A stretch of 64,000 bases of DNA from Trueperaceae bacterium (GCA_034520945.1 JAXHNB010000001.1:288001-352000); one strand, 5' to 3'; positions 1 to 64,000 are shown, counted from the stretch's first letter. Notes: generated by a model not told the origin, from the letters alone. A program made the numbers and translations.

Positions 1-76
1 GGAGCAAGAACACCGAAAGCAAGAGCAGAACCGTGATCAGCAGGCGCGTGGCCGTCCGGAGGATCATGCTGTTCAT
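1..76 (-). CDS. mrpB: Mrp antiporter subunit B, 5' end only (window edge)
   Basis: Reads [25 protein letters not shown], matching the mrpB N-terminus at 20366. Its start overlaps the mrpA stop (ATGA). Confidence 0.85.
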   Translation of the reverse strand, partial: MNSMILRTATRLLITVLLLLSVFLL

Positions 77-2535
77 GGCGTGCCCCCCTCCTCGGGCGGA
101 TCCGACCGTTCGGAGGGGTCGCCCGGGCCCTCCCCGTCTCCGGCGTCGCCGTCGGGGTCGCGGCGGCCCGCCGGCATCGGTGCGGCCGCCGCGCGCGAGG
201 ACGCCAGGCTCCGGAACGGTCCTGGGGCGGCGCTCGGGGCGTCGGGATGCGGACGGCTCCGGGCGCGCTGCAGCAGGGAGAACACCCCCGTGGCGGCCAC
301 GGCCAGCACCGTGATCTCGCCGAGCGTGTCCAACGCGCGGAAGTCGACCAGGATCACGTTCACGATGTTTCGGCCGTGGGCGGCGGGGTAGCTCTGCTGC
401 TCGAAGTAGGTCGTGAGGGTGGGGTCGAACGGCGTCGACAGCACCGCCAGCATCAGGGTGGTCAGCAGGATGCCGCCCGTCACCGCCACCACCCCGGCCA
501 GGGCGCGCACGCCGTCCCGGACCGGCTCGCGCAGCAAGGCGTGCGGGAGCCGCACCAGCACCAGCGCCACGATGATCACCACCAGCGTCTCGACCAGGAA
601 CTGCGTGATGGCCAGGTCGGGGGCGGCGAACAGCACGAACACGAATGCGATGCCGAACCCGACCACCCCCAGCGCCGTGATCGCCTCCAGGCGCGAGTGG
701 GCGCGGACCACCGCCAGCGCCGCCACCACCGTGATCAGCAGGAACAGGTACTCGTACACCGTGCCGCCGGTGAATGGCGGGGCGATGCGGAGTCCGCCCT
801 TCACCGCCAGCGTGAGCGCGGTCAGGCCGAACGCGAAGGAGAGGATGATCGTGAGGTAGTGCCGCAGGTCGTTCGACTGCAGCACCCGCGTCTGCCACTG
901 CGCCAGGCGCACCAGTCCCCCCATGGTGTGTTCGTAAGCCTGCGCCGGGCCGAACGATCGCTCGCCGTACCGCCTGCGGAGCATGAGGTGTACGGCCCGC
1001 CAACGCCAGGTGAGAACGGCCCCCAACAGGAGCGTCACCGCCGACAGGCCCAGGGCGGGGGTGAGGCCATGCCACAGGTAGATCGACACCCCGGTCGCAG
1101 CGCCGTGCACCGCGCCGGCGGCCGGCGCCAGCAGACCGTCCTGCACCAGGGCAGGCGCCACCCCGAACACGAGTCCCAGACCGGCCAGCGTCATCGGGCC
1201 CGCCGTCATCGACAGCGGCGCCTCGTGGGGCGCCTTGGGGGCGCGTGGCGTGCCGCCGGCGAAGGGGCGCCACGCCACCAGCACTGTGATCACCACCATC
1301 GCGGCGTTGGCCGCGACCAGGACGGCCAACGGCAGTGGCTGCGACAGGAGCGACTCGTAGACGAGTTCCTTGCCGACGAAGCCGAGCATGGGCAGGATCC
1401 CCGCCGCACTGAGGCCGGCCGCCAGCGCGATGGTCCACGTCACCGGCATCAGGCGCCCCACCCCGGACAACTCGGTGACGTCCCGCGTGCCGGCCTCGTG
1501 ATCCAGGCTTCCGGCCACCATGAACAGCGGCGCCTTGTACAGCGCGTGCGCCAGCATGTACACCACCATGGCGGTGGCGGCGTAGCGGGTGTCGATGCCG
1601 ATCAGCAGCACGAGGGTGCCCAACGCGATCAGCGTCGAGTAGGCCAGCAACCGTTTGGCGTCGCGTTGCAGCAGCGCCAGCACCGCCGCCGCCACCACGG
1701 TGGCTGCGCCCGCCAGCACCAACAGCCAGGTCCACGCCGCGGTGCCGCCCAACGCCGGAGCGGTGCGGGCCAACAGGTACACGCCCGCTTTGACCATGGT
1801 GGCGCTGTGCAGGTAGGCGGACACCGGCGTGGGGGCCGCCATGGCGTTGGGCAGCCAGAAGTGGAACGGGAACTGCGCCGACTTGGTGAACGCGCCGGCG
1901 GCGACCAGTGCCAGCATGGGCAGGTACCACCCCGAGGCGTGCAGGAGCGCTGGATCGGCCAGGATCTCGGAGATGCGGAAGGTGCCGGCGGCGGCGCCCA
2001 TCATCAGGAAGCCTGCCAGCATGGCCAGCCCCCCGGCCGCGGTCACCAGCATGGCCTGCAGCGCGTTGGCGCGGCTGCCGGCGTCCTCGTGGCCGTAGCC
2101 GATCAGGAAGTAGGAGGTGAAGCTGGTCAACTCCCAGAACACGAACAGCGTGATCAGGTCGTCGGCCAGGACGACGCCCAGCATGGCGCCCATGAAGGCG
2201 AACAGCAGCAGGAAAAAGCGTGGCAACTGCCGGTCGCCGCGCAGGTACCCCCCGGCGTACACGGTGATCACCGTGCCGATCCCCGTGATCATCAGCGCGA
2301 ACAAAAGCGACAGGCCGTCCAGGCGGAAGGCCGCGTCGACCCCGAGTTGGGGCACCCACGTCACGCTCTGCACCAGCGCACCGCCGTCGCGCACGGCCGG
2401 CGACAGCGCCAGGAAGTAGGCGGTCAGCCCTCCGGGCAATAGGGCCAGGACCCAGCCGGCGCGGTCGGCCAGCGGCCGGGTCAGGACCGGCGCGGCCAAC
2501 CCGGCGGCGAACGCGGCCAGAACGGCGATCAGCAT
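73..2535 (-). CDS. mrpA: Na+/H+ antiporter Mrp subunit A (intact copy)
   Basis: 820 aa polytopic membrane protein with [50 protein letters not shown] and [18 protein letters not shown] motifs. Confidence 0.95.
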   Translation of the reverse strand: MLIAVLAAFAAGLAAPVLTRPLADRAGWVLALLPGGLTAYFLALSPAVRDGGALVQSVTWVPQLGVDAAFRLDGLSLLFALMITGIGTVITVYAGGYLRGDRQLPRFFLLLFAFMGAMLGVVLADDLITLFVFWELTSFTSYFLIGYGHEDAGSRANALQAMLVTAAGGLAMLAGFLMMGAAAGTFRISEILADPALLHASGWYLPMLALVAAGAFTKSAQFPFHFWLPNAMAAPTPVSAYLHSATMVKAGVYLLARTAPALGGTAAWTWLLVLAGAATVVAAAVLALLQRDAKRLLAYSTLIALGTLVLLIGIDTRYAATAMVVYMLAHALYKAPLFMVAGSLDHEAGTRDVTELSGVGRLMPVTWTIALAAGLSAAGILPMLGFVGKELVYESLLSQPLPLAVLVAANAAMVVITVLVAWRPFAGGTPRAPKAPHEAPLSMTAGPMTLAGLGLVFGVAPALVQDGLLAPAAGAVHGAATGVSIYLWHGLTPALGLSAVTLLLGAVLTWRWRAVHLMLRRRYGERSFGPAQAYEHTMGGLVRLAQWQTRVLQSNDLRHYLTIILSFAFGLTALTLAVKGGLRIAPPFTGGTVYEYLFLLITVVAALAVVRAHSRLEAITALGVVGFGIAFVFVLFAAPDLAITQFLVETLVVIIVALVLVRLPHALLREPVRDGVRALAGVVAVTGGILLTTLMLAVLSTPFDPTLTTYFEQQSYPAAHGRNIVNVILVDFRALDTLGEITVLAVAATGVFSLLQRARSRPHPDAPSAAPGPFRSLASSRAAAAPMPAGRRDPDGDAGDGEGPGDPSERSDPPEEGGTP

Positions 2536-2879
2536 GGCGGCACCCCGGTCGCCTCCCGGGGGGCACGCGGCGGTGCGCCGGCGGGCCTGCGGGCGTCAGG
2601 GGGAACGGTCGTACGGGCCACGGCGGGTCCGTGCGGCCTGCTCATCGATCATGCCTCCTCGGCGCCGGCCCAGGGGGCGGCTGGGTGCGAACATCGGGAC
2701 GCGAACGCGGATCGATCCGAAGCGGCCCAGGGCCGACCGCGGACCGCGTCCGCCCTGCGGGCGGCGGTTCCGCGCGCGTGCGTGACGCCGATTGTATACC
2801 GGGGGCGCGTCCCCCTGGGCATCCCGCCCGGCATGCGGTCGGCACGGGCGGCGTCTGGAGGCCGTCCGTGCGGGCGCCG

Positions 2880-4670
2880 CTACCGTGCGACGCCGGTGGG
2901 TTCCGCTTCGGGCTGCAGGTAGGCGAGGACGCCGCCGGCCCGGTACAGCGCCCGGTCGTACGCCGGCGGCGGCGCGGCTTCGAAGGCGTGACCGTCGATC
3001 CAGACGCGGCCCGCGTCCGGGTCCACGCGCACCACGCTGTCGGGTGCGACGCGCTGGAACGCGTCGGGCGCCGCCAGGGTCAGCACGGGCAGCCCTTCGT
3101 CGCGGGCGCCCGCGAGGTAGACCGGCGCCACGCCGCGTGCCACCACGGCCTGCACGCCGGCTGCGCGCAGGGCCCGCACCGAGGAGGCGCGGTTGCTGCC
3201 GACCCCGAACACCCCGTCGGCCAGCACCACCCCGCCGTCCAGCGCGTCCAGCACCTGCGGACGCGCCGATTCGGGCAGGAGGTGGTGGAACAGCAGGCGG
3301 CGCAGCACGGCCGGGTCCCCGTCCGCGCTGGTGCCGACGCCGGGCACCGCCGAGGGCGTCAGGTCGTCGGTGGTGACGGTGCCGTGCAGCAGCAACGCAT
3401 TGCCGTGGCGCGGCCGTTGCAGGCCGGGTCGGGACCGTGATGGCGCACAGGCGCCCGCCTCGGTGCCGCGCCCGCCGGCGCCCGTCGCGCCGAGCCGGCC
3501 CGTGCGGGCCGCCCGGCCCGCCGTCCGTCCCGAGGCCAACAGGATCTCGGCGTCCGCTGCGCCCATGCGGCCCGCCGCGTTGCGGTTGCCGGTCGTGACC
3601 GCTCGGGCGCCGGGGCCCAGACGGCCGGGGCCGAAGCCGAAGCAGGGGCCGCAGCCCGGCGGGAGCACGGTGACGCCGGCGCGCACGAGCCGTGCCAGCA
3701 CGCCGGATTCGTCCAGCCGGCGCGCCACCTCGCGCGAGGCGGGCGCGACCCAGGCCGGCACGCGCGACCTGGGCCCCAGCGCGTCGGCGAAGGCGGCGAT
3801 CTCCTCGACCGTCCCCCCGGAGCACGTCCCCACGAACACCTGGTCCACGCGGTCCCCCGCCAGGTCGTCCAGTGCCACCACGTCGGAGGCGCTTCCGCCC
3901 CGCGCCACCCGGGGCGTGATCCGGTCCAGGTCCAGACGCAACGCGGCGAACGTGCCCGCCTCCCCCGCGGGCGTGGCGGTCCGCGCGTCCGGCGTGAACA
4001 CGGCGGTGATCGCCGTGGCCTCGGGGGCGGCGTTGGCCAGCACCGCCCGCTCCGAGGCGCTCAGCGACCCTACGCCGTCGCCGAAGAACTCCAGCGCGCG
4101 GCCACAGGCGACCGGAAGGCCCGTCCCGTCGTCGCGGAGGCGGGACAGCAGCGTCAACATGGCGTCCCGCGCGCTGACGCCCGGCGCCAGGCGTCCGCGC
4201 AGCTCCACCCCGACGGTGTGCGGCACCACCAGCGGCAGGTGTCCCGTGTGCATGCAGGCGGCGAACGTGGTCGGCTGAGCGGCGAACGCCGCCGCCCCGA
4301 ACGCGCCCAGGGTGGGTGCGTGCGAGTCGTTGCCGACCACCACGTCGCCGGGGCGCACGTAGCCGGCGGCGGGCAGGACGTGGTGCTGGATGCCCTCCCG
4401 CGCCAGCAGGGTGGCGTCGTACGTTCCTACGAACGCATCCCGCTCGTGCAGGAGCCGCACGGCGCGTTCGCGCTCCTCGCCCTGGTAGGTGCCCGGGTCG
4501 TAGGTGTGGTCGTGCACCAGCACCAGCGGACTGGCGGCGCGCGTCGTCCCCAACGCCTGCAGTGGCGCGCGCAAGGCCGGCGTGGTCCAGTCGTCGGTGA
4601 CCAGCAGATCGATGGCGCGCCGCACCGGCGTGCCCGCCGGGGCGCCCAGCAGGCGCTCGATGGCCGTCAC
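2880..4670 (-). CDS. Aconitase-family [4Fe-4S] dehydratase/isomerase, LeuC-like and LeuD-like domains fused
   Basis: Contains HDH, GNDSHAPTLGAFG, GTCSGG, PGCGPC and TTGNRN, followed by LeuD-like TTDDLTP and FGVGSNR. Likely GTG start at 4670 after GGAG; the ORF is open to 4730. Confidence 0.8.
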   Translation of the reverse strand: MTAIERLLGAPAGTPVRRAIDLLVTDDWTTPALRAPLQALGTTRAASPLVLVHDHTYDPGTYQGEERERAVRLLHERDAFVGTYDATLLAREGIQHHVLPAAGYVRPGDVVVGNDSHAPTLGAFGAAAFAAQPTTFAACMHTGHLPLVVPHTVGVELRGRLAPGVSARDAMLTLLSRLRDDGTGLPVACGRALEFFGDGVGSLSASERAVLANAAPEATAITAVFTPDARTATPAGEAGTFAALRLDLDRITPRVARGGSASDVVALDDLAGDRVDQVFVGTCSGGTVEEIAAFADALGPRSRVPAWVAPASREVARRLDESGVLARLVRAGVTVLPPGCGPCFGFGPGRLGPGARAVTTGNRNAAGRMGAADAEILLASGRTAGRAARTGRLGATGAGGRGTEAGACAPSRSRPGLQRPRHGNALLLHGTVTTDDLTPSAVPGVGTSADGDPAVLRRLLFHHLLPESARPQVLDALDGGVVLADGVFGVGSNRASSVRALRAAGVQAVVARGVAPVYLAGARDEGLPVLTLAAPDAFQRVAPDSVVRVDPDAGRVWIDGHAFEAAPPPAYDRALYRAGGVLAYLQPEAEPTGVAR

Positions 4671-4689
4671 GGGTCGCTCCGGGCGCGGA

Positions 4690-5997
4690 TCACGAACGAG
4701 CGCCGGCCTCGAAGCAGTAGCGGGGCGCATCGAAGCGCCGGGCCAGAGCGATCACGTCGTGGCGGACCCGTTCGATGGCGCGGCGGCCGGTGAGCACGTC
4801 GGCGATGGCGCCCGATAGGTCCGCCATTTCGCCCTCGCCCATGCCGAGGCGGGTGATCTCGGGCACGCCCAGGCGCAGGCCCTTTTGCCCGAGGGTGGGG
4901 ATCAGGTTGACGTTGCCGATCAGGTGTGCGTCGTGCAGGCGCTCCACCGCCTCGTCGGGCGGCATCTGCGGCCGCACGTCCAGCCATACCTGGTGCGACG
5001 CCGTGCGCTGGGCGCCGCCCTGTACGGCGAGCCCGTGTCCGGCCAGCCCCTCCGCCAGCGCCCGGGCATTGGCGAGCATCTGCCGCGCGTAGTCGGCGCC
5101 GAACGCCCGCATCTCGGCCAGGGTCACCGCCAGGGCCGCCACGTGATGGAGATGGAAGTTGGAGACGTGACCGGGGAAGATCGTCGCCTCGACCGCCTCC
5201 ATCAGCTCGTCCCGGTCGGTGAGGATCATGCCCTTCTGCGGGCCTGGCAGCGACTTGTGGCAGCTGCCCGACAGCACGTCGGCCCCCTCGCGGAGCGGGT
5301 CCTGAAAGGTGCCGCCCAGGATCAGGCCGAACACCTGGGACGCGTCGTACACGATGATGGTGTCATTGCCCGCCAGCCGGCGCAGCTCCCGCACCGGGTG
5401 GGGGAACAGCACCATCGACGCGTCCAGGTAGATCACGTCCGGCGGTGCCTCGGCGAAGGCGTGCGCGCACGCGCCCAAGTCCACCACCGCGTTCGTGCGG
5501 TCGAAGGGCAGCAGGTGCCGGTCGGCGCCGATGCGGTCGGCCACGCTGCGGGCCGCGAAGTGGCCGCCGTCCTCCATCGCCAGGTGATAGAACACGTCGC
5601 CCGGCCCGACCAGCGCGTCGATCACGATGTTGGTGCAGTTCTCGCCCGACAGTGGGCGTACGTTGGCGTGGCGGACGCCGAACGCCTCGCGCGCCAGGTC
5701 CTTGGCCGACTCCTCCAGCGTGGCCAGGTGCTTGCCGCCGACGTAGCGCCACTGCGGGTTCTGGAACAGGTAGCGGTGCGAGGCGTCGCTGGCCAGCACG
5801 CGCCGGGCCAACGGGCTGAGCACGTTCTCGGTGGGGACCAGGCCGATGCAGTCGCGGCGGTAGGCGTCGTGCTGGTCCACCGCGGCCAGCACGTCCGCCA
5901 GTTGGGGCACGGCATGGTCCGCCTGGGGCGTGGCCGGGGCGTGATGCCGGGCGTGGGGTGGAGCGAGGGGGGTCGAAGAGGTGGGGGGTCGGGTCAT
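4690..5997 (-). CDS. PLP-dependent SHMT-superfamily enzyme, L-threonine transaldolase-like
   Basis: Contains LVPTENVLSP, NVRPLSG, DGGHFA, YDASQ, SCHKSLPGPQKG (PLP Lys) and GLRLG. It lacks the KYAEGY motif of canonical GlyA. Confidence 0.8.
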   Translation of the reverse strand: MTRPPTSSTPLAPPHARHHAPATPQADHAVPQLADVLAAVDQHDAYRRDCIGLVPTENVLSPLARRVLASDASHRYLFQNPQWRYVGGKHLATLEESAKDLAREAFGVRHANVRPLSGENCTNIVIDALVGPGDVFYHLAMEDGGHFAARSVADRIGADRHLLPFDRTNAVVDLGACAHAFAEAPPDVIYLDASMVLFPHPVRELRRLAGNDTIIVYDASQVFGLILGGTFQDPLREGADVLSGSCHKSLPGPQKGMILTDRDELMEAVEATIFPGHVSNFHLHHVAALAVTLAEMRAFGADYARQMLANARALAEGLAGHGLAVQGGAQRTASHQVWLDVRPQMPPDEAVERLHDAHLIGNVNLIPTLGQKGLRLGVPEITRLGMGEGEMADLSGAIADVLTGRRAIERVRHDVIALARRFDAPRYCFEAGARS

Positions 5998-6319
5998 GAC
6001 GGACACCTGCCAGGGGCTGGGGGCGAGACGGTTGCCGTCGGCGGGGTGCCTGGACGGCGTGGCCTTCGGTGCTGGGCCGATGCCGCGCGGGTGCCTTCAT
6101 TCCGAAAGTGGAAGCCGCGCCCGCTCGACACTGGGCCTAAGGAAACCAAAGATTGCGACGAATTGCAAGCGATCCGAAAGCGACCCGGGGCCCGCCGTCA
6201 CCCGAGTCGAGACGCGGCCGAGGGGGCGTGGACGCCCTGGCGCGGGTCCTGCCCGCGCGAGGACGGCCGGGACGTTCGCCCGCCCGCAGGTTCGGTAGGC
6301 TGACCGGCAAGGAGGCCCC

Positions 6320-6637
6320 ATGGACGTACCCGAGGGCGCACAGGAACAGATGGAGCTGCTGTACGGACGCGAAGCGTGGACGTTGCTGCACGCCTGGATC
6401 GGCGAGGGCGCCGTCCTCGCCGTGGTCGCCGTCGCGGCCGACGGCGTGTTCGACCAGGAGGAGGACGCGTTCAACGTGGACGGCGTACGCCTCGACTACC
6501 TGCAGTTGACGGAGGAGGAGGACGGGGCCTGGTCGTCCAGCGTCGACGCCAGCGCCGAGCTCGGTGACGTGTTTGGCGAGTTGGTGCACGCCTTCGAGCA
6601 TCGCGAACACAGCGGGAGCGAGCCGCTCGAGTCCTGA
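6320..6637 (+). CDS. Small acidic hypothetical protein
   Basis: 105 aa with an AAGGAGG RBS and protein-like composition; identical copy at 26608. Confidence 0.65.
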   Translation: MDVPEGAQEQMELLYGREAWTLLHAWIGEGAVLAVVAVAADGVFDQEEDAFNVDGVRLDYLQLTEEEDGAWSSSVDASAELGDVFGELVHAFEHREHSGSEPLES

Positions 6638-6657
6638 AGCAGGGGCGCGCCCTGGGG

Positions 6658-7200
6658 GTGGCGATGCCTGGGCGACCGCTCCGTGCGTTCGCGCATGGAC
6701 TGTGCCGCAGTGCTGTCGCGCTGGCGTGGGGGGTGCTCCTCGCCGCCTGCGCGCCCGGGCCCACCTCGGGGGTGGTCGCCACGGCGCAGGTCGGTGACGC
6801 GGCCGACGGCGCTAGGGAGGGGGTTTCCCCCCGGGCCGAGCTCGTTGCGCTGGCGAACCGGGCCCGTAGCGAACCGCGCGCCTGCGGCGACAGCTGGTTC
6901 GACGCGGCCGAACCGCTGCAGATCGACCCCACCCTGATGGACGTCGCGCAGGCGCACAGCGAGGATCAGCGCGCCTTGGGCGTGGCCACCCACGTCGGGC
7001 CCGAGGGGCGCGGTCCGTCCGGCCGCGTGGAGGACAGCGTGTACGAATGGTCGCGCGTGGGGGAGAACGTGGCCTCGGGGTACGACTCGGCGCAGAGCCT
7101 CGTCCGGGCGGTCCTGGACAGCGAGGGGCATTGCGCCAACCTCATGGACCCGGACTTCCGCCACACCGGCGTGGGCTACTCCGGCGGCTACTGGACGCAG
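6658..7200 (+). pseudogene. CAP/SCP-domain lipoprotein truncated at the duplication junction; reads through to 7653
   Basis: Matches 26946-27488 (lipobox LAAC, GENVA, SEGHCANL). The final VFATPR* is replaced by non-homologous read-through after YWTQ. Confidence 0.8.
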
Positions 7201-7536
7201 CACGACCCCGACCAAGCCCCAGACGAGCCAGTTCGGCCGGGCCCTTGCGCCCTGGCGGCCCGATCCGTGCGGCGTACCCGCCGGCGGGATCTCCACGCCG
7301 CCTGCCGGAACGTCGGGCGTCCGGTCGACCACCGGCGTGCCCGCCACCCAGTGCAGATAGCCCGCGTCGCCCGGCGTCAGCTCGTCGCTCCAGGCGTACG
7401 CGTGGGACTCCTCGACCTCGAAGGTGCGGCCGGTCCGGTCCGAGCGCCACTCCTGTATGTGCGCCCCTCCCTCCGCGGTGCGGTCCGACCGCACGTAGCG
7501 AACCGCCCAGACGTCGGGATCACGTCGCGAACTCAT
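7201..7536 (-). pseudogene. 5' part of a hypothetical membrane protein cut at the junction
   Basis: ATG at 7536 has a TACACT -10 box 6 nt upstream (leaderless pattern). The protein MSSRRDPDVW... ends within the hydrophobic segment NWLVWGLVGVVL, then runs into antisense CAP sequence. Confidence 0.6.
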
Positions 7537-7834
7537 CCCCCGAGTGTAGCGCCGTGCGCGATCCTCGCCGGTCCCTGCGCCAGCCTCGACGACGCGGCCC
7601 ATCACACTAAGACCACCGCCAGCACGCTCGCGCCCGCCTGCCAGGCGATGTAGCGCGCGTGCATGGCATCCAGCGGGTAAAGCGTCCGACATCGCCGCCC
7701 GCCCCCGGTCGTTACCCTACGAAACGTAATTGCACGCCGGCACGCTCCGCGCTCATCGGTCGACCATCGAGGCGCCCGAGGCCCACCCGGGCCCCATGCC
7801 GTGCCGCGTGCCCCTCGGAAGGGAGGAGTTTTCC

Positions 7835-9214
7835 ATGACGCTCGCATCCATGCGAACGACCCGCATCCCAACTCTCCGCCTCCTCGCAGCCCTACTGCTG
7901 AGCGTGGCGGTGACCGGCCTCGCCCACGCCCAGCAAGGGGGCGAGTCCGAAGACGTCGTCGCCCTCGAGGCCGTGGCCGACGGCTTCAACTCGCCCGTGC
8001 AGCTGGCGTCGCCGCCCGATGACCCGCGCCGCTTCGTGGTCGACCGTGTCGGCGCGATCTACCTGCTGCACGAGGATGGCAGCGTGGCCGACACGCCGTT
8101 CCTGGACCTCCGCGACGAGATCGTCGAGCTGCAGGACGGCTTCGACGAGCGTGGCCTGCTGGGCCTGGCGTTCCACCCCGACTTCAGCGAGAACGGGCGC
8201 TTCTTCGTGTACTACAGCGCTCCGCTGCGGGACGCCGCGCCGGACGACTGGGACCACACCGCCTACGTCTCCGAGTTCAAGACCGCCGAGCCCGAGGAGG
8301 ACGACGCCCCGCGCGGCTCGACCGACACGGCCGACCCGAACACCGAGCGTGTGCTGATGGCCATCGATCAGCCCAACTTCAACCACGACGGCGGCACCCT
8401 GGACTTCGGGCCCGACGGGTACCTCTACATTGGGCTGGGCGACGGCGGCAACGCCGATGACGCCGGCCTTGGACACCAGCCGATGGGCCACGGGCAGGAC
8501 ACCACCTCGCTGCTCGGCAACATCCTGCGGATCGACGTGGACCGCGGCTGGCCCGGCTACGCCGTGCCCGAAGACAACCCGTTCGTGGGTGACCCGACCC
8601 GGCCGAACGAGATCTACTCCTGGGGTTGGCGCAACCCCTGGCGCATGAGCTTCGACGCCGCCGGCAACGGCGACCTGTACGTCGGCACCAACGGGCAGAA
8701 CCTGTGGGAGGCCGTCTACCGCATCCGTGAACCCGGCAACGCCGGCTGGAACATCCTCGAAGGCACGCACTGCTTCGATCCGGACGCCCCGAACACCACG
8801 CCGGCCAGCACGGCCTGCGACACGGTCGGCCCGCAGGGCGAGCCGCTGAAGCTGCCGGTCATCGAGTACCCGCATCCCGGCAACCAAGGCGACTACGAGC
8901 ATGCCGGCATCTCCGTCGTCGGCGGCTACGTCTACCGCGGCGACGACATCCCGGCGCTGCAGGGCCGCTACGTGTTCGGCGACTGGAGCCTCGGCTTCGG
9001 CGAGCCGCAGGGTCAGCTGTTCGTCAGCACGCCGAATGCGTCCCACACCGAGGGCGGCACCTGGGCGCTCGAGCGGTTGGACGTCCTGGACAGCTACATC
9101 CTCGGGTTCGGGCAGGACAGTGAGAACGAGCTGTACGTGCTGACCACGGAGAGCACCGGCCCCACCGGCTCCACCGGCGCCGTGCACAAGCTGGTCCCGG
9201 CGGACGCCGAGTAA
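7835..9214 (+). CDS. Secreted PQQ-dependent soluble sugar dehydrogenase (GSDH beta-propeller)
   Basis: Signal peptide (AHA-Q); ERGLLGLAFHPDF, NHDGGTLDFGPDGYLYIGLGDGG, GWRNPWR and SVVGGYVYRG motifs; GGAGGAG RBS. Confidence 0.88.
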   Translation: MTLASMRTTRIPTLRLLAALLLSVAVTGLAHAQQGGESEDVVALEAVADGFNSPVQLASPPDDPRRFVVDRVGAIYLLHEDGSVADTPFLDLRDEIVELQDGFDERGLLGLAFHPDFSENGRFFVYYSAPLRDAAPDDWDHTAYVSEFKTAEPEEDDAPRGSTDTADPNTERVLMAIDQPNFNHDGGTLDFGPDGYLYIGLGDGGNADDAGLGHQPMGHGQDTTSLLGNILRIDVDRGWPGYAVPEDNPFVGDPTRPNEIYSWGWRNPWRMSFDAAGNGDLYVGTNGQNLWEAVYRIREPGNAGWNILEGTHCFDPDAPNTTPASTACDTVGPQGEPLKLPVIEYPHPGNQGDYEHAGISVVGGYVYRGDDIPALQGRYVFGDWSLGFGEPQGQLFVSTPNASHTEGGTWALERLDVLDSYILGFGQDSENELYVLTTESTGPTGSTGAVHKLVPADAE

Positions 9215-9299
9215 CCCAGCGATCCCGCGTTCGGCACCCCGCCCGCATCTTGCGGCGGGGTGCCGACCTGTCCCGCGACGACGAACGAAAGGACCACGA

Positions 9300-11054
9300 A
9301 TGGACGGATGCACCTTCGCTCGCCTGCGCAGGTGGGGGATCGTGGCTGCGGCCGCGATCCTCGCCTTCGCGGGCGCCCAGTCGCCCCCGAACGTCGAGGC
9401 GGAGCTGGTCGTCGACGGCCTCACCTCCCCCGTGCAGCTGACCGCCCCACCGGATGACCCCCGCCGCTTCGTGGTCGAACAGACCGGTCAGATCCGCATC
9501 CTCCAGGAGGACGGCACCCTGGCGGACACCCCGTTCCTGGATCTCAGCGACCGCATCGTGACGTTGCGCGACGGCTTCGAGGAACGCGGCCTGTTGGGCC
9601 TGGCGTTCCACCCCGAATTCGCGGACAACGGACGGTTCTACGTGCACTACAGCGCGCCGCTCCGGGAGCGCGCGCCCGACGGCTGGGACCACACCGCCCG
9701 CATCAGCGAGTTCCGGGTGCCGGCCGACTCGCCCGAGGAGGCCGACCCGAACTCCGAACGCGTGCTACTCCGCGTCGATCATCCCAACCGCAAGACCAAC
9801 GCCGGCGCGCTGGCGTTCGGGCCCGACGGCTACCTCTACGCCGCGATCGGCGAGGGTGGCGGCGCGCACGGCATCGGCGAGGTCGCCTTCGGGGCGCTGG
9901 AAGTGCCCGAACGCGGCAACGTCTGGGACGCGCTGGCGCAGGACGTGCACACGCCCTACGGCAAGATCCTGCGATTGGACGTGGATCACGGTTGGCCCGG
10001 CTACGCCGTGCCTGAGTCCAACCCGTTCGTCGGCACGCCCGGGATGGACGAGATCTACGCCTGGGGGTTCCGCAACCACTACCGCATGGCGTTCGATCAC
10101 GAGGGTGACGGCGCGCTCTACGTCGCCGCCGTCAGCGAGTCGATCTCGGAAGCGGTGTATCGCGTCGATGGGCCCGGCAACTACGGTTGGCCCATCCGCG
10201 AGGGCACGCATTGTTACGACCGCCAGGCACCGCTCGATCCGCCCGAGGACTGTTCTCGCTATGGGCCCGAGGGGTGGCGCATTCACGATCCCGTGGTGGC
10301 GTACTACAACGTGAACGTCGCCGAGTCCGACATCGACGCCGAGCCGCGCGGCACCGCCGTGGTCGGGGCGCAGGTGTACCGCGGTGACGACATCCCCGAG
10401 CTGCGCGGACGCCTGCTCGTCGCCGACTACTCGCAGAACCCCCAGGAACCGAGCGGCACGGTGTTCGTGGCTGGGCCCGAGGGCGACGTGAGCGCGACCT
10501 GGCCGCTACGGCAGCTCGTGCAGGTCGACGCCCGCGCGCAAGGTCTGGGCGTGGACGTGGAGGGAGAGGCGTACCTGCTGACCCGTGAAGCGTTCGCCCC
10601 CAGCGGCGATACGGGACGCATCTACCGGCTCGTGCCAGCCAGCGACGACGGCGACGAGGCAGGAGCGGGCGCGTCCGATGGGCAGGACGCCGCCTCGGCC
10701 GACGCCGCCGCAGCGGGATTCTCGTTCACCGCCGCCCAGGCTGAGCAGGGCTCGAGCGTCTACGACGAGCAATGCCAGAGCTGCCACGCAGACGACCTTC
10801 GGGCGCAGGGGCCGTTCCCGCCCCTGACCGGTTCCGAATTCTTCGGCTCCTGGGAGGGCCGTCCCGTCAGCGAGATGTACGCCTTCATCCGAGGCAACAT
10901 GCCGCTGGGATCGGCCGGCTCGCTGTCCGATGAAGCGTATGCCGAGGTGATGGCCTACTGGTTGCAACGGCACGGCTACCAGGCCGGCGAGGCGCCCCTT
11001 CCTGGCGACCCCGCCGCCCTGCCGGAGGACGTACCGGTCGAGGACCGCCGTTGA
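9300..11054 (+). CDS. PQQ-dependent sugar dehydrogenase paralog with C-terminal cytochrome c domain
   Basis: Same GSDH motifs, then an Ala/Asp linker, a CQSCH heme motif and a distal NMP methionine. Confidence 0.85.
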   Translation: MDGCTFARLRRWGIVAAAAILAFAGAQSPPNVEAELVVDGLTSPVQLTAPPDDPRRFVVEQTGQIRILQEDGTLADTPFLDLSDRIVTLRDGFEERGLLGLAFHPEFADNGRFYVHYSAPLRERAPDGWDHTARISEFRVPADSPEEADPNSERVLLRVDHPNRKTNAGALAFGPDGYLYAAIGEGGGAHGIGEVAFGALEVPERGNVWDALAQDVHTPYGKILRLDVDHGWPGYAVPESNPFVGTPGMDEIYAWGFRNHYRMAFDHEGDGALYVAAVSESISEAVYRVDGPGNYGWPIREGTHCYDRQAPLDPPEDCSRYGPEGWRIHDPVVAYYNVNVAESDIDAEPRGTAVVGAQVYRGDDIPELRGRLLVADYSQNPQEPSGTVFVAGPEGDVSATWPLRQLVQVDARAQGLGVDVEGEAYLLTREAFAPSGDTGRIYRLVPASDDGDEAGAGASDGQDAASADAAAAGFSFTAAQAEQGSSVYDEQCQSCHADDLRAQGPFPPLTGSEFFGSWEGRPVSEMYAFIRGNMPLGSAGSLSDEAYAEVMAYWLQRHGYQAGEAPLPGDPAALPEDVPVEDRR

Positions 11055-11097
11055 CGCGCCTCGCGCGCCGGCCGTAAGGCCGGGCCGTAGGCGATGC

Positions 11098-11901
11098 CTA
11101 CGGCGTGTCCAGCACCGTCACGTCGTCCCCCACGCGCAGCGTCCCCACCCCGTCGTGCAGCAGGTTCTGCCCGAACAGGACGTTGCCGCCGCGCTTGCGG
11201 GTCCGGTTCAGCGTCCGCAGCGGTTCCGGCCCCGCCTCCAGCGTGTCGGGATGCAGGGTCGGGACCACGCAGCGTGCGCAGGGCTTGGCGACCCGGAACG
11301 CCACCTCGCCGATCCGGATTCGGGTCCAGCCGTCCTCCGCGTAGGGGGCCGCGCCCGACGCCACCAGGTTGGGGCGAAAGCGCACCATCTCCAGCGGCGC
11401 GTCCAGCTGGCGGTTCAGCTCGTCCAACGAGGCGCTGCCGATCAGGTGGAACGGATAGCCGTCCGCGAAGGCGACCCGGTCGTCCGCGTGGGCGTAGGCG
11501 GGGTCGACCCGGCGCGCGCCGTCCGGCGGGAAGACCACCAGTCGGTGCCCCTCGCCCAACACCCGGCCGATCCATTCGTCTGCGCTTCGGCCGCACGACC
11601 AGGCCGTCACGGGGTCGTTCCACACGGTCACGGCGACCTCGCGTGCCGGCGTGGGCGGGCGCGGCAGGTCCAAGTCCGGCAGGCCCGGCGCGGACAATCG
11701 CAGTTGCTCGGCATGAAGCGTGGGCGTGATGCGGCCCAGGCGGGGGTCCTCGCGTTGGCTGCGAAAGCGGCCGCGTCGGTCCACTACCATCCAGCGCCGG
11801 TCGTCCCGTAGGCCGGTGCGCACCACCTCCGCCGCGTTCAGCGGTACGGCGCGCCCCGACTTCAGCGGGTAGGCGTACAGGGCGCTCAGCCGCACCGTCA
11901 C
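11098..11901 (-). CDS. MOSC-domain molybdoprotein (YcbX/mARC-like)
   Basis: Contains YPLKSG, DRRWMVVD, FADGYP, RFRPNLV, PCARC and FGQN. Probable GTG start 5 nt after the pncB stop. Confidence 0.88.
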   Translation of the reverse strand: MTVRLSALYAYPLKSGRAVPLNAAEVVRTGLRDDRRWMVVDRRGRFRSQREDPRLGRITPTLHAEQLRLSAPGLPDLDLPRPPTPAREVAVTVWNDPVTAWSCGRSADEWIGRVLGEGHRLVVFPPDGARRVDPAYAHADDRVAFADGYPFHLIGSASLDELNRQLDAPLEMVRFRPNLVASGAAPYAEDGWTRIRIGEVAFRVAKPCARCVVPTLHPDTLEAGPEPLRTLNRTRKRGGNVLFGQNLLHDGVGTLRVGDDVTVLDTP

Positions 11902-11906
11902 CGCGT

Positions 11907-13475
11907 TCAGCCGGCCGACGCGGCTGCGTCGGCGTTGGTGCGCCGGACGGTCTCGTCGCGCAGGCGCGCCAGCGCGGGCGAGAGCGAGACGTGGTAGCGG
12001 TGCGGGCGCAGGATGCGGCGCACGCCGGGGTAGTGCCGCGCCAGGTCGTTGCGGCACCGCTCGCGCAGCGTCTCCAGCGGCGCCTCGGCCGCGGTGCGGG
12101 CGCCGTCCTGGAAAGCGGGGCTCAGCAACGGTTCGACATCGGAGACGTCGCTGCGCGCGAGGGTGCGGGTGGTGTCGACCTCGCGGGGGTGATGGGCCAC
12201 CAGGTCGTCGCCGCCGCGGCGGGGGTCCTCGCCTGCGAGGGTGACCAGGTCGACGGTGGCGTTTCCGAGGGCGTCGTACACGCGCCACACGCGCTTGTCG
12301 CCCGGCACCAGCGCCTTCGACGGCGTCTCGGACAGCTTGACGGCCGGCAGCCAGCCGTCATCGCCGCGGATCTGCACCAGCTTGTATACGCCGTCCAGGG
12401 CGGCGTCGCCTTCGGAGGTGATCAGGCGGGTCCCGACGCCGTACGCCAGGCGGGAGAGCAGCCGGCCCGCGTCGACGCCGTACGCGCTGGCCTCCTCCGT
12501 GATCTGCGTGCGGATCTGCCACAGGGTGAACTCGTCCAGCTCGTTGGACAGCACGATGGCGGCGTCCTCGAAGCCGGCGTCGTTCAGCTGGCGGGCCGAC
12601 TGGATCGCCAGGTGCGCCAGGTCGCCCGAGTCCAGCCGCACGCCGATGGGTTCGTGCCCCCGTTGGCGCAGGCGTTCGAAGGTCCGGATCGCGTTGGGGA
12701 TGCCGGAGTCGAGCGTGTCGACGGTATCGACCAGCAGTAGGCAGTCGTCTGGGAACGCCTCGGCGTAGGCGTCGAAGGCGCCGGCCTCGCCCATGCCGAG
12801 CGCCATGAACGCCTGCACCATCGAGTGCGCGTGCGTGCCGGCCGGGCGCGTGCCCAACGCGAACGCCAGGCCCGTGTTCGAGGTGGCGTCGGCCCCGCCG
12901 ATCAGGGCGGCGCGCGAGCCGGCGTGGACGCCGCGCTCGTGCCCGCGCCGCATGCCGAAGTCGATCACGGCGCCGCCGTGCGCCGCTTGCACCAGCCGCG
13001 CCGCCTTCGTCGCGATCAGGGTGGGGTAGTTGAGGTGGTTCAGCAGCGACGTCTCCAGCAGCTGCAGCCCCGCCAGCGGGCCCCGCACGATCGCGATGGG
13101 GGCGCCGGCGTGCACCACGCGCCCCTCCGGCACGGCGGTGACGGTGACGTCCGCCCCGGCGGGGCGGTCCTGCAGCCACGCCAGGAAGTCGTCGTCGAAC
13201 AGGCGCCGCCCGCTACGGCCCGTCACGGCGCGCAGATACGCCAGGTCGCGGCGTTCGAAGCGCGTCCCCTCCAGCCACTCCAGGAACCAGGCCAGCCCGG
13301 CCGTGACGGCGTAGCCGGCCTGATGCCCGCCGTAGTCCGGGTAGGAGCGGAAGAAGTACTCGAACTGGGCCGGGCGCTCGTGCATGCCCTTCCGGAAGTA
13401 CAGCTGGGCCATGGTGAGTTGGTACATGTCGGTGAACAGCGCGCCTTGCGCGGTCCGCCAGTCGGTCTCGTTCAT
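11907..13475 (-). CDS. pncB: Nicotinate phosphoribosyltransferase
   Basis: Contains LFTDMYQLTM, DFGMRR, GTHAHS, LLVDTVDT, VRLDSGDL and GVYKLV. Its start overlaps the nadD stop (ATGA). Confidence 0.93.
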   Translation of the reverse strand: MNETDWRTAQGALFTDMYQLTMAQLYFRKGMHERPAQFEYFFRSYPDYGGHQAGYAVTAGLAWFLEWLEGTRFERRDLAYLRAVTGRSGRRLFDDDFLAWLQDRPAGADVTVTAVPEGRVVHAGAPIAIVRGPLAGLQLLETSLLNHLNYPTLIATKAARLVQAAHGGAVIDFGMRRGHERGVHAGSRAALIGGADATSNTGLAFALGTRPAGTHAHSMVQAFMALGMGEAGAFDAYAEAFPDDCLLLVDTVDTLDSGIPNAIRTFERLRQRGHEPIGVRLDSGDLAHLAIQSARQLNDAGFEDAAIVLSNELDEFTLWQIRTQITEEASAYGVDAGRLLSRLAYGVGTRLITSEGDAALDGVYKLVQIRGDDGWLPAVKLSETPSKALVPGDKRVWRVYDALGNATVDLVTLAGEDPRRGGDDLVAHHPREVDTTRTLARSDVSDVEPLLSPAFQDGARTAAEAPLETLRERCRNDLARHYPGVRRILRPHRYHVSLSPALARLRDETVRRTNADAAASAG

Positions 13476-14068
13476 GATCCCTCCGGGGGGTCGTGGCGCG
13501 CGTACAGCCCGTGCGTGTGCAGGTAGGCCGCCACGGCGTCGGGCACGAGGTAGCGAAGGCTCCGGCCGGCCGCGACGCGGCTGCGGACCAGCGTGCCCGA
13601 CACGCCGAACGGCACGGTCTCGATCTTGGTCGCCGCCCGCGCGAACCGTTCGGGCGGGGGCGGCGCCTCCGTGCCGCGCCGGGGAAACACCACCATCTGG
13701 ACGGCTCGGATGAGCGCCTCGGCGCGGTGCCACGTCTCGATCTCGGCCCAGGCGTCGGCCCCGATCAGGTAGGCGAAGGTCGCTTCGGGGTGGCGTTCCT
13801 GCAGGTCCACCACCGTGTCGTACGCGTAGGACGGGCCGCTGCGCCGGATCTCGTCGGCGCGGGCGCGGAACGCCGGGTGGTCCTGTACCGCCAGGCGGGT
13901 CATCTCGAGCCGGTCGAGCGGCGAGGCGTCGGCGGGCTTGTGCGGCGGGTCGCCGGCCGGCAGGAACCACACCTCGTCCAACGGCAGTGCCTCGCGCGCC
14001 TGCTCCGCCATCAGCAGGTGTCCCATGTGCGGCGGGTCGAAGCGCCCCCCGAACAGCCCGACGCGCAT
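13472..14068 (-). CDS. nadD: Nicotinate-nucleotide adenylyltransferase
   Basis: Contains GLFGGRFDPPHMGH (HxGH), PPHK, GPSY, LIGAD and VSGTLVR. TGATG overlap with the nadE stop. Confidence 0.92.
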   Translation of the reverse strand: MRVGLFGGRFDPPHMGHLLMAEQAREALPLDEVWFLPAGDPPHKPADASPLDRLEMTRLAVQDHPAFRARADEIRRSGPSYAYDTVVDLQERHPEATFAYLIGADAWAEIETWHRAEALIRAVQMVVFPRRGTEAPPPPERFARAATKIETVPFGVSGTLVRSRVAAGRSLRYLVPDAVAAYLHTHGLYARHDPPEGS

Positions 14069-16217
14069 CAGGCGTCTCCGCCGGGCACGTCGGGGACGGC
14101 CGGCCCGCCGTCTCGCGTCGGCGCGCCCTCGAGGTCGCGCACGCGAGCACGGATGGCGCGGAACTGCCACGACCAGGAGGGATCGATCAGGAACGGCCGC
14201 AGGTCGAAGCGGTGGTCCTCCGGGGCGTACGCCTCGGCGTGATAGGCAGGCGTCGACACGGTGGTCTTGTGGCGGTGCGTGGCGTAGGCGCGGAAGAAGC
14301 GCTCGACCTTGTCGGCCACGCGTGAGGGGGGTGTGTCGGTCCAGGTCACGGCCAGGCGCTCGAACGCCTCCAGTGGGCCGTAGCGCTCGATCTTGCGGAG
14401 CCGGCCCAGCTCGCCGAGCTCGGCGTAGGTGAGGCCCATCTCGTCCTCGTCGCGCTGCGCCCCCTCGCCGTCCTCCGGGGTCAGCTCCGCGCTGGGGGCC
14501 GCGCCCAGAATGTCGTCCAGCGCCGTGTAGCCCAGCGTGTCGCGCGCCCATGCCAGGAAGCGCCGCAGATCCACCTTCGAGATGCCACCGATCGGGTTCA
14601 GGTCCGCGGACGAGGTGTCGTACTTGGTGAGGTAGCCCGTCAGGGTCTCGTCCACGTTGGCGGTGCCGACCACCAAGCGCGGGCCCCGCACGCCCCGCAG
14701 GCTGGGGACGCGCTGCGCCAGCAGGTAGGACGCCACCAGGCGGCTGCGGGCCTGCAGGTTCTGCAGCGCCAGGTCGTCCGCCCGGCTGCCCCCTTCGCTC
14801 CGGAAGCGGAGGGGGCGTCCGTGCCGGGAGGGGCGATGGTGCCCGACACGTCCGCCAGCGACGCGACGGCGTCGTCCAGCGTCACCTCCAGATGGTCCGC
14901 CCCGATCTGTTCGGCCAATGCGCGGGCCCGCGCGCGGCTGGCGTCGGTCGACACCTTCGTGGCCAGGTACGCGGTCGTGACCAGGCGTCCCGCCAGCGCG
15001 CGCGGATCGTCGGGGGGATCCTCCCCGGCCGCCAGGCCTAGGACCGCCCGCAGGTCATGGATCACACCGCGCCGGCCGGCGGCGACCTCGCGCGCCAGCA
15101 GGCGGCACATCGAGCCCAGGATCGTCGCCACCGCCGCCGAGTCGCTGCCCCCCGACAGCGCCAGGAAGAACCCGCCGGCCCCGCTGCGGCGCAGGTAGTC
15201 CCACAACCAGCAGGCGGGGCCAAGGGCGATCTCCTCCTCGACCCGGTGCGTGTGGAGCGCGCGGGGCGGGGTGGCGGCGCGGTGGCGGGCCGCGTCCACC
15301 AGGCGCAGGCCGGTCCGCACGCGCGGGTAGGGCTCGGCCATCGACGCTTGCCGCATGCGGGTGGCGCGCGCGCCGCGGAGCGAGCGCACCTGGTCCAGGT
15401 CCACCTCGGCAGTGATCACCTCGACGTCGCGCGGCGAGAACTGCGACCCTTGCGCCACCACGCCGCCGTTCACCACGATCATGGCGCCGCCGTCGAAGTA
15501 CAGGCGCCCCCCGTCGCAGCCCTGCTGGTTGGCGTACAGGTACACGCCGCCGAACCCTTCGGTGGCGGCGCGAATGCGGTGCAGCCGGGTCTCGAGCTTG
15601 CGGAGCTCGTGGTGCGACCCGCTGCCGTTCGCGAAGATCTCGACCCCGTCCAGCCCCAGATCGACGTGGGGGGCGTGGGGCGCGTACAGCTCTTCGCAAC
15701 TCTCAGAAGCGACCACCGTGTCGTCGGTGGACACCACCGCGTCGCCGATCGGGACGGTGTCCTGCCCGGTCCGCGCCCGGATGATGGGCGGCAGCGTGAA
15801 CGGCTCGGTGCGGCGCGCGTGCCGCCAGGCGGCGAACCAGCGGCCCTCGCGGTAGTTGCCGTCGTCCGCCAGCTCGCGTTTGGGGCGGACCAGCAGCACC
15901 CGGCGGTCCAACAGGAACACGCGGGCGTTGTAGCGCACCCCGCGGTGCATGAGCGGCATGCCCACGTCGCACAGGATGCCGTCGGTGAGATCGTCCGCCA
16001 GGAGCTCGGCCAGAACCTCGAACGAGTGCCGCACGGTGTCGCGCTCCAGGAAGTGGTCCTCGCAGCCGTAGCCGGGGATCTCGAGTTCCGGCCCCAGCCG
16101 GAAGCGCGCCCCGCGCGCCTTGGCCTCCTCGATCGAGGCGCGGATGCGGGTCAGGTTGCCGCCGAAGTCAAGCGCCCACTGGTCCAGGTTGCAGGTCGCG
16201 ACCGTCGCGACGTTCAC
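14068..16217 (-). CDS. nadE: Glutamine-dependent NAD+ synthetase (eukaryote-like), split by a 1-nt frameshift at ~14811-14815
   Basis: Nitrilase-like E-K-C triad (GPELE, RPKR, SCEE) and an LSGGSDS PP-loop. The C-terminal half is in a second frame (LALQNLQAR, GYLTKYDTSSAD); adding one base to the G5 run at 14811-14815 joins the frames. Confidence 0.9.
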
Positions 16218-16822
16218 GTGCCGCGCGGTTCGAAGCGAAGATCGGCCGCGCGCACCACCTGGCCCAGGTACAGGAAGGTGAGCTGCCGCAGGGTGGCGTG
16301 CAGGTCGAAGTCGCTCAACGCCGAGACGCCGTCCTCGACCAGCGCCACGTCGTACCACCGCAGCGCCGCGGAGGCGGCGGTGTGCTGCACGCAGATGTTG
16401 GCGACCGTGCCCAACACCACCACGTAGTGAACACCCCACACCCGCAGCTGGTGATCCAGTGGGGTGCCGTAGAAGCCGTCGTAGCGGGGCTTTTGCATCA
16501 CCGGCTCCTGCGGTTTGGGGGTGAGCTCCGGCACGATCTCGGCGCCCCACGAGCCGCGGACGGCGTGGCGGGGCCAGACGCGGAACTCCGGATCGTCCTG
16601 CTCGTGCCAGTCCTGGGTGTACGCCACACGGGCGCCGGCCTGGCGGGCGCGGTCCATCACGTCGCGGATCACGGGGACGGTGCTTGCTGCGCTGGGCACG
16701 TGCAGGGCGCCGCCCTCGGCCACGAAGTCGTTCTGCATGTCGACCGTGATCACCGCGGTGCGCTCCGCGGGCAGGCGCAGCCCGTCGCTACGGGGGATGT
16801 CGGGCACCTCGACGTGCGGCAT
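16214..16822 (-). CDS. pncA: Nicotinamidase (isochorismatase-family cysteine hydrolase)
   Basis: Contains VDMQNDF, TQDWH, WPRHAVRGSWGA, KPRYDGF and GTVANICV; GAGGAGG RBS; first gene of the NAD operon. Confidence 0.8.
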   Translation of the reverse strand: MPHVEVPDIPRSDGLRLPAERTAVITVDMQNDFVAEGGALHVPSAASTVPVIRDVMDRARQAGARVAYTQDWHEQDDPEFRVWPRHAVRGSWGAEIVPELTPKPQEPVMQKPRYDGFYGTPLDHQLRVWGVHYVVVLGTVANICVQHTAASAALRWYDVALVEDGVSALSDFDLHATLRQLTFLYLGQVVRAADLRFEPRGT

Positions 16823-16895
16823 GGAAACCTCCTCACACAAAGGGTTCGTTCATTCCCGTCAGGCTACCGCGCGACCGTCCTCCAGCGCGTTTCGC

Positions 16896-17282
16896 TCATC
16901 GCGGCGGCGTGGGCGGGTCGTCCTCGCCCTCGGGCGCGTCGAAGTCGCCGTCGGTGCGATCGTACTTCCCCTTCAGCTCGTCGATGCCGGTGCGTTCCCA
17001 TAGCGACACGCCGTCGTAGTAGGCGGCGCGGCCCAGCACGTGGGCGGCCACCGGCGCCGTCAGCAGCAGGAACAGGAATACCAGCAGCGCCTTGGTGGTG
17101 GTCGCGGTGGCGCCGAACAGTACGGCGGTGGCGGCCAGGATCAGGCCCGCCCCCAGCGTGCCGGCCTTGGTGGTGGCGTGCATGCGCATGAACAGGTCGG
17201 GGAAGCGGACGGCGCCCAGCGCGGAGACCAGCACGAAGAAGGTCCCGAGCACGAGAAGCAGGATGGCCAATGCCTCAGTCAC
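16896..17282 (-). CDS. mrpG: Mrp subunit G
   Basis: Contains RFPDLFMRMHATTKAGTLG and LLTAPVAAH; operon position. Confidence 0.92.
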   Translation of the reverse strand: MTEALAILLLVLGTFFVLVSALGAVRFPDLFMRMHATTKAGTLGAGLILAATAVLFGATATTTKALLVFLFLLLTAPVAAHVLGRAAYYDGVSLWERTGIDELKGKYDRTDGDFDAPEGEDDPPTPPR

Positions 17283-17574
17283 GGTCGGACCTCTGTCGCT
17301 CGATGAAGCGCGCGAACGCGATCGTGCCCAGGAAGGAGATAAGCGCCAGCGCGATGGCGGCGTCCAACAGCACGGCGGTCCGCGTGGCGATGGCGACCAG
17401 GGCGATGACCGACACCGCCATCAGGCCGATCATGTCCAGCGCCATCACGCGGTCGGGCAGGCTGGGACCGCGGATCACGCGGTAGAGGGCCAGCGCGATC
17501 GACACCGCGACGCCCGTCAACGCCAGGTAGGCCGTCACGTCCAGCAGGGCGAAGGACGGGTCGAACAGGATCAC
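17275..17574 (-). CDS. mrpF: Mrp subunit F
   Basis: Contains RVIRGPSLPDRVMALD and FLGTIAFARF. Confidence 0.92.
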   Translation of the reverse strand: MILFDPSFALLDVTAYLALTGVAVSIALALYRVIRGPSLPDRVMALDMIGLMAVSVIALVAIATRTAVLLDAAIALALISFLGTIAFARFIERQRSDRD

Positions 17575-18044
17575 CGGAACACCTCCAGGATGCGGCGTTC
17601 GAAGCTCGACTTGATGTCACGCACCAACCGCTCCGGGTCGTCCGCGAACATGGCGTGTACGTAGAGGCAGCTCTTGTCCGCGGCCACGTCGATCGAGAGG
17701 GTGCCGGGCGTGAGCGAGATCAGGTTGGCCAGCAGCGTGATCTGCGCGTCGGTGGTCAGGTCCAGCGGGACCGCGATCACGGCCGGCTGAGCACGCAGGC
17801 GCGGGCGGAGCACGTCCACCGCGACGCGCACGCTGGACAGGGCCAACTCGCGCAGGAAGAACAGGAACAGGCCCACGACCCGCACGAAGCGCACGGCGTA
17901 GCGCCGGTCGCCCAGCGCCCCGCCGACGAAGTGCAGGACCACCATGCCGACCCCGAAGCCGATCACGAGGTTCACCTCGGACAGCGATCCGGTGGCGAAC
18001 GCCCACATGAACGCCAGCACCAGGTTCAGGCCGAACAGGCTCAT
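17571..18044 (-). CDS. mrpE: Mrp subunit E
   Basis: Contains LLANLISLTPGTL and LYVHAM; ATGA overlap with the mrpD stop. Confidence 0.92.
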   Translation of the reverse strand: MSLFGLNLVLAFMWAFATGSLSEVNLVIGFGVGMVVLHFVGGALGDRRYAVRFVRVVGLFLFFLRELALSSVRVAVDVLRPRLRAQPAVIAVPLDLTTDAQITLLANLISLTPGTLSIDVAADKSCLYVHAMFADDPERLVRDIKSSFERRILEVFR

Positions 18045-19552
18045 GGCGCCGCCTCCAGGAACGCTTGGGCGGCCTCGTCGCCGAGCACGGCGCGGACGTA
18101 GCCTTGCGGGTTCATCAGTTCGTCCCCCGCGGCTTGGGACAGCGCCAGGAACGGCCCGCTCCAGAACCCGATCAGCAGGGTCACCGCGGCCAACCCCGCG
18201 ACCGGCGCGATCATCGCCCACGGCGGGCGCGGGCCCACCTCGCGCCCCTCCGGGGCGGGCTTCCAGAACGCGGCCTGCCAGATCTTGGTCATGGAGTAGA
18301 TGGTCAGCAGGCCCACCACCAGCGCCACCGCCACCAGGGCCCAGTTGCCGCTCTCGACCCCCGCGAGCAACACGGCCAGCTTGGCCCAGAACCCCGACAG
18401 CGGCGGGAAGCCGGCCAGCGAGAAGGCCGGCACCAGGAACAACGCCGCCAGCAACGGCCGGTGCCGGTACAGCCCGCCCAAGCGGTCGAGCTCGAAGCTG
18501 CCGCCGGCGTGCCGCGCCAGGCCCGACACGAAGAACAGGTTCGCCTTGACGATGATGTGGTGCACCAGGTAGAACACCGCCCCCGCCAGGGCGAACGGCG
18601 TGTACAGCGCCAGTCCCATGATCATGTAGCCGATCTGGCTGATGATGTGAAACGACAGGATCTTGCGGAACTCGTTCTGCGCGGCGGCGCCCAACACGCC
18701 GGTCAGCATGGTGAACCCCGCCAGCCACGCCAGGACCCCGTGCGTCCACCCCACGTCCTGCGTGAACAACAGCGTGAACGCGCGCATCAGCGCGTACACG
18801 CCGACCTTGGTGAGCATGCCGGCGAAGATCGCCGACACCGCCACCGGCGGGGTGTGGTACGAGGCCGGCAACCAGAAGAACAGCGGGAAGATCGCCGCCT
18901 TGATCCCGAACGCCACCAGGAACAACATCGCCAGCACCGTGGCCAGCGCGTCCGGGACGTGGTGCAGCGCCCCGGCCAGGTCGGCCATGTTCAGAGTGCC
19001 GGTCGCGCCGTAGGTGAGGCCGATCGCGGCGAGGAACAACAGCGACGACACCAGGTTCACCGCGACGTACTTGAGGCCGCCCTCCAGCTGCGCGCGCCGG
19101 TTGCCGAGCGTCAACAGCGTGAACGACGCGATCAGCAGCACCTCGAACCAGACGTACATGTTGAACAGGTCGCCGGTGAGAAAGGCGCCGTTGATGCCCG
19201 CGAGGAGCACCTGGAACAGCGGGTGGTACCCCAGCGCCTCGCGGGCTGGATCGATGTCCCGCAGCGCGTACACGGCCGTCGCGAACGCCATCAGCCCGCT
19301 GATGGCCGTCATGATGGCGGACAGGTGGTCGGCCACCAGGCTGATGCCGAACGGCGCGGGCCAGCCCCCCGCCTGCATCACCTGGATGCCGTCCTGCGAC
19401 ACGCGCGCCAGCAGCGCCAGCGTCAGCAGCAGCAACGCCGCGCTGGCCCCGGTCGAGATCCAGCGTTGGGCACTGCGGCGGCCGTACAGCGCGAAGCCCA
19501 GGGCGGCCGCCGCCAGCGGAAGGGCGACGGGGGAGACCAGCAGCCAGTTCAC
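18041..19552 (-). CDS. mrpD: Mrp subunit D
   Basis: Contains GDLFNMYVWFE, KAAIFPLFFWLPASY, LTKVGVY and GFPPLSGFWAK; GTGA overlap with the mrpC stop. Confidence 0.93.
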   Translation of the reverse strand: MNWLLVSPVALPLAAAALGFALYGRRSAQRWISTGASAALLLLTLALLARVSQDGIQVMQAGGWPAPFGISLVADHLSAIMTAISGLMAFATAVYALRDIDPAREALGYHPLFQVLLAGINGAFLTGDLFNMYVWFEVLLIASFTLLTLGNRRAQLEGGLKYVAVNLVSSLLFLAAIGLTYGATGTLNMADLAGALHHVPDALATVLAMLFLVAFGIKAAIFPLFFWLPASYHTPPVAVSAIFAGMLTKVGVYALMRAFTLLFTQDVGWTHGVLAWLAGFTMLTGVLGAAAQNEFRKILSFHIISQIGYMIMGLALYTPFALAGAVFYLVHHIIVKANLFFVSGLARHAGGSFELDRLGGLYRHRPLLAALFLVPAFSLAGFPPLSGFWAKLAVLLAGVESGNWALVAVALVVGLLTIYSMTKIWQAAFWKPAPEGREVGPRPPWAMIAPVAGLAAVTLLIGFWSGPFLALSQAAGDELMNPQGYVRAVLGDEAAQAFLEAAP

Positions 19553-19956
19553 GGCCACGTCGCGTCCTCGTCCTCTTCGGGTTCGTCCAGGCCCGGCACC
19601 GGCCGTGGGTCGGCCATGCGTTCCGCCATGCGTTCGGTCTTGACCGTGCCGAGCCGTTCGTAGGTCCGCAGCAGCAGCACCAGCGTGAACACGGTGAGTC
19701 CGAAGCTGATCACGATCGCGGTGAGGATCAATGCCTGCGGCAGCGCGTTGGCGGCCCCGTCCGGGGGGACGGACGCGCCTGCGGGCACCAACGGCGGCAC
19801 CTCTTTTGTCAGGCGGCCCAGCACGAAGATCGCGACGTTCACCGAGCCGGACATCAGGATGAGCCCGAACACGAAGCGCAGCATGTTGCGTTGCATCACC
19901 AGGTACAGGCCGGAGGCGAAGAGCGCCCCGACCACGATCGCGACGGGGACCTCCAT
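19549..19956 (-). CDS. mrpC: Mrp subunit C
   Basis: Contains LPQALILTAIVISFG. Confidence 0.92.
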   Translation of the reverse strand: MEVPVAIVVGALFASGLYLVMQRNMLRFVFGLILMSGSVNVAIFVLGRLTKEVPPLVPAGASVPPDGAANALPQALILTAIVISFGLTVFTLVLLLRTYERLGTVKTERMAERMADPRPVPGLDEPEEDEDATWP

Positions 19957-20366
19957 CAGTGTTCCTCCAACGCGAACAACATGGTGAGCACCACCCCGAT
20001 CACCACCAGGTACACCCCGACGTCGAACAACAGCGGCGTGCTGAGTTTGATCTCCAGCGCACCCAAATCGCGGATCCACCATAGGCCGGTAAGGAACTCC
20101 TGGCCCGCCAGGGCGGCCAACAGGCCCGCTCCCGCGGCGGCGGAGAGGCCCACGCCGATCACGATCTGGGGCTTCACCCGCAGCAGTTCCGCGGCCGCCC
20201 GGGCACCGTCCGAGATGGCGTATAGGGCGAGCGCCGCCCCTGCCACGAGCCCGCCGATGAACCCGCCGCCCGGCAGGTCGTGCCCACGCAGCAGCAGGAA
20301 CACCGACAACAACAGCAGCACCGTGATCAGCAGGCGGGTGGTCGTCCGGAGGATCACGCTGTTCAT
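19956..20366 (-). CDS. mrpB: Mrp subunit B
   Basis: Contains [14 protein letters not shown] and [12 protein letters not shown]. Confidence 0.92.
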
Positions 20367-22824
20367 GGCGTGCCCCCCTCCTCGGGCGGATCCGACCGTT
20401 CGGAGGGGTCGCCCGGGCCCTCCCCGTCTCCGGCGTCGCCGTCGGGGTCGCGGCGGCCCGCCGGCATCGGTGCGGCCGCCGCGCGCGAGGACGCCAGGCT
20501 CCGGAACGGTCCTGGGGCGGCGCTCGGGGCGTCGGGATGCGGACGGCTCCGGGCGCGCTGCAGCAGGGAGAACACCCCCGTGGCGGCCACGGCCAGCACC
20601 GTGATCTCGCCGAGCGTGTCCAACGCGCGGAAGTCGACCAGGATCACGTTCACGATGTTTCGGCCGTGGGCGGCGGGGTAGCTCTGCTGCTCGAAGTAGG
20701 TCGTGAGGGTGGGGTCGAACGGCGTCGACAGCACCGCCAGCATCAGGGTGGTCAGCAGGATGCCGCCCGTCACCGCCACCACCCCGGCCAGGGCGCGCAC
20801 GCCGTCCCGGACCGGCTCGCGCAGCAAGGCGTGCGGGAGCCGCACCAGCACCAGCGCCACGATGATCACCACCAGCGTCTCGACCAGGAACTGCGTGATG
20901 GCCAGGTCGGGGGCGGCGAACAGCACGAACACGAATGCGATGCCGAACCCGACCACCCCCAGCGCCGTGATCGCCTCCAGGCGCGAGTGGGCGCGGACCA
21001 CCGCCAGCGCCGCCACCACCGTGATCAGCAGGAACAGGTACTCGTACACCGTGCCGCCGGTGAATGGCGGGGCGATGCGGAGTCCGCCCTTCACCGCCAG
21101 CGTGAGCGCGGTCAGGCCGAACGCGAAGGAGAGGATGATCGTGAGGTAGTGCCGCAGGTCGTTCGACTGCAGCACCCGCGTCTGCCACTGCGCCAGGCGC
21201 ACCAGCCCCCCATGGTGTGTTCGTAAGCCTGCGCCGGGCCGAACGATCGCTCGCCGTACCGCCTGCGGAGCATGAGGTGTACGGCCCGCCAACGCCAGGT
21301 GAGAACGGCCCCCAACAGGAGCGTCACCGCCGACAGGCCCAGGGCGGGGGTGAGGCCATGCCACAGGTAGATCGACACCCCGGTCGCAGCGCCGTGCACC
21401 GCGCCGGCGGCCGGCGCCAGCAGACCGTCCTGCACCAGGGCAGGCGCCACCCCGAACACGAGTCCCAGACCGGCCAGCGTCATCGGGCCCGCCGTCATCG
21501 ACAGCGGCGCCTCGTGGGGCGCCTTGGGGGCGCGTGGCGTGCCGCCGGCGAAGGGGCGCCACGCCACCAGCACTGTGATCACCACCATCGCGGCGTTGGC
21601 CGCGACCAGGACGGCCAACGGCAGTGGCTGCGACAGGAGCGACTCGTAGACGAGTTCCTTGCCGACGAAGCCGAGCATGGGCAGGATCCCCGCCGCACTG
21701 AGGCCGGCCGCCAGCGCGATGGTCCACGTCACCGGCATCAGGCGCCCCACCCCGGACAACTCGGTGACGTCCCGCGTGCCGGCCTCGTGATCCAGGCTTC
21801 CGGCCACCATGAACAGCGGCGCCTTGTACAGCGCGTGCGCCAGCATGTACACCACCATGGCGGTGGCGGCGTAGCGGGTGTCGATGCCGATCAGCAGCAC
21901 GAGGGTGCCCAACGCGATCAGCGTCGAGTAGGCCAGCAACCGTTTGGCGTCGCGTTGCAGCAGCGCCAGCACCGCCGCCGCCACCACGGTGGCTGCGCCC
22001 GCCAGCACCAACAGCCAGGTCCACGCCGCGGTGCCGCCCAACGCCGGAGCGGTGCGGGCCAACAGGTACACGCCCGCTTTGACCATGGTGGCGCTGTGCA
22101 GGTAGGCGGACACCGGCGTGGGGGCCGCCATGGCGTTGGGCAGCCAGAAGTGGAACGGGAACTGCGCCGACTTGGTGAACGCGCCGGCGGCGACCAGTGC
22201 CAGCATGGGCAGGTACCACCCCGAGGCGTGCAGGAGCGCTGGATCGGCCAGGATCTCGGAGATGCGGAAGGTGCCGGCGGCGGCGCCCATCATCAGGAAG
22301 CCTGCCAGCATGGCCAGCCCCCCGGCCGCGGTCACCAGCATGGCCTGCAGCGCGTTGGCGCGGCTGCCGGCGTCCTCGTGGCCGTAGCCGATCAGGAAGT
22401 AGGAGGTGAAGCTGGTCAACTCCCAGAACACGAACAGCGTGATCAGGTCGTCGGCCAGGACGACGCCCAGCATGGCGCCCATGAAGGCGAACAGCAGCAG
22501 GAAAAAGCGTGGCAACTGCCGGTCGCCGCGCAGGTACCCCCCGGCGTACACGGTGATCACCGTGCCGATCCCCGTGATCATCAGCGCGAACAAAAGCGAC
22601 AGGCCGTCCAGGCGGAAGGCCGCGTCGACCCCGAGTTGGGGCACCCACGTCACGCTCTGCACCAGCGCACCGCCGTCGCGCACGGCCGGCGACAGCGCCA
22701 GGAAGTAGGCGGTCAGCCCTCCGGGCAATAGGGCCAGGACCCAGCCGGCGCGGTCGGCCAGCGGCCGGGTCAGGACCGGCGCGGCCAACCCGGCGGCGAA
22801 CGCGGCCAGAACGGCGATCAGCAT
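20363..22824 (-). pseudogene. mrpA: mrpA second copy with a 1-nt deletion at ~21206 (possibly a sequencing error)
   Basis: ACCAGCCCCCCATGG here versus ACCAGTCCCCCCATGG in copy 1, which splits the protein across two frames. Confidence 0.85.
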
Positions 22825-23168
22825 GGCGGCACCCCGGTCGCCTCCCGGGGGGCACGCGGCGGTGCGCCGGCGGGCCTGCGGGCGTCAGGGGGAACGGTCG
22901 TACGGGCCACGGCGGGTCCGTGCGGCCTGCTCATCGATCATGCCTCCTCGGCGCCGGCCCAGGGGGCGGCTGGGTGCGAACATCGGGACGCGAACGCGGA
23001 TCGATCCGAAGCGGCCCAGGGCCGACCGCGGACCGCGTCCGCCCTGCGGGCGGCGGTTCCGCGCGCGTGCGTGACGCCGATTGTATACCGGGGGCGCGTC
23101 CCCCTGGGCATCCCGCCCGGCATGCGGTCGGCACGGGCGGCGTCTGGCGGCCGTCCGTGCGGGCGCCG

Positions 23169-24959
23169 CTACCGTGCGACGCCGGTGGGTTCCGCTTCGG
23201 GCTGCAGGTAGGCGAGGACGCCGCCGGCCCGGTACAGCGCCCGGTCGTACGCCGGCGGCGGCGCGGCTTCGAAGGCGTGACCGTCGATCCAGACGCGGCC
23301 CGCGTCCGGGTCCACGCGCACCACGCTGTCGGGTGCGACGCGCTGGAACGCGTCGGGCGCCGCCAGGGTCAGCACGGGCAGCCCTTCGTCGCGGGCGCCC
23401 GCGAGGTAGACCGGCGCCACGCCGCGTGCCACCACGGCCTGCACGCCGGCTGCGCGCAGGGCCCGCACCGAGGAGGCGCGGTTGCTGCCGACCCCGAACA
23501 CCCCGTCGGCCAGCACCACCCCGCCGTCCAGCGCGTCCAGCACCTGCGGACGCGCCGATTCGGGCAGGAGGTGGTGGAACAGCAGGCGGCGCAGCACGGC
23601 CGGGTCCCCGTCCGCGCTGGTGCCGACGCCGGGCACCGCCGAGGGCGTCAGGTCGTCGGTGGTGACGGTGCCGTGCAGCAGCAACGCATTGCCGTGGCGC
23701 GGCCGTTGCAGGCCGGGTCGGGACCGTGATGGCGCACAGGCGCCCGCCTCGGTGCCGCGCCCGCCGGCGCCCGTCGCGCCGAGCCGGCCCGTGCGGGCCG
23801 CCCGGCCCGCCGTCCGTCCCGAGGCCAACAGGATCTCGGCGTCCGCTGCGCCCATGCGGCCCGCCGCGTTGCGGTTGCCGGTCGTGACCGCTCGGGCGCC
23901 GGGGCCCAGACGGCCGGGGCCGAAGCCGAAGCAGGGGCCGCAGCCCGGCGGGAGCACGGTGACGCCGGCGCGCACGAGCCGTGCCAGCACGCCGGATTCG
24001 TCCAGCCGGCGCGCCACCTCGCGCGAGGCGGGCGCGACCCAGGCCGGTACGCGCGTACGCGCGCCGAGCGCCTCCGCGAACGCGGCGATCTCCTCGACCG
24101 TTCCCCCGGAGCACGTCCCCACGAACACCTGGTCCACGCGGTCCCCCGCCAGGTCGTCCAGTGCCACCACGTCGGAGGCGCTTCCGCCCCGCGCCACCCG
24201 GGGCGTGATCCGGTCCAGGTCCAGACGCAACGCGGCGAACGTGCCCGCCTCCCCCGCGGGCGTGGCGGTCCGCGCGTCCGGCGTGAACACGGCGGTGATC
24301 GCCGTGGCCTCGGGGGCGGCGTTGGCCAGCACCGCCCGCTCCGAGGCGCTCAGCGACGCCACGCCCGCCCCGTGGAACTCCAGCGCGCGGCCACAGGCGA
24401 CCGGAAGGCCCGTCCCGTCGTCGCGGAGGCGGGACAGCAGCGTCAACATGGCGTCCCGCGCGCTGACGCCCGGCGCCAGGCGTCCGCGCAGCTCCACCCC
24501 GACGGTGTGCGGCACCACCAGCGGCAGGTGTCCCGTGTGCATGCAGGCGGCGAACGTGGTCGGCTGAGCGGCGAACGCCGCCGCCCCGAACGCGCCCAGG
24601 GTGGGTGCGTGCGAGTCGTTGCCGACCACCACGTCGCCGGGGCGCACGTAGCCGGCGGCGGGCAGGACGTGGTGCTGGATGCCCTCCCGCGCCAGCAGGG
24701 TGGCGTCGTACGTTCCTACGAACGCATCCCGCTCGTGCAGGAGCCGCACGGCGCGTTCGCGCTCCTCGCCCTGGTAGGTGCCCGGGTCGTAGGTGTGGTC
24801 GTGCACCAGCACCAGCGGACTGGCGGCGCGCGTCGTCCCCAACGCCTGCAGTGGCGCGCGCAAGGCCGGCGTGGTCCAGTCGTCGGTGACCAGCAGATCG
24901 ATGGCGCGCCGCACCGGCGTGCCCGCCGGGGCGCCCAGCAGGCGCTCGATGGCCGTCAC
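23169..24959 (-). CDS. Fused LeuC/LeuD-like aconitase-family enzyme, copy 2
   Basis: Same as 2880-4670 except two divergent patches (EFHGAGVAS; AEALGARTRV). Confidence 0.8.
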   Translation of the reverse strand: MTAIERLLGAPAGTPVRRAIDLLVTDDWTTPALRAPLQALGTTRAASPLVLVHDHTYDPGTYQGEERERAVRLLHERDAFVGTYDATLLAREGIQHHVLPAAGYVRPGDVVVGNDSHAPTLGAFGAAAFAAQPTTFAACMHTGHLPLVVPHTVGVELRGRLAPGVSARDAMLTLLSRLRDDGTGLPVACGRALEFHGAGVASLSASERAVLANAAPEATAITAVFTPDARTATPAGEAGTFAALRLDLDRITPRVARGGSASDVVALDDLAGDRVDQVFVGTCSGGTVEEIAAFAEALGARTRVPAWVAPASREVARRLDESGVLARLVRAGVTVLPPGCGPCFGFGPGRLGPGARAVTTGNRNAAGRMGAADAEILLASGRTAGRAARTGRLGATGAGGRGTEAGACAPSRSRPGLQRPRHGNALLLHGTVTTDDLTPSAVPGVGTSADGDPAVLRRLLFHHLLPESARPQVLDALDGGVVLADGVFGVGSNRASSVRALRAAGVQAVVARGVAPVYLAGARDEGLPVLTLAAPDAFQRVAPDSVVRVDPDAGRVWIDGHAFEAAPPPAYDRALYRAGGVLAYLQPEAEPTGVAR

Positions 24960-24978
24960 GGGTCGCTCCGGGCGCGGA

Positions 24979-26285
24979 TCACGAACGAGCGCCGGCCTCG
25001 AAGCAGTAGCGGGGCGCATCGAAGCGCCGGGCCAGAGCGATCACGTCGTGGCGGACCCGTTCGATGGCGCGGCGGCCGGTGAGCACGTCGGCGATGGCGC
25101 CCGATAGGTCCGCCATTTCGCCCTCGCCCATGCCGAGGCGGGTGATCTCGGGCACGCCCAGGCGCAGGCCCTTTTGCCCGAGGGTGGGGATCAGGTTGAC
25201 GTTGCCGATCAGGTGTGCGTCGTGCAGGCGCTCCACCGCCTCGTCGGGCGGCATCTGCGGCCGCACGTCCAGCCATACCTGGTGCGACGCCGTGCGCTGG
25301 GCGCCGCCCTGTACGGCGAGCCCGTGTCCGGCCAGCCCCTCCGCCAGCGCCCGGGCATTGGCGAGCATCTGCCGCGCGTAGTCGGCGCCGAACGCCCGCA
25401 TCTCGGCCAGGGTCACCGCCAGGGCCGCCACGTGATGGAGATGGAAGTTGGAGACGTGACCGGGGAAGATCGTCGCCTCGACCGCCTCCATCAGCTCGTC
25501 CCGGTCGGTGAGGATCATGCCCTTCTGCGGGCCTGGCAGCGACTTGTGGCAGCTGCCCGACAGCACGTCGGCCCCCTCGCGGAGCGGGTCCTGAAAGGTG
25601 CCGCCCAGGATCAGGCCGAACACCTGGGACGCGTCGTACACGATGATGGTGTCATTGCCCGCCAGCCGGCGCAGCTCCCGCACCGGGTGGGGGAACAGCA
25701 CCATCGACGCGTCCAGGTAGATCACGTCCGGCGGTGCCTCGGCGAAGGCGTGCGCGCACGCGCCCAAGTCCACCACCGCGTTCGTGCGGTCGAAGGGCAG
25801 CAGGTGCCGGTCGGCGCCGATGCGGTCGGCCACGCTGCGGGCCGCGAAGTGGCCGCCGTCCTCCATCGCCAGGTGATAGAACACGTCGCCCGGCCCGACC
25901 AGCGCGTCGATCACGATGTTGGTGCAGTTCTCGCCCGACAGTGGGCGTACGTTGGCGTGGCGGACGCCGAACGCCTCGCGCGCCAGGTCCTTGGCCGACT
26001 CCTCCAGCGTGGCCAGGTGCTTGCCGCCGACGTAGCGCCACTGCGGGTTCTGGAACAGGTAGCGGTGCGAGGCGTCGCTGGCCAGCACGCGCCGGGCCAA
26101 CGGGCTGAGCACGTTCTCGGTGGGGACCAGGCCGATGCAGTCGCGGCGGTAGGCGTCGTGCTGGTCCACCGCGGCCAGCACGTCCGCCAGTTGGGGCACG
26201 GCATGGTCCGCCTGGGGCGTGGCCGGGGCGTGATGCCGGGCGTGGGGTGGAGCGAGGGGGTCGAAGAGGTGGGGGGTCGGGTCAT
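24979..26285 (-). CDS. SHMT-superfamily / L-threonine transaldolase-like enzyme, copy 2 (1-nt deletion in a G run near the 5' end)
   Basis: Catalytic body identical to 4690-5997. G5 instead of G6 at ~26256-26260 uncouples the ATG at 26285; an in-frame downstream GTG exists. Confidence 0.75.
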
Positions 26286-26607
26286 GACGGACACCTGCCA
26301 GGGGCTGGGGGCGAGACGGTTGCCGTCGGCGGGGTGCCTGGACGGCGTGGCCTTCGGTGCTGGGCCGATGCCGCGCGGGTGCCTTCATTCCGAAAGTGGA
26401 AGCCGCGCCCGCTCGACACTGGGCCTAAGGAAACCAAAGATTGCGACGAATTGCAAGCGATCCGAAAGCGACCCGGGGCCCGCCGTCACCCGAGTCGAGA
26501 CGCGGCCGAGGGGGCGTGGACGCCCTGGCGCGGGTCCTGCCCGCGCGAGGACGGCCGGGACGTTCGCCCGCCCGCAGGTTCGGTAGGCTGACCGGCAAGG
26601 AGGCCCC

Positions 26608-26925
26608 ATGGACGTACCCGAGGGCGCACAGGAACAGATGGAGCTGCTGTACGGACGCGAAGCGTGGACGTTGCTGCACGCCTGGATCGGCGAGGGCGCC
26701 GTCCTCGCCGTGGTCGCCGTCGCGGCCGACGGCGTGTTCGACCAGGAGGAGGACGCGTTCAACGTGGACGGCGTACGCCTCGACTACCTGCAGTTGACGG
26801 AGGAGGAGGACGGGGCCTGGTCGTCCAGCGTCGACGCCAGCGCCGAGCTCGGTGACGTGTTTGGCGAGTTGGTGCACGCCTTCGAGCATCGCGAACACAG
26901 CGGGAGCGAGCCGCTCGAGTCCTGA
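26608..26925 (+). CDS. Small acidic hypothetical protein, copy 2
   Basis: Identical to 6320-6637. Confidence 0.65.
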   Translation: MDVPEGAQEQMELLYGREAWTLLHAWIGEGAVLAVVAVAADGVFDQEEDAFNVDGVRLDYLQLTEEEDGAWSSSVDASAELGDVFGELVHAFEHREHSGSEPLES

Positions 26926-26945
26926 AGCAGGGGCGCGCCCTGGGG

Positions 26946-27509
26946 GTGGCGATGCCTGGGCGACCGCTCCGTGCGTTCGCGCATGGACTGTGCCGCAGTG
27001 CTGTCGCGCTGGCGTGGGGGGTGCTCATCGCCGCCTGCGCGCCCGGGCCCACCTCGGGGGTGGTCGCCACGGCGCAGGTCGGTGACGCGGCCGACGGCGC
27101 TAGGGAGGGGGTTTCCCCCCGGGCCGAGCTCGTTGCGCTGGCGAACCGGGCCCGTAGCGAACCGCGCGCCTGCGGCGACAGCTGGTTCGACGCGGCCGAA
27201 CCGCTGCAGATCGACCCCACCCTGATGGACGTCGCGCAGGCGCACAGCGAGGATCAGCGCGCCTTGGGCGTGGCCACCCACGTCGGGCCCGAGGGGCGCG
27301 GTCCGTCCGGCCGCGTGGAGGACAGCGTGTACGAATGGTCGCGCGTGGGGGAGAACGTGGCCTCGGGGTACGACTCGGCGCAGAGCCTCGTCCGGGCGGT
27401 CCTGGACAGCGAGGGGCATTGCGCCAACCTCATGGACCCGGACTTCCGCCACACCGGCGTGGGCCTCTCCGGCGGCTACTGGACGCAGGTGTTCGCGACG
27501 CCGCGCTGA
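26946..27509 (+). CDS. CAP/SCP-domain lipoprotein
   Basis: Lipobox IAAC; AQAHSEDQ, GENVASG, SEGHCANLM and YWTQVF motifs. Confidence 0.88.
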   Translation: MAMPGRPLRAFAHGLCRSAVALAWGVLIAACAPGPTSGVVATAQVGDAADGAREGVSPRAELVALANRARSEPRACGDSWFDAAEPLQIDPTLMDVAQAHSEDQRALGVATHVGPEGRGPSGRVEDSVYEWSRVGENVASGYDSAQSLVRAVLDSEGHCANLMDPDFRHTGVGLSGGYWTQVFATPR

Positions 27510-27635
27510 CGCACGTGCGGGTCGAAGCCCGTCGCTCGCGGCGTCGGCGCCGGGACACGTTCGAATGGGACGTTCGTCACACCATGCCCCCCGCCAAGGA
27601 TGTGCTAGGCTACGTCACATAGAGGGGCCCCAGGT

Positions 27636-27712
27636 CCCTCGGAGGCGATGAACTCGTGTCCGCTAATTGGGCGCTTGGACGCGAGGGAGCCAGTAGCGCA
27701 ACCGGCTGAGGG
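27636..27712 (+). ncRNA. Cyclic di-GMP-II riboswitch
   Basis: GGAGGCGATGAA-CTCGTGTCC...TTGGGCGCTT-GGACGCGAG-GGAGCCAGTAGCGCAACCGG follows the class II consensus as recalled (kink-turn GA pairs, pseudoknot-forming GCGCT/AGCGC). CCCTC/GAGGG closes the structure and a T-tract follows at 27724. Confidence 0.85.
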
Positions 27713-27781
27713 CGGGGTCTCGCTTTTTGTTTCCCTGAATGGCCGGAGCCATCATGGCTCCACGAGATCCGCTCCCTTCGG

Positions 27782-28390
27782 ATGGACGCTACCCAACCGC
27801 GCGCCGGATTGGGGACGGATCTCATGGCTGGACTCGCAAGGAACGCCCGCTCCAAGAGGGTCGGACAAGGACTGTTGCGTGCGCTGGCGGCCACGCTTCT
27901 CGTCGGACTGCTCGCCGCTTGTGGCACCTCGCTGGACGCACCCGTCGGCGAAGGCGACGAGCTGGTCGAAACCGCCAGCGGCGTCGAGATCAGCGAAACG
28001 CTGAACGAGCTGCTGGAGCTCGTCAACGACGTCCGCAGCGAAGGTCGCCAATGTGGGACCGAGTCGTACGACCCGGTGGCGCCGGTCACGGTCGACGCCA
28101 CGTTGCTGCTGGTGGCTGAACTGCACAGTAATGATCAGTTCCAGGCGAAGGAGATGTCGCACCGGGGTTCGGACGGCAGCTGGCCGTCCGAGCGCGTACG
28201 CGCGGCCGGCTACGGCTGGCGCACCGTCGGCGAGAACGTGGCCTGGGGGTACGCCACGGCCGAGCAGGTTCTCGAGGGCTGGCTGGAAAGCCCCGGTCAC
28301 TGCGGGACGATCATGAACGGCGATTTCACCGAAGTCGGCCTGGCGGTCGAAGGGAGCTACTGGACGCAGGTGTTCGCCGCGCCGATGTAG
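27782..28390 (+). CDS. CAP/SCP-domain lipoprotein (paralog)
   Basis: Lipobox LAAC; GENVAWG, WLESPGHCGTIM and YWTQVF. The true start may lie further downstream. Confidence 0.88.
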   Translation: MDATQPRAGLGTDLMAGLARNARSKRVGQGLLRALAATLLVGLLAACGTSLDAPVGEGDELVETASGVEISETLNELLELVNDVRSEGRQCGTESYDPVAPVTVDATLLLVAELHSNDQFQAKEMSHRGSDGSWPSERVRAAGYGWRTVGENVAWGYATAEQVLEGWLESPGHCGTIMNGDFTEVGLAVEGSYWTQVFAAPM

Positions 28391-28500
28391 CCGTCTCGAC
28401 CCCGCGCGACGTTCCACCAGCCGTTTTCCGCCGCCCGAGGCTTGCGTCGGGCGGCCTCGTTCATGGCCGGGCGCACGTCACGCGGGCGGTGTCCTGGAGT

Positions 28501-31026
<2,526 letters not shown>

Positions 31027-31039
31027 GGGGGGCCGCTGT

Positions 31040-31414
31040 TCAGGCACGGTACTTGAGGGCCTCCATGAGCTCGTCTACGATGGCGTCGGTGTCGCCGCGC
31101 GTCGAGGCGGTGGCCACGTGATCGCGGACGTGGGCGCGCAGCACAGTGCCGTTGGCGCGCGTCAGGGCGCCCTGGACGGCTTTGATCTGTTTGAGCACGT
31201 CGACGCAGTACACCTCGGGGTCCTCCAGCATCCGTACGATGCCGTCGAGGTGACCGCGGGCGCTCTTGAGGCGCAGCGACGCGTCGCGGCGCGTGTCGGG
31301 GTCGAGGTGCAGGCAGTCGGCGACGCCGGGGGCGGAGCCCTCGCGTGCCGGTTCGACGGGCGTGTCGGGCTCGGGCGCCTCCGGGAGCGAGGATTCCGTG
31401 GCGGCGCGGGTCAT
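31040..31414 (-). CDS. csoR: Copper-sensing repressor CsoR
   Basis: Contains [23 protein letters not shown] and HVRDHV (Cys/His/His ligand set). Confidence 0.88.
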
Positions 31415-31608
31415 GACGCGGGCGTGGCGGTGTAGCCTTCCTCGGCCACGGCCGCCACCAGTCGTTCCACGTCGCCGCCCTCGACCCGGGCGTGCCCGGC
31501 GTCCAGGTCGACGTCGACGCGGGTGACGCCGTCGACCGAGCCGAGCGCCTCCTCGACCGCCTTCTTGCAGTGTCCGCAGGTCATGCCCTGGATGGTGAAC
31601 TCGTTCAT
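31411..31608 (-). CDS. copZ: Copper chaperone CopZ
   Basis: 65 aa HMA domain with GMTCGHC; AAAGGA RBS. Confidence 0.9.
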   Translation of the reverse strand: MNEFTIQGMTCGHCKKAVEEALGSVDGVTRVDVDLDAGHARVEGGDVERLVAAVAEEGYTATPAS

Positions 31609-31650
31609 GTTGGGTCCTTTCCGGCCGCGTGCGCGGCGCCCCCATGGGCC

Positions 31651-31671
31651 TACCCCGTGGGGGGTGGGGTA
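31651..31671. promoter_or_regulatory. CsoR operator
   Basis: Inverted repeat TACCCC-GTGGGGGGT-GGGGTA with a G/C tract, directly upstream of copZ-csoR-copA. Confidence 0.85.
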
Positions 31672-31867
31672 TGCCTCAGTGTAGCCGGCCGACCCGAACC
31701 GGACAAGGGACCGGCCTACCCATGCGCACGCTGCGCCGGCGTGTGCGTCCCGGACGGGCGACGCGGCCCTCGCAGCGGTGCGGTACCGTGATTCCACGCG
31801 CCACGCCGCGGCGTGGCGCGCCGTACCGGCCGGGGCGGGCCCCGCCGGCCGGGCGACTGGGAGGACG

Positions 31868-34864
31868 ATGACGCGACACCGCGACCCACGCACCGTGACC
31901 CCCCGCTACCCCCTCGACCCCTGGCAGGTTCGGGAGACGCGTTTCGATCCGGACGTCAGCCGCGAGGCCGAATCGCTGTTCGCGCTCGGGAACGGCTACA
32001 TCGGGATCCGCGGCACGTTGGAAGAAGGGGCGCCCGCGGGCGTCGTCACCGTTCCCGGCACCTACCTCAACGGGTTTCACGAACGCGAGGAGATCGCCTA
32101 CCCGGAGCCCGCCTACGGCTACGCCCGCTGGCGCCAGACGATGTTGAACGTGACCGGCTGCACGAACCTCGCGCTGCGGCTGGACGGCGAACCGCTGCAG
32201 ATGGGCACCGAGCGGGTCTCGGCGTACGAACGGGTGCTGGACCTGCGCGCCGGGACGCTGACGCGCACCCTGACGTGGACGGCCTTCGATGGCGCCCGCA
32301 CGCGCCTCACCTTCGTGCGGGCGGTGTCGCTGGCGCACCGTGCGCGCGTCGCGCAACGCCTCACGGTGGCGCCGCTGGACCGCGCCGTCCGGGTGGAGGT
32401 CACGCACGCGCTGGACGGAACCGTCGAGAACCAGGTCGAGACCGGTGATCCGCGCATCGGCACCGCCCTCAAGGGTCAGGTGTTGGCGCCGGTGGCGCAC
32501 CGGCACCAGGGCGCCCGCCGGGCGTTGCGGCAGCGCGCCCGCGGCAGCGGGATGGAGCTCGTGTGCGCCTGCGAGCACCACGCCCACGGCGCCGACGTCA
32601 CCACCGAGGTCGCGTCCGAACCGTCGCGCGCCGAGCTGCGCCTGGTCGCGGGTCCCGATGCGAGCGAGGCGTTTCGGTTGGACCTGCACGCCGTGTACGC
32701 CGACGCGCGCGACCATGCGCCGGAGGCGCTGGACGCCGCCGCCGACGCCGAACTGGACGCGTTTGCGCGCGACGGCGGCGTGGACGGGCTCCTGGCCGCC
32801 CAGCGCGCCTGGTTGAATGAGTACTGGACGGGCGCGGACGTCGAGGTGGCGGGCGATGCGGGGGTCCAACAGAGCGTGCGCTTCAGCCTGTACCACCTCG
32901 CCCAGGGCGCCGGCCGGGACGGCCGCACCAACATCCCCAGCAAAGCGCTCACGGGCGAAGGCTACGAAGGGCACACCTTCTGGGATACCGAGATCTACGT
33001 GCTGCCGGTGTTCCTGCACGTCCGGCCCGACATCGCGCGCGCCCTGCTGCAACACCGGATCCACCTGCTGGACGCCGCGCGGGCGCGCGCGACCGAACTC
33101 CACCACGACGGGGCGCTCTACCCCTGGCGCACCATCGCCGGCCCCGAGGCGTCGGCGTTCTTCCCCGCCGGCACGGCGCAGTACCACATCGACGCCGACG
33201 TGGTGCACGCCTTCGAGCGCTACCTGGCCGCCACCGGCGACGGCACCATTATGTGGGCGGGCGGGGCCGCGGTGGCGGTCGAGTGCGCCCGGTTCTTCCT
33301 GAGCGCCGGTGCCTGGGGCCAAGGCGGGGCGTTCCACCTGCACACCGTCACCGGGCCGGACGAGTACACCGCCCTGGTGGACGACCAGCACTACACGAAC
33401 CGCATGATGCAGGGCACGTTTCGCTTCGCGGCGCAGGTGGTGGAGGACCTGGCGGCGGAGGACCCCGCGCGCTTCGAGGCCGTGCGGCAGGGGCTGGGTC
33501 TTGGCGCCGACGAGCCGGACGCCTGGCGCCGCGCCGCCGACGCCGTGCACCTGCCGGTCGACCCCGGCAGCGGCGTCACCCCGCAGGACGCGACCTTCCT
33601 CACCAAGCCGGAGTGGCCCTGGGACGAGGTGCCCGCGGAGCGCTACCCGCTGTTGCTGCACTACCACCCGCTCGACATCTACCGTCACCAGGTGCTGAAA
33701 CAGGCCGACGTGCTGCTGGCGCACCACCTGCGCCCAAGCGGGGTGAGCCGCACGCAGCTCCGCCGGGACGCGGCGTACTACGCGCCCCGCACCACGCACG
33801 ACTCCTCGCTGTCTGCGTGCGTGCACGCGATCATCGCGGCCCGACTGGGACGGGCGGGGGAGGCGCTGGACTTCTTCGCGCGCACCGCCCGGATGGACCT
33901 GGACGACCTGAACGGGAACGTGAAGGACGGCGTGCACGCCGCGGCCATGGCCGGCACTTGGTTGGCGGTCACCGAAGGGTTCGGGGGCCTCGACGTCCAA
34001 GGCGGCACGCCGTGCTTTCATCCGCGCCTGCCGGCGGGATGGACGCGGCTCCGCGTTCGCGTCGCCTGGCACGGCCGGGTGATCGAGGTGGACACGGACG
34101 CGGAGGTGACGCGCTACCGGCTGCGCCGCGGCGAGGCGCTGGAGGTGCGGCACCGCGGCGAGGCGCTGCGGCTCGAGCCCGACGGCGAGGCCGTCCTGCC
34201 GAGCGGCCCCCGGCTTCGCGGCGTGGCGCTGGACCTCGACGGTGTCGTCACCGACAGCGCCGCGTACCACGATCAGGCCTGGAAGGCGCTGGCCGACGAG
34301 CTCGACATTCCCTTCGACGAGACCGCCAACCAGGCGCTGCGGGGCCTGCCGCGCATGGATTCGCTGGAGGCGATCCTCGCGCGCGGGCAGCGAGCGCTGC
34401 CCGAGGAGGAGAAGCAGCGCCTGGCCGCCCGCAAGAACGCGCACTACCAGCGTCTGATCGAGGACGTCACGCCGCGCGACCTGCTGCCCGGCATCCCCGA
34501 GTTGCTGGTGGAGCTGGGACAGGCGGGGGTGCGGATCGTGCTGGCCTCTTCCAGCCGCAACGCGCCGGCCCTGGTGCGCCGCCTCGGCATCGAGGACCGC
34601 CTGGATGCGATCGTGGATCCGGCCGCCGTGCACGCCGGCAAGCCCGACCCGGAGATCTTCGAACGGGCGGCCGAGGCGTTGGGCCTTTCGCCGGAGGACT
34701 GCGTGGGCGTCGAGGACGCGGCGGCGGGGGTCGCGTCGATCGAAGGGGCCGGCATGCCCAGCGTGGGGGTGGGGGACGTGGCCCACCTGGGCGATGCCAC
34801 GCGGGTGGTGCCGGACACGCGCGCCTTGACGATGGACGTCCTGCGCGAGGCGGTCGGTGCCTGA
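31868..34864 (+). CDS. GH65 disaccharide phosphorylase fused to C-terminal beta-phosphoglucomutase (HAD)
   Basis: GH65 motifs GNGYIGIRG, YEGHTFWDTE, GPDEY, KQADV and HDSSLS, followed by HAD motifs DLDGVVTD, SSSRNA, GKPDPEIF and VEDA. Confidence 0.9.
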   Translation: MTRHRDPRTVTPRYPLDPWQVRETRFDPDVSREAESLFALGNGYIGIRGTLEEGAPAGVVTVPGTYLNGFHEREEIAYPEPAYGYARWRQTMLNVTGCTNLALRLDGEPLQMGTERVSAYERVLDLRAGTLTRTLTWTAFDGARTRLTFVRAVSLAHRARVAQRLTVAPLDRAVRVEVTHALDGTVENQVETGDPRIGTALKGQVLAPVAHRHQGARRALRQRARGSGMELVCACEHHAHGADVTTEVASEPSRAELRLVAGPDASEAFRLDLHAVYADARDHAPEALDAAADAELDAFARDGGVDGLLAAQRAWLNEYWTGADVEVAGDAGVQQSVRFSLYHLAQGAGRDGRTNIPSKALTGEGYEGHTFWDTEIYVLPVFLHVRPDIARALLQHRIHLLDAARARATELHHDGALYPWRTIAGPEASAFFPAGTAQYHIDADVVHAFERYLAATGDGTIMWAGGAAVAVECARFFLSAGAWGQGGAFHLHTVTGPDEYTALVDDQHYTNRMMQGTFRFAAQVVEDLAAEDPARFEAVRQGLGLGADEPDAWRRAADAVHLPVDPGSGVTPQDATFLTKPEWPWDEVPAERYPLLLHYHPLDIYRHQVLKQADVLLAHHLRPSGVSRTQLRRDAAYYAPRTTHDSSLSACVHAIIAARLGRAGEALDFFARTARMDLDDLNGNVKDGVHAAAMAGTWLAVTEGFGGLDVQGGTPCFHPRLPAGWTRLRVRVAWHGRVIEVDTDAEVTRYRLRRGEALEVRHRGEALRLEPDGEAVLPSGPRLRGVALDLDGVVTDSAAYHDQAWKALADELDIPFDETANQALRGLPRMDSLEAILARGQRALPEEEKQRLAARKNAHYQRLIEDVTPRDLLPGIPELLVELGQAGVRIVLASSSRNAPALVRRLGIEDRLDAIVDPAAVHAGKPDPEIFERAAEALGLSPEDCVGVEDAAAGVASIEGAGMPSVGVGDVAHLGDATRVVPDTRALTMDVLREAVGA

Positions 34865-35085
34865 CGGGGTGTCGGTGGCGACCTCGTTCACGCCGGGGCC
34901 GCTGCTACGTTCGGTGCCGGCGCCTCGCCGCGGCGGACCTGCCCGCGCCCGGACGACCGGAGCCCCATGGTCACGGACGTCGCGTTGACGCCCCACGGCG
35001 GCAGGGGTAGCCTAGCGCCCCTTCACGACCCCCCGCCCAGCACCGTGCATCCTGCACACCGTGCCCGCCGCCGAGGAGGAGGACC

Positions 35086-36474
35086 ATGGACGACGCCGAC
35101 CTCGTCGCGTTGGCCGAACGTTGCGCGGAACTGATCGCCGAACGCAAGTTCGGCGAGTTGCGCCGGATGCTGCTGGGACTCGATGCGCCCGACGTGGCCG
35201 AACTCATCGAGGAGCTCGGCAGCGAACACCAGGCGGTGGTGTTCCGGCTTCTGCCCAAGGAGCGCGCGACCGGCGTGTTCGAGCATCTCCGTGTCGACGC
35301 GCAGGAGAACCTGCTGCACGCGTTGGGGGACGAGGCGGCCGTGGCCATCCTCGCCGATATGAGCGCGGACGACCGCACCGAGCTGCTGGGCGATCTGCCC
35401 GGCAAGGTCACCAAGCGGCTCGTCAACCTGCTCTCGCCCAAGGAACGCGAGGTGGCCACCCGCCTGCTGGGCTACCCCGAGGAGTCGACCGGTCGGCTGA
35501 TGACGCCGGACTACGTGCAGGTCAAGCCGTTCTGGACGGTTCGCGAGGCCCTCGACCACATCCGGGCGTACGGGCGTGACTCCGAAACCCTGAACGTGGT
35601 GTACGTCACCGAGCGGGGCGGACGGCTCATCGACGACATCCCCACGCGCGAACTGCTGTTGATCCATCCCGACGCCCGCATCGCCGAGCTGATGGACATG
35701 AAGTTCGTCGCGCTCTCGGCCTTCGACGACCAGGAGGAGGCGGTCGCCGAGTTCCGCCGGCACGACCGGACGACGCTGCCGGTGGTCGACGGCGACGGCA
35801 TCCTGGTCGGGATCGTCACCGTCGACGACGTGCTGGACGTGGCCGAAGCCGAAGCGACCGAGGACATTCACATGTTGGGCGGCTCGCAGGCGTTCGACGA
35901 GCCCTACCTGTCGATCCGCGTCGGCACCATGGTCAAAAAGCGCGCCCCCTGGCTGGTGTTGCTGTTCTTCGGGCAGATGCTGACCGCGACGGCGATGGCC
36001 ACCTTCGAGGAGGCGCTGTCGCAGGCGTTGGTCCTGGCCCTGTTCGTGCCGCTGATCATCAGCTCGGGCGGGAACAGCGGTTCGCAGGCGGCCACCCTGA
36101 TGATTCGCGCCCTCACCACCGGCGAGGCCTCGCTGCGCAACTTCGGACGGGTCGTGGTCCGCGAGGCCGGCGCCGCCGCCATCATCGGCGCCATCCTCGG
36201 CGTGCTCGGCTTCGCGCGCATCGCGGTGGGACAGGCGCTGGGCACCGGCTACGGCGAGCACTGGCCGCTGGTCGGCGCGACGATCGGTTTGGCGCTGCTG
36301 TTCGTGGTGCTGTGGGGCTCGGTGGTCGGCACCATCCTGCCGATGGTGCTGGAGTGGTTGGGTGCCGACCCGGCCGCTAGCTCCACGCCGTTCGTGGCCA
36401 CCCTGGTCGACGTGACCGGCATCGTGCTGTACTTCACCATCGCCACCGTGGTGCTGCGGGGCACCTTGCTCTGA
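35086..36474 (+). CDS. mgtE: Magnesium transporter MgtE
   Basis: N-domain plus CBS pair; SSGGNSGSQ and DPAASSTPFVATLVDVTG. Confidence 0.95.
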   Translation: MDDADLVALAERCAELIAERKFGELRRMLLGLDAPDVAELIEELGSEHQAVVFRLLPKERATGVFEHLRVDAQENLLHALGDEAAVAILADMSADDRTELLGDLPGKVTKRLVNLLSPKEREVATRLLGYPEESTGRLMTPDYVQVKPFWTVREALDHIRAYGRDSETLNVVYVTERGGRLIDDIPTRELLLIHPDARIAELMDMKFVALSAFDDQEEAVAEFRRHDRTTLPVVDGDGILVGIVTVDDVLDVAEAEATEDIHMLGGSQAFDEPYLSIRVGTMVKKRAPWLVLLFFGQMLTATAMATFEEALSQALVLALFVPLIISSGGNSGSQAATLMIRALTTGEASLRNFGRVVVREAGAAAIIGAILGVLGFARIAVGQALGTGYGEHWPLVGATIGLALLFVVLWGSVVGTILPMVLEWLGADPAASSTPFVATLVDVTGIVLYFTIATVVLRGTLL

Positions 36475-36608
36475 GGCCCGGCCCCGGCCCTGCCACCCCG
36501 CGCGCGAAGTACCATGACCGAATCGGTAGCAAGCGCGGGCCGGTCACGGACCCGTCTCGGTCCCAGGTACGGCGTGGGCGCAGCGGACGCCTCGGAGGGT
36601 GGCGAACC

Positions 36609-38966
36609 ATGAACGGACGACGAAACGGCATCGGCGGCGCGCGGCACATAGGGACGCGGCTCCTGGTCCTGGCGCTCGGGTTCGGTCTCATACTGATGAG
36701 CCCGGGGGCGGAACGCTTCGCGATCGCGCAGATGAACCAGGAGACCGAAGAGGAGGTGCGCGCCTCGGTCGACGAGATCTTCGGTCCGCTGGAGGAGATC
36801 CGCGCCTCGCTCGACCCGCGCCGCTTCGACGTGGACGAGTTGGCGCTGGACCTGGCGTTCGAGGACGCGCCGACCATCACCGACTACGTGCACGAGCGCC
36901 TCGCCTTCGAGCCGTATCGCGGCGTGCTTCGCGGTGCCCGGGGCGCCCTGGCCGGCGGGTCGGGCAACGCCTGGGACCAGGCGTTGCTGACCGCCATCCT
37001 GCTGGGCGACGCCGGCTACGAGGTCGAGGTCCGCCGCGCCACCCTGGACGAGGCGGCGGTGGATCGCCTGCTGGCCGAGGTGCGGCCGGCGGGACGCGAC
37101 GAGGTGTCGTTGGAGGGCGTCGAGGTGGCCCTGGGCGACGTGGGCGGCGTCGAGGCGCTGCGCGGCACGTTGGACGAACGCAGGGAGGCGCTCCTAGGCG
37201 AGGTGGGGACGGCCGAGCGGCGGCTGGCCGACGCGCTTCCCGCTTCGAGCACCGGCGATGCGGCGATGAGCCGCGTCCGTGACGCGGTGCGGGACTACGC
37301 CTGGGTCGCCTACCGCTTCTCCGCGGACGAGCCGTGGGCCCATGCCCATCCCGTGTTGGGCAGCGACGCGGAGGCGTTGGACGGACTGGAGGCCGAGGAG
37401 GCCTATGAGGGGGCGCTGCCCGACGAGGTGCAGCACCGCATCCGCATTCGCTCGTTGGTCGAGCAGCGCCTGGGCAGTGAACTGCGGGTGCACGAGGTCG
37501 CCGCGCCGTGGGAACGCCCGGTCGCCAACATGTACGGCGTGCCGTTCACGTACATGAACCTGCCCGACGGCGTCGATTCCGCCCCCGAGGGGGCCGGTCC
37601 GGCCGAGATCCTGGAGCGCACCTCGTTCCTGTTCCCGTTCGTCGGCGGCGACATGGCCGACGGCGCGATGGGTTTCGACATGAGCGGCAACGCCGTCGAC
37701 GCCATGGCGGCCGAGAGCGCGTTCGCGGGCGTGTTCCAGTCGGTCGGTGGCGCCGTCGGCGACGCGGCCGGTGCGCTGGGCGGGCTCTCCCTCGGCGGGG
37801 ACGACGAGGAGCCCGAACCGACCGGCGACGCCGTCGCGCTGACGGCGCAGTGGCTGGAGTTCACCCTGATCGCGCCCGGCGGGGAGGAGACGACGCACCG
37901 CCGCATGGTGGTGGACCGGATCGGCGCCGAAGCGCGCCAGGAGGGCAGCGTGCGGCTGGAGGCGGGCGTGTCCGAGGAGGAGGCGTTCGCCGCGCTGATG
38001 AGCTCGCACACGGTGATGGTCCAGACCAATCGCTTCGGCCAGGCGTTCCTGGCGGACCGGGTGTCGGAGGGGTTGTTGGCCTCGCGCGATCACGTGGAGG
38101 AGGCCTGGGCGGCGATTCTCACCGGAAGCGAGCCGCCGGTGATGGATCCGGGCGCGGCCGACGCGCAGACGGTGGTGGCCCCGCTGTTGATGTACGGCCT
38201 GTTCGACGAGGCGCCCCTGGACGAGGACGTGGTCAGCTACCGGCCCTCCCCGGCGGTGAGTGTTTTGAGCCAGCGGCTCGACGGCACCGCGCCGCAGGTC
38301 GACGTGGTCGCCAACCCGCGCTGGAGCCTGCGCACCGGGCCCGACGGGCCGGTGTACGACGCGGCCGCCAGTCGCGCCGCGGGCGCCTGGGAGACGCGGA
38401 TGGAGGGCCTGGTGCTGCAGGCCCGCGGGGAGGCCGAGATCCCCGCCTACGCGTCGCTGGATAGGGTCGACGCCTCGTCTTGGCGTGCCCTCGAGCCCGG
38501 GGACGCGGAGGTGCTGGCCGAGCTGTCGCTTCCCGAAGCCACCCGGCGGGCCATGGCCCAGGACCTGGAACGCGGCTACCAGGTGTATGCGCCCGCCGAA
38601 ATGGCCGAAGGGCAGCGCGTGGCCGGCTGGTGGCGCGTCGACCCCGTCACTGGCGAGACGCTGGGGCGCGGCGGGGACGGCCGGGGCCAAGCGGGCGTGG
38701 AGTACATGAGCAACCTGCAGCTGGCCGGCAGCATCATCCCGGCGATCGGCTTCACCCTGCACGGGGTGCACGGCTGCACCGAGATCGAGGATGCCGAGAA
38801 GGCCGGGTGTTGCATCGTCCAGAACATCGCCTTGATGCCGATCGGCTTCGCGGGCGGCATGGTGATGGGGGCCGCGTTGAGCTTGAGCGCGCTGGCCAGC
38901 TTCGTGGCGTTCGACGTGGTGGGGAACGTCGCGATGTCGCAGATCCCGAGCGTGTGCGGTAGCTGA
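36609..38966 (+). CDS. Large exported acidic hypothetical protein, probable degenerate transglutaminase-like domain
   Basis: N-terminal signal; FEPYRGVLRGARGAL..GSGNAWDQALL and YAWV segments; hydrophobic Cys-rich C-terminus. Confidence 0.65.
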   Translation: MNGRRNGIGGARHIGTRLLVLALGFGLILMSPGAERFAIAQMNQETEEEVRASVDEIFGPLEEIRASLDPRRFDVDELALDLAFEDAPTITDYVHERLAFEPYRGVLRGARGALAGGSGNAWDQALLTAILLGDAGYEVEVRRATLDEAAVDRLLAEVRPAGRDEVSLEGVEVALGDVGGVEALRGTLDERREALLGEVGTAERRLADALPASSTGDAAMSRVRDAVRDYAWVAYRFSADEPWAHAHPVLGSDAEALDGLEAEEAYEGALPDEVQHRIRIRSLVEQRLGSELRVHEVAAPWERPVANMYGVPFTYMNLPDGVDSAPEGAGPAEILERTSFLFPFVGGDMADGAMGFDMSGNAVDAMAAESAFAGVFQSVGGAVGDAAGALGGLSLGGDDEEPEPTGDAVALTAQWLEFTLIAPGGEETTHRRMVVDRIGAEARQEGSVRLEAGVSEEEAFAALMSSHTVMVQTNRFGQAFLADRVSEGLLASRDHVEEAWAAILTGSEPPVMDPGAADAQTVVAPLLMYGLFDEAPLDEDVVSYRPSPAVSVLSQRLDGTAPQVDVVANPRWSLRTGPDGPVYDAAASRAAGAWETRMEGLVLQARGEAEIPAYASLDRVDASSWRALEPGDAEVLAELSLPEATRRAMAQDLERGYQVYAPAEMAEGQRVAGWWRVDPVTGETLGRGGDGRGQAGVEYMSNLQLAGSIIPAIGFTLHGVHGCTEIEDAEKAGCCIVQNIALMPIGFAGGMVMGAALSLSALASFVAFDVVGNVAMSQIPSVCGS

Positions 38967-38992
38967 GCCGGGCCGGAGGACGGGGCCGGCGC

Positions 38993-40135
38993 TCAGGCGG
39001 TTTCGTCCAGGAGGCCCGCCCCCGCGGCCGGTGCGACGGGGTACAGCGCGGGCGCGCGGTCGGTGGCGCGCCGGTAGCCGGTCTCCACGTCGGCCAAGAA
39101 GTCCGGGACCGCCGTGCGGGCGACCAGGGCCACGGCGCAGCCGGCGAACCCCGCCCCGGTCATGCGGGCGCCAAAACAACCGTCCTGTGCCTGCGCGACG
39201 TCCACCATGGCGTCCAAGGCAGGGCCGCTGACCTCGAAGTCGTGCTTCAGGCTGGCGTGACTGTCGTTCATCAGGCGCCCCAACGCGCTCGCGTCGCCCG
39301 CGCGCATCGCCTCGGCCGCGCGCAGGACGCGGGCGTTCTCGCGCACCACGTGCCGGGCCCGCGCCAGCACCGCCTCATCCATCGCGTGGGCGTGCGCGCC
39401 GAGGTCTTCCTCGTTGGCGTCCCGCAACGTCGCCACCCCCAGCGCCCGCGCGGCCGCGTCCACCTGGGCGCGACGCTCGTTGTAGGCGCTGCCCACCAGC
39501 CCGCGCCGGGTGCCCGTGTCGAGGATCACCACGGTGGACTCGGGGGGGATCGGCACGGGGTCGGTCGCCAGCGTGCGGCAGTCGATCAGCAGGGCCGCGC
39601 CTTCCTCGGCGCAGGCGCCGATCAGCTGGTCCATGATGCCCGAGGCGACGCCCACCCAGTCGTTCTCCGCCCGGCGGCACGCCTGCGCCATGGCGCGCGG
39701 GTCCCAGGCCAGCCCGGACGCCTCCATGAGGGCGCGCGCCAGCGCCAACTCCAGCGCCGCGGAGGAGGACAGCCCCGCGCCGCGGGGCACATCGCCGCTG
39801 AACACGCCGTCCATGCCGCGTAGCGCGTGGCCCGCCTCGCGCAGCGCCCAGGCCACCCCGTGCGCGTACGCCTGCCAGCCCTCGCGGGCGTGCGGCGCGT
39901 CGGCCGCGAAGGCGTCCTCCTCGTCCAGGTCCAACGCCCGCAGGTGCACGGTCCCGTCCTCGCGGCCGCGCAGGGCCAGGCGAACCTCGCGGTCGATGGC
40001 CATGGGCAGCACGAAGCCGTCGGAGGTGTCGGTGTGCTCGCCGATCAGGTTCACGCGGCCCGGGGCGCGAACGATCGCGCCGGGATCGTGGCCGAACCGG
40101 CCCGTGAAGGCCAGGCGCAGTTCCTCGGGCGTCAC
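38993..40135 (-). CDS. galK: Galactokinase
   Basis: Contains [29 protein letters not shown] and [11 protein letters not shown]. Confidence 0.93.
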
Positions 40136-41187
40136 GGCGTTCCGTCCGGCGGGGCGGGCGTCAGCTCGCGGAGGCGCGCGGCGGCTTGTTCGGGGGTGAG
40201 GTCGCGTTGCGGCTCGCCCAGCAGCTCGAAGCCGACCATGAACTTGCGGACGGTGGCGCTGCGCAGCAGGGGCGGGTAGAGGTGCGCGTGCAGCTGCCAG
40301 TGGGCGTCGGCTTCGGCCTGCGCCTGCGGGCCGCTCGGCGCGCCGTGCCAGCCCATCGAGTAGGGGAACGGCGTGTCGAACAACGCGTCCAAGCGAGGCA
40401 GCAGGTCGGACAGCAACGCCGCGAGGTCGTCGCGCTCGGCGTCCGTCAACTCCGGCAGTCGCCCGACGGGGCGGACCGGTGTGATCAGGATCTCGAACGG
40501 CCACACCGCCCACCACGGCACCACGGCCAGCCAGTGCGCGCTGGCGCTCACCACGCGTTCGTCCCGGTCTCGTTCCAGCCGTTGGTAGGCGACCAGCAGC
40601 GGCTCGCCGTGGGCGTGCAGCCAGGCGCGTTGGGCGGCGTCCTCCTTGGCGGCTTCGCTGGGCAGGCGGTCCACGGCCCAGATCTGGCCGTGGGGGTGCG
40701 GGTTGCTGGCGCCCATCGCCTCGCCCTTGTTCTCGAAGATCTGCACCCAGCGCCAGGTGCGGCCCAGCGCCTCGGCCCGTTCGGCCCACAGGTCGACCAC
40801 GCGCCGCAGCGCCGGGCGCGGGAACTCGGCCAGCGTCAGGTCGTGGCGGGGCGAGAAGCAGATCACCTGGCAGGTGCCGCGCAGCCCTTCGCGCTGGAGC
40901 AGCGGGTGCGCGTCGGGGCCGGGCTCCGGGGCGTCCACCATCAGCGCCGGAAAGTCGTTGGTGAACACGAAGGTGCCGTCGTAGTCGGGGGTCCGCTCGC
41001 CTCCGGCGCGTTCGTTGCCGGGGCACAGGTAGCAGCTCGGATCGAAGCGCGGCTTGCCTGCGGGGGCGGGCGCCTCCTGCCGGCCCTGCCAGGGGCGCTT
41101 GGTGCGGTGGGGGCTGACGACGACCGCCTCGCCCGTGAGGGGGTTGCGGCGTCGGTGCGGGTGCTCGTCCGGATCGAACGGCGTCAT
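40132..41187 (-). CDS. galT: Galactose-1-phosphate uridylyltransferase
   Basis: Contains [27 protein letters not shown] and VRKFMVGFE. Confidence 0.95.
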
Positions 41188-41327
41188 CGGTCCTCCAAGA
41201 TGTCGAGGTTCGGGCTCGTGCCGGGAGCCTACCGCAGGGCGGGCCCGCTGCGGCCGTGGCGGGGTGTTTCACGTGCGTCGTGCTGCGCCGCCGTCCGAAT
41301 CGGGGGCGGGGTGCGCGCGGCGGCTGC

Positions 41328-41356
41328 TTGCGCGGCCCGCGGCGCTCTGCTAAACT
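41328..41356 (+). promoter_or_regulatory. sigma70-type promoter of rplU-rpmA
   Basis: TTGCGC-N17-TAAACT with an extended TG. Confidence 0.65.
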
Positions 41357-41516
41357 CATGTGCTCGGCGTCCCGGGTCGCGCCGTCCTGGCGTGGCGGCG
41401 GGGCCGGGCATGGCCCCTCGGCCGCGGGGCGGCAGACGCGGGCGGCCGCGAGGTGCGACCGCTCGATTCCATCACGGCACACCGCTCGGCCCGCCGGGCG
41501 TTCGGAGGATGAGGAC

Positions 41517-41822
41517 ATGTTCGCGATCGTGAAGTCCGGTGGCAAGCAGTACCGCGTGGAGGAGGGCGACCTGCTCCGGCTCGAGTTGCTCCAGGCCGAG
41601 GTGGGGGATTCGGTCGAGTTGCCGGTGATGATGCTGGGTGGCGACGAGACGAAGGTGGGCACCCCCTGGGTCGACGGGGCGCGCGTGCAGGCCGAAGTGG
41701 TCTCGCACGGGCGGGGCGACAAGATCTACATCGAGAAGTTCAAGGCCAAGAAAAACTATCGCCGGCGTGCCGGGCACCGACAGGGCTACACCGAAGTCCG
41801 CGTCACGGCCGTGGCCGGCTGA
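41517..41822 (+). CDS. rplU: 50S ribosomal protein L21
   Basis: Reads [12 protein letters not shown]...GHRQGYT. Confidence 0.97.
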
Positions 41823-41840
41823 ACGGGGAGGGGACCCGAC

Positions 41841-42119
41841 ATGGCACACAAGAAAGGCGTCGGCAGCACCAAGAACGGCCGCGACAGCGAATCCAAGCGC
41901 CTCGGCGTCAAGCGGTTCGACGGTCAGGCCGTCACCGCCGGGCACATCCTGGTGCGGCAGCGCGGCACCAAGTTTCACCCGGGGCGCAACGTCGGGACCG
42001 GCAACGATTTCACCCTGTTCGCCCTGCGGGACGGGGTGGTGCGGTTTCACGACAAGGGGCGCAAGGGGCGCTTCGTGTCGATCGAGCAGGCGCCGAGCCA
42101 GGCGCTCAGCGCCGACTGA
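41841..42119 (+). CDS. rpmA: 50S ribosomal protein L27
   Basis: Reads [24 protein letters not shown]. Confidence 0.98.
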
Positions 42120-42209
42120 TTCCTACGCGGCGTACGGGCGCGGCATGTTCCGCGCTTCAGGTTCGTTCCGGGCGCGGCCGCACGGCCGCGCCCGGTGCGT
42201 GTGGGGGGC

Positions 42210-43505
42210 ATGATGGCGTTTCGTGACCTGGTCGACGTCGAGGTGCAGGGCGGCCGCGGCGGCGACGGGGCGATGTCGTTCCTGCGCCTGAAGTACGTGC
42301 CCAAGGGCGGGCCCGACGGAGGCCACGGCGGCGGTGGCGGCGACGTGGTGTTGCGCGCCGTCGACGACGCGTCAGCCCTGACGCGCTTGATTCCGCACAA
42401 GCGGTACCGCGGCGGCACCGGACAGCAGGGCGAAGGGCGGGACCGACACGGCCGCGGCGGCGAGGACGTGGTGCTGGAGGTCCCGGTCGGCACGTTGGCG
42501 CGCGACCAGGACGCGGGCGAGGTGCTGGCCGATCTCACCGAGGAGGGTCAGAGCGCGGTGGTGGCCCGGGGCGGCTCGGGCGGGCGCGGCAACACCGCCT
42601 TCGCCAGCGCCGAGCGGCGCGCCCCCCGCTTCGCGGAGCTCGGCGCGCCGGGCGAGGCGCGGCGCCTCACGCTGGAGCTACGCCTCATCGCCGACGCGGG
42701 CCTGGTCGGCTTCCCCAACGCCGGCAAGTCGAGCCTGCTGGCCGCGTTGTCCAACGCGCGCCCCAAGGTGGCGGACTACCCCTTCACGACCCTGTCGCCG
42801 AACCTGGGGGTGGTCGAACGCGGGGGCTCCGGCTTCGGGCGCCTCACGCTGGCCGACGTCCCGGGCATCGTCGAGGACGCGCACGAGGGCAAGGGGTTGG
42901 GCCTGGCGTTTCTGCGGCACGTGAGTCGCACGCGCCTGCTGGTGTGGGTGTTGGACATCGCGGAGGAGCCTCGGGCGGCGTTCGACGCGTTGCGCCGCGA
43001 AGTCGGGGCGTACGATCCCGCGCTGCTGGAGGTGCCGGCCATGATCGTGCTGCACAAGACCGACCTCGCCTCCCCCGCCGAGGTCGCCGAGGCGCAGGAC
43101 GCCCTGGCCGCCAGCGGGCTTCCCGTTCTGCCGGCGTCGTCGTTGGAGGGGGGCGGGTTGGACGCCGTTCGCGAGACCCTGTTCGCGTTGCTGCCCGAGC
43201 GGCGGCCGCTCGCGCCCGCGCCGGAGGGCCCGCGCCGGGTGGAGGCCGAACCGGTGCGGGTGACGCGCGACCCCTCGGGCGACGGATGGGTGGTGACGGG
43301 CGAGGAGGTCGAGAGCCTGGTGGCGCGCTTCGACGCCACCAACGCCGAGGCGGTGTCGTACCTGCAGCGGCACTTCGAGCGGTTGGGGCTGTGGCGCCTG
43401 TTGCGGAAGGCAGGGGCGAAGGACGGCGACGACGTCCGGATCGGCGAGGCGGTCTTCGAGTACTTTGACGCCACGGCGGAGCCCGAGCGGGAGGAGGGGG
43501 CGTGA
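42210..43505 (+). CDS. obgE: GTPase ObgE/CgtA
   Basis: Gly-rich Obg domain, [22 protein letters not shown] and a C-terminal OCT domain. Confidence 0.96.
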
Positions 43506-43630
43506 GGCCTGCCTCGGGGCACGGGGACGGGTGGGACGTCGTGATACCCTTTGGCCGCGTCCCAGCGGCGCCCGGCGGATTCGGACGGCCCGCCGCTCCG
43601 TTCGCTGGCACGGACCATTCCTAGGAGGCC

Positions 43631-44230
43631 ATGGCGAGCGAACCGATCTTTCCCCAAGCCAGTCCCTGCGACCGGTCCAGCGTGGCGCCGTACTGCGAGC
43701 GCGTCCGGGCCATGCTGAGGCCGTCACGGTGGGAGCACGTGCTCCGCGTGTCGATCTTGGCCGAGAACATCGCGCGCGCCAACGATTTCGATGAGGACCA
43801 GATTCGCGCCACCTCGCTGGCGGCCGTGTTGCACGATGCGGCGCGGGACCTGCCGCCCGATCGCCTGATGGCGCTGGCACCGCCCCAGTCCGAGGCCGAG
43901 CGGGCTCACCCCATGGTGCTGCATGGGCGTGCCGGCCGGGCGTTGGCGGCGTCGTGGGGCGTGAACGACGGTCGGGTGCTGAACGCCATCGAGGGGCACG
44001 TGTTCGGCGTGGCGTCGAACGACCGGATCGGCATGGCGCTGTACGTCGCCGACGTGTCGGAGCCGGGGCGCGGGGTCAACGACGACGTGCGCGCGTTGGC
44101 GATGACCAACCTGACGGCCGCCTACCGGCGGGCGGTGAAAACTAAGGTGGACTACCTTCGCGCCTGCAACAAGCCGGTCCACCCCAAGACGCTCGAGGTG
44201 CACGATGCGATCGAGGCCGACGTTGCGTGA
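43631..44230 (+). CDS. yqeK: HD-domain hydrolase, YqeK (Ap4A hydrolase) family
   Basis: Contains RWEHVLRV, LHDAAR, LHG and YVADVSEPGR; conserved gene context. Confidence 0.85.
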   Translation: MASEPIFPQASPCDRSSVAPYCERVRAMLRPSRWEHVLRVSILAENIARANDFDEDQIRATSLAAVLHDAARDLPPDRLMALAPPQSEAERAHPMVLHGRAGRALAASWGVNDGRVLNAIEGHVFGVASNDRIGMALYVADVSEPGRGVNDDVRALAMTNLTAAYRRAVKTKVDYLRACNKPVHPKTLEVHDAIEADVA

Positions 44231-45581
44231 CGCCCGCCTGCTGCAGGCGGTGGGCCTCCTCGTCGCGGTGCTGGGCCTGGTGGGCTTCTGGTGGAACCGC
44301 GACGTGCCGCGCACCGAGCTGGGCACGCAGCAGCGCGAGCTGCTGGGCATCGAAGAGGACGCCTTCCACGCGAGCTTCGTCGTGGCCGGCCGGGACGTGT
44401 TCTACGGCGAGGGCGAGGCCGACCCGATCTACGGCGAGGGGGGCCGGATCGTCGGCTGGGACTTCCAGGGCCCCAGCCATACGCGGGGCATCAACACCGA
44501 CACCATTCTGTACGTGCAGATCGTGGACGCCGAGGTGATCATGGTGGCCATCCCGCGCGACCTGTTCGTCGGCAGCGGGACCCGCCGCATCAACGGGGTG
44601 CTGGCCCGCGAGGGGTCCGACGGACTGGTCGAGCGGGTCGAAGCGATCATGGGCGTCCCGATCGACTATCACGCCATCATCGACCTCGACATCTTCGAAC
44701 GCGTGGTGGACGCGCTGGGGGGTGTGGAGGTCAACGTCCCCGAGCGTATGTACTACCGCGACGTGGCCGGAGGGCTCGAGATCGACCTGCAGCCGGGCCC
44801 GCAGGTGCTGGACGGGGAGGAGGCGGGCGACTTCGTTCGCTACCGGCAGTTCCGCCGCGGCGACATCGACCGCATCGACAACGTCAAGCGCTTGGCGTAC
44901 GCCATGCTGGCGCGCGTCAAGGAGTTGCACGTCCGCGCGGCGGGCGCGTTGCCGGACCTAATGTCGACCTACTTCGACCAGGTGGAGACCAACGCCTCGC
45001 CTGCGTTGCTTAGGCGGTTGATTCCGCGCATCGACGCCTTCGAGATCCGCTCGGCGACGCTTCCGACCCGGGACGTCGTCCGCGACGGGGCGCAGGGGCT
45101 AACCACCGATCCGGCCGAGGTCGAGTCGTTTCTGGCGACCACGTTCGGCGGCTCCGCCCGCGCGTTCCGCGACGCGCCGGAGGGCACGCTGTTGATCACC
45201 GACCGCTCGGACACGCCGGGCCTCGGAGCCTGGTACCGCGACCGGCTGATCGCCTACGGCGTTCCCGAGGAGCGACTGCTGCTCCGCGAGGGCGACCTCG
45301 ACCCGTCCGGAACGCGGGTGGTGGCGGTGGCCGACGCGTGGAGCGACGCCGACTACTACGCCACCCTGCTGGGCACCGGCAAGCAGCAGGTGGCGGACCT
45401 CCCCCGCGTGGACGGAACCGAGATCCGCCTCGAGCTGGTGTTGGGCGGCGACGCCCTCGCCATGACGCCGCTGGGGGCGGCCGGCAGTTCCGTGGACGGG
45501 GTGCCGGCCGGGCCTCCGCGCGCGGTCCCCGTGCTTTCGCCCGGCGCCGAAGGCGCCGCCGTCCCGGAGGAGGAGCTTTGA
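44223..45581 (+). CDS. LCP (LytR-CpsA-Psr) family cell-envelope transferase
   Basis: N-terminal TM segment; NTDTI, IPRD, VDALGGVEV and VRYR..GDIDR motifs. Confidence 0.9.
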   Translation: MRDARLLQAVGLLVAVLGLVGFWWNRDVPRTELGTQQRELLGIEEDAFHASFVVAGRDVFYGEGEADPIYGEGGRIVGWDFQGPSHTRGINTDTILYVQIVDAEVIMVAIPRDLFVGSGTRRINGVLAREGSDGLVERVEAIMGVPIDYHAIIDLDIFERVVDALGGVEVNVPERMYYRDVAGGLEIDLQPGPQVLDGEEAGDFVRYRQFRRGDIDRIDNVKRLAYAMLARVKELHVRAAGALPDLMSTYFDQVETNASPALLRRLIPRIDAFEIRSATLPTRDVVRDGAQGLTTDPAEVESFLATTFGGSARAFRDAPEGTLLITDRSDTPGLGAWYRDRLIAYGVPEERLLLREGDLDPSGTRVVAVADAWSDADYYATLLGTGKQQVADLPRVDGTEIRLELVLGGDALAMTPLGAAGSSVDGVPAGPPRAVPVLSPGAEGAAVPEEEL

Positions 45582-45585
45582 CACG

Positions 45586-45990
45586 TTGACGCACGATCCC
45601 GACGCGATCCCGAACGACGCGGTCCACGGCGGACCGGACGGCGCCCGCGCGGCGCTGCCCGAGTTGCAGTGGATCGTGGACGCGCTCGACGACAAGCGCG
45701 CCAAGGACATCCGCGCGTTGCACTTGGCGCCGCTCACCCCCACCATGGAAGCGTTCGTGATCGCGAGCGCCGAGTCGCTGCCGCAGATACAGGCGCTCGA
45801 AGAGGCGGTGAAGGGCCGCATGAAGGAGGAGGGCCGCATGCCGCGTCACGTCGAGACGCCGTCCAGTCGCTGGGTGCTGATCGACTTCGGGGCCGTAGTG
45901 GTGCACATCATGAGTCCCGAGGCGCGCGAGTTCTACGATCTCGAGGGCTTGTGGGCAGATGCCGAGCCGATCGAGATCTCTCCGACCTGA
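45586..45990 (+). CDS. rsfS: Ribosome silencing factor
   Basis: Contains DDKRAKDI, WVLIDFGAVVVH and REFYDLEGLW. Confidence 0.93.
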   Translation: MTHDPDAIPNDAVHGGPDGARAALPELQWIVDALDDKRAKDIRALHLAPLTPTMEAFVIASAESLPQIQALEEAVKGRMKEEGRMPRHVETPSSRWVLIDFGAVVVHIMSPEAREFYDLEGLWADAEPIEISPT

Positions 45991-46345
45991 GGCGCTAGCC
46001 TGGGGCGTGCGGCATTGGGCGGAAGCGCTGGCACGTACGCATCTGGAGGCGCGAGGGTTCGCCTTTCTGGACGCCAACGTGGTGCTGCCAGGCGGCGAGC
46101 TGGACCTGGTGATGCGCCACGGGCGGACGATCGTGTTCATCGAGGTCCGGCAACGCAGGAGCGCGCGCTACGGCTCGGCGGCGGAGTCGCTCACGGCGGC
46201 CAAGCGCGCTCGCCTGCGTCGCACGGCGCGCAGCTGGGCGGTGCGGCGGTACGGCGCCGCGGACCGCCCCATGCGCATCGACGCGGTGCTGGTTCAGGGC
46301 GGGCCCGACCGCCCTCGGATCGAGCATCTGCAGGACGTCGCCTGA
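45959..46345 (+). CDS. YraN (UPF0102) family putative endonuclease
   Basis: Contains GELDLVM, VFIEVRQR and RIDAV. Confidence 0.85.
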   Translation: MPSRSRSLRPEALAWGVRHWAEALARTHLEARGFAFLDANVVLPGGELDLVMRHGRTIVFIEVRQRRSARYGSAAESLTAAKRARLRRTARSWAVRRYGAADRPMRIDAVLVQGGPDRPRIEHLQDVA

Positions 46346-46370
46346 CGTGCGGCGCGCCGGCGCCCGCCCC

Positions 46371-47156
46371 TCACTTCGGCAGGCCGGCCGACAGCGCCCC
46401 GCCCGCCACCTCCAGCGTGGTGGCGTCGATCGCCTCGTTCTCCACCACGTGCGCCAGCAGGGCCGTGATCTCGGAGGGGTCGATCAGGCGGCCCAGCGGC
46501 ACGCGCGACAGCACCCGTTCCAGGGCCGTCTCGGACATCGCTTCCAGGATGGGCGTACGCACGTAGCCGGGGGCGATGCCGACCACGCGGATGCCGTGCA
46601 CGTCCTGCGCGTGGAACTCGCCGACCAGCAGCTTGGGCCACATCGCCACGGCCGCCTTGCTGGCCGCGTAGTTGATCTGCCCGAGCTCGCCCGCCTTGTT
46701 GATCGACGACATGGTGAACAGCACCCCGCGATGCCCCCCATCGATCATGCGGGCGGCCGCTTCGCGCACGGTGAGGAAGGTGCCCGTCAGGTTGACGTCG
46801 ATCACGGCGCGAAACTGGTCCGCGCTCATGGTGCGCGTCACCTTGCCCTCCTTGACCCGCACCGTGAACGCGTCGCGGAAGATCCCGGCGGCGGGCAGCA
46901 CCACGTGAACGGCGCCGAAGCGGTGCAGCGCCAGGTCCATCAGCGCCGCCACCTCCTCCTCGGCGGTGACGTCGGTGCGGCGCATCGCGACCTGCGCGCC
47001 GCTGCCTTCCAGTTCCTCCGCGACGTCGCGCAGGCCCTCCTCGCTCACGTCGCCCAGGACGAGGCGCGCACCCTTGGCGGCGAAGGCGCGGGCGGTGGCG
47101 GCGCCGATGCCGCTGGCCGCGCCGGTGATGACGGTGACGGAATCTCGAATGTCCAC
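46371..47156 (-). CDS. Short-chain dehydrogenase/reductase (FabG-like)
   Basis: Contains TGAASGIG, NLTG, YAASK and IAPG. The start is supported by a CATCCT box 6 nt upstream. Confidence 0.9.
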   Translation of the reverse strand: MDIRDSVTVITGAASGIGAATARAFAAKGARLVLGDVSEEGLRDVAEELEGSGAQVAMRRTDVTAEEEVAALMDLALHRFGAVHVVLPAAGIFRDAFTVRVKEGKVTRTMSADQFRAVIDVNLTGTFLTVREAAARMIDGGHRGVLFTMSSINKAGELGQINYAASKAAVAMWPKLLVGEFHAQDVHGIRVVGIAPGYVRTPILEAMSETALERVLSRVPLGRLIDPSEITALLAHVVENEAIDATTLEVAGGALSAGLPK

Positions 47157-47314
47157 GACCCGAGGATGCCACATTCCCTGCGCGCGGCCCGCCACCGGTC
47201 CTATACTCCCCGTATGCTCTGTTGCTCGTTTCCCAGGTGCGGCGTCCGCTTCGGCCTGCCTGGCGCGCCGTCGCCGGAGGGGGCGCGGAGCCGGCCGGTC
47301 ATGGAGGCGTGGCC

Positions 47315-47917
47315 GTGCGGGTGAAGATCTGCGGGATCACGCGACCCGAGGACGCCCAGACCGCCGAGGCGGCCGGGGCGGACGCCATCGGCCTGATCTT
47401 CGCGGACGGCAGCCGCCGACGCATCACGGTGGCGCGCGCCCGGGAGATCTCAGCTGCGTTGGGGCCGTTCGTGACACGCGTCGGCGTGTTCACGGACGCC
47501 GGCGCCGACGAGGTGCTGGACGCCGCCTTAGGGGCACGCCTGGACGTGGTGCAACTGCACGGGGAGGTGCCCCCGGGGCGTCTGGCCCAGCTGCGCAGGT
47601 CGGTCCGCGTGGTGCGCGTGGTGCGCTTCCGGGTCGGGCTGACCCCCGACGAAGTGGCGTTGGACGACGCGGACGCCGTGATGCTGGACGGGGTGCGGCC
47701 GGGCAGCGGGGAGGCGTTCGACTGGAACGCGGCCACCGCCTGGCGCGGGTACCCACGCTTGGTGCTGGCGGGCGGGCTTCGGCCCGACACGGTGGCGGAC
47801 GCCGTTCGTCGCTTGCGCCCCCACGCCGTCGACGTAGCCTCCGGGGTCGAGTCCGCGCCGGGCGTCAAGGATCCGGACGCCGTGCACGCCTTCGTGCGGG
47901 CGGCCCGTGAGGCGTGA
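47315..47917 (+). CDS. trpF: Phosphoribosylanthranilate isomerase
   Basis: Contains VKICGIT, VQLHG, GSGEAFDW, LAGGL and DVASGVE..PGVKD. Confidence 0.93.
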   Translation: MRVKICGITRPEDAQTAEAAGADAIGLIFADGSRRRITVARAREISAALGPFVTRVGVFTDAGADEVLDAALGARLDVVQLHGEVPPGRLAQLRRSVRVVRVVRFRVGLTPDEVALDDADAVMLDGVRPGSGEAFDWNAATAWRGYPRLVLAGGLRPDTVADAVRRLRPHAVDVASGVESAPGVKDPDAVHAFVRAAREA

Positions 47918-48033
47918 CGGGGTGTCCCCTCGCGTGCGATATGGGCGTCGCGACCGACCGGGGTCCCTGCCGAGGGCGGGGCGTACCGCCGGTACGGGCG
48001 ACGCGGATGCCTTGCCCTTCGGGCCCCCTGGAA

Positions 48034-48218
48034 TTCTCCACACTTGTCCACAGGCGAGGCGGGGGTTGTGGATAACTCTGAGCGGGTGCGACGGCGACGC
48101 ACTTCTGAAGCCCTGATTACATGAATCACGTCACAGACGCAATTCGAGAGCACCGGCTCGCTGTTCGCCCGCCTACCAGATCGGGGCTGAACGTGTCAAT
48201 GCCGCGCGGCTATCCACA
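48034..48218. promoter_or_regulatory. Cluster of four DnaA-box-like 9-mers
   Basis: TTCTCCACA at 48034, TTGTCCACA at 48044, TGTGGATAA at 48067 (perfect) and CTATCCACA at 48210, all in intergenic DNA. Confidence 0.7.
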
Positions 48219-48314
48219 GCCCCGGCCCGCATGTGCGCGTTCGCCACGCGGGGGCGCGGCCGACGTACCATGGGGGGCCAGGGCCCCAGCCCAGGACCGG
48301 AGGAGGATTCGCAG

Positions 48315-48635
48315 GTGACCATCGTGACGATTTCCGACGCACGCCGCTTCTCGTTGGATGCGGTTCAGCGCAGCACGCTGCTACGCGAGGGGGGGCTCGA
48401 GGTCGAGCTCCTGTGCTTCGAAGCCGGCCAGCGCGACGACGAGGACCGACGCAGCGAGGCCTCGATCTACCAGGTGATGGAAGGCGAAGCCCTCCTGCAC
48501 GTGGGCGACGAGCGCCACCGGATCGGCAAGGGCAAACTGGCGGCCGTGTCCGCCGAGGAGCCGCACGTGATCGAGAACGCTGGGGGCGGCCTGCTGGTGG
48601 TGATGGCCCACCGGGCACGCTCCGACGAGGGGTGA
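48315..48635 (+). CDS. Cupin-domain protein
   Basis: Contains LCFEAGQ, YQVMEGEA and PHVIEN; GGAGGAGG RBS. Confidence 0.75.
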   Translation: MTIVTISDARRFSLDAVQRSTLLREGGLEVELLCFEAGQRDDEDRRSEASIYQVMEGEALLHVGDERHRIGKGKLAAVSAEEPHVIENAGGGLLVVMAHRARSDEG

Positions 48636-48714
48636 GGCGCGCCACGGCCCCGTGCGCCCCTCGGGTGCGCGGGTGCCCCCATGTCGGCCGGACGGCCCGT
48701 GGGCCCGGCCGGTC

Positions 48715-50724
48715 ATGTCGTTGCTGAAGCGCCTCGCCGTCACGTTCCTGGTGCCGCTGGCGCTGGCGGTGGTCACCGCCATCGCGCTGCAAGCGGTGAT
48801 CGATGCCCAGCTCCGTGCCCAACGGGAAGCCGAGCGGGCCGACACCGTCCTGCAGGCGGTGGATTCGGTGCTGGGCAGCGTCGTCGCGGCCGAGACCGCC
48901 GAACGTGGCTTCGCCTTGACCGGCGCACCGCGCTATCTCGCCGAGTACGAAGAGGCGGTGCAGCAGGTCGAGGACGGCTTCGACGAGCTCGAGGCGCTTC
49001 AGGCCGGCGGGCCGGAGGGGTTTGCGGTGGAGGCGATGCGGGACGCGTTCGCCTGGCGGACAGGCTCCGCCGCAGAGGTGTTCGAGGCCCGCCAGCAGGC
49101 CCCCGTCGGGTTGGCACAGCAGGCGTCCGACGCGCTCCGAGGTTTGTTGGCGCAGCAACGCAGCCAGGCGGCCGGAGAGGCGTACGACCCGGAGCTGCGA
49201 GGCGTTCGCGCTGCGGTGGCGGGCATCCTGGAACGTCCGCTTCGCCGCGACGCGGCGGCGGACTGGAGTGAGGTACGGGCCCGCCTGGAGCTGGAGGTGC
49301 GGGTCCCGGGCAGTCAGGCGGCCGCGTTGCGAACGCTGATGGGCCGCCTGGCGGACGAGGCGCAGCGGATGGACGCGCGCGTCGCGTCGGGGATCGAGGC
49401 GGGCGAAAGGCGTCGCCGGATCGACGAGGTCCGCCGGCAGGGCGAGGCGTTGATGATGGCCCAACGCGAACGCTCGGCGGAGGTTCGTGCGCAGGTGGCG
49501 CGAACGACCCGCGTCGCGCGGGCCGCGGTCTGGATCGGCCCGGTAGGGGTGGCGGTGCTGGGGTTTTTGGCGCTTGCACTGCTGCAGTGGCGGGTGGCAC
49601 GCGACGCCCTTGGATTGTCCGCGGTCGCGGACGAGGTTTCGAAGGGGCGCCTGGAGGCACGCGCCAATCCAACCCCGCGCGACCCGCTCCGGAACGTGGC
49701 GCGCGCGTTCGACCAGATGGTGGAGCGGATCGAGCGCCGCAGCCGCTTGGCGCAATCGGAACGCCGCACCAGTACGCTGCTGCTGGCCGCTACCACGGCC
49801 CAAGAGGCCTTCGAGGTCGTCGGCGAGCACCTGCGCGCCCACCTACCCGACACCACCGGCACCATCCTGACGCTCGATCCCGGCCGCGGCGACATGCGCG
49901 TGGCGCACCGTTGGGGGCAACCGCTGGAACCGGGCGACGCCACCGTGTTCGCGCCGCAGGACTGCTGGGCCGTGCGCGGCGCCCACGCGCACGCCAGCGC
50001 CGGTGGGGCGGCCCGGTGCCACCACGTCGCGGCCGAGCGCGACGGCCTGTGCGTGCCCATCCGGGGTGCCGATACCACGCTGGGCGTGCTGTGCGTCGAG
50101 GCCGGTCGCGGCCAGATGGACGCCGACCTGCCCGATATCGTGCAGGACGTGGCGGAGCACCTGTCGTTGGCGCTGTCCGCCCTGTCGTCCCGTGCCGCGC
50201 TGGAGGAGCGCTCGGTCCGCGACCCGCTGACGGGCCTGTTCAACCGGCGCTACCTGGACGAGGCGCTCGGGGTGGAGTTGGCCCGCCACGCGCGGGACGA
50301 GTCGCCGTTGTCGGTGCTGATGGTGGACCTGGACCGCTTCAAGGACCTCAACGACACGCACGGCCACGCCGCGGGCGACGACGTGCTCCGCGAGGTCGGA
50401 CGGACCATGGCCAGCTACGTGCGCGAGGGGGACGTCCCGGCCCGGCTTGGCGGGGAGGAGTTCGTGCTGGTGCTGTCCGGGGCCGATCACGACACCGCCC
50501 TGCGCCGCGCCGACGATCTGCGGCGGGCGGTCGGTGCTGTGCGGACCACGGAGGTGGACGGTCCCATCACGGTATCGGTCGGCGTGGCGACCGCCCCGGT
50601 GCACGGCACGACCCGCGAGGCCTTGCTCGCCGCGGCCGACGCCGCCCTGTACCGGGCCAAGCACCAGGGGCGCGACCGGGTCGCGTCGCCCGCCGCCGAG
50701 GGCCAGGCCCCGGACGACGCCTGA
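48715..50724 (+). CDS. Membrane diguanylate cyclase (CHASE3-like/HAMP/GAF/GGDEF)
   Basis: Two TM segments; AETAERGFALTG, DPLTGLFNRR, DLDRFKDLND, an REGD I-site and GGEEF. Confidence 0.92.
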   Translation: MSLLKRLAVTFLVPLALAVVTAIALQAVIDAQLRAQREAERADTVLQAVDSVLGSVVAAETAERGFALTGAPRYLAEYEEAVQQVEDGFDELEALQAGGPEGFAVEAMRDAFAWRTGSAAEVFEARQQAPVGLAQQASDALRGLLAQQRSQAAGEAYDPELRGVRAAVAGILERPLRRDAAADWSEVRARLELEVRVPGSQAAALRTLMGRLADEAQRMDARVASGIEAGERRRRIDEVRRQGEALMMAQRERSAEVRAQVARTTRVARAAVWIGPVGVAVLGFLALALLQWRVARDALGLSAVADEVSKGRLEARANPTPRDPLRNVARAFDQMVERIERRSRLAQSERRTSTLLLAATTAQEAFEVVGEHLRAHLPDTTGTILTLDPGRGDMRVAHRWGQPLEPGDATVFAPQDCWAVRGAHAHASAGGAARCHHVAAERDGLCVPIRGADTTLGVLCVEAGRGQMDADLPDIVQDVAEHLSLALSALSSRAALEERSVRDPLTGLFNRRYLDEALGVELARHARDESPLSVLMVDLDRFKDLNDTHGHAAGDDVLREVGRTMASYVREGDVPARLGGEEFVLVLSGADHDTALRRADDLRRAVGAVRTTEVDGPITVSVGVATAPVHGTTREALLAAADAALYRAKHQGRDRVASPAAEGQAPDDA

Positions 50725-50806
50725 GACACGCGCCAAAGGGTTCGGGGCACGGCGGCCCAGACGTGGTCAGCGCTGCGTCACCGTCGCTGGCGCGCCGCGC
50801 CAGGCG

Positions 50807-51307
50807 TCACCAGGCGCCGAGCGCCCGACGGATGACGACGATCTGACCGACGTGGTAGGCGAGGTGGTCGGCGGCGATCACGATCTGACGCATCGGCGTG
50901 CGGCGCCCCCCGTCCGGCAGCGCGTCCGAGTGCGGAATGTCCGCCAGCAGGTCGAACGACGGGTCGTCCAGCCATCCCTCCATCTCGGCCAAGGAGGTGC
51001 GCAGGCCCCGCAGGCTGGGCTCCCAGGTCTCGTCGGGCACGGGATCGCGAGGGGCCGGCCAGTACCCCTCCGGCCACGGCGGCGAGTCGTGGTCGGCCCC
51101 GAGCGTGTACGCCACCAGGTCCTCCTGGCCGATGCGCATGTGCTCGACCAACTCCCAGACGGCGTACGGCAGGCCGTCCGGGCGCGTGCCGCGCAGGTGC
51201 GCCGGCAGGCCGGCCAGGGCGGCATCGAGCGGAACGTGCGCGCCCTCCCCGCGGAGCAGCTCGCGCAGGGCGCGACGCATGGGGTCGCGGCTGGCGACCG
51301 TGCTCAC
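50807..51307 (-). CDS. DinB-family protein
   Basis: Contains WELVEHMR and DHLAYHVGQ; GTGA overlap with the upstream gene. Confidence 0.82.
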   Translation of the reverse strand: MSTVASRDPMRRALRELLRGEGAHVPLDAALAGLPAHLRGTRPDGLPYAVWELVEHMRIGQEDLVAYTLGADHDSPPWPEGYWPAPRDPVPDETWEPSLRGLRTSLAEMEGWLDDPSFDLLADIPHSDALPDGGRRTPMRQIVIAADHLAYHVGQIVVIRRALGAW

Positions 51308-51879
51308 CCGTGGGGGCTCCGTCCCGGCTTCCACTTCACGGTGCACCCGACCGCCCACGTTTCGGGTTCCGCGATGTCGCGGCCCGCCAGGACCGCCTCG
51401 ATGGCGTCGCGGAACTCGTGCGTGGTGGCGGCGTCCGGGTCCTTGGGCGCGTCGTCGATCCGGCCGTGGTAGCGCAAGCGCCGGTCGCGGTCGAACAGCA
51501 GCACCTCCGGGGTGCGCACGGTGCGATACGCGCGGGCGACCGACTGGTCCTCGTCGTGCAGGTAGGGGAACGGGAGGTCGTGCTCCCGCGCGAACGCCTG
51601 CATCGCCTCGAACGAGTCGTCCTCGTAGCGGTCGGCGTCGTTGCTGTTCACCATCACGAAACGCACGCCCCGGGGTTCGTAGCTGCGGGCCAGGTCCGTC
51701 AGGCGCTCCAGGTAGGCGTGGACGTAGGGACAGTGGTTGCAGCCCTGCACGTACACGAACGCATCACGTTCGTCCAGGTCGCGCAACGCCACCCGCCCGC
51801 CGCGGGCGGCGGGGAGATCGAAGTCCGGCGCCTGGGCGCCGATGTCGAGGCTGACGTACTGCGGCGTGGTCTCGGCCAT
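51304..51879 (-). CDS. Thioredoxin-fold AhpC/TSA-like protein
   Basis: Contains APDFDLP, CNHCPY, PFPYLHD, YHGRIDD and GCTVKW. Confidence 0.88.
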   Translation of the reverse strand: MAETTPQYVSLDIGAQAPDFDLPAARGGRVALRDLDERDAFVYVQGCNHCPYVHAYLERLTDLARSYEPRGVRFVMVNSNDADRYEDDSFEAMQAFAREHDLPFPYLHDEDQSVARAYRTVRTPEVLLFDRDRRLRYHGRIDDAPKDPDAATTHEFRDAIEAVLAGRDIAEPETWAVGCTVKWKPGRSPHG

Positions 51880-51955
51880 GGTGGTTCCTCCTCGCCCCGA
51901 GTATGGGATGGATCGCGGCAGCGGATCGTCGTGCGCCCTGCGCTAGCATGGGGGG

Positions 51956-53854
51956 GTGCTGACCTTCGCCGCGCCGGCGTTCCTGTGGGCGCTCCTGGCG
52001 CTCGGGGCCGTGGTGTTGTTGCACCGCGTCCGTGCGCGCCGCCCGCGCCGCGAGGTCGCCGGCCTGTTCCTGTGGCGGCGCGCCCGCGAGGCCGGTGCCC
52101 GCCGCCCCAGGTTCCGCACCGGCCTCCTGTTGGTCCTTCAGTTGTTGGCGGTCACCGCGTTGGCGTTGGCATTGGCCCGTCCCCTGTGGGGCACCACGGG
52201 CCCCGGCGCCGTGGTGGTGGTGTTGGACGGAAGCGCCAGCATGCGGGCGCGTGACGGGGCCGGTGCGCCCGCGGCGGCGGCGTTCCCGGACCTCGCGCCC
52301 GGCACCACGCGGGTGGAGGTGGCGCGCCGCGTCGCCGAGGCGGTGAGCGCCGAGGCCGGCCGGGTGGCGCTGGTGCGGGCGGGTCGCACCGCACGCGTGC
52401 TGCTGCCCCCCAGCGAGGACCCCGAGGCGATCGCCGCCGCGCTGGCCTCGTTTCGCGCGGGCGACGCGAACAGCGACGCCGAGCGCGCGCTGGTGCTCGC
52501 CCGCGACCTCGCCGCCAGGGGCGGGGCCGCCGGCGCGCCCGCCCCCATCCACTGGATCGGCGACGCGCCGCCCCCCGCGAGCGCCGGGGTGCGGGTCCAC
52601 GCCGTGGCGGGACGCGGCGAGAACGTCGGCATCACCGGCTTCGAACGCGTCGCGCAGCAGGCATGGGTGCGGCTCTCGTCGACGGCCGCTCGGCCGCTCG
52701 AGGTGCCCCTGCGCGTCCTGCGTGGCGACACGGAGGTCGCCCGCAGCACCGTGGTGGTGCCCGCGCGGGGCGACACCTCGCTCACCTTTCCCGTCGGCGG
52801 GGGCGGCGGCGCGATCGAGGCGCGCATCACGCCACCAGCCGGCGACGCGCTGGCCCTCGACGACGTCGCCTTCGCGGGGGCGCCCGAGGTCCGCGTCGCC
52901 CTCGAGCGCGACTTCGGCGCGCTGCTGCGCGCCCTGGACGCGATCGACGACGTTCGGACCACGATCGGGCCCGTCGCGCGGACGGGCACGTTCGACCTGC
53001 GCTTCTTGGTCGACGACACCCCGGCCGGGGACGGCGACGCGGCCGAATCGGGCGGCGACGACGGGGGCGCGTCGAGCCTTCCCGGCGGCGCCGTGGTGGT
53101 GTTCCCGCCGCGCGACGCCGACGCCGTCGCGGCCGAGGTCACCGATTGGGACGCCGCCGATCCCGCCCTGCGTTTCGTGGACCTGAGCGAGCTGGTGGTG
53201 GCGCTGGCCTGGCCGCCGCCGCTCGAGGAGACGTCCGAGGGGACGACGCTGGTGCACGGGGTGCCCCAGCTCGACCGCGCCCCCGGCGGGCGCGGCGAAG
53301 GGGCGGCGGAGGACCCAGGCGCGGCGCGCGAGGACGCCGAGGCGCCGCAGGCGGCGGTGTTGCTTCGGCGGATCGCACGCCCCGCCGGCCCGGTGTGGCG
53401 CTTCGCGTTCCACCCGGTCCGCGGCGACCTCACCCTGCGGCCCGCCTTCCCGACGCTGGTGGCGAACCTGGTCGACCAGGTTCGCGAAGGGGCCCGCGTG
53501 CCGTTGGGTGCGCGCCTGCCGGCGGGGGCGACGCGGGACGGCGATCCGGTCGAGGTGGCCGATCGTCCGGGGCTGTACCGGGTGGAGGGCCGCACGGTGC
53601 ACGCCAGCCTGCGCAGCGAGGAGGAGACGCGGCTGCCCGGACCCGACGCATTCAAGCCGGACGCGTCGGCCGGCGCCTCGCAGGACGCGTTGCAGGACGA
53701 AGGCGGAAGCGCCCCGCCGGCCGGCGAGGGGGCGGCCTCGAGGCCGCTGTGGTCGCTGTTGGCGGGTGCGGCCCTGCTGCTGCTCGTGGGCGAGTGGTGG
53801 GCCTTCTCGGGCATGGGCCCCGCGTGGCCGCCGTGGCGGCGCCGGAGCGGCTGA
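51956..53854 (+). CDS. BatA N-terminal/vWA-domain membrane protein
   Basis: BatA-like double-TM N-terminus (LLHR...ALALARP), DGSASM MIDAS-like motif and a C-terminal TM with EW. Confidence 0.8.
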   Translation: MLTFAAPAFLWALLALGAVVLLHRVRARRPRREVAGLFLWRRAREAGARRPRFRTGLLLVLQLLAVTALALALARPLWGTTGPGAVVVVLDGSASMRARDGAGAPAAAAFPDLAPGTTRVEVARRVAEAVSAEAGRVALVRAGRTARVLLPPSEDPEAIAAALASFRAGDANSDAERALVLARDLAARGGAAGAPAPIHWIGDAPPPASAGVRVHAVAGRGENVGITGFERVAQQAWVRLSSTAARPLEVPLRVLRGDTEVARSTVVVPARGDTSLTFPVGGGGGAIEARITPPAGDALALDDVAFAGAPEVRVALERDFGALLRALDAIDDVRTTIGPVARTGTFDLRFLVDDTPAGDGDAAESGGDDGGASSLPGGAVVVFPPRDADAVAAEVTDWDAADPALRFVDLSELVVALAWPPPLEETSEGTTLVHGVPQLDRAPGGRGEGAAEDPGAAREDAEAPQAAVLLRRIARPAGPVWRFAFHPVRGDLTLRPAFPTLVANLVDQVREGARVPLGARLPAGATRDGDPVEVADRPGLYRVEGRTVHASLRSEEETRLPGPDAFKPDASAGASQDALQDEGGSAPPAGEGAASRPLWSLLAGAALLLLVGEWWAFSGMGPAWPPWRRRSG

Positions 53855-53885
53855 GACCTCGCGCCGGTTGATAGGCTGACCATGA

Positions 53886-54947
53886 ATGGTGCGGTCCGAT
53901 CCCAGTCTGCCGGTCCTGGTCCTGCTGTTGCTCGGCGGGGGCCTCCTGACGTTGTCCAGCGCCGCGCCGGGCGGCGAGTTCATGCGTCAGCTGACCTTCC
54001 TGGGCGTGTCGGCAATGATCGTGGCGGTGGTGCTCTGGGTCGGCAAGCGCCGCATCCTGCGGCTGGTGCCGCACCTGTACGTCCTGTCGCTGACGCTGCT
54101 GGTCGCGGTTCAGGCGTTCGGGACCCGCGTCAACGGCGCCAAGTCGTGGCTGTACGTCGGGCCGTTGCCCGGGTTCCAGCCCTCCGAGCTGGCCAAGATC
54201 GCGCTGATCCTGGCGCTGGCGATGGCGTTGCACGACCGGCCCATCCGCGGCCTGCGCGGGTACCTGGCGCCGTTGGCGTTGATGTTGCCGCCGTTCGCGC
54301 TGGTGCTCATCGAGCCGGACCTAGGCGGCGCGCTGGTGATCGCCGCGATCGGTGCGGCCATGCTGCTGATGCGCGGCCTGCCGTGGCGGCACCTGGCGGC
54401 GTTCGCGCTGGTGTTCGCGGTGGCGGTGCCGACGGTGGTATGGCCCAACCTGGCCCCGCACCAGCGGGAGCGCATGGTGTCGTTCATGCACCCTGGGGAG
54501 GATCCGTTGGGGTCGGGCTACCAGGTGATCCAGTCGACCATCGCGATCGGTTCGGGCGGGCTGACCGGCAAGGGGTGGGGGCAGGGTACGCAGTCGCAGC
54601 TGGGCTTCATCCCCTACCGTCAGACCGACTTCATCTTCTCGGTCCTGGCCGAGGAGGGCGGCTTCGTGGCGGCGGCGACGCTGCTGGTGTTGTACGGCCT
54701 GTTGTTCTGGCGGCTGGTCTCGATGGCGGGCGAGTGCCCCTTCGAGCGCGATCAGTTCGTGATCCTGGGGGTGCTGACCCTGATCGGCGTTCAGGTGCTG
54801 ATCAACGTCGGGGTGGCGCTCGGCATGGCGCCCGTCACCGGGCTCACCCTGCCGCTGGTGTCGTACGGGGGCAGCAGCCTGGTGACGACGCTGACGGCGT
54901 TGGCGTTGGCGTTCGTGGTGCACCGGGACCGGTACGCCCACGCGTGA
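53886..54947 (+). CDS. rodA: SEDS peptidoglycan polymerase RodA
   Basis: Contains GAKSW, FQPSELAK, EPDLG, GYQVIQS.IAIGSGG, TDFIF and LPLVSYGGSS. Confidence 0.92.
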   Translation: MVRSDPSLPVLVLLLLGGGLLTLSSAAPGGEFMRQLTFLGVSAMIVAVVLWVGKRRILRLVPHLYVLSLTLLVAVQAFGTRVNGAKSWLYVGPLPGFQPSELAKIALILALAMALHDRPIRGLRGYLAPLALMLPPFALVLIEPDLGGALVIAAIGAAMLLMRGLPWRHLAAFALVFAVAVPTVVWPNLAPHQRERMVSFMHPGEDPLGSGYQVIQSTIAIGSGGLTGKGWGQGTQSQLGFIPYRQTDFIFSVLAEEGGFVAAATLLVLYGLLFWRLVSMAGECPFERDQFVILGVLTLIGVQVLINVGVALGMAPVTGLTLPLVSYGGSSLVTTLTALALAFVVHRDRYAHA

Positions 54948-54985
54948 GGGGCCGGCGCCGGGCCGGTCGCGGGTAGGATGGTGGC

Positions 54986-55510
54986 ATGAGGACGAGGGGC
55001 ATCCTGCTCACCGTCGCGGTCGCGCTGGGCGTGGCGTTCGCGGCCGCCAACTGGGGCACGCTGACCGCCAATCTGCCCGTGAACCTGCTGGTTCTGCGGC
55101 TCGAGGTGCCCGTCGGCCTGATCCTGCTGATCGCGACGCTGGTGCTCACGGCGGTGTTCTTCTTGGGCGCGTTGTTCGACCGCGCCGCGCAGCTGCGGGA
55201 GTTGGGTCGCTTGGAGCGGCGGGTGGACAAGCTCCGCGCTCAGCTGGATCAGCGTCGCCTGGAGGAGATCCGCGAGGTGCACGACGCCGTGCAGGCCTGG
55301 GGCGCGTCGCTGGAGAAGCGCGTGGACGAGCGTGTGGGCGAGGCGGAGGCGTCGCTGAGGAGCGCCATCGCGGACGCGGAGATGCGCCAGAAGAAGCGGG
55401 CGTCGTCGCTGGAGGAGCGCGTCCTGACCGTCCGCAACGAGATCGCTGCGGACGTCGGCGAGGCCGAGGATCAGCTGCGCCGCATGCTGGACCGGTCGCT
55501 CGAGGAGTGA
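54986..55510 (+). CDS. LapA/DUF1049-like membrane protein with coiled-coil tail
   Basis: TM-FAAAN...VP-TM architecture followed by a charged helical region. Confidence 0.65.
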   Translation: MRTRGILLTVAVALGVAFAAANWGTLTANLPVNLLVLRLEVPVGLILLIATLVLTAVFFLGALFDRAAQLRELGRLERRVDKLRAQLDQRRLEEIREVHDAVQAWGASLEKRVDERVGEAEASLRSAIADAEMRQKKRASSLEERVLTVRNEIAADVGEAEDQLRRMLDRSLEE

Positions 55511-55603
55511 CGCGCGCCGGACCCGGGCCCGCGTCACGGCCCCGAGGGGCGTCGCGCAAGACCGGCGACGGTGCCGGTGCGCGCGGTCTGCTAGGTTGCG
55601 GCC

Positions 55604-55960
55604 ATGAGTGATGACGCCGATTCCGCCACGCAGCCGCTGGATACCGAGGCTCTCAGGGAACAGGTGCTCGAGGCGTTGAAGGTCGTCCGCGACCCGGAGA
55701 TCCCCGTCAACGTCGTCGATCTGGGCCTGATCTACAACGTCGACGTGTCCGAGGACGGCAAGGTCGACATCGACATGACGTTGACCAGCATGGGCTGTCC
55801 GGTGCAGGACATGATCCAGGCCGACGCCGAGTTGGCGGCGATGAAGGTCGAAGGCGTCCGCCGCGTCGATGTCGAGTTCGTGTGGTCCCCGCCGTGGAGC
55901 ATGGACAAGATGACCGACGACGGCAAGAAGCACATGCGGATGTTCGGCTTCAACATCTGA
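55604..55960 (+). CDS. SufT/DUF59 Fe-S cluster assembly factor
   Basis: Contains DPEIPVNVVDLGLIY, TLTSMGCP and PPW. Confidence 0.9.
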   Translation: MSDDADSATQPLDTEALREQVLEALKVVRDPEIPVNVVDLGLIYNVDVSEDGKVDIDMTLTSMGCPVQDMIQADAELAAMKVEGVRRVDVEFVWSPPWSMDKMTDDGKKHMRMFGFNI

Positions 55961-56032
55961 TAGGGACGCGCGCCGCGCGCCGATGAGGCGTTTTCGGCGT
56001 CCGGCCGTGCCGCTGCGCGGTAGCGTGTCGGC

Positions 56033-56707
56033 GTGTTCTTCAAGCGGCGTTCGAAGGAGGACCCTCGCGACGCGGCGTGGGCGGCGTTGGCCCAGCGGCT
56101 GGAGATGACGCGATTGCCGGAGCGGGCGGAGGAGGAGCTTCGCGCCGAGCTGGCGGTGGACACCGGCCGCGTGGCGGCGCTTCACGCGCTGCGGCGGCCT
56201 GGACAACCGGAGTTGCTGATGTTCGAGCACGCCCGCGGCCGACGGCGCTTCCGGGGCGAGGAACGCCGGGCGCGGGTCCTGCTTCGTGACGAAGAGGCGG
56301 TCTCGGGGGTGGCGTGGCGGGCGTTTCCACGCTCCCACCCGTTGATCACCTCGTTGCAGACCAGCCGTAGCGGCGGCACCCTGATCGAGACCGGGGACGA
56401 AGACTTCGACGCGCAGGTGGGCGTGCTGACCCGCGAGCCGGAGGCCTGCCGCGCGCAGGTGACCCGGCCCGTCCGCGTCGCCCTGCGACGCCTGCTGGTC
56501 GGCGACGAGCCGGCGGGCGACGCCGCGGACGCAGCCTCGCCTTCGGGCGGCGCCCCGCCCGCCGGCAACGACGCCAGCGTCACCTGCGGGGGGCGCCACC
56601 TCGCCTGGCGGGCGCGGCGGGAGCTGGACCCTCCCTTCGACGAGTTGGAGTGGGTCGCGGTGCGGATGCTGGGCCTGTGGGCGGCGCTGGTGCCCGACCG
56701 CGCCTGA
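56033..56707 (+). CDS. Hypothetical protein
   Basis: 224 aa ORF with a TAGCGT box 6 nt upstream of its GTG. Confidence 0.6.
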   Translation: MFFKRRSKEDPRDAAWAALAQRLEMTRLPERAEEELRAELAVDTGRVAALHALRRPGQPELLMFEHARGRRRFRGEERRARVLLRDEEAVSGVAWRAFPRSHPLITSLQTSRSGGTLIETGDEDFDAQVGVLTREPEACRAQVTRPVRVALRRLLVGDEPAGDAADAASPSGGAPPAGNDASVTCGGRHLAWRARRELDPPFDELEWVAVRMLGLWAALVPDRA

Positions 56708-56726
56708 TCCTGCCGCGCCCTCGGCG

Positions 56727-57185
56727 TCAGCCACGGTGGTAGGGGTGTCCAGCGCGAATCGTCTCGATCCGGTACAGCTGTTCGAGGAGCACCAGGCGGG
56801 CCAGTTCGTGCGGCAGCGTCAGTTCGGACAGCCGCCACACCTCGTCGGCGCGCCGCCGCACCTCCGGGTCCAGGCCGTCTGCGCCGCCGATCAGGATCGT
56901 CAGGCGCGACGTTCCGCGCAGTTCCAGTTCGGCCACGTGCCGCGCCAGCGCTTCGGTGCGCCACGCCCGTCCCCGCTCGTCCAGGGCCACGAGGCGTCCG
57001 TCGGCCCGCCGGAGGAGGCCGTCGCCTTCGCGGGCGCGCCCCGTGGCCGCGTCCGGGCCCCGGTCGGCGCGGGTCTCGATCACCTCGACCGGGGCGAGGG
57101 GGGTCAGGCGCTCCTGGTAGTGCCGGCAGCCGCTGCGGGCGTACCCGCGGCGGAGCGCGCCGACCGCGACGATGCGGTAGCGCAT
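56727..57185 (-). CDS. rlmH: 23S rRNA m3Psi1915 methyltransferase
   Basis: Contains LDERG, IGGADG, TLPHELARLVLLEQLYR and HPYH. Confidence 0.93.
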   Translation of the reverse strand: MRYRIVAVGALRRGYARSGCRHYQERLTPLAPVEVIETRADRGPDAATGRAREGDGLLRRADGRLVALDERGRAWRTEALARHVAELELRGTSRLTILIGGADGLDPEVRRRADEVWRLSELTLPHELARLVLLEQLYRIETIRAGHPYHRG

Positions 57186-57244
57186 TCAGGGCGCCGCGCG
57201 GCGCAGCGGCCGGGTCGCGGCCGGGCGGGCGCGCCGCGCCTTCG

Positions 57245-58102
57245 TCACGCCTCGTCGTCCAGCCCGAGCTTGCCGAGCAGCTCGCGCCGGCGGCTCTTGC
57301 GCAGGCCGGAGGCGTCCAACGCCTCGCGGAGTCGGGAGGCGTCCAGGGCTTCGCGCAGCAGCGCAAGTTCGCTTCCGGACAACCGCCGGGCGTGCAGCAC
57401 GTGCTCGTCGAAGGCGGTCATGGCCACCGGCGCCACCGCCCGGGCGCAGCGCGCCAGCGCCTCGCCGTAGGCGCGAATCTCGTGCTGGGCGTGATCGTCC
57501 ATGCGCAGGCGCAGGAAGTGCATCAGGTTGTGCAGGTCGATCTGCCAGTACATCTCGGTGTACAGCGACAGCGGCAGCCGCACGCGCGCCAACTCGCGGG
57601 CGACGCCGTCGTGCAGCATCGCCTCGTAGTCGGCGTAGGCGTGCTCGGCCCCCTCGCGCAGCCGGGCCAGGGTGCGCGCCTGCACGTCGTGCGGCAGGGC
57701 GTCGTCGGCGCGGCCCTGCTTGTCGTGCCGGGACTGCGAACGGACCTGTTCCGGGTCGGGCAGGTAGAACTCCTCGGGCAGGACCGAGTAGCGGCCGCTG
57801 ACCTCGTTGGCGCGGGCGGTGCGGTGCCGCATCCACTGGCGCGCCACGAAGATCGGCATTTTGAGGTGGAAGGTGAGCACGACCTGCTCGAAGGGGCTGG
57901 TGTGTTGGTGACGGAGCAGGTAGTCGATCAGCGCGGCGTCCTCGCGGACCGTTCGGGTGCCCTCGCCGTAGCTGACCCGCGCGGACTGCACGATGCGGGC
58001 GTCGCCGCCCAGGTAGTCGACCAGGCGCACGAAGCCGTGATCGAGCACGTTCAGGCGGGTGCCGAGGAGGGCGTCGGCTTCGGGAACGGAAGGGCGGTCC
58101 AT
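57245..58102 (-). CDS. thyX: Flavin-dependent thymidylate synthase
   Basis: Contains ARVSY, HTSPFE, RQWMRHR...SGRY and HAQHEIR. Confidence 0.95.
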   Translation of the reverse strand: MDRPSVPEADALLGTRLNVLDHGFVRLVDYLGGDARIVQSARVSYGEGTRTVREDAALIDYLLRHQHTSPFEQVVLTFHLKMPIFVARQWMRHRTARANEVSGRYSVLPEEFYLPDPEQVRSQSRHDKQGRADDALPHDVQARTLARLREGAEHAYADYEAMLHDGVARELARVRLPLSLYTEMYWQIDLHNLMHFLRLRMDDHAQHEIRAYGEALARCARAVAPVAMTAFDEHVLHARRLSGSELALLREALDASRLREALDASGLRKSRRRELLGKLGLDDEA

Positions 58103-58280
58103 GACCCGGCCATGGTAGCCCGGTCCCGCCCGAGGGCGGGCGTGCCGCCTGGCGGCCCGGGCGATCCGCGTCGCGTCCGCCGACGCGCCCGGTGAAAACT
58201 CTGTGAGTGAGGCCCTTCACAAGTGCCCTCTGAATCGTGTGGGACGATGCGAAGTAGTTCTCATCCGTGCTTCACCTGAA

Positions 58281-58309
58281 TTGACATGACCCCCCCGCTG
58301 TGGAATACT
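58281..58309 (+). promoter_or_regulatory. Putative strong promoter of slpA
   Basis: Perfect TTGACA, 17-nt spacer and TG-n-AATACT, about 200 nt upstream of the ATG. Confidence 0.6.
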
Positions 58310-58515
58310 CATCCTGGATTTGTCTGCCCGCAGGGCTGCATCGAAAGGGGGTGCAACCACTTGAACCGGTTCTGCGGAAGGGCGCTCGAATCCCGATGGG
58401 GGGCGACGCGACGTCGTGCACCGTGCCGGCGAGGAAACTCGGACACTCCCGGCCCCGCCTCCAAACGCGAGACACCCCATCGTTCGACATCAATTCAGTT
58501 CAAGGGGACCCACAC

Positions 58516-61422
58516 ATGAAGAAGTTGCTCATCACCATTCTGGCCGCCGTGTTGGCCAGCGGTGCCTTCGCTCAGCAGAGCTTCCCGGACGTTCCGGAAG
58601 GCCACTGGGCGGCGAACGCCGTTGCCGACATTGCGGACCTGAACATCGTCATCGGCTTCCCCGACGGAACCTTCCGTGGGAACGAAGCCTTCACCCGCTA
58701 TCAGGCCGCCCTCGTGATCAGCCGTCTGTTGGGCGTGATCAACGACAACATCGACGCCGCGCAGGCCATGACGCAGGAGGACCTCGAGTCCCTCCGCAAC
58801 GCGGTCCAGGAACTGTCCTCGGACCTCGCGGCGCAGGACGTGCGCCTGTCCTCGGCCGAAAGCGCCATTGCCGGCCTTTCCGACGATGTGGGCGCCAACC
58901 AGGCCCGCATCGACGAGCTCGCCTCGCTCATCGAGGACCTTCAGGCCCGCGAGCCTCAGGTCGACCCCGAGGTCCTGAACGACCTCCAGAACCAGCTCGC
59001 CTCCTTGCGCGTCGCCGTCGATACGGCACAGGCCACGGCCGACCAGGCCCTGGAACGCGCCGACGCGGCGTCCGGTCGCGCCGATGAGGCCGCCGCCGCT
59101 GCCGCCGATGCGCACACGCGCGCCAACGAGGCGTACGGTCGTGCCGGTCGGGCGCTCCGCAGCGCCGACAACGCGCAGGAGACGGCCGACGAGGCCCTCA
59201 GCCGCGCCAACGCCGCCGGCAGCGCGGCCGGCGACAACGCCTCCGAGATCGCCGCGCTGAACGATCTGGTTCAGCGGCTCCGCGATCAGATCGCCGCCCT
59301 CGAAGGCATGGACGTCGGCCCGGATCAAAGCCTCCTGGACCGCGTGGCCGCCAACGAGAGCGACATCGCCAACATCCGCGAGTTCGTGATCCTGCTTCGC
59401 CGCGACCAGGTCGCCCTGCGCGACCGCGTCTCCGCCCTCGAGGCCAGCGACGAGCAGCAGAGCGCCGACATCGCCGACCTGCAGGAGCGCGTCACCGCGC
59501 TGGAAGACAACCCGCTGCAGATCTCCGGCACGATCGAGCTCGACTACTTCGTCGGCCGCCCCGGTGGTGACGGTCAAGAGTTCGACATCGACCGCGCCTT
59601 CGGCGTCGGCTTCGAGCGCAGCATGGGCCAGTCCACCTTCAGCTCCGGCACCGACGAAGAGGCGAACACCGCCGGTGACGACGACGAGGTCGACGAGCCC
59701 AACGAGTACGCCGAGGATCGTGCCGACATCTCGTACGGCAGCGACTTCGACGCCAGCCTGACCATCAACCTGGGCGCCGGCAGCGTGTTCGACGGCGAAG
59801 GCAGCCCGCGCGGCCTGAACAGCTTCGAAGCCGTGGTCGAGTTGTCCGTCGACGAAACCGACATCCCGATTTTCGAGGATGACGACGGCAACCTTACCGT
59901 GTCGGGCTACACGTTCCGGGTGGACAGCTTCACCAGCACCTTCGACCCCATCGGCGCCGAGCCGATCACCTTCGCCTTCGGCGACGAGGTCACCGGCTTC
60001 ACCACGCCCTACACCCTCAACCGCGAGGACGTGGGCTTCACGGCCTCCGTCGGCGCGCCCGACTTCCTGGCGTTCCTCGATCCCAGTGTGCACGTCGCCT
60101 ACCTGACGAACGACTACGACGATGGCGCCCCCGGGTTCGTCGCGACGGGCGGTCGCTTGAGCGTGTCGCCGCTGGATGGCGTGACGCTGGGCGGCACCTA
60201 CGTGCGCAACGCCGACAACACCGCGGATTACGCGGACGAGCTCGGCGACAACCTGAACGACACCATCTTCGGTGTCGACGGGCAGGTCGCGCTCGGCCCC
60301 GTGTCGATCGCAGCCGAGTACGCCAACGCCGATGCCAACAACGGCGGCTACCAGGACGAGGTCCTGTTCGCCACCGCGGACGCCAGCTTCGACATCCTCG
60401 GCGGCGTGGAGTTCGGCGCCAACTACCGCGACATCGCGATGGGTTGGGAGCAGAACGTCGGCACGGGCGTGGATGCGCCGGGCGAGCCGCAGCTCACCGA
60501 CGCGGACGACTACCCGTTCGCGGAAGACCAGGTGGGCTTCGGCGTGAATGCTGGCCTCGGCCTGTTCATCTTCGACGTCAACGCGTTCTTCGACACCTAC
60601 GAAGTGAATGCGGGCGACGAAGTGACCGCCTTCGGGGCGGATGCCAGCGCTGAGCTGTTCCGCGGCTTCAGCCTGACCGGCTTCTACGAGCAGGTGAGCG
60701 TGAACGGCACTGCGGCGGACGACAACCACGACCAGTTCACGTTGGACCGCGACACCGAGTACGACACCGGCTTCGGTGTCGGCCTGGTGCACGACGGCGC
60801 CGCGGACAACGCGCTGATCTCGAACCTGAACCTCGAGTTCGCCTACGAGCGTTTCGAGGAGGACTTCAGTGAGACCCGCATCTTCGCCGCCGCCGACTAC
60901 GAACTGAGCGTCTCCATCGTGTCGCTGACCCCGTACGTGTCGTTCGAGTCCGAACAGGATGACGACGCCAACACGGATGACACCCAGGAGATCAAGGTCG
61001 GCACCGGCCTCTCCACCGAACCGCTCGACGTGTACCTGCGTCCCAGCCTCGATGCCGCGGTGAACTACCGCACCAACGAGCACACGGACATGGCGGTCTA
61101 CACCGCCGAGCAGCTGCAGTGGTCGGTCGGCCTCAACCTGAACGAGTTCCTGCTGCCGTACAGCAGCCTTAGCGCCCGCTACGGCTCCTACAGCGGCACG
61201 AACATCGACGACTCCCTGCTGGGCACCGACGCCGCCACGGACATCTCCGAAGGCGACGAGAACAACGGCCTGACCAGCACCGTCAGCGGCTTCGAGGTCG
61301 AGTGGGACTATTACGACCTCGTGTTCAGCTACGGCATCTTCGATCACGATCCGGACACCTCGGTCGGCAACGACGCGTCGACGGCCCAAGCGTTCGGCGT
61401 CAGCTACACGGTCGCGTTCTGA
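58516..61422 (+). CDS. slpA: SlpA-type S-layer/outer-membrane protein (SLH + coiled coil + beta-barrel)
   Basis: Signal peptide AFA-Q, SLH motif FPDVPEGHWA...GFPDGTFRG...TRYQ, a long heptad region, alternating beta-strands and a terminal YTVAF. Confidence 0.88.
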   Translation: MKKLLITILAAVLASGAFAQQSFPDVPEGHWAANAVADIADLNIVIGFPDGTFRGNEAFTRYQAALVISRLLGVINDNIDAAQAMTQEDLESLRNAVQELSSDLAAQDVRLSSAESAIAGLSDDVGANQARIDELASLIEDLQAREPQVDPEVLNDLQNQLASLRVAVDTAQATADQALERADAASGRADEAAAAAADAHTRANEAYGRAGRALRSADNAQETADEALSRANAAGSAAGDNASEIAALNDLVQRLRDQIAALEGMDVGPDQSLLDRVAANESDIANIREFVILLRRDQVALRDRVSALEASDEQQSADIADLQERVTALEDNPLQISGTIELDYFVGRPGGDGQEFDIDRAFGVGFERSMGQSTFSSGTDEEANTAGDDDEVDEPNEYAEDRADISYGSDFDASLTINLGAGSVFDGEGSPRGLNSFEAVVELSVDETDIPIFEDDDGNLTVSGYTFRVDSFTSTFDPIGAEPITFAFGDEVTGFTTPYTLNREDVGFTASVGAPDFLAFLDPSVHVAYLTNDYDDGAPGFVATGGRLSVSPLDGVTLGGTYVRNADNTADYADELGDNLNDTIFGVDGQVALGPVSIAAEYANADANNGGYQDEVLFATADASFDILGGVEFGANYRDIAMGWEQNVGTGVDAPGEPQLTDADDYPFAEDQVGFGVNAGLGLFIFDVNAFFDTYEVNAGDEVTAFGADASAELFRGFSLTGFYEQVSVNGTAADDNHDQFTLDRDTEYDTGFGVGLVHDGAADNALISNLNLEFAYERFEEDFSETRIFAAADYELSVSIVSLTPYVSFESEQDDDANTDDTQEIKVGTGLSTEPLDVYLRPSLDAAVNYRTNEHTDMAVYTAEQLQWSVGLNLNEFLLPYSSLSARYGSYSGTNIDDSLLGTDAATDISEGDENNGLTSTVSGFEVEWDYYDLVFSYGIFDHDPDTSVGNDASTAQAFGVSYTVAF

Positions 61423-61461
61423 CCCCTAGCTGACCAACGGCGCGCACCACGCGCCGAAGCG

Positions 61462-61494
61462 AGGAGGGCCCCGCCAGCGAGCGGGGCCCTCCTT
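61462..61494. terminator. Hairpin between convergent slpA and lipid kinase genes
   Basis: 13-bp perfect stem AGGAGGGCCCCGC/GCGGGGCCCTCCT with a 6-nt loop; only a short T tail. Confidence 0.7.
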
Positions 61495-61564
61495 CATGGG
61501 TGCACCCGGCCGGACGGGGCGTGTCCAGGGGAAGGCGCGGGGGCAGGCGGCGCGCGGCGTGACG

Positions 61565-62437
61565 TTAGGGCGCCAGGACGCGAAGCGACTCGGGGCGTAC
61601 GCCGAGCTCGAACAGGCGTGCCGGGGGATAGCATTCGCCGTCCAGATGCACCGCCCGGGGCGTCGCCCAGCGAAGCGACAGCGCGGTGCCGCGGAGCCAC
61701 TGCACGCGCGGATGCGACAGGTGGCGCCCGACGAGGACGCGGGGGAGGAGGCCGATCGCGCCCGCGCGGCCCACCGCCCCGGCGATGAGGACGTCGAGAC
61801 GCCCGTCGTCGATGCGCGCCTCGGGGCAGAACCGGAACGAACCCCCCGTCCTGGGGCCGTTCTGGGTGGACACCAACAGGCTGGCCCCCTCGTAGACGAC
61901 GCGGCCGTCGAGGCGGACCTCGACGCGCGCCAGGCTCAGGTCCCGCAGGCTGGTGGCCACGGCCCACAGGTAGGCGGCGAAGCCCGCCAGGGGCGCCGGC
62001 GCGGCCGCCACCCGTCGGCCCACCTCGGCGTCGAAGCCGACGCCGGCGGCGTTCAGGAACGCATTCCCGTTGCAGACGCCGGTGTCGACGGTGCGGACGC
62101 GGCCCGCCGCGATCACGTCGACCGCGCGGGCCACGGCGTCGCGGGGGATCCCCAGGGCGTAGGCGAAGTCGTCGCCCGATCCGACCGGCACCACGCCGAG
62201 GACGCGCCCGGTGCCGATGCAGGCGCCGGCGACCTCGTGCGAGGTCCCGTCCCCCCCGACCGCGATCACGGTGGCGTCGGGCGGGAGGCCCGAAGCCAGC
62301 ACGCGGGCGTGGCCCGGTCCCTCGGTCGTCCAGACCGTGGACGCCACGCCGCGCGCCGCCAGCGCCTCGCGAAGGCGCTTTGCTATGTGGCGCGCCCGAC
62401 CGCGGCCGGCCACGGGATTGTGGATCAGGTGCAGCAT
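61565..62437 (-). CDS. Diacylglycerol/lipid kinase family (YegS/DgkB-like)
   Basis: Contains NPVAG, GGDGT, PVGSGDDFA and GVGFDA. Confidence 0.88.
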   Translation of the reverse strand: MLHLIHNPVAGRGRARHIAKRLREALAARGVASTVWTTEGPGHARVLASGLPPDATVIAVGGDGTSHEVAGACIGTGRVLGVVPVGSGDDFAYALGIPRDAVARAVDVIAAGRVRTVDTGVCNGNAFLNAAGVGFDAEVGRRVAAAPAPLAGFAAYLWAVATSLRDLSLARVEVRLDGRVVYEGASLLVSTQNGPRTGGSFRFCPEARIDDGRLDVLIAGAVGRAGAIGLLPRVLVGRHLSHPRVQWLRGTALSLRWATPRAVHLDGECYPPARLFELGVRPESLRVLAP

Positions 62438-62580
62438 GCGCGAGTCTATCGCGTGGCCGACGCGCGCAGGCCGCGTGGGACGCGGCCGTCGCAGCGGCGG
62501 CAGGCCCGCCGACGCATCGTGTTCGCGCCCGGCGGTACCCGGACGGGGCCCACGCGGGGGGGCGACGGTATGCTCGGGAC

Positions 62581-63246
62581 ATGCCCGACACCGCGGCCCT
62601 GTTCGACGACGCCCGCGTGCCCGACGCGCTCAGGTCGCTCGTGGCGGCGGAACGCCCCTGGGAGGTACTGGCGGCGCTGGACGGGTTCACGGCCGGGCTC
62701 CACGACCACCGCGAAGGCACGGTGCACCCCACGGCCATGGTGGAGGGCGTGGTGGTGATGGGGCGGGGCGCCTCGGTCGGCCCGTACGCGTGGGTGCAGG
62801 GTCCCGCCTGGATCGGCCCGGGCGCGCGCATCGGCCACGCCGCCGTGGTGCGGGGCGGATGCGTGCTGGCGGACGGGGCCCACGTGGGGCACGCCAGCGA
62901 GGTGAAGCGAAGCCTGCTGTTGCAAGGCGCCAAGGTGCCGCACTTCAATTACGTCGGGGACAGCGTGGTCGGTGCGGGCGTGAACCTGGGCGCCGGCGTC
63001 AAGCTGGCCAACCTCAAGAACGACGGGAGCGAGATTCGCGTCGACGGAATCGACACGGGCCTGACCAAGTTCGGCGCCGCGCTCGGGGACGACGTCCGGA
63101 TCGGCTGCAACGCCGTGTTGGGGCCCGGTACGATCGTAGGCGCGCGGACGGTGATCTACGCCGGGGCGGTGGTGCGGGGCGTGGTGGCCGGCGACCAGGT
63201 CGTCAAGCACCGGCCCGTCACCGAGATCGTGGACCGGCGCGTCTGA
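62581..63246 (+). CDS. Left-handed beta-helix acyltransferase-like protein (GlmU C-terminal-like, standalone)
   Basis: Hexapeptide repeats, HFNYVGDS, NLGAG...AN and KFGA; no nucleotidyltransferase domain. Confidence 0.8.
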   Translation: MPDTAALFDDARVPDALRSLVAAERPWEVLAALDGFTAGLHDHREGTVHPTAMVEGVVVMGRGASVGPYAWVQGPAWIGPGARIGHAAVVRGGCVLADGAHVGHASEVKRSLLLQGAKVPHFNYVGDSVVGAGVNLGAGVKLANLKNDGSEIRVDGIDTGLTKFGAALGDDVRIGCNAVLGPGTIVGARTVIYAGAVVRGVVAGDQVVKHRPVTEIVDRRV

Positions 63247-63256
63247 GCGCCGGCGC

Positions 63257-63994
63257 GTGTTTCCCCTTCGCGACGACAACCCGCGCCATGGCCCCGCGCG
63301 GATCACCTGGACGGTGATGCTGCTGGCCATCGCTGCGTTCCTGGTGCAACTGGGCGCGGCCGGCCCCGGCGCGGCCGACGCCCTGGTTCGAGGCGCCGCG
63401 TTCGTGCCGCGGGCGTTCTTCGCCGACCCGGTCGGCCAGGCCGCCACGCTCGCGACCAGCGCCTTTCTGCACGGAAGCCCGTTGCACCTGATCAGCAACA
63501 TGTTCTTCTTGTTCGTGTTCGGCGACAACGTCGAAGACCGCATGGGGCACGCGCGCTTCGCCGCGTTCTACCTGGCCGGCGCGGTGGTGGCCGCCCTGGC
63601 GCACGCCCTGGTTCGGCCCGACAGCCCCGTCCCCATGGTGGGCGCCTCCGGGGCGATCAGCGCGATCCTGGGCGCGTACGTGCTGCTGTTCCCCCGTCAG
63701 CGCGTGCAGACCTTCGTGCCGCCGCTGTTCCTGCCGTGGCTGATGCTGCGGGTGCTGTTGCCGCTACCCAGGTTCTTCTTGTGGTGGTTGCCCGCCTGGC
63801 TGTACATCGGCTACTGGGCGTTTCTGAACCTGTTGGAGGCGGGCGGGACACTGGGCGCCGGCCCGGTCGCCGACACCGGGGTCGCCTGGTGGGCGCACGT
63901 GGGCGGGTTCGCGTTCGGGCTGGCCATGGTCCGGACGTTCACCCGCCCCCCTGGCGGCGATGGAGGCCCTCAGGCGGGTTCGATCAGCCCGTAG
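63257..63994 (+). CDS. Rhomboid intramembrane serine protease
   Basis: Contains FLHG..HLISNM, GASG (catalytic Ser) and AHVGG (catalytic His). Confidence 0.92.
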   Translation: MFPLRDDNPRHGPARITWTVMLLAIAAFLVQLGAAGPGAADALVRGAAFVPRAFFADPVGQAATLATSAFLHGSPLHLISNMFFLFVFGDNVEDRMGHARFAAFYLAGAVVAALAHALVRPDSPVPMVGASGAISAILGAYVLLFPRQRVQTFVPPLFLPWLMLRVLLPLPRFFLWWLPAWLYIGYWAFLNLLEAGGTLGAGPVADTGVAWWAHVGGFAFGLAMVRTFTRPPGGDGGPQAGSISP

Positions 63995-64000
63995 TGCCCG

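Follow-up and report, generated by a model that had tools for sequence, protein, structure and literature searches.

Organization of the Operon

The window (the whole 64,000-nucleotide stretch of Trueperaceae DNA that was analyzed) carries on its minus strand two adjacent genes, one for a PLP enzyme of the SHMT fold and, directly downstream, one for a single-chain [4Fe-4S] hydro-lyase of the IPMI/homoaconitase type. Their coordinates and those of the associated features are collected in Table 1. The likely start of the SHMT-like gene, GTG 5910, follows from the length of the database gene call (406 aa). The start of the aconitase gene at GTG 4670, which lies 19 nt past the SHMT-like stop, is also used by the database and Atlas gene calls. 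The GC3 values of the SHMT-like and aconitase ORFs (0.93 and 0.92, respectively) were of the coding type.

Table 1. Features of the gene pair and its surroundings (positions counted from the first letter of the window).
Feature	Position	Strand	Details
SHMT-fold PLP enzyme, Glu-less branch	4690..6006	(-)	Longest ORF 438 aa; probable start GTG 5910, giving 406 aa
Single-chain IPMI/homoaconitase-type [4Fe-4S] hydro-lyase	2880..4730	(-)	Longest ORF 616 aa; probable start GTG 4670, giving 596 aa
LeuC-like part, domains 1-3, residues 32-413	3492..4637	(-)	NCBIfam range; invariant columns
Linker, variable, Gly/Ala/Arg-rich, about residues 414-475	3306..3491	(-)	Unconserved and length-variable in the alignment
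LeuD-like swivel domain, residues 476-606	2913..3305	(-)	NCBIfam LeuD-type models
Gene junction	4668..4692	(-)	SHMT-like stop TGA 4692-4690, GGAG 4680-4677, aconitase GTG 4670-4668; read from the sequence
Second operon copy	23169..26388	(-)	Aconitase 23169-25019; SHMT-like ORF 24979-26388
Upstream non-coding region	6007..6319	(-)	No riboswitch or promoter-like site found

Beyond what the original prediction noted, the gene pair is present twice in the window, within a putative 20,287-bp tandem duplication of this assembly. The copies differ in 20 alignment columns within 23148-26256, 18 of which fall within the aconitase gene (24048-24374), and a 1-nt indel is located at 5967, upstream of the probable SHMT-like start. 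No riboswitch was found upstream of the pair, either by the Rfam gathering scan of the whole window or by an E-value scan of 5950-6350, and the consensus promoter scan of this upstream region returned 0 sites. The neighbors of the pair in the window are mrp antiporter, NAD salvage, MOSC, GSDH and CAP-domain genes; in agreement with the original prediction, no leuA, leuB, lys or NRPS genes lie near the pair in the window.

SHMT-Like Protein

The SHMT-like protein contains the motifs HRYLFQNPQWRYVGG, GGHFAA, YDASQ and HKSLPGPQKG, and the stretches HRYLFQNP.WRYVGG, GGHFAA, D[AG]SQ and HKS[LF]PGPQKG are invariant in its family. All the motifs previously quoted were present, both here (HRYLFQNPQW, GGHFA, DASQ, HKSLPGPQKG) and in the aconitase (DDWT, DSHAP, GSNR). 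Pfam SHMT (PF00464) matched the protein with 124.6 bits. The NCBIfam models PRK00011 (270.3, cut-off 335), PRK13580 (99, cut-off 735) and TIGR04506 (240.2, cut-off 650, with model positions 6-409 of 609 matched) all scored below their curated cut-offs, which were reached by none of the matches of either protein of the pair. The PLP lysine (K251), the pyridine-binding aspartate (D221), the stacking histidine (H149) and the carboxylate-binding arginine (R378) are invariant in the family.

The acid-base glutamate of GlyA, whose absence had been pointed out from the sequence, is replaced by Phe81 in 18/18 family rows. In alignments with the M. jannaschii SHMT, the organism's own GlyA and archaeal SHMTs, F81 stands opposite the Glu of HRYAEG/KYAEGY. 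According to PMC11323337, this residue (Glu53/57/75) is conserved in all SHMTs, its change to Gln causes THF-dependent catalysis to be almost lost, and it has been proposed as the base in the folate-independent retro-aldol reaction too. Therefore, aldolase activity may not survive the loss of the glutamate; TTAs such as fluorothreonine transaldolase (FTase) and ObiH, however, function without it.

In a tree of 50 rows, the SHMT-like family (support 100/100) fell inside a 27-row clade (100/98) that includes the S. cattleya FTase and the S. clavuligerus OrfA (clavam). The glutamate is found in 0/27 rows of this clade, and all 16 Glu-bearing rows fall outside it. The equivalent clade of a 151-row tree comprised 81 rows, 80 of them without the glutamate (99 SH-aLRT). 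The family shares the clade with FTase, the characterized TTA that the trees contain, and is not its sister. A grouping with archaeal SHMT was rejected by the AU test (p-AU 4.8e-6), the group having been named after the first tree was seen. The protein is thus not nested among Glu-bearing SHMTs, and the likeness to the transaldolase branch that had been proposed was borne out by the clade shared with FTase and by the features shared with ObiH. Elsewhere in the Glu-less clade, the S. clavuligerus SHMT-like gene adjoins Rid, aminotransferase and Thr/Ser dehydratase genes, and further relatives carry additional domains fused to them (B12-radical SAM, ATP-grasp ligase, GFO/IDH/MocA or class II aldolase).

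The AF2 model of the protein (pLDDT 82.6) had as its top fold matches the M. jannaschii SHMT and ObiH, both with a TM of 0.83, which Foldseek cannot tell apart. The best solved sequence match was the M. jannaschii SHMT (238 bits; ObiH, 180 bits). This enzyme (PDB 4UQV/4BHD) shows 35-36% identity, equal length and the same PLP-site residues, while the family differs from it in having Phe for Glu, GGHFAA for GGHISH, DASQ for DGAH, PQKG for PQGG and NVN for NKN. With the TTAs, the family shares an SHMT fold without the acid-base glutamate, the GGHF and GPQKG motifs, and the catalytic His, Asp, Lys and Arg. In particular, ObiH of P. fluorescens (PDB 7K34) has GGHFA and PGPQKG in common with the family and also lacks the glutamate, and its residues H131, D204, K234 and R366, named as catalytic or PLP-stabilizing in PMC10495429, align by motif with H149, D221, K251 and R378. 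In contrast, the identity to ObiH is about 30%, and loop 1 of the family is short and invariant (YLFQNPQWRYVGG) whereas that of ObiH is longer. The C-terminal class II aldolase domain of FTase is missing, and, unlike in TTAs, Gln occupies the position of the DxxH histidine and the partner gene encodes an aconitase instead of belonging to an antibiotic cluster.

Fused Aconitase

As predicted, the downstream gene joins large and small subunits, since the LeuC-type large-subunit model and the LeuD-type models of NCBIfam matched one and the same chain over the ranges of Table 1. The scores of PRK00402 (266, cut-off 385), TIGR02086 (253, cut-off 410) and LEUD_arch (51.6, cut-off 109) were below the thresholds; Pfam Aconitase matched the fused protein with 199.9 bits. 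The best PDB match was 4nqy, the M. jannaschii IPMI large subunit (164 bits). The AF2 model had a pLDDT of 88.8 and a pTM of 0.90, with values below 50 at residues 418-426 of the linker. The whole chain superimposed on mitochondrial aconitase (TMq 0.76-0.78), the LeuC-like part on the Mj IPMI and HACN large subunits (TMt 0.81-0.83) and the LeuD-like domain on LeuD structures (TMt 0.78-0.81). In both sequence and structure, each half comes closest to the archaeal-type isopropylmalate/citramalate isomerase and homoaconitase (LeuCD/HacAB; PDB 4NQY, 4KP2, 1V7L, 2PKP).

The three cluster cysteines said to be kept (C303, C360 and C363) are invariant in a 22-row alignment, as are D74-H75, D135-S136-H137, N233, E237, N382-R383, R388, S512 and R514. 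Like LeuCD/HacAB, the protein retains the DH, DSH and NRNxxGR motifs and the serine base; the roles of this base and of the cysteines in aconitases are described in PMC8184944. It departs from them in the fusion of both subunits, in the order 1-2-3-linker-4, and in the absence of leuA/leuB beside the gene. The LeuC-like part has the family-specific motifs TDDWTTP, with TDDWT in place of (V/S)HD, and GIQHH, as well as (A/S)GGT after the first Cys. In the LeuD-like domain, GSNRAS replaces GSSRE(H/Q)A and the substrate-recognition loop is replaced by TTDDLTPSxVPGVGTSxDxDP, which in the alignment to P. horikoshii LeuD (1v7l) contains a 5-residue insertion rich in Gly/Ser/Asp (VPGVGTS). The aconitase is most likely a competent enzyme, with cluster ligands, serine base and carboxylate-binding arginines intact and the substrate pocket rebuilt. 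The equivalents of R383, R388 and R514 bind the dicarboxylate backbone in the IPMI/homoaconitase family.

Membership in Aconitase X, which belongs to the same superfamily, was considered and rejected: PF04412 gave 16.1 bits against a cut-off of 31.5, the Foldseek TM was about 0.4, and the domain order of Aconitase X is 4-linker-1-2-3, so that it is a different subfamily. According to PMC5144071 and PMC8184944, Aconitase X removes water from cis-3-hydroxy-L-proline, a beta-hydroxy amino acid, via a conserved serine base. This reaction and the S. clavuligerus gene neighborhood are cited as precedents for an aldol-then-dehydration order.

Distribution and Linkage of the Gene Pair

Both proteins form isolated families, with identities of 59-72% among the SHMT-like proteins (next relatives ≤44%) and of 41-89% among the fused aconitases (next relatives ≤36%). 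Every named member is from Trueperaceae or other Deinococcota MAGs, except one contig labeled Woesearchaeota. The distribution is patchy and accessory, 15/128 genomes of the family Trueperaceae carrying the pair. The hosts are halophilic Trueperaceae of salt pans and sediments.

The pairing on which the original prediction depended is conserved: the aconitase gene lies directly downstream of the SHMT-like gene in 23/23 testable loci, comprising 11/11 genome loci and 12/12 metagenome loci (12 testable of 15). The two reading frames overlap or lie no more than about 20 nt apart (14 loci), and the pairwise identities of both proteins covary (r=0.944, 14 loci), with 0/2000 Mantel permutations as high. 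No conserved third gene travels with the pair among the loci examined, and the related loci have no transporter, regulator or pathway gene conserved next to it. Likewise, a leu/lys pathway gene neighborhood was found neither in the window nor in 26 related loci, and NRPS, PKS, ligase, tailoring or export genes adjoined the pair in none of the 27 loci examined, in which the flanking genes are housekeeping and vary by locus.

With respect to the rest of the genome, separate canonical copies, whose existence had been anticipated for glyA and leuCD, were located elsewhere: glyA (520 bits), leuC-leuD-leuB (contig C5) and acnA. Therefore, the gene pair is not a housekeeping duplicate. The genome also has a serine dehydratase gene of the Fe-S (SdaA) type and four Thr/Ser dehydratase-like genes of the PLP type, and therefore there is no obvious gap for the pair to fill. 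In regard to glyoxylate, the genome contains no malate synthase, no real isocitrate lyase (best match 39.8 bits), no glcD at equivalog level (130, cut-off 568) and no gcl that could be found. When genus was held fixed, malate synthase occurred in 1/15 genomes with the pair and 3/46 without it, i.e., with no difference. The genome context gives no support to a glyoxylate link.

Proposed Function and Alternatives

The two genes make up an accessory operon, translationally coupled and inherited as a unit, which a minority of Trueperaceae carry. What the analysis shows directly is how the genes are built and linked, how far they are conserved, where the SHMT-like family falls in the trees and which residues are kept; the chemistry is inferred from these. 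Because the acid-base Glu common to all true SHMTs is Phe in the SHMT-like enzyme, this enzyme most likely transfers no one-carbon units to folate or methanopterin. Its reaction would instead be a folate-independent aldol one that forms or cleaves a beta-hydroxy-alpha-amino acid; a glycyl-quinonoid from glycine or L-threonine would add to an aldehyde, as in FTase and ObiH. The aconitase most likely removes water at the hydroxy-bearing carbon of the same metabolite; the dehydration would give an enamine/imine, which would be hydrolyzed to a 2-oxo acid and ammonia. We give an even chance to this two-step logic, in which the beta-hydroxy amino acid of a folate-independent aldol step would itself be dehydrated by the Fe-S enzyme; its donor (L-Thr or Gly), aldehyde and aconitase substrate are putative. 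The earlier reading of the pair as a stand-alone module of aldol and dehydration/isomerization steps was supported by every computational test that it had named, its chemistry being putative.

The favored metabolite, as a tentative choice of low probability, is 3-hydroxyaspartate (3-aminomalate) from glycine and glyoxylate, because no simpler beta-hydroxy amino acid also has the hydroxy-carboxylate pair chelated by aconitase-type clusters. Overall, the two steps would amount to glycine + glyoxylate -> oxaloacetate + NH4+ and would parallel, with non-homologous enzymes, the aldolase and dehydratase reactions of the beta-hydroxyaspartate pathway. In that pathway the aldolase BhcC and the dehydratase BhcB, both PLP enzymes whose folds differ from those of the pair, convert glycine and glyoxylate through 3-hydroxyaspartate into iminosuccinate/oxaloacetate. 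The relation would be a functional analogy only, and bhcA/bhcD-like genes are absent beside the pair. No aconitase of the IPMI type is known to accept an amino-substituted substrate; the altered pocket residues seen here (D48, N513 and the acidic loop) may, purely by argument, suit an ammonium group. The pairing of the two genes was found described nowhere in the literature searched, and it might, although we consider this unlikely, constitute a self-contained, undescribed route that leads from glycine and glyoxylate (or another aldehyde) by way of a beta-hydroxy amino acid to a 2-oxo acid, catalyzed by a PLP enzyme of the transaldolase type and an Fe-S enzyme of the IPMI type.

A doubtful alternative, which differs from the favored reading in the substrate only and overlaps with its general form, is that the same aldol and Fe-S dehydration logic serves an amino acid with one carboxylate, such as serine from free formaldehyde yielding pyruvate, threonine from acetaldehyde yielding 2-oxobutyrate, or the product of a larger aldehyde, with the aconitase acting as Aconitase X does on 3-hydroxyproline. 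It must be considered that the dicarboxylate-binding arginines R383, R388 and R514 are all kept, that the protein is of the IPMI/HACN type and not AcnX, as reflected in its PF04412 score, and that the genome already encodes SdaA-type and PLP-type Ser/Thr dehydratases, all of which argue against such a substrate. In its favor, no glyoxylate metabolism was seen in the genome, the beta-hydroxy amino acid dehydrated by Aconitase X is mono-carboxylic (PMC5144071; PMC8184944), and known TTAs take non-carboxylated aldehydes (PMC10495429).

It is rather improbable that the enzymes serve one pathway with different intermediates, the aconitase being a true hydroxy-dicarboxylate isomerase (of the citramalate, D-malate or methylmalate kind) joined to the SHMT-like enzyme through unlinked enzymes. 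The 23/23 adjacency, the tight junctions and the covarying divergence are those expected for consecutive steps or a complex; moreover, no third gene travels with the pair, and the LeuD recognition loop and GSSRE motif are altered. On the other side, the characterized IPMI/HACN-type enzymes all isomerize hydroxy acids (PMC8184944), and the closest solved large subunit is that of the M. jannaschii isopropylmalate/citramalate isomerase.

A step in specialized-metabolite biosynthesis, like those of ObiH, LipK, FTase and clavam OrfA, would agree with the Glu-less-clade relatives that are in antibiotic clusters or fused to other enzyme domains and with the patchy distribution; however, the variable housekeeping flanks of the 27 loci, free of biosynthetic and export genes, make it quite improbable. 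Finally, ordinary paralogs, i.e., a divergent functional folate/methanopterin-dependent SHMT with a spare LeuCD/homoaconitase for leucine or lysine, are very improbable, since source annotations of the relatives (glycine hydroxymethyltransferase; homoaconitase/3-isopropylmalate dehydratase) and a true SHMT as best PDB match are opposed by the loss of Glu in every family row, the unmet NCBIfam cut-offs, the exclusion from SHMT clades by tree and AU test, the canonical glyA and leuCDB, and the changed pocket motifs of the aconitase.

Implications

Both proteins come from very well studied superfamilies, yet they constitute isolated families with rebuilt active sites that are inherited as one unit, and automatic labels such as glycine hydroxymethyltransferase and 3-isopropylmalate dehydratase hide an undescribed function. 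If the proposed chemistry is true, amino-substituted substrates would be added to the range of the aconitase/IPMI family, this being the first IPMI-type aconitase shown to act on them, and the beta-hydroxyaspartate pathway's PLP dehydratase would have an Fe-S alternative. The two enzymes would make up a compact module from glycine and an aldehyde to 2-oxo acids, usable in biocatalysis. In addition, the transaldolase-like SHMT branch, so far found mostly in antibiotic pathways, would gain a primary-metabolic member.

Gene calls and domain content of the operon

The operon consisted of an SHMT-like PLP gene and, downstream of it, a single-chain LeuC-LeuD-type aconitase gene, both with a strong, coding-type third-position GC content. 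The true starts of both genes are likely to lie downstream of those of the longest ORFs. Judging from the 406-aa length of the database gene call, the SHMT-like gene is likely to start at the GTG at 5910; the sole indel between the two operon copies in the SHMT-like stretch, at 5967, was found upstream of this codon. The likely aconitase start is the GTG at 4670, placed 6 nt past GGAG and 19 nt past the SHMT-like stop codon, and is also the start in the database and Atlas calls.

Features of the DNA stretch (window positions; negative values extend upstream on contig C1, which carries the window)
Feature	Position	Strand	Remarks
Duplication, first copy	-13084..7200		
Aconitase ORF	2880-4730	-	616 aa; Pfam Aconitase, 199.9 bits; third-position GC 0.92
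SHMT-like ORF	4690-6006	-	438 aa; Pfam SHMT, 124.6 bits; third-position GC 0.93
Divergent ORF opposite the operon	6320-6637	+	105 aa; GC3 0.90, coding-type; no Pfam match
Chimeric CAP-domain ORF	6658-7653		Cut by junction 7200/7206
Duplication, second copy	7206..27488		
Two tandem paralogous glucose/sorbosone dehydrogenase (GSDH) genes	7730-11054	+	Internal stretches 72-78% identical; second has a C-terminal cytochrome c domain
NAD salvage cluster	11907-16840	-	NAPRTase, glutamine-dependent NAD synthetase, nicotinamidase-type isochorismatase
NAD synthetase, NAD_synthase ORF	14068-14736	-	Overlaps next ORF
NAD synthetase, CN_hydrolase ORF	14640-16550	-	
Intact CAP-domain gene	26946-27509		
c-di-GMP-II riboswitch aptamer	27632-27716	+	67 bits (gathering score 53.5); followed by a T-run
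Second CAP-domain secreted-protein gene	27782-28390	+	Downstream of the aptamer

Residues 32-413 of the aconitase matched archaeal-type LeuC/HacA large-subunit models of NCBIfam and residues 476-606 matched LeuD/HacB small-subunit models; since both types fall on one chain, the protein is a large-small fusion. None of the matches of either protein reached the curated NCBIfam cut-offs. The SHMT-like protein scored 270 against SHMT PRK00011 (cut-off 335) and 240 against fluorothreonine transaldolase TIGR04506 (cut-off 650), and the aconitase 266 against PRK00402 (cut-off 385) and 51.6 against LEUD_arch (cut-off 109). Every motif quoted in the original prediction was present in the two proteins. 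Rfam scans of the whole window and of 5950-6350 revealed no riboswitch or leader upstream of the operon, and promoter and terminator scans at the operon were empty. The divergent 105-aa ORF was not kept beside the pair at other loci.

Linkage and distribution of the pair

The pairing of the two genes had been expected to be conserved and proved to be so. The aconitase gene followed the SHMT-like gene directly and in the same orientation at all 11 loci of species-representative genomes (two of which end early at a contig edge) and at 12 of 15 metagenome loci, that is, at all 12 testable ones, the other three being untestable because their contigs break off at or within the SHMT-like gene. Where both genes are complete (14 loci), they overlap or are separated by at most about 20 nt. 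Pairwise identities of the two proteins at 14 loci were correlated (r=0.944, 91 pairs; none of 2000 Mantel permutations as high), with faster divergence in the aconitase (median identity 54% vs 67% for the SHMT-like protein). In addition, the gene junction is spanned by one contig obtained in an independent study of sediment (run X3, record 18, 4225-5780, 25 differences).

No conserved third gene was found across 27 loci, the most frequent neighbours being DegV (5/27) and MoxR (4-5/27), with the rest rarer. The flanks varied by locus and included DegV, MoxR-type ATPase, ProB, semialdehyde dehydrogenase, ComM, cytochrome oxidase, an amine oxidase-like protein and GSDH; in the window they were an mrp antiporter, NAD salvage genes, MOSC, the two GSDH genes and CAP-domain proteins. 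No SHMT-like/aconitase fusion protein occurred among the top 150 representatives, and the long SHMT-like proteins bore other domains.

Sequence searches set each protein apart as an isolated family. Among 5.8 billion proteins, 47 cluster representatives matched the SHMT-like one (59-72% identity, 552-623 bits), beyond which the next match falls to 318 bits and 43% identity. Among 1.84 billion 50%-identity representatives, its family comprised one full-length representative (576 bits) and two partial sequences, and the next full-length match had 302 bits and 39-44% identity. The aconitase retrieved 53 cluster representatives (41-89% identity), after which the score was 196 bits (34%); in the ESM Atlas only generic aconitase clusters were found. 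The named sources of family members were Trueperaceae, Deinococcaceae or Deinococcota MAGs, and one 49-kb contig labelled Woesearchaeota bears both genes. The pair is accessory: it was carried by 15 of the 128 genomes of the GTDB family (9/79 of the high-quality ones) and 6 of its 36 genera, and by 3/11 genomes of the window's own genus.

The genome (3.47 Mb, completeness 97.4%) holds separate housekeeping counterparts, as the original prediction had anticipated. A canonical GlyA is encoded on contig C6 (Pfam 520 bits; KYAEGY, GGHLTH, DVAH, GPRSG) and a canonical leuC-leuD-leuB row on C5; AcnA lies on C6 and another single-chain aconitase-family gene on C8. The operon pair is distinct from this glyA/leuCDB/acnA set. 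Full-text searches of literature outside subscription journals found no publication that joins a transaldolase or SHMT-like protein to an enzyme of the aconitase or isopropylmalate isomerase (IPMI) type. Both folds are known, but each is represented here by an undescribed subfamily, and their strictly kept pairing is likewise undescribed.

Placement of the PLP enzyme

The family signatures HRYLFQNP.WRYVGG, LSGENCTN, GGHFAA, D[AG]SQ and HKS[LF]PGPQKG were invariant or almost so, and the nearest outgroups (representatives P0206-P0210) likewise have DxSQ and PQK. The best solved relative by sequence score and fold was the M. jannaschii SHMT (238 bits, TM 0.83), followed by the L-threonine transaldolase ObiH (180 bits, TM 0.83); Foldseek does not separate an SHMT-like from a transaldolase-like fold. 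Phe81 aligns with the acid-base Glu of SHMTs. According to PMC11323337, all SHMTs retain this Glu, and its change to Gln almost abolishes THF-dependent catalysis. The Glu is likewise missing from ObiH and from the S. cattleya fluorothreonine transaldolase (FTase), which have GGHF and GPQKG in common with the family.

A THF-dependent SHMT of normal ancestry would be expected to nest among Glu-bearing enzymes, and the trees, built without ObiH and LipK, placed the family elsewhere. The first, of 151 rows, drew on the 150 best representatives, restricted to lengths of 370-470 aa; added to these were ten members of the family, named relatives, FTase, the clavam OrfA of S. clavuligerus, a gene from a B. 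cereus plasmid and the GlyA of the genome itself. In this tree the family fell within an 81-row clade (SH-aLRT 99) in which the Glu is missing from 80 rows. In a bootstrapped tree of 50 rows, the family itself had support of 100/100. The 27-row clade that contains it (100/98) has no Glu-bearing row; all 16 such rows lay elsewhere in the tree. Constraining the family to group with the three archaeal SHMTs, a grouping chosen after the first tree was seen, was 123.5 log-likelihood units worse in the 50-row set (p-AU 4.8e-6).

Active site and structure of the aconitase

The residues D74-H75, D135-S136-H137, N233, E237, C303, C360, C363, N382-R383-N384, R388, T454-D455, S512 and R514 were invariant in the aconitase family and four outgroup fusions. 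We take their positional equivalents in mitochondrial aconitase to be D100-H101, D165-S166-H167, N258, E262, C358, C421, C424, N446-R447, R452, D568, S642 and R644. What S642 and the three cysteines do in that enzyme is described in PMC8184944.

Family-specific changes surround the substrate site. The family has TDDWTTP where relatives have (V/S)HD, as well as GIQHH and an (A/S)GGT behind the first Cys; GSNRAS replaces GSSRE, and APLYAxGARDEG replaces FARIFxRNAxNxG. A 5-residue Gly/Ser/Asp-rich insertion (VPGVGTSxDxDP) was found in the loop by which LeuD recognises its substrate. The AlphaFold model was confident (pLDDT 88.8, pTM 0.90) with a disordered linker; the whole chain matched mitochondrial aconitase (TMq 0.76-0.78), the large half the M. 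jannaschii IPMI/homoaconitase large subunits (TMt 0.81-0.83) and the small half LeuD (TMt 0.78-0.81). Given the conserved ligands, the changed substrate site and these structural matches, the protein looks like a competent [4Fe-4S] hydro-lyase of new specificity.

Possible tandem duplication

The operon is present twice in the assembly because it lies inside a 20,287-bp block repeated head to tail with 99.48% identity (99 mismatches, 6 gaps). The copies differ in 105 alignment columns, which are clustered, with 52 of them at copy-B 20000-21000. At the junction a CAP-domain gene is interrupted, so that the chimeric ORF stands in place of the intact one. Contigs of the probable source sample (runs X1 and X2) stop at 7176 and resume at 7199, none of those listed bridging the two positions, and one loose contig end resembles the single-copy flank beyond 27488. 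Because of these breaks and this loose end, the junction lacks independent confirmation, and the tandem duplication may be real or an assembly artefact.

Proposed function and outlook

By the chemistry shared in its clade, the PLP enzyme would add a glycyl-quinonoid to an aldehyde to give a beta-hydroxy-alpha-amino acid. The aconitase, by that of its own, would catalyse an anti-elimination of water in which the OH of the hydroxyl-bearing carbon binds the unique iron, usually joined by a carboxylate on the same carbon, and the serine removes the neighbouring proton. The second enzyme would then dehydrate the product of the first to an enamine/imine, and hydrolysis would yield a 2-oxo acid and ammonia. 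This hand-over is proposed because it is the simplest use of both chemistries by two strictly coupled genes; we would give even odds that, by analogy, an aldol step is followed by Fe-S dehydration of the same metabolite. For the dehydration half, PMC5144071 and PMC8184944 provide a precedent in Aconitase X, which dehydrates cis-3-hydroxy-L-proline. The other precedent cited is the clavam cluster, in which the SHMT-like gene (OrfA) adjoins Rid, aminotransferase and Thr/Ser dehydratase genes, an arrangement where an aldol step would precede dehydration.

The aldehyde could be glyoxylate, in which case the product would be 3-hydroxyaspartate (equivalently 3-aminomalate) and the net reaction glycine + glyoxylate -> oxaloacetate + NH4+. 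Glyoxylate is favoured because it is the sole simple aldehyde giving both a malate-type dicarboxylate skeleton and an IPMI-type hydroxy-carboxylate chelate, and because the family retains all carboxylate-binding arginines; the acidic residues it has gained, at D48 and in the Asp-rich loop, could face an ammonium group. It must be noted that 3-hydroxyaspartate is a preference by argument, not evidence, and is rather unlikely to be the actual metabolite.

The idea that the pair closes a gap in glyoxylate assimilation was considered and set aside. Malate synthase, true ICL, gcl (glyoxylate carboligase) and equivalog-level glcD (glycolate oxidase) were absent from the genome, which has no glyoxylate shunt. 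Within the six genera concerned, malate synthase did not differ between pair-bearing (1/15) and pair-less (3/46) genomes (total 35/128, including G090, a genome flagged unpublished). A supply of iminoaspartate for NAD synthesis, suggested by the nearby pncB-nadE-pncA, was rejected: NadA is absent from this 97.4%-complete genome, the nadB model match was only 360 vs 453, and the NAD genes are not kept beside the pair at other loci. Since NadA is absent, NAD is probably made by salvage only; the split NAD synthetase ORFs could reflect a frameshift or sequencing error. Replacement of Ser/Thr dehydratases was dismissed, the usual kinds being already present.

Beyond this family, some Glu-less members are located in antibiotic clusters, and the distant Glu-less SHMT-like fusions P0226, P0246, P0337 and P0245 carry B12-binding radical SAM, ATP-grasp ligase, GFO/IDH/MocA oxidoreductase or class II aldolase domains. 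These fused proteins suggest that aldol-type PLP enzymes form a large radiation, so far unexplored.
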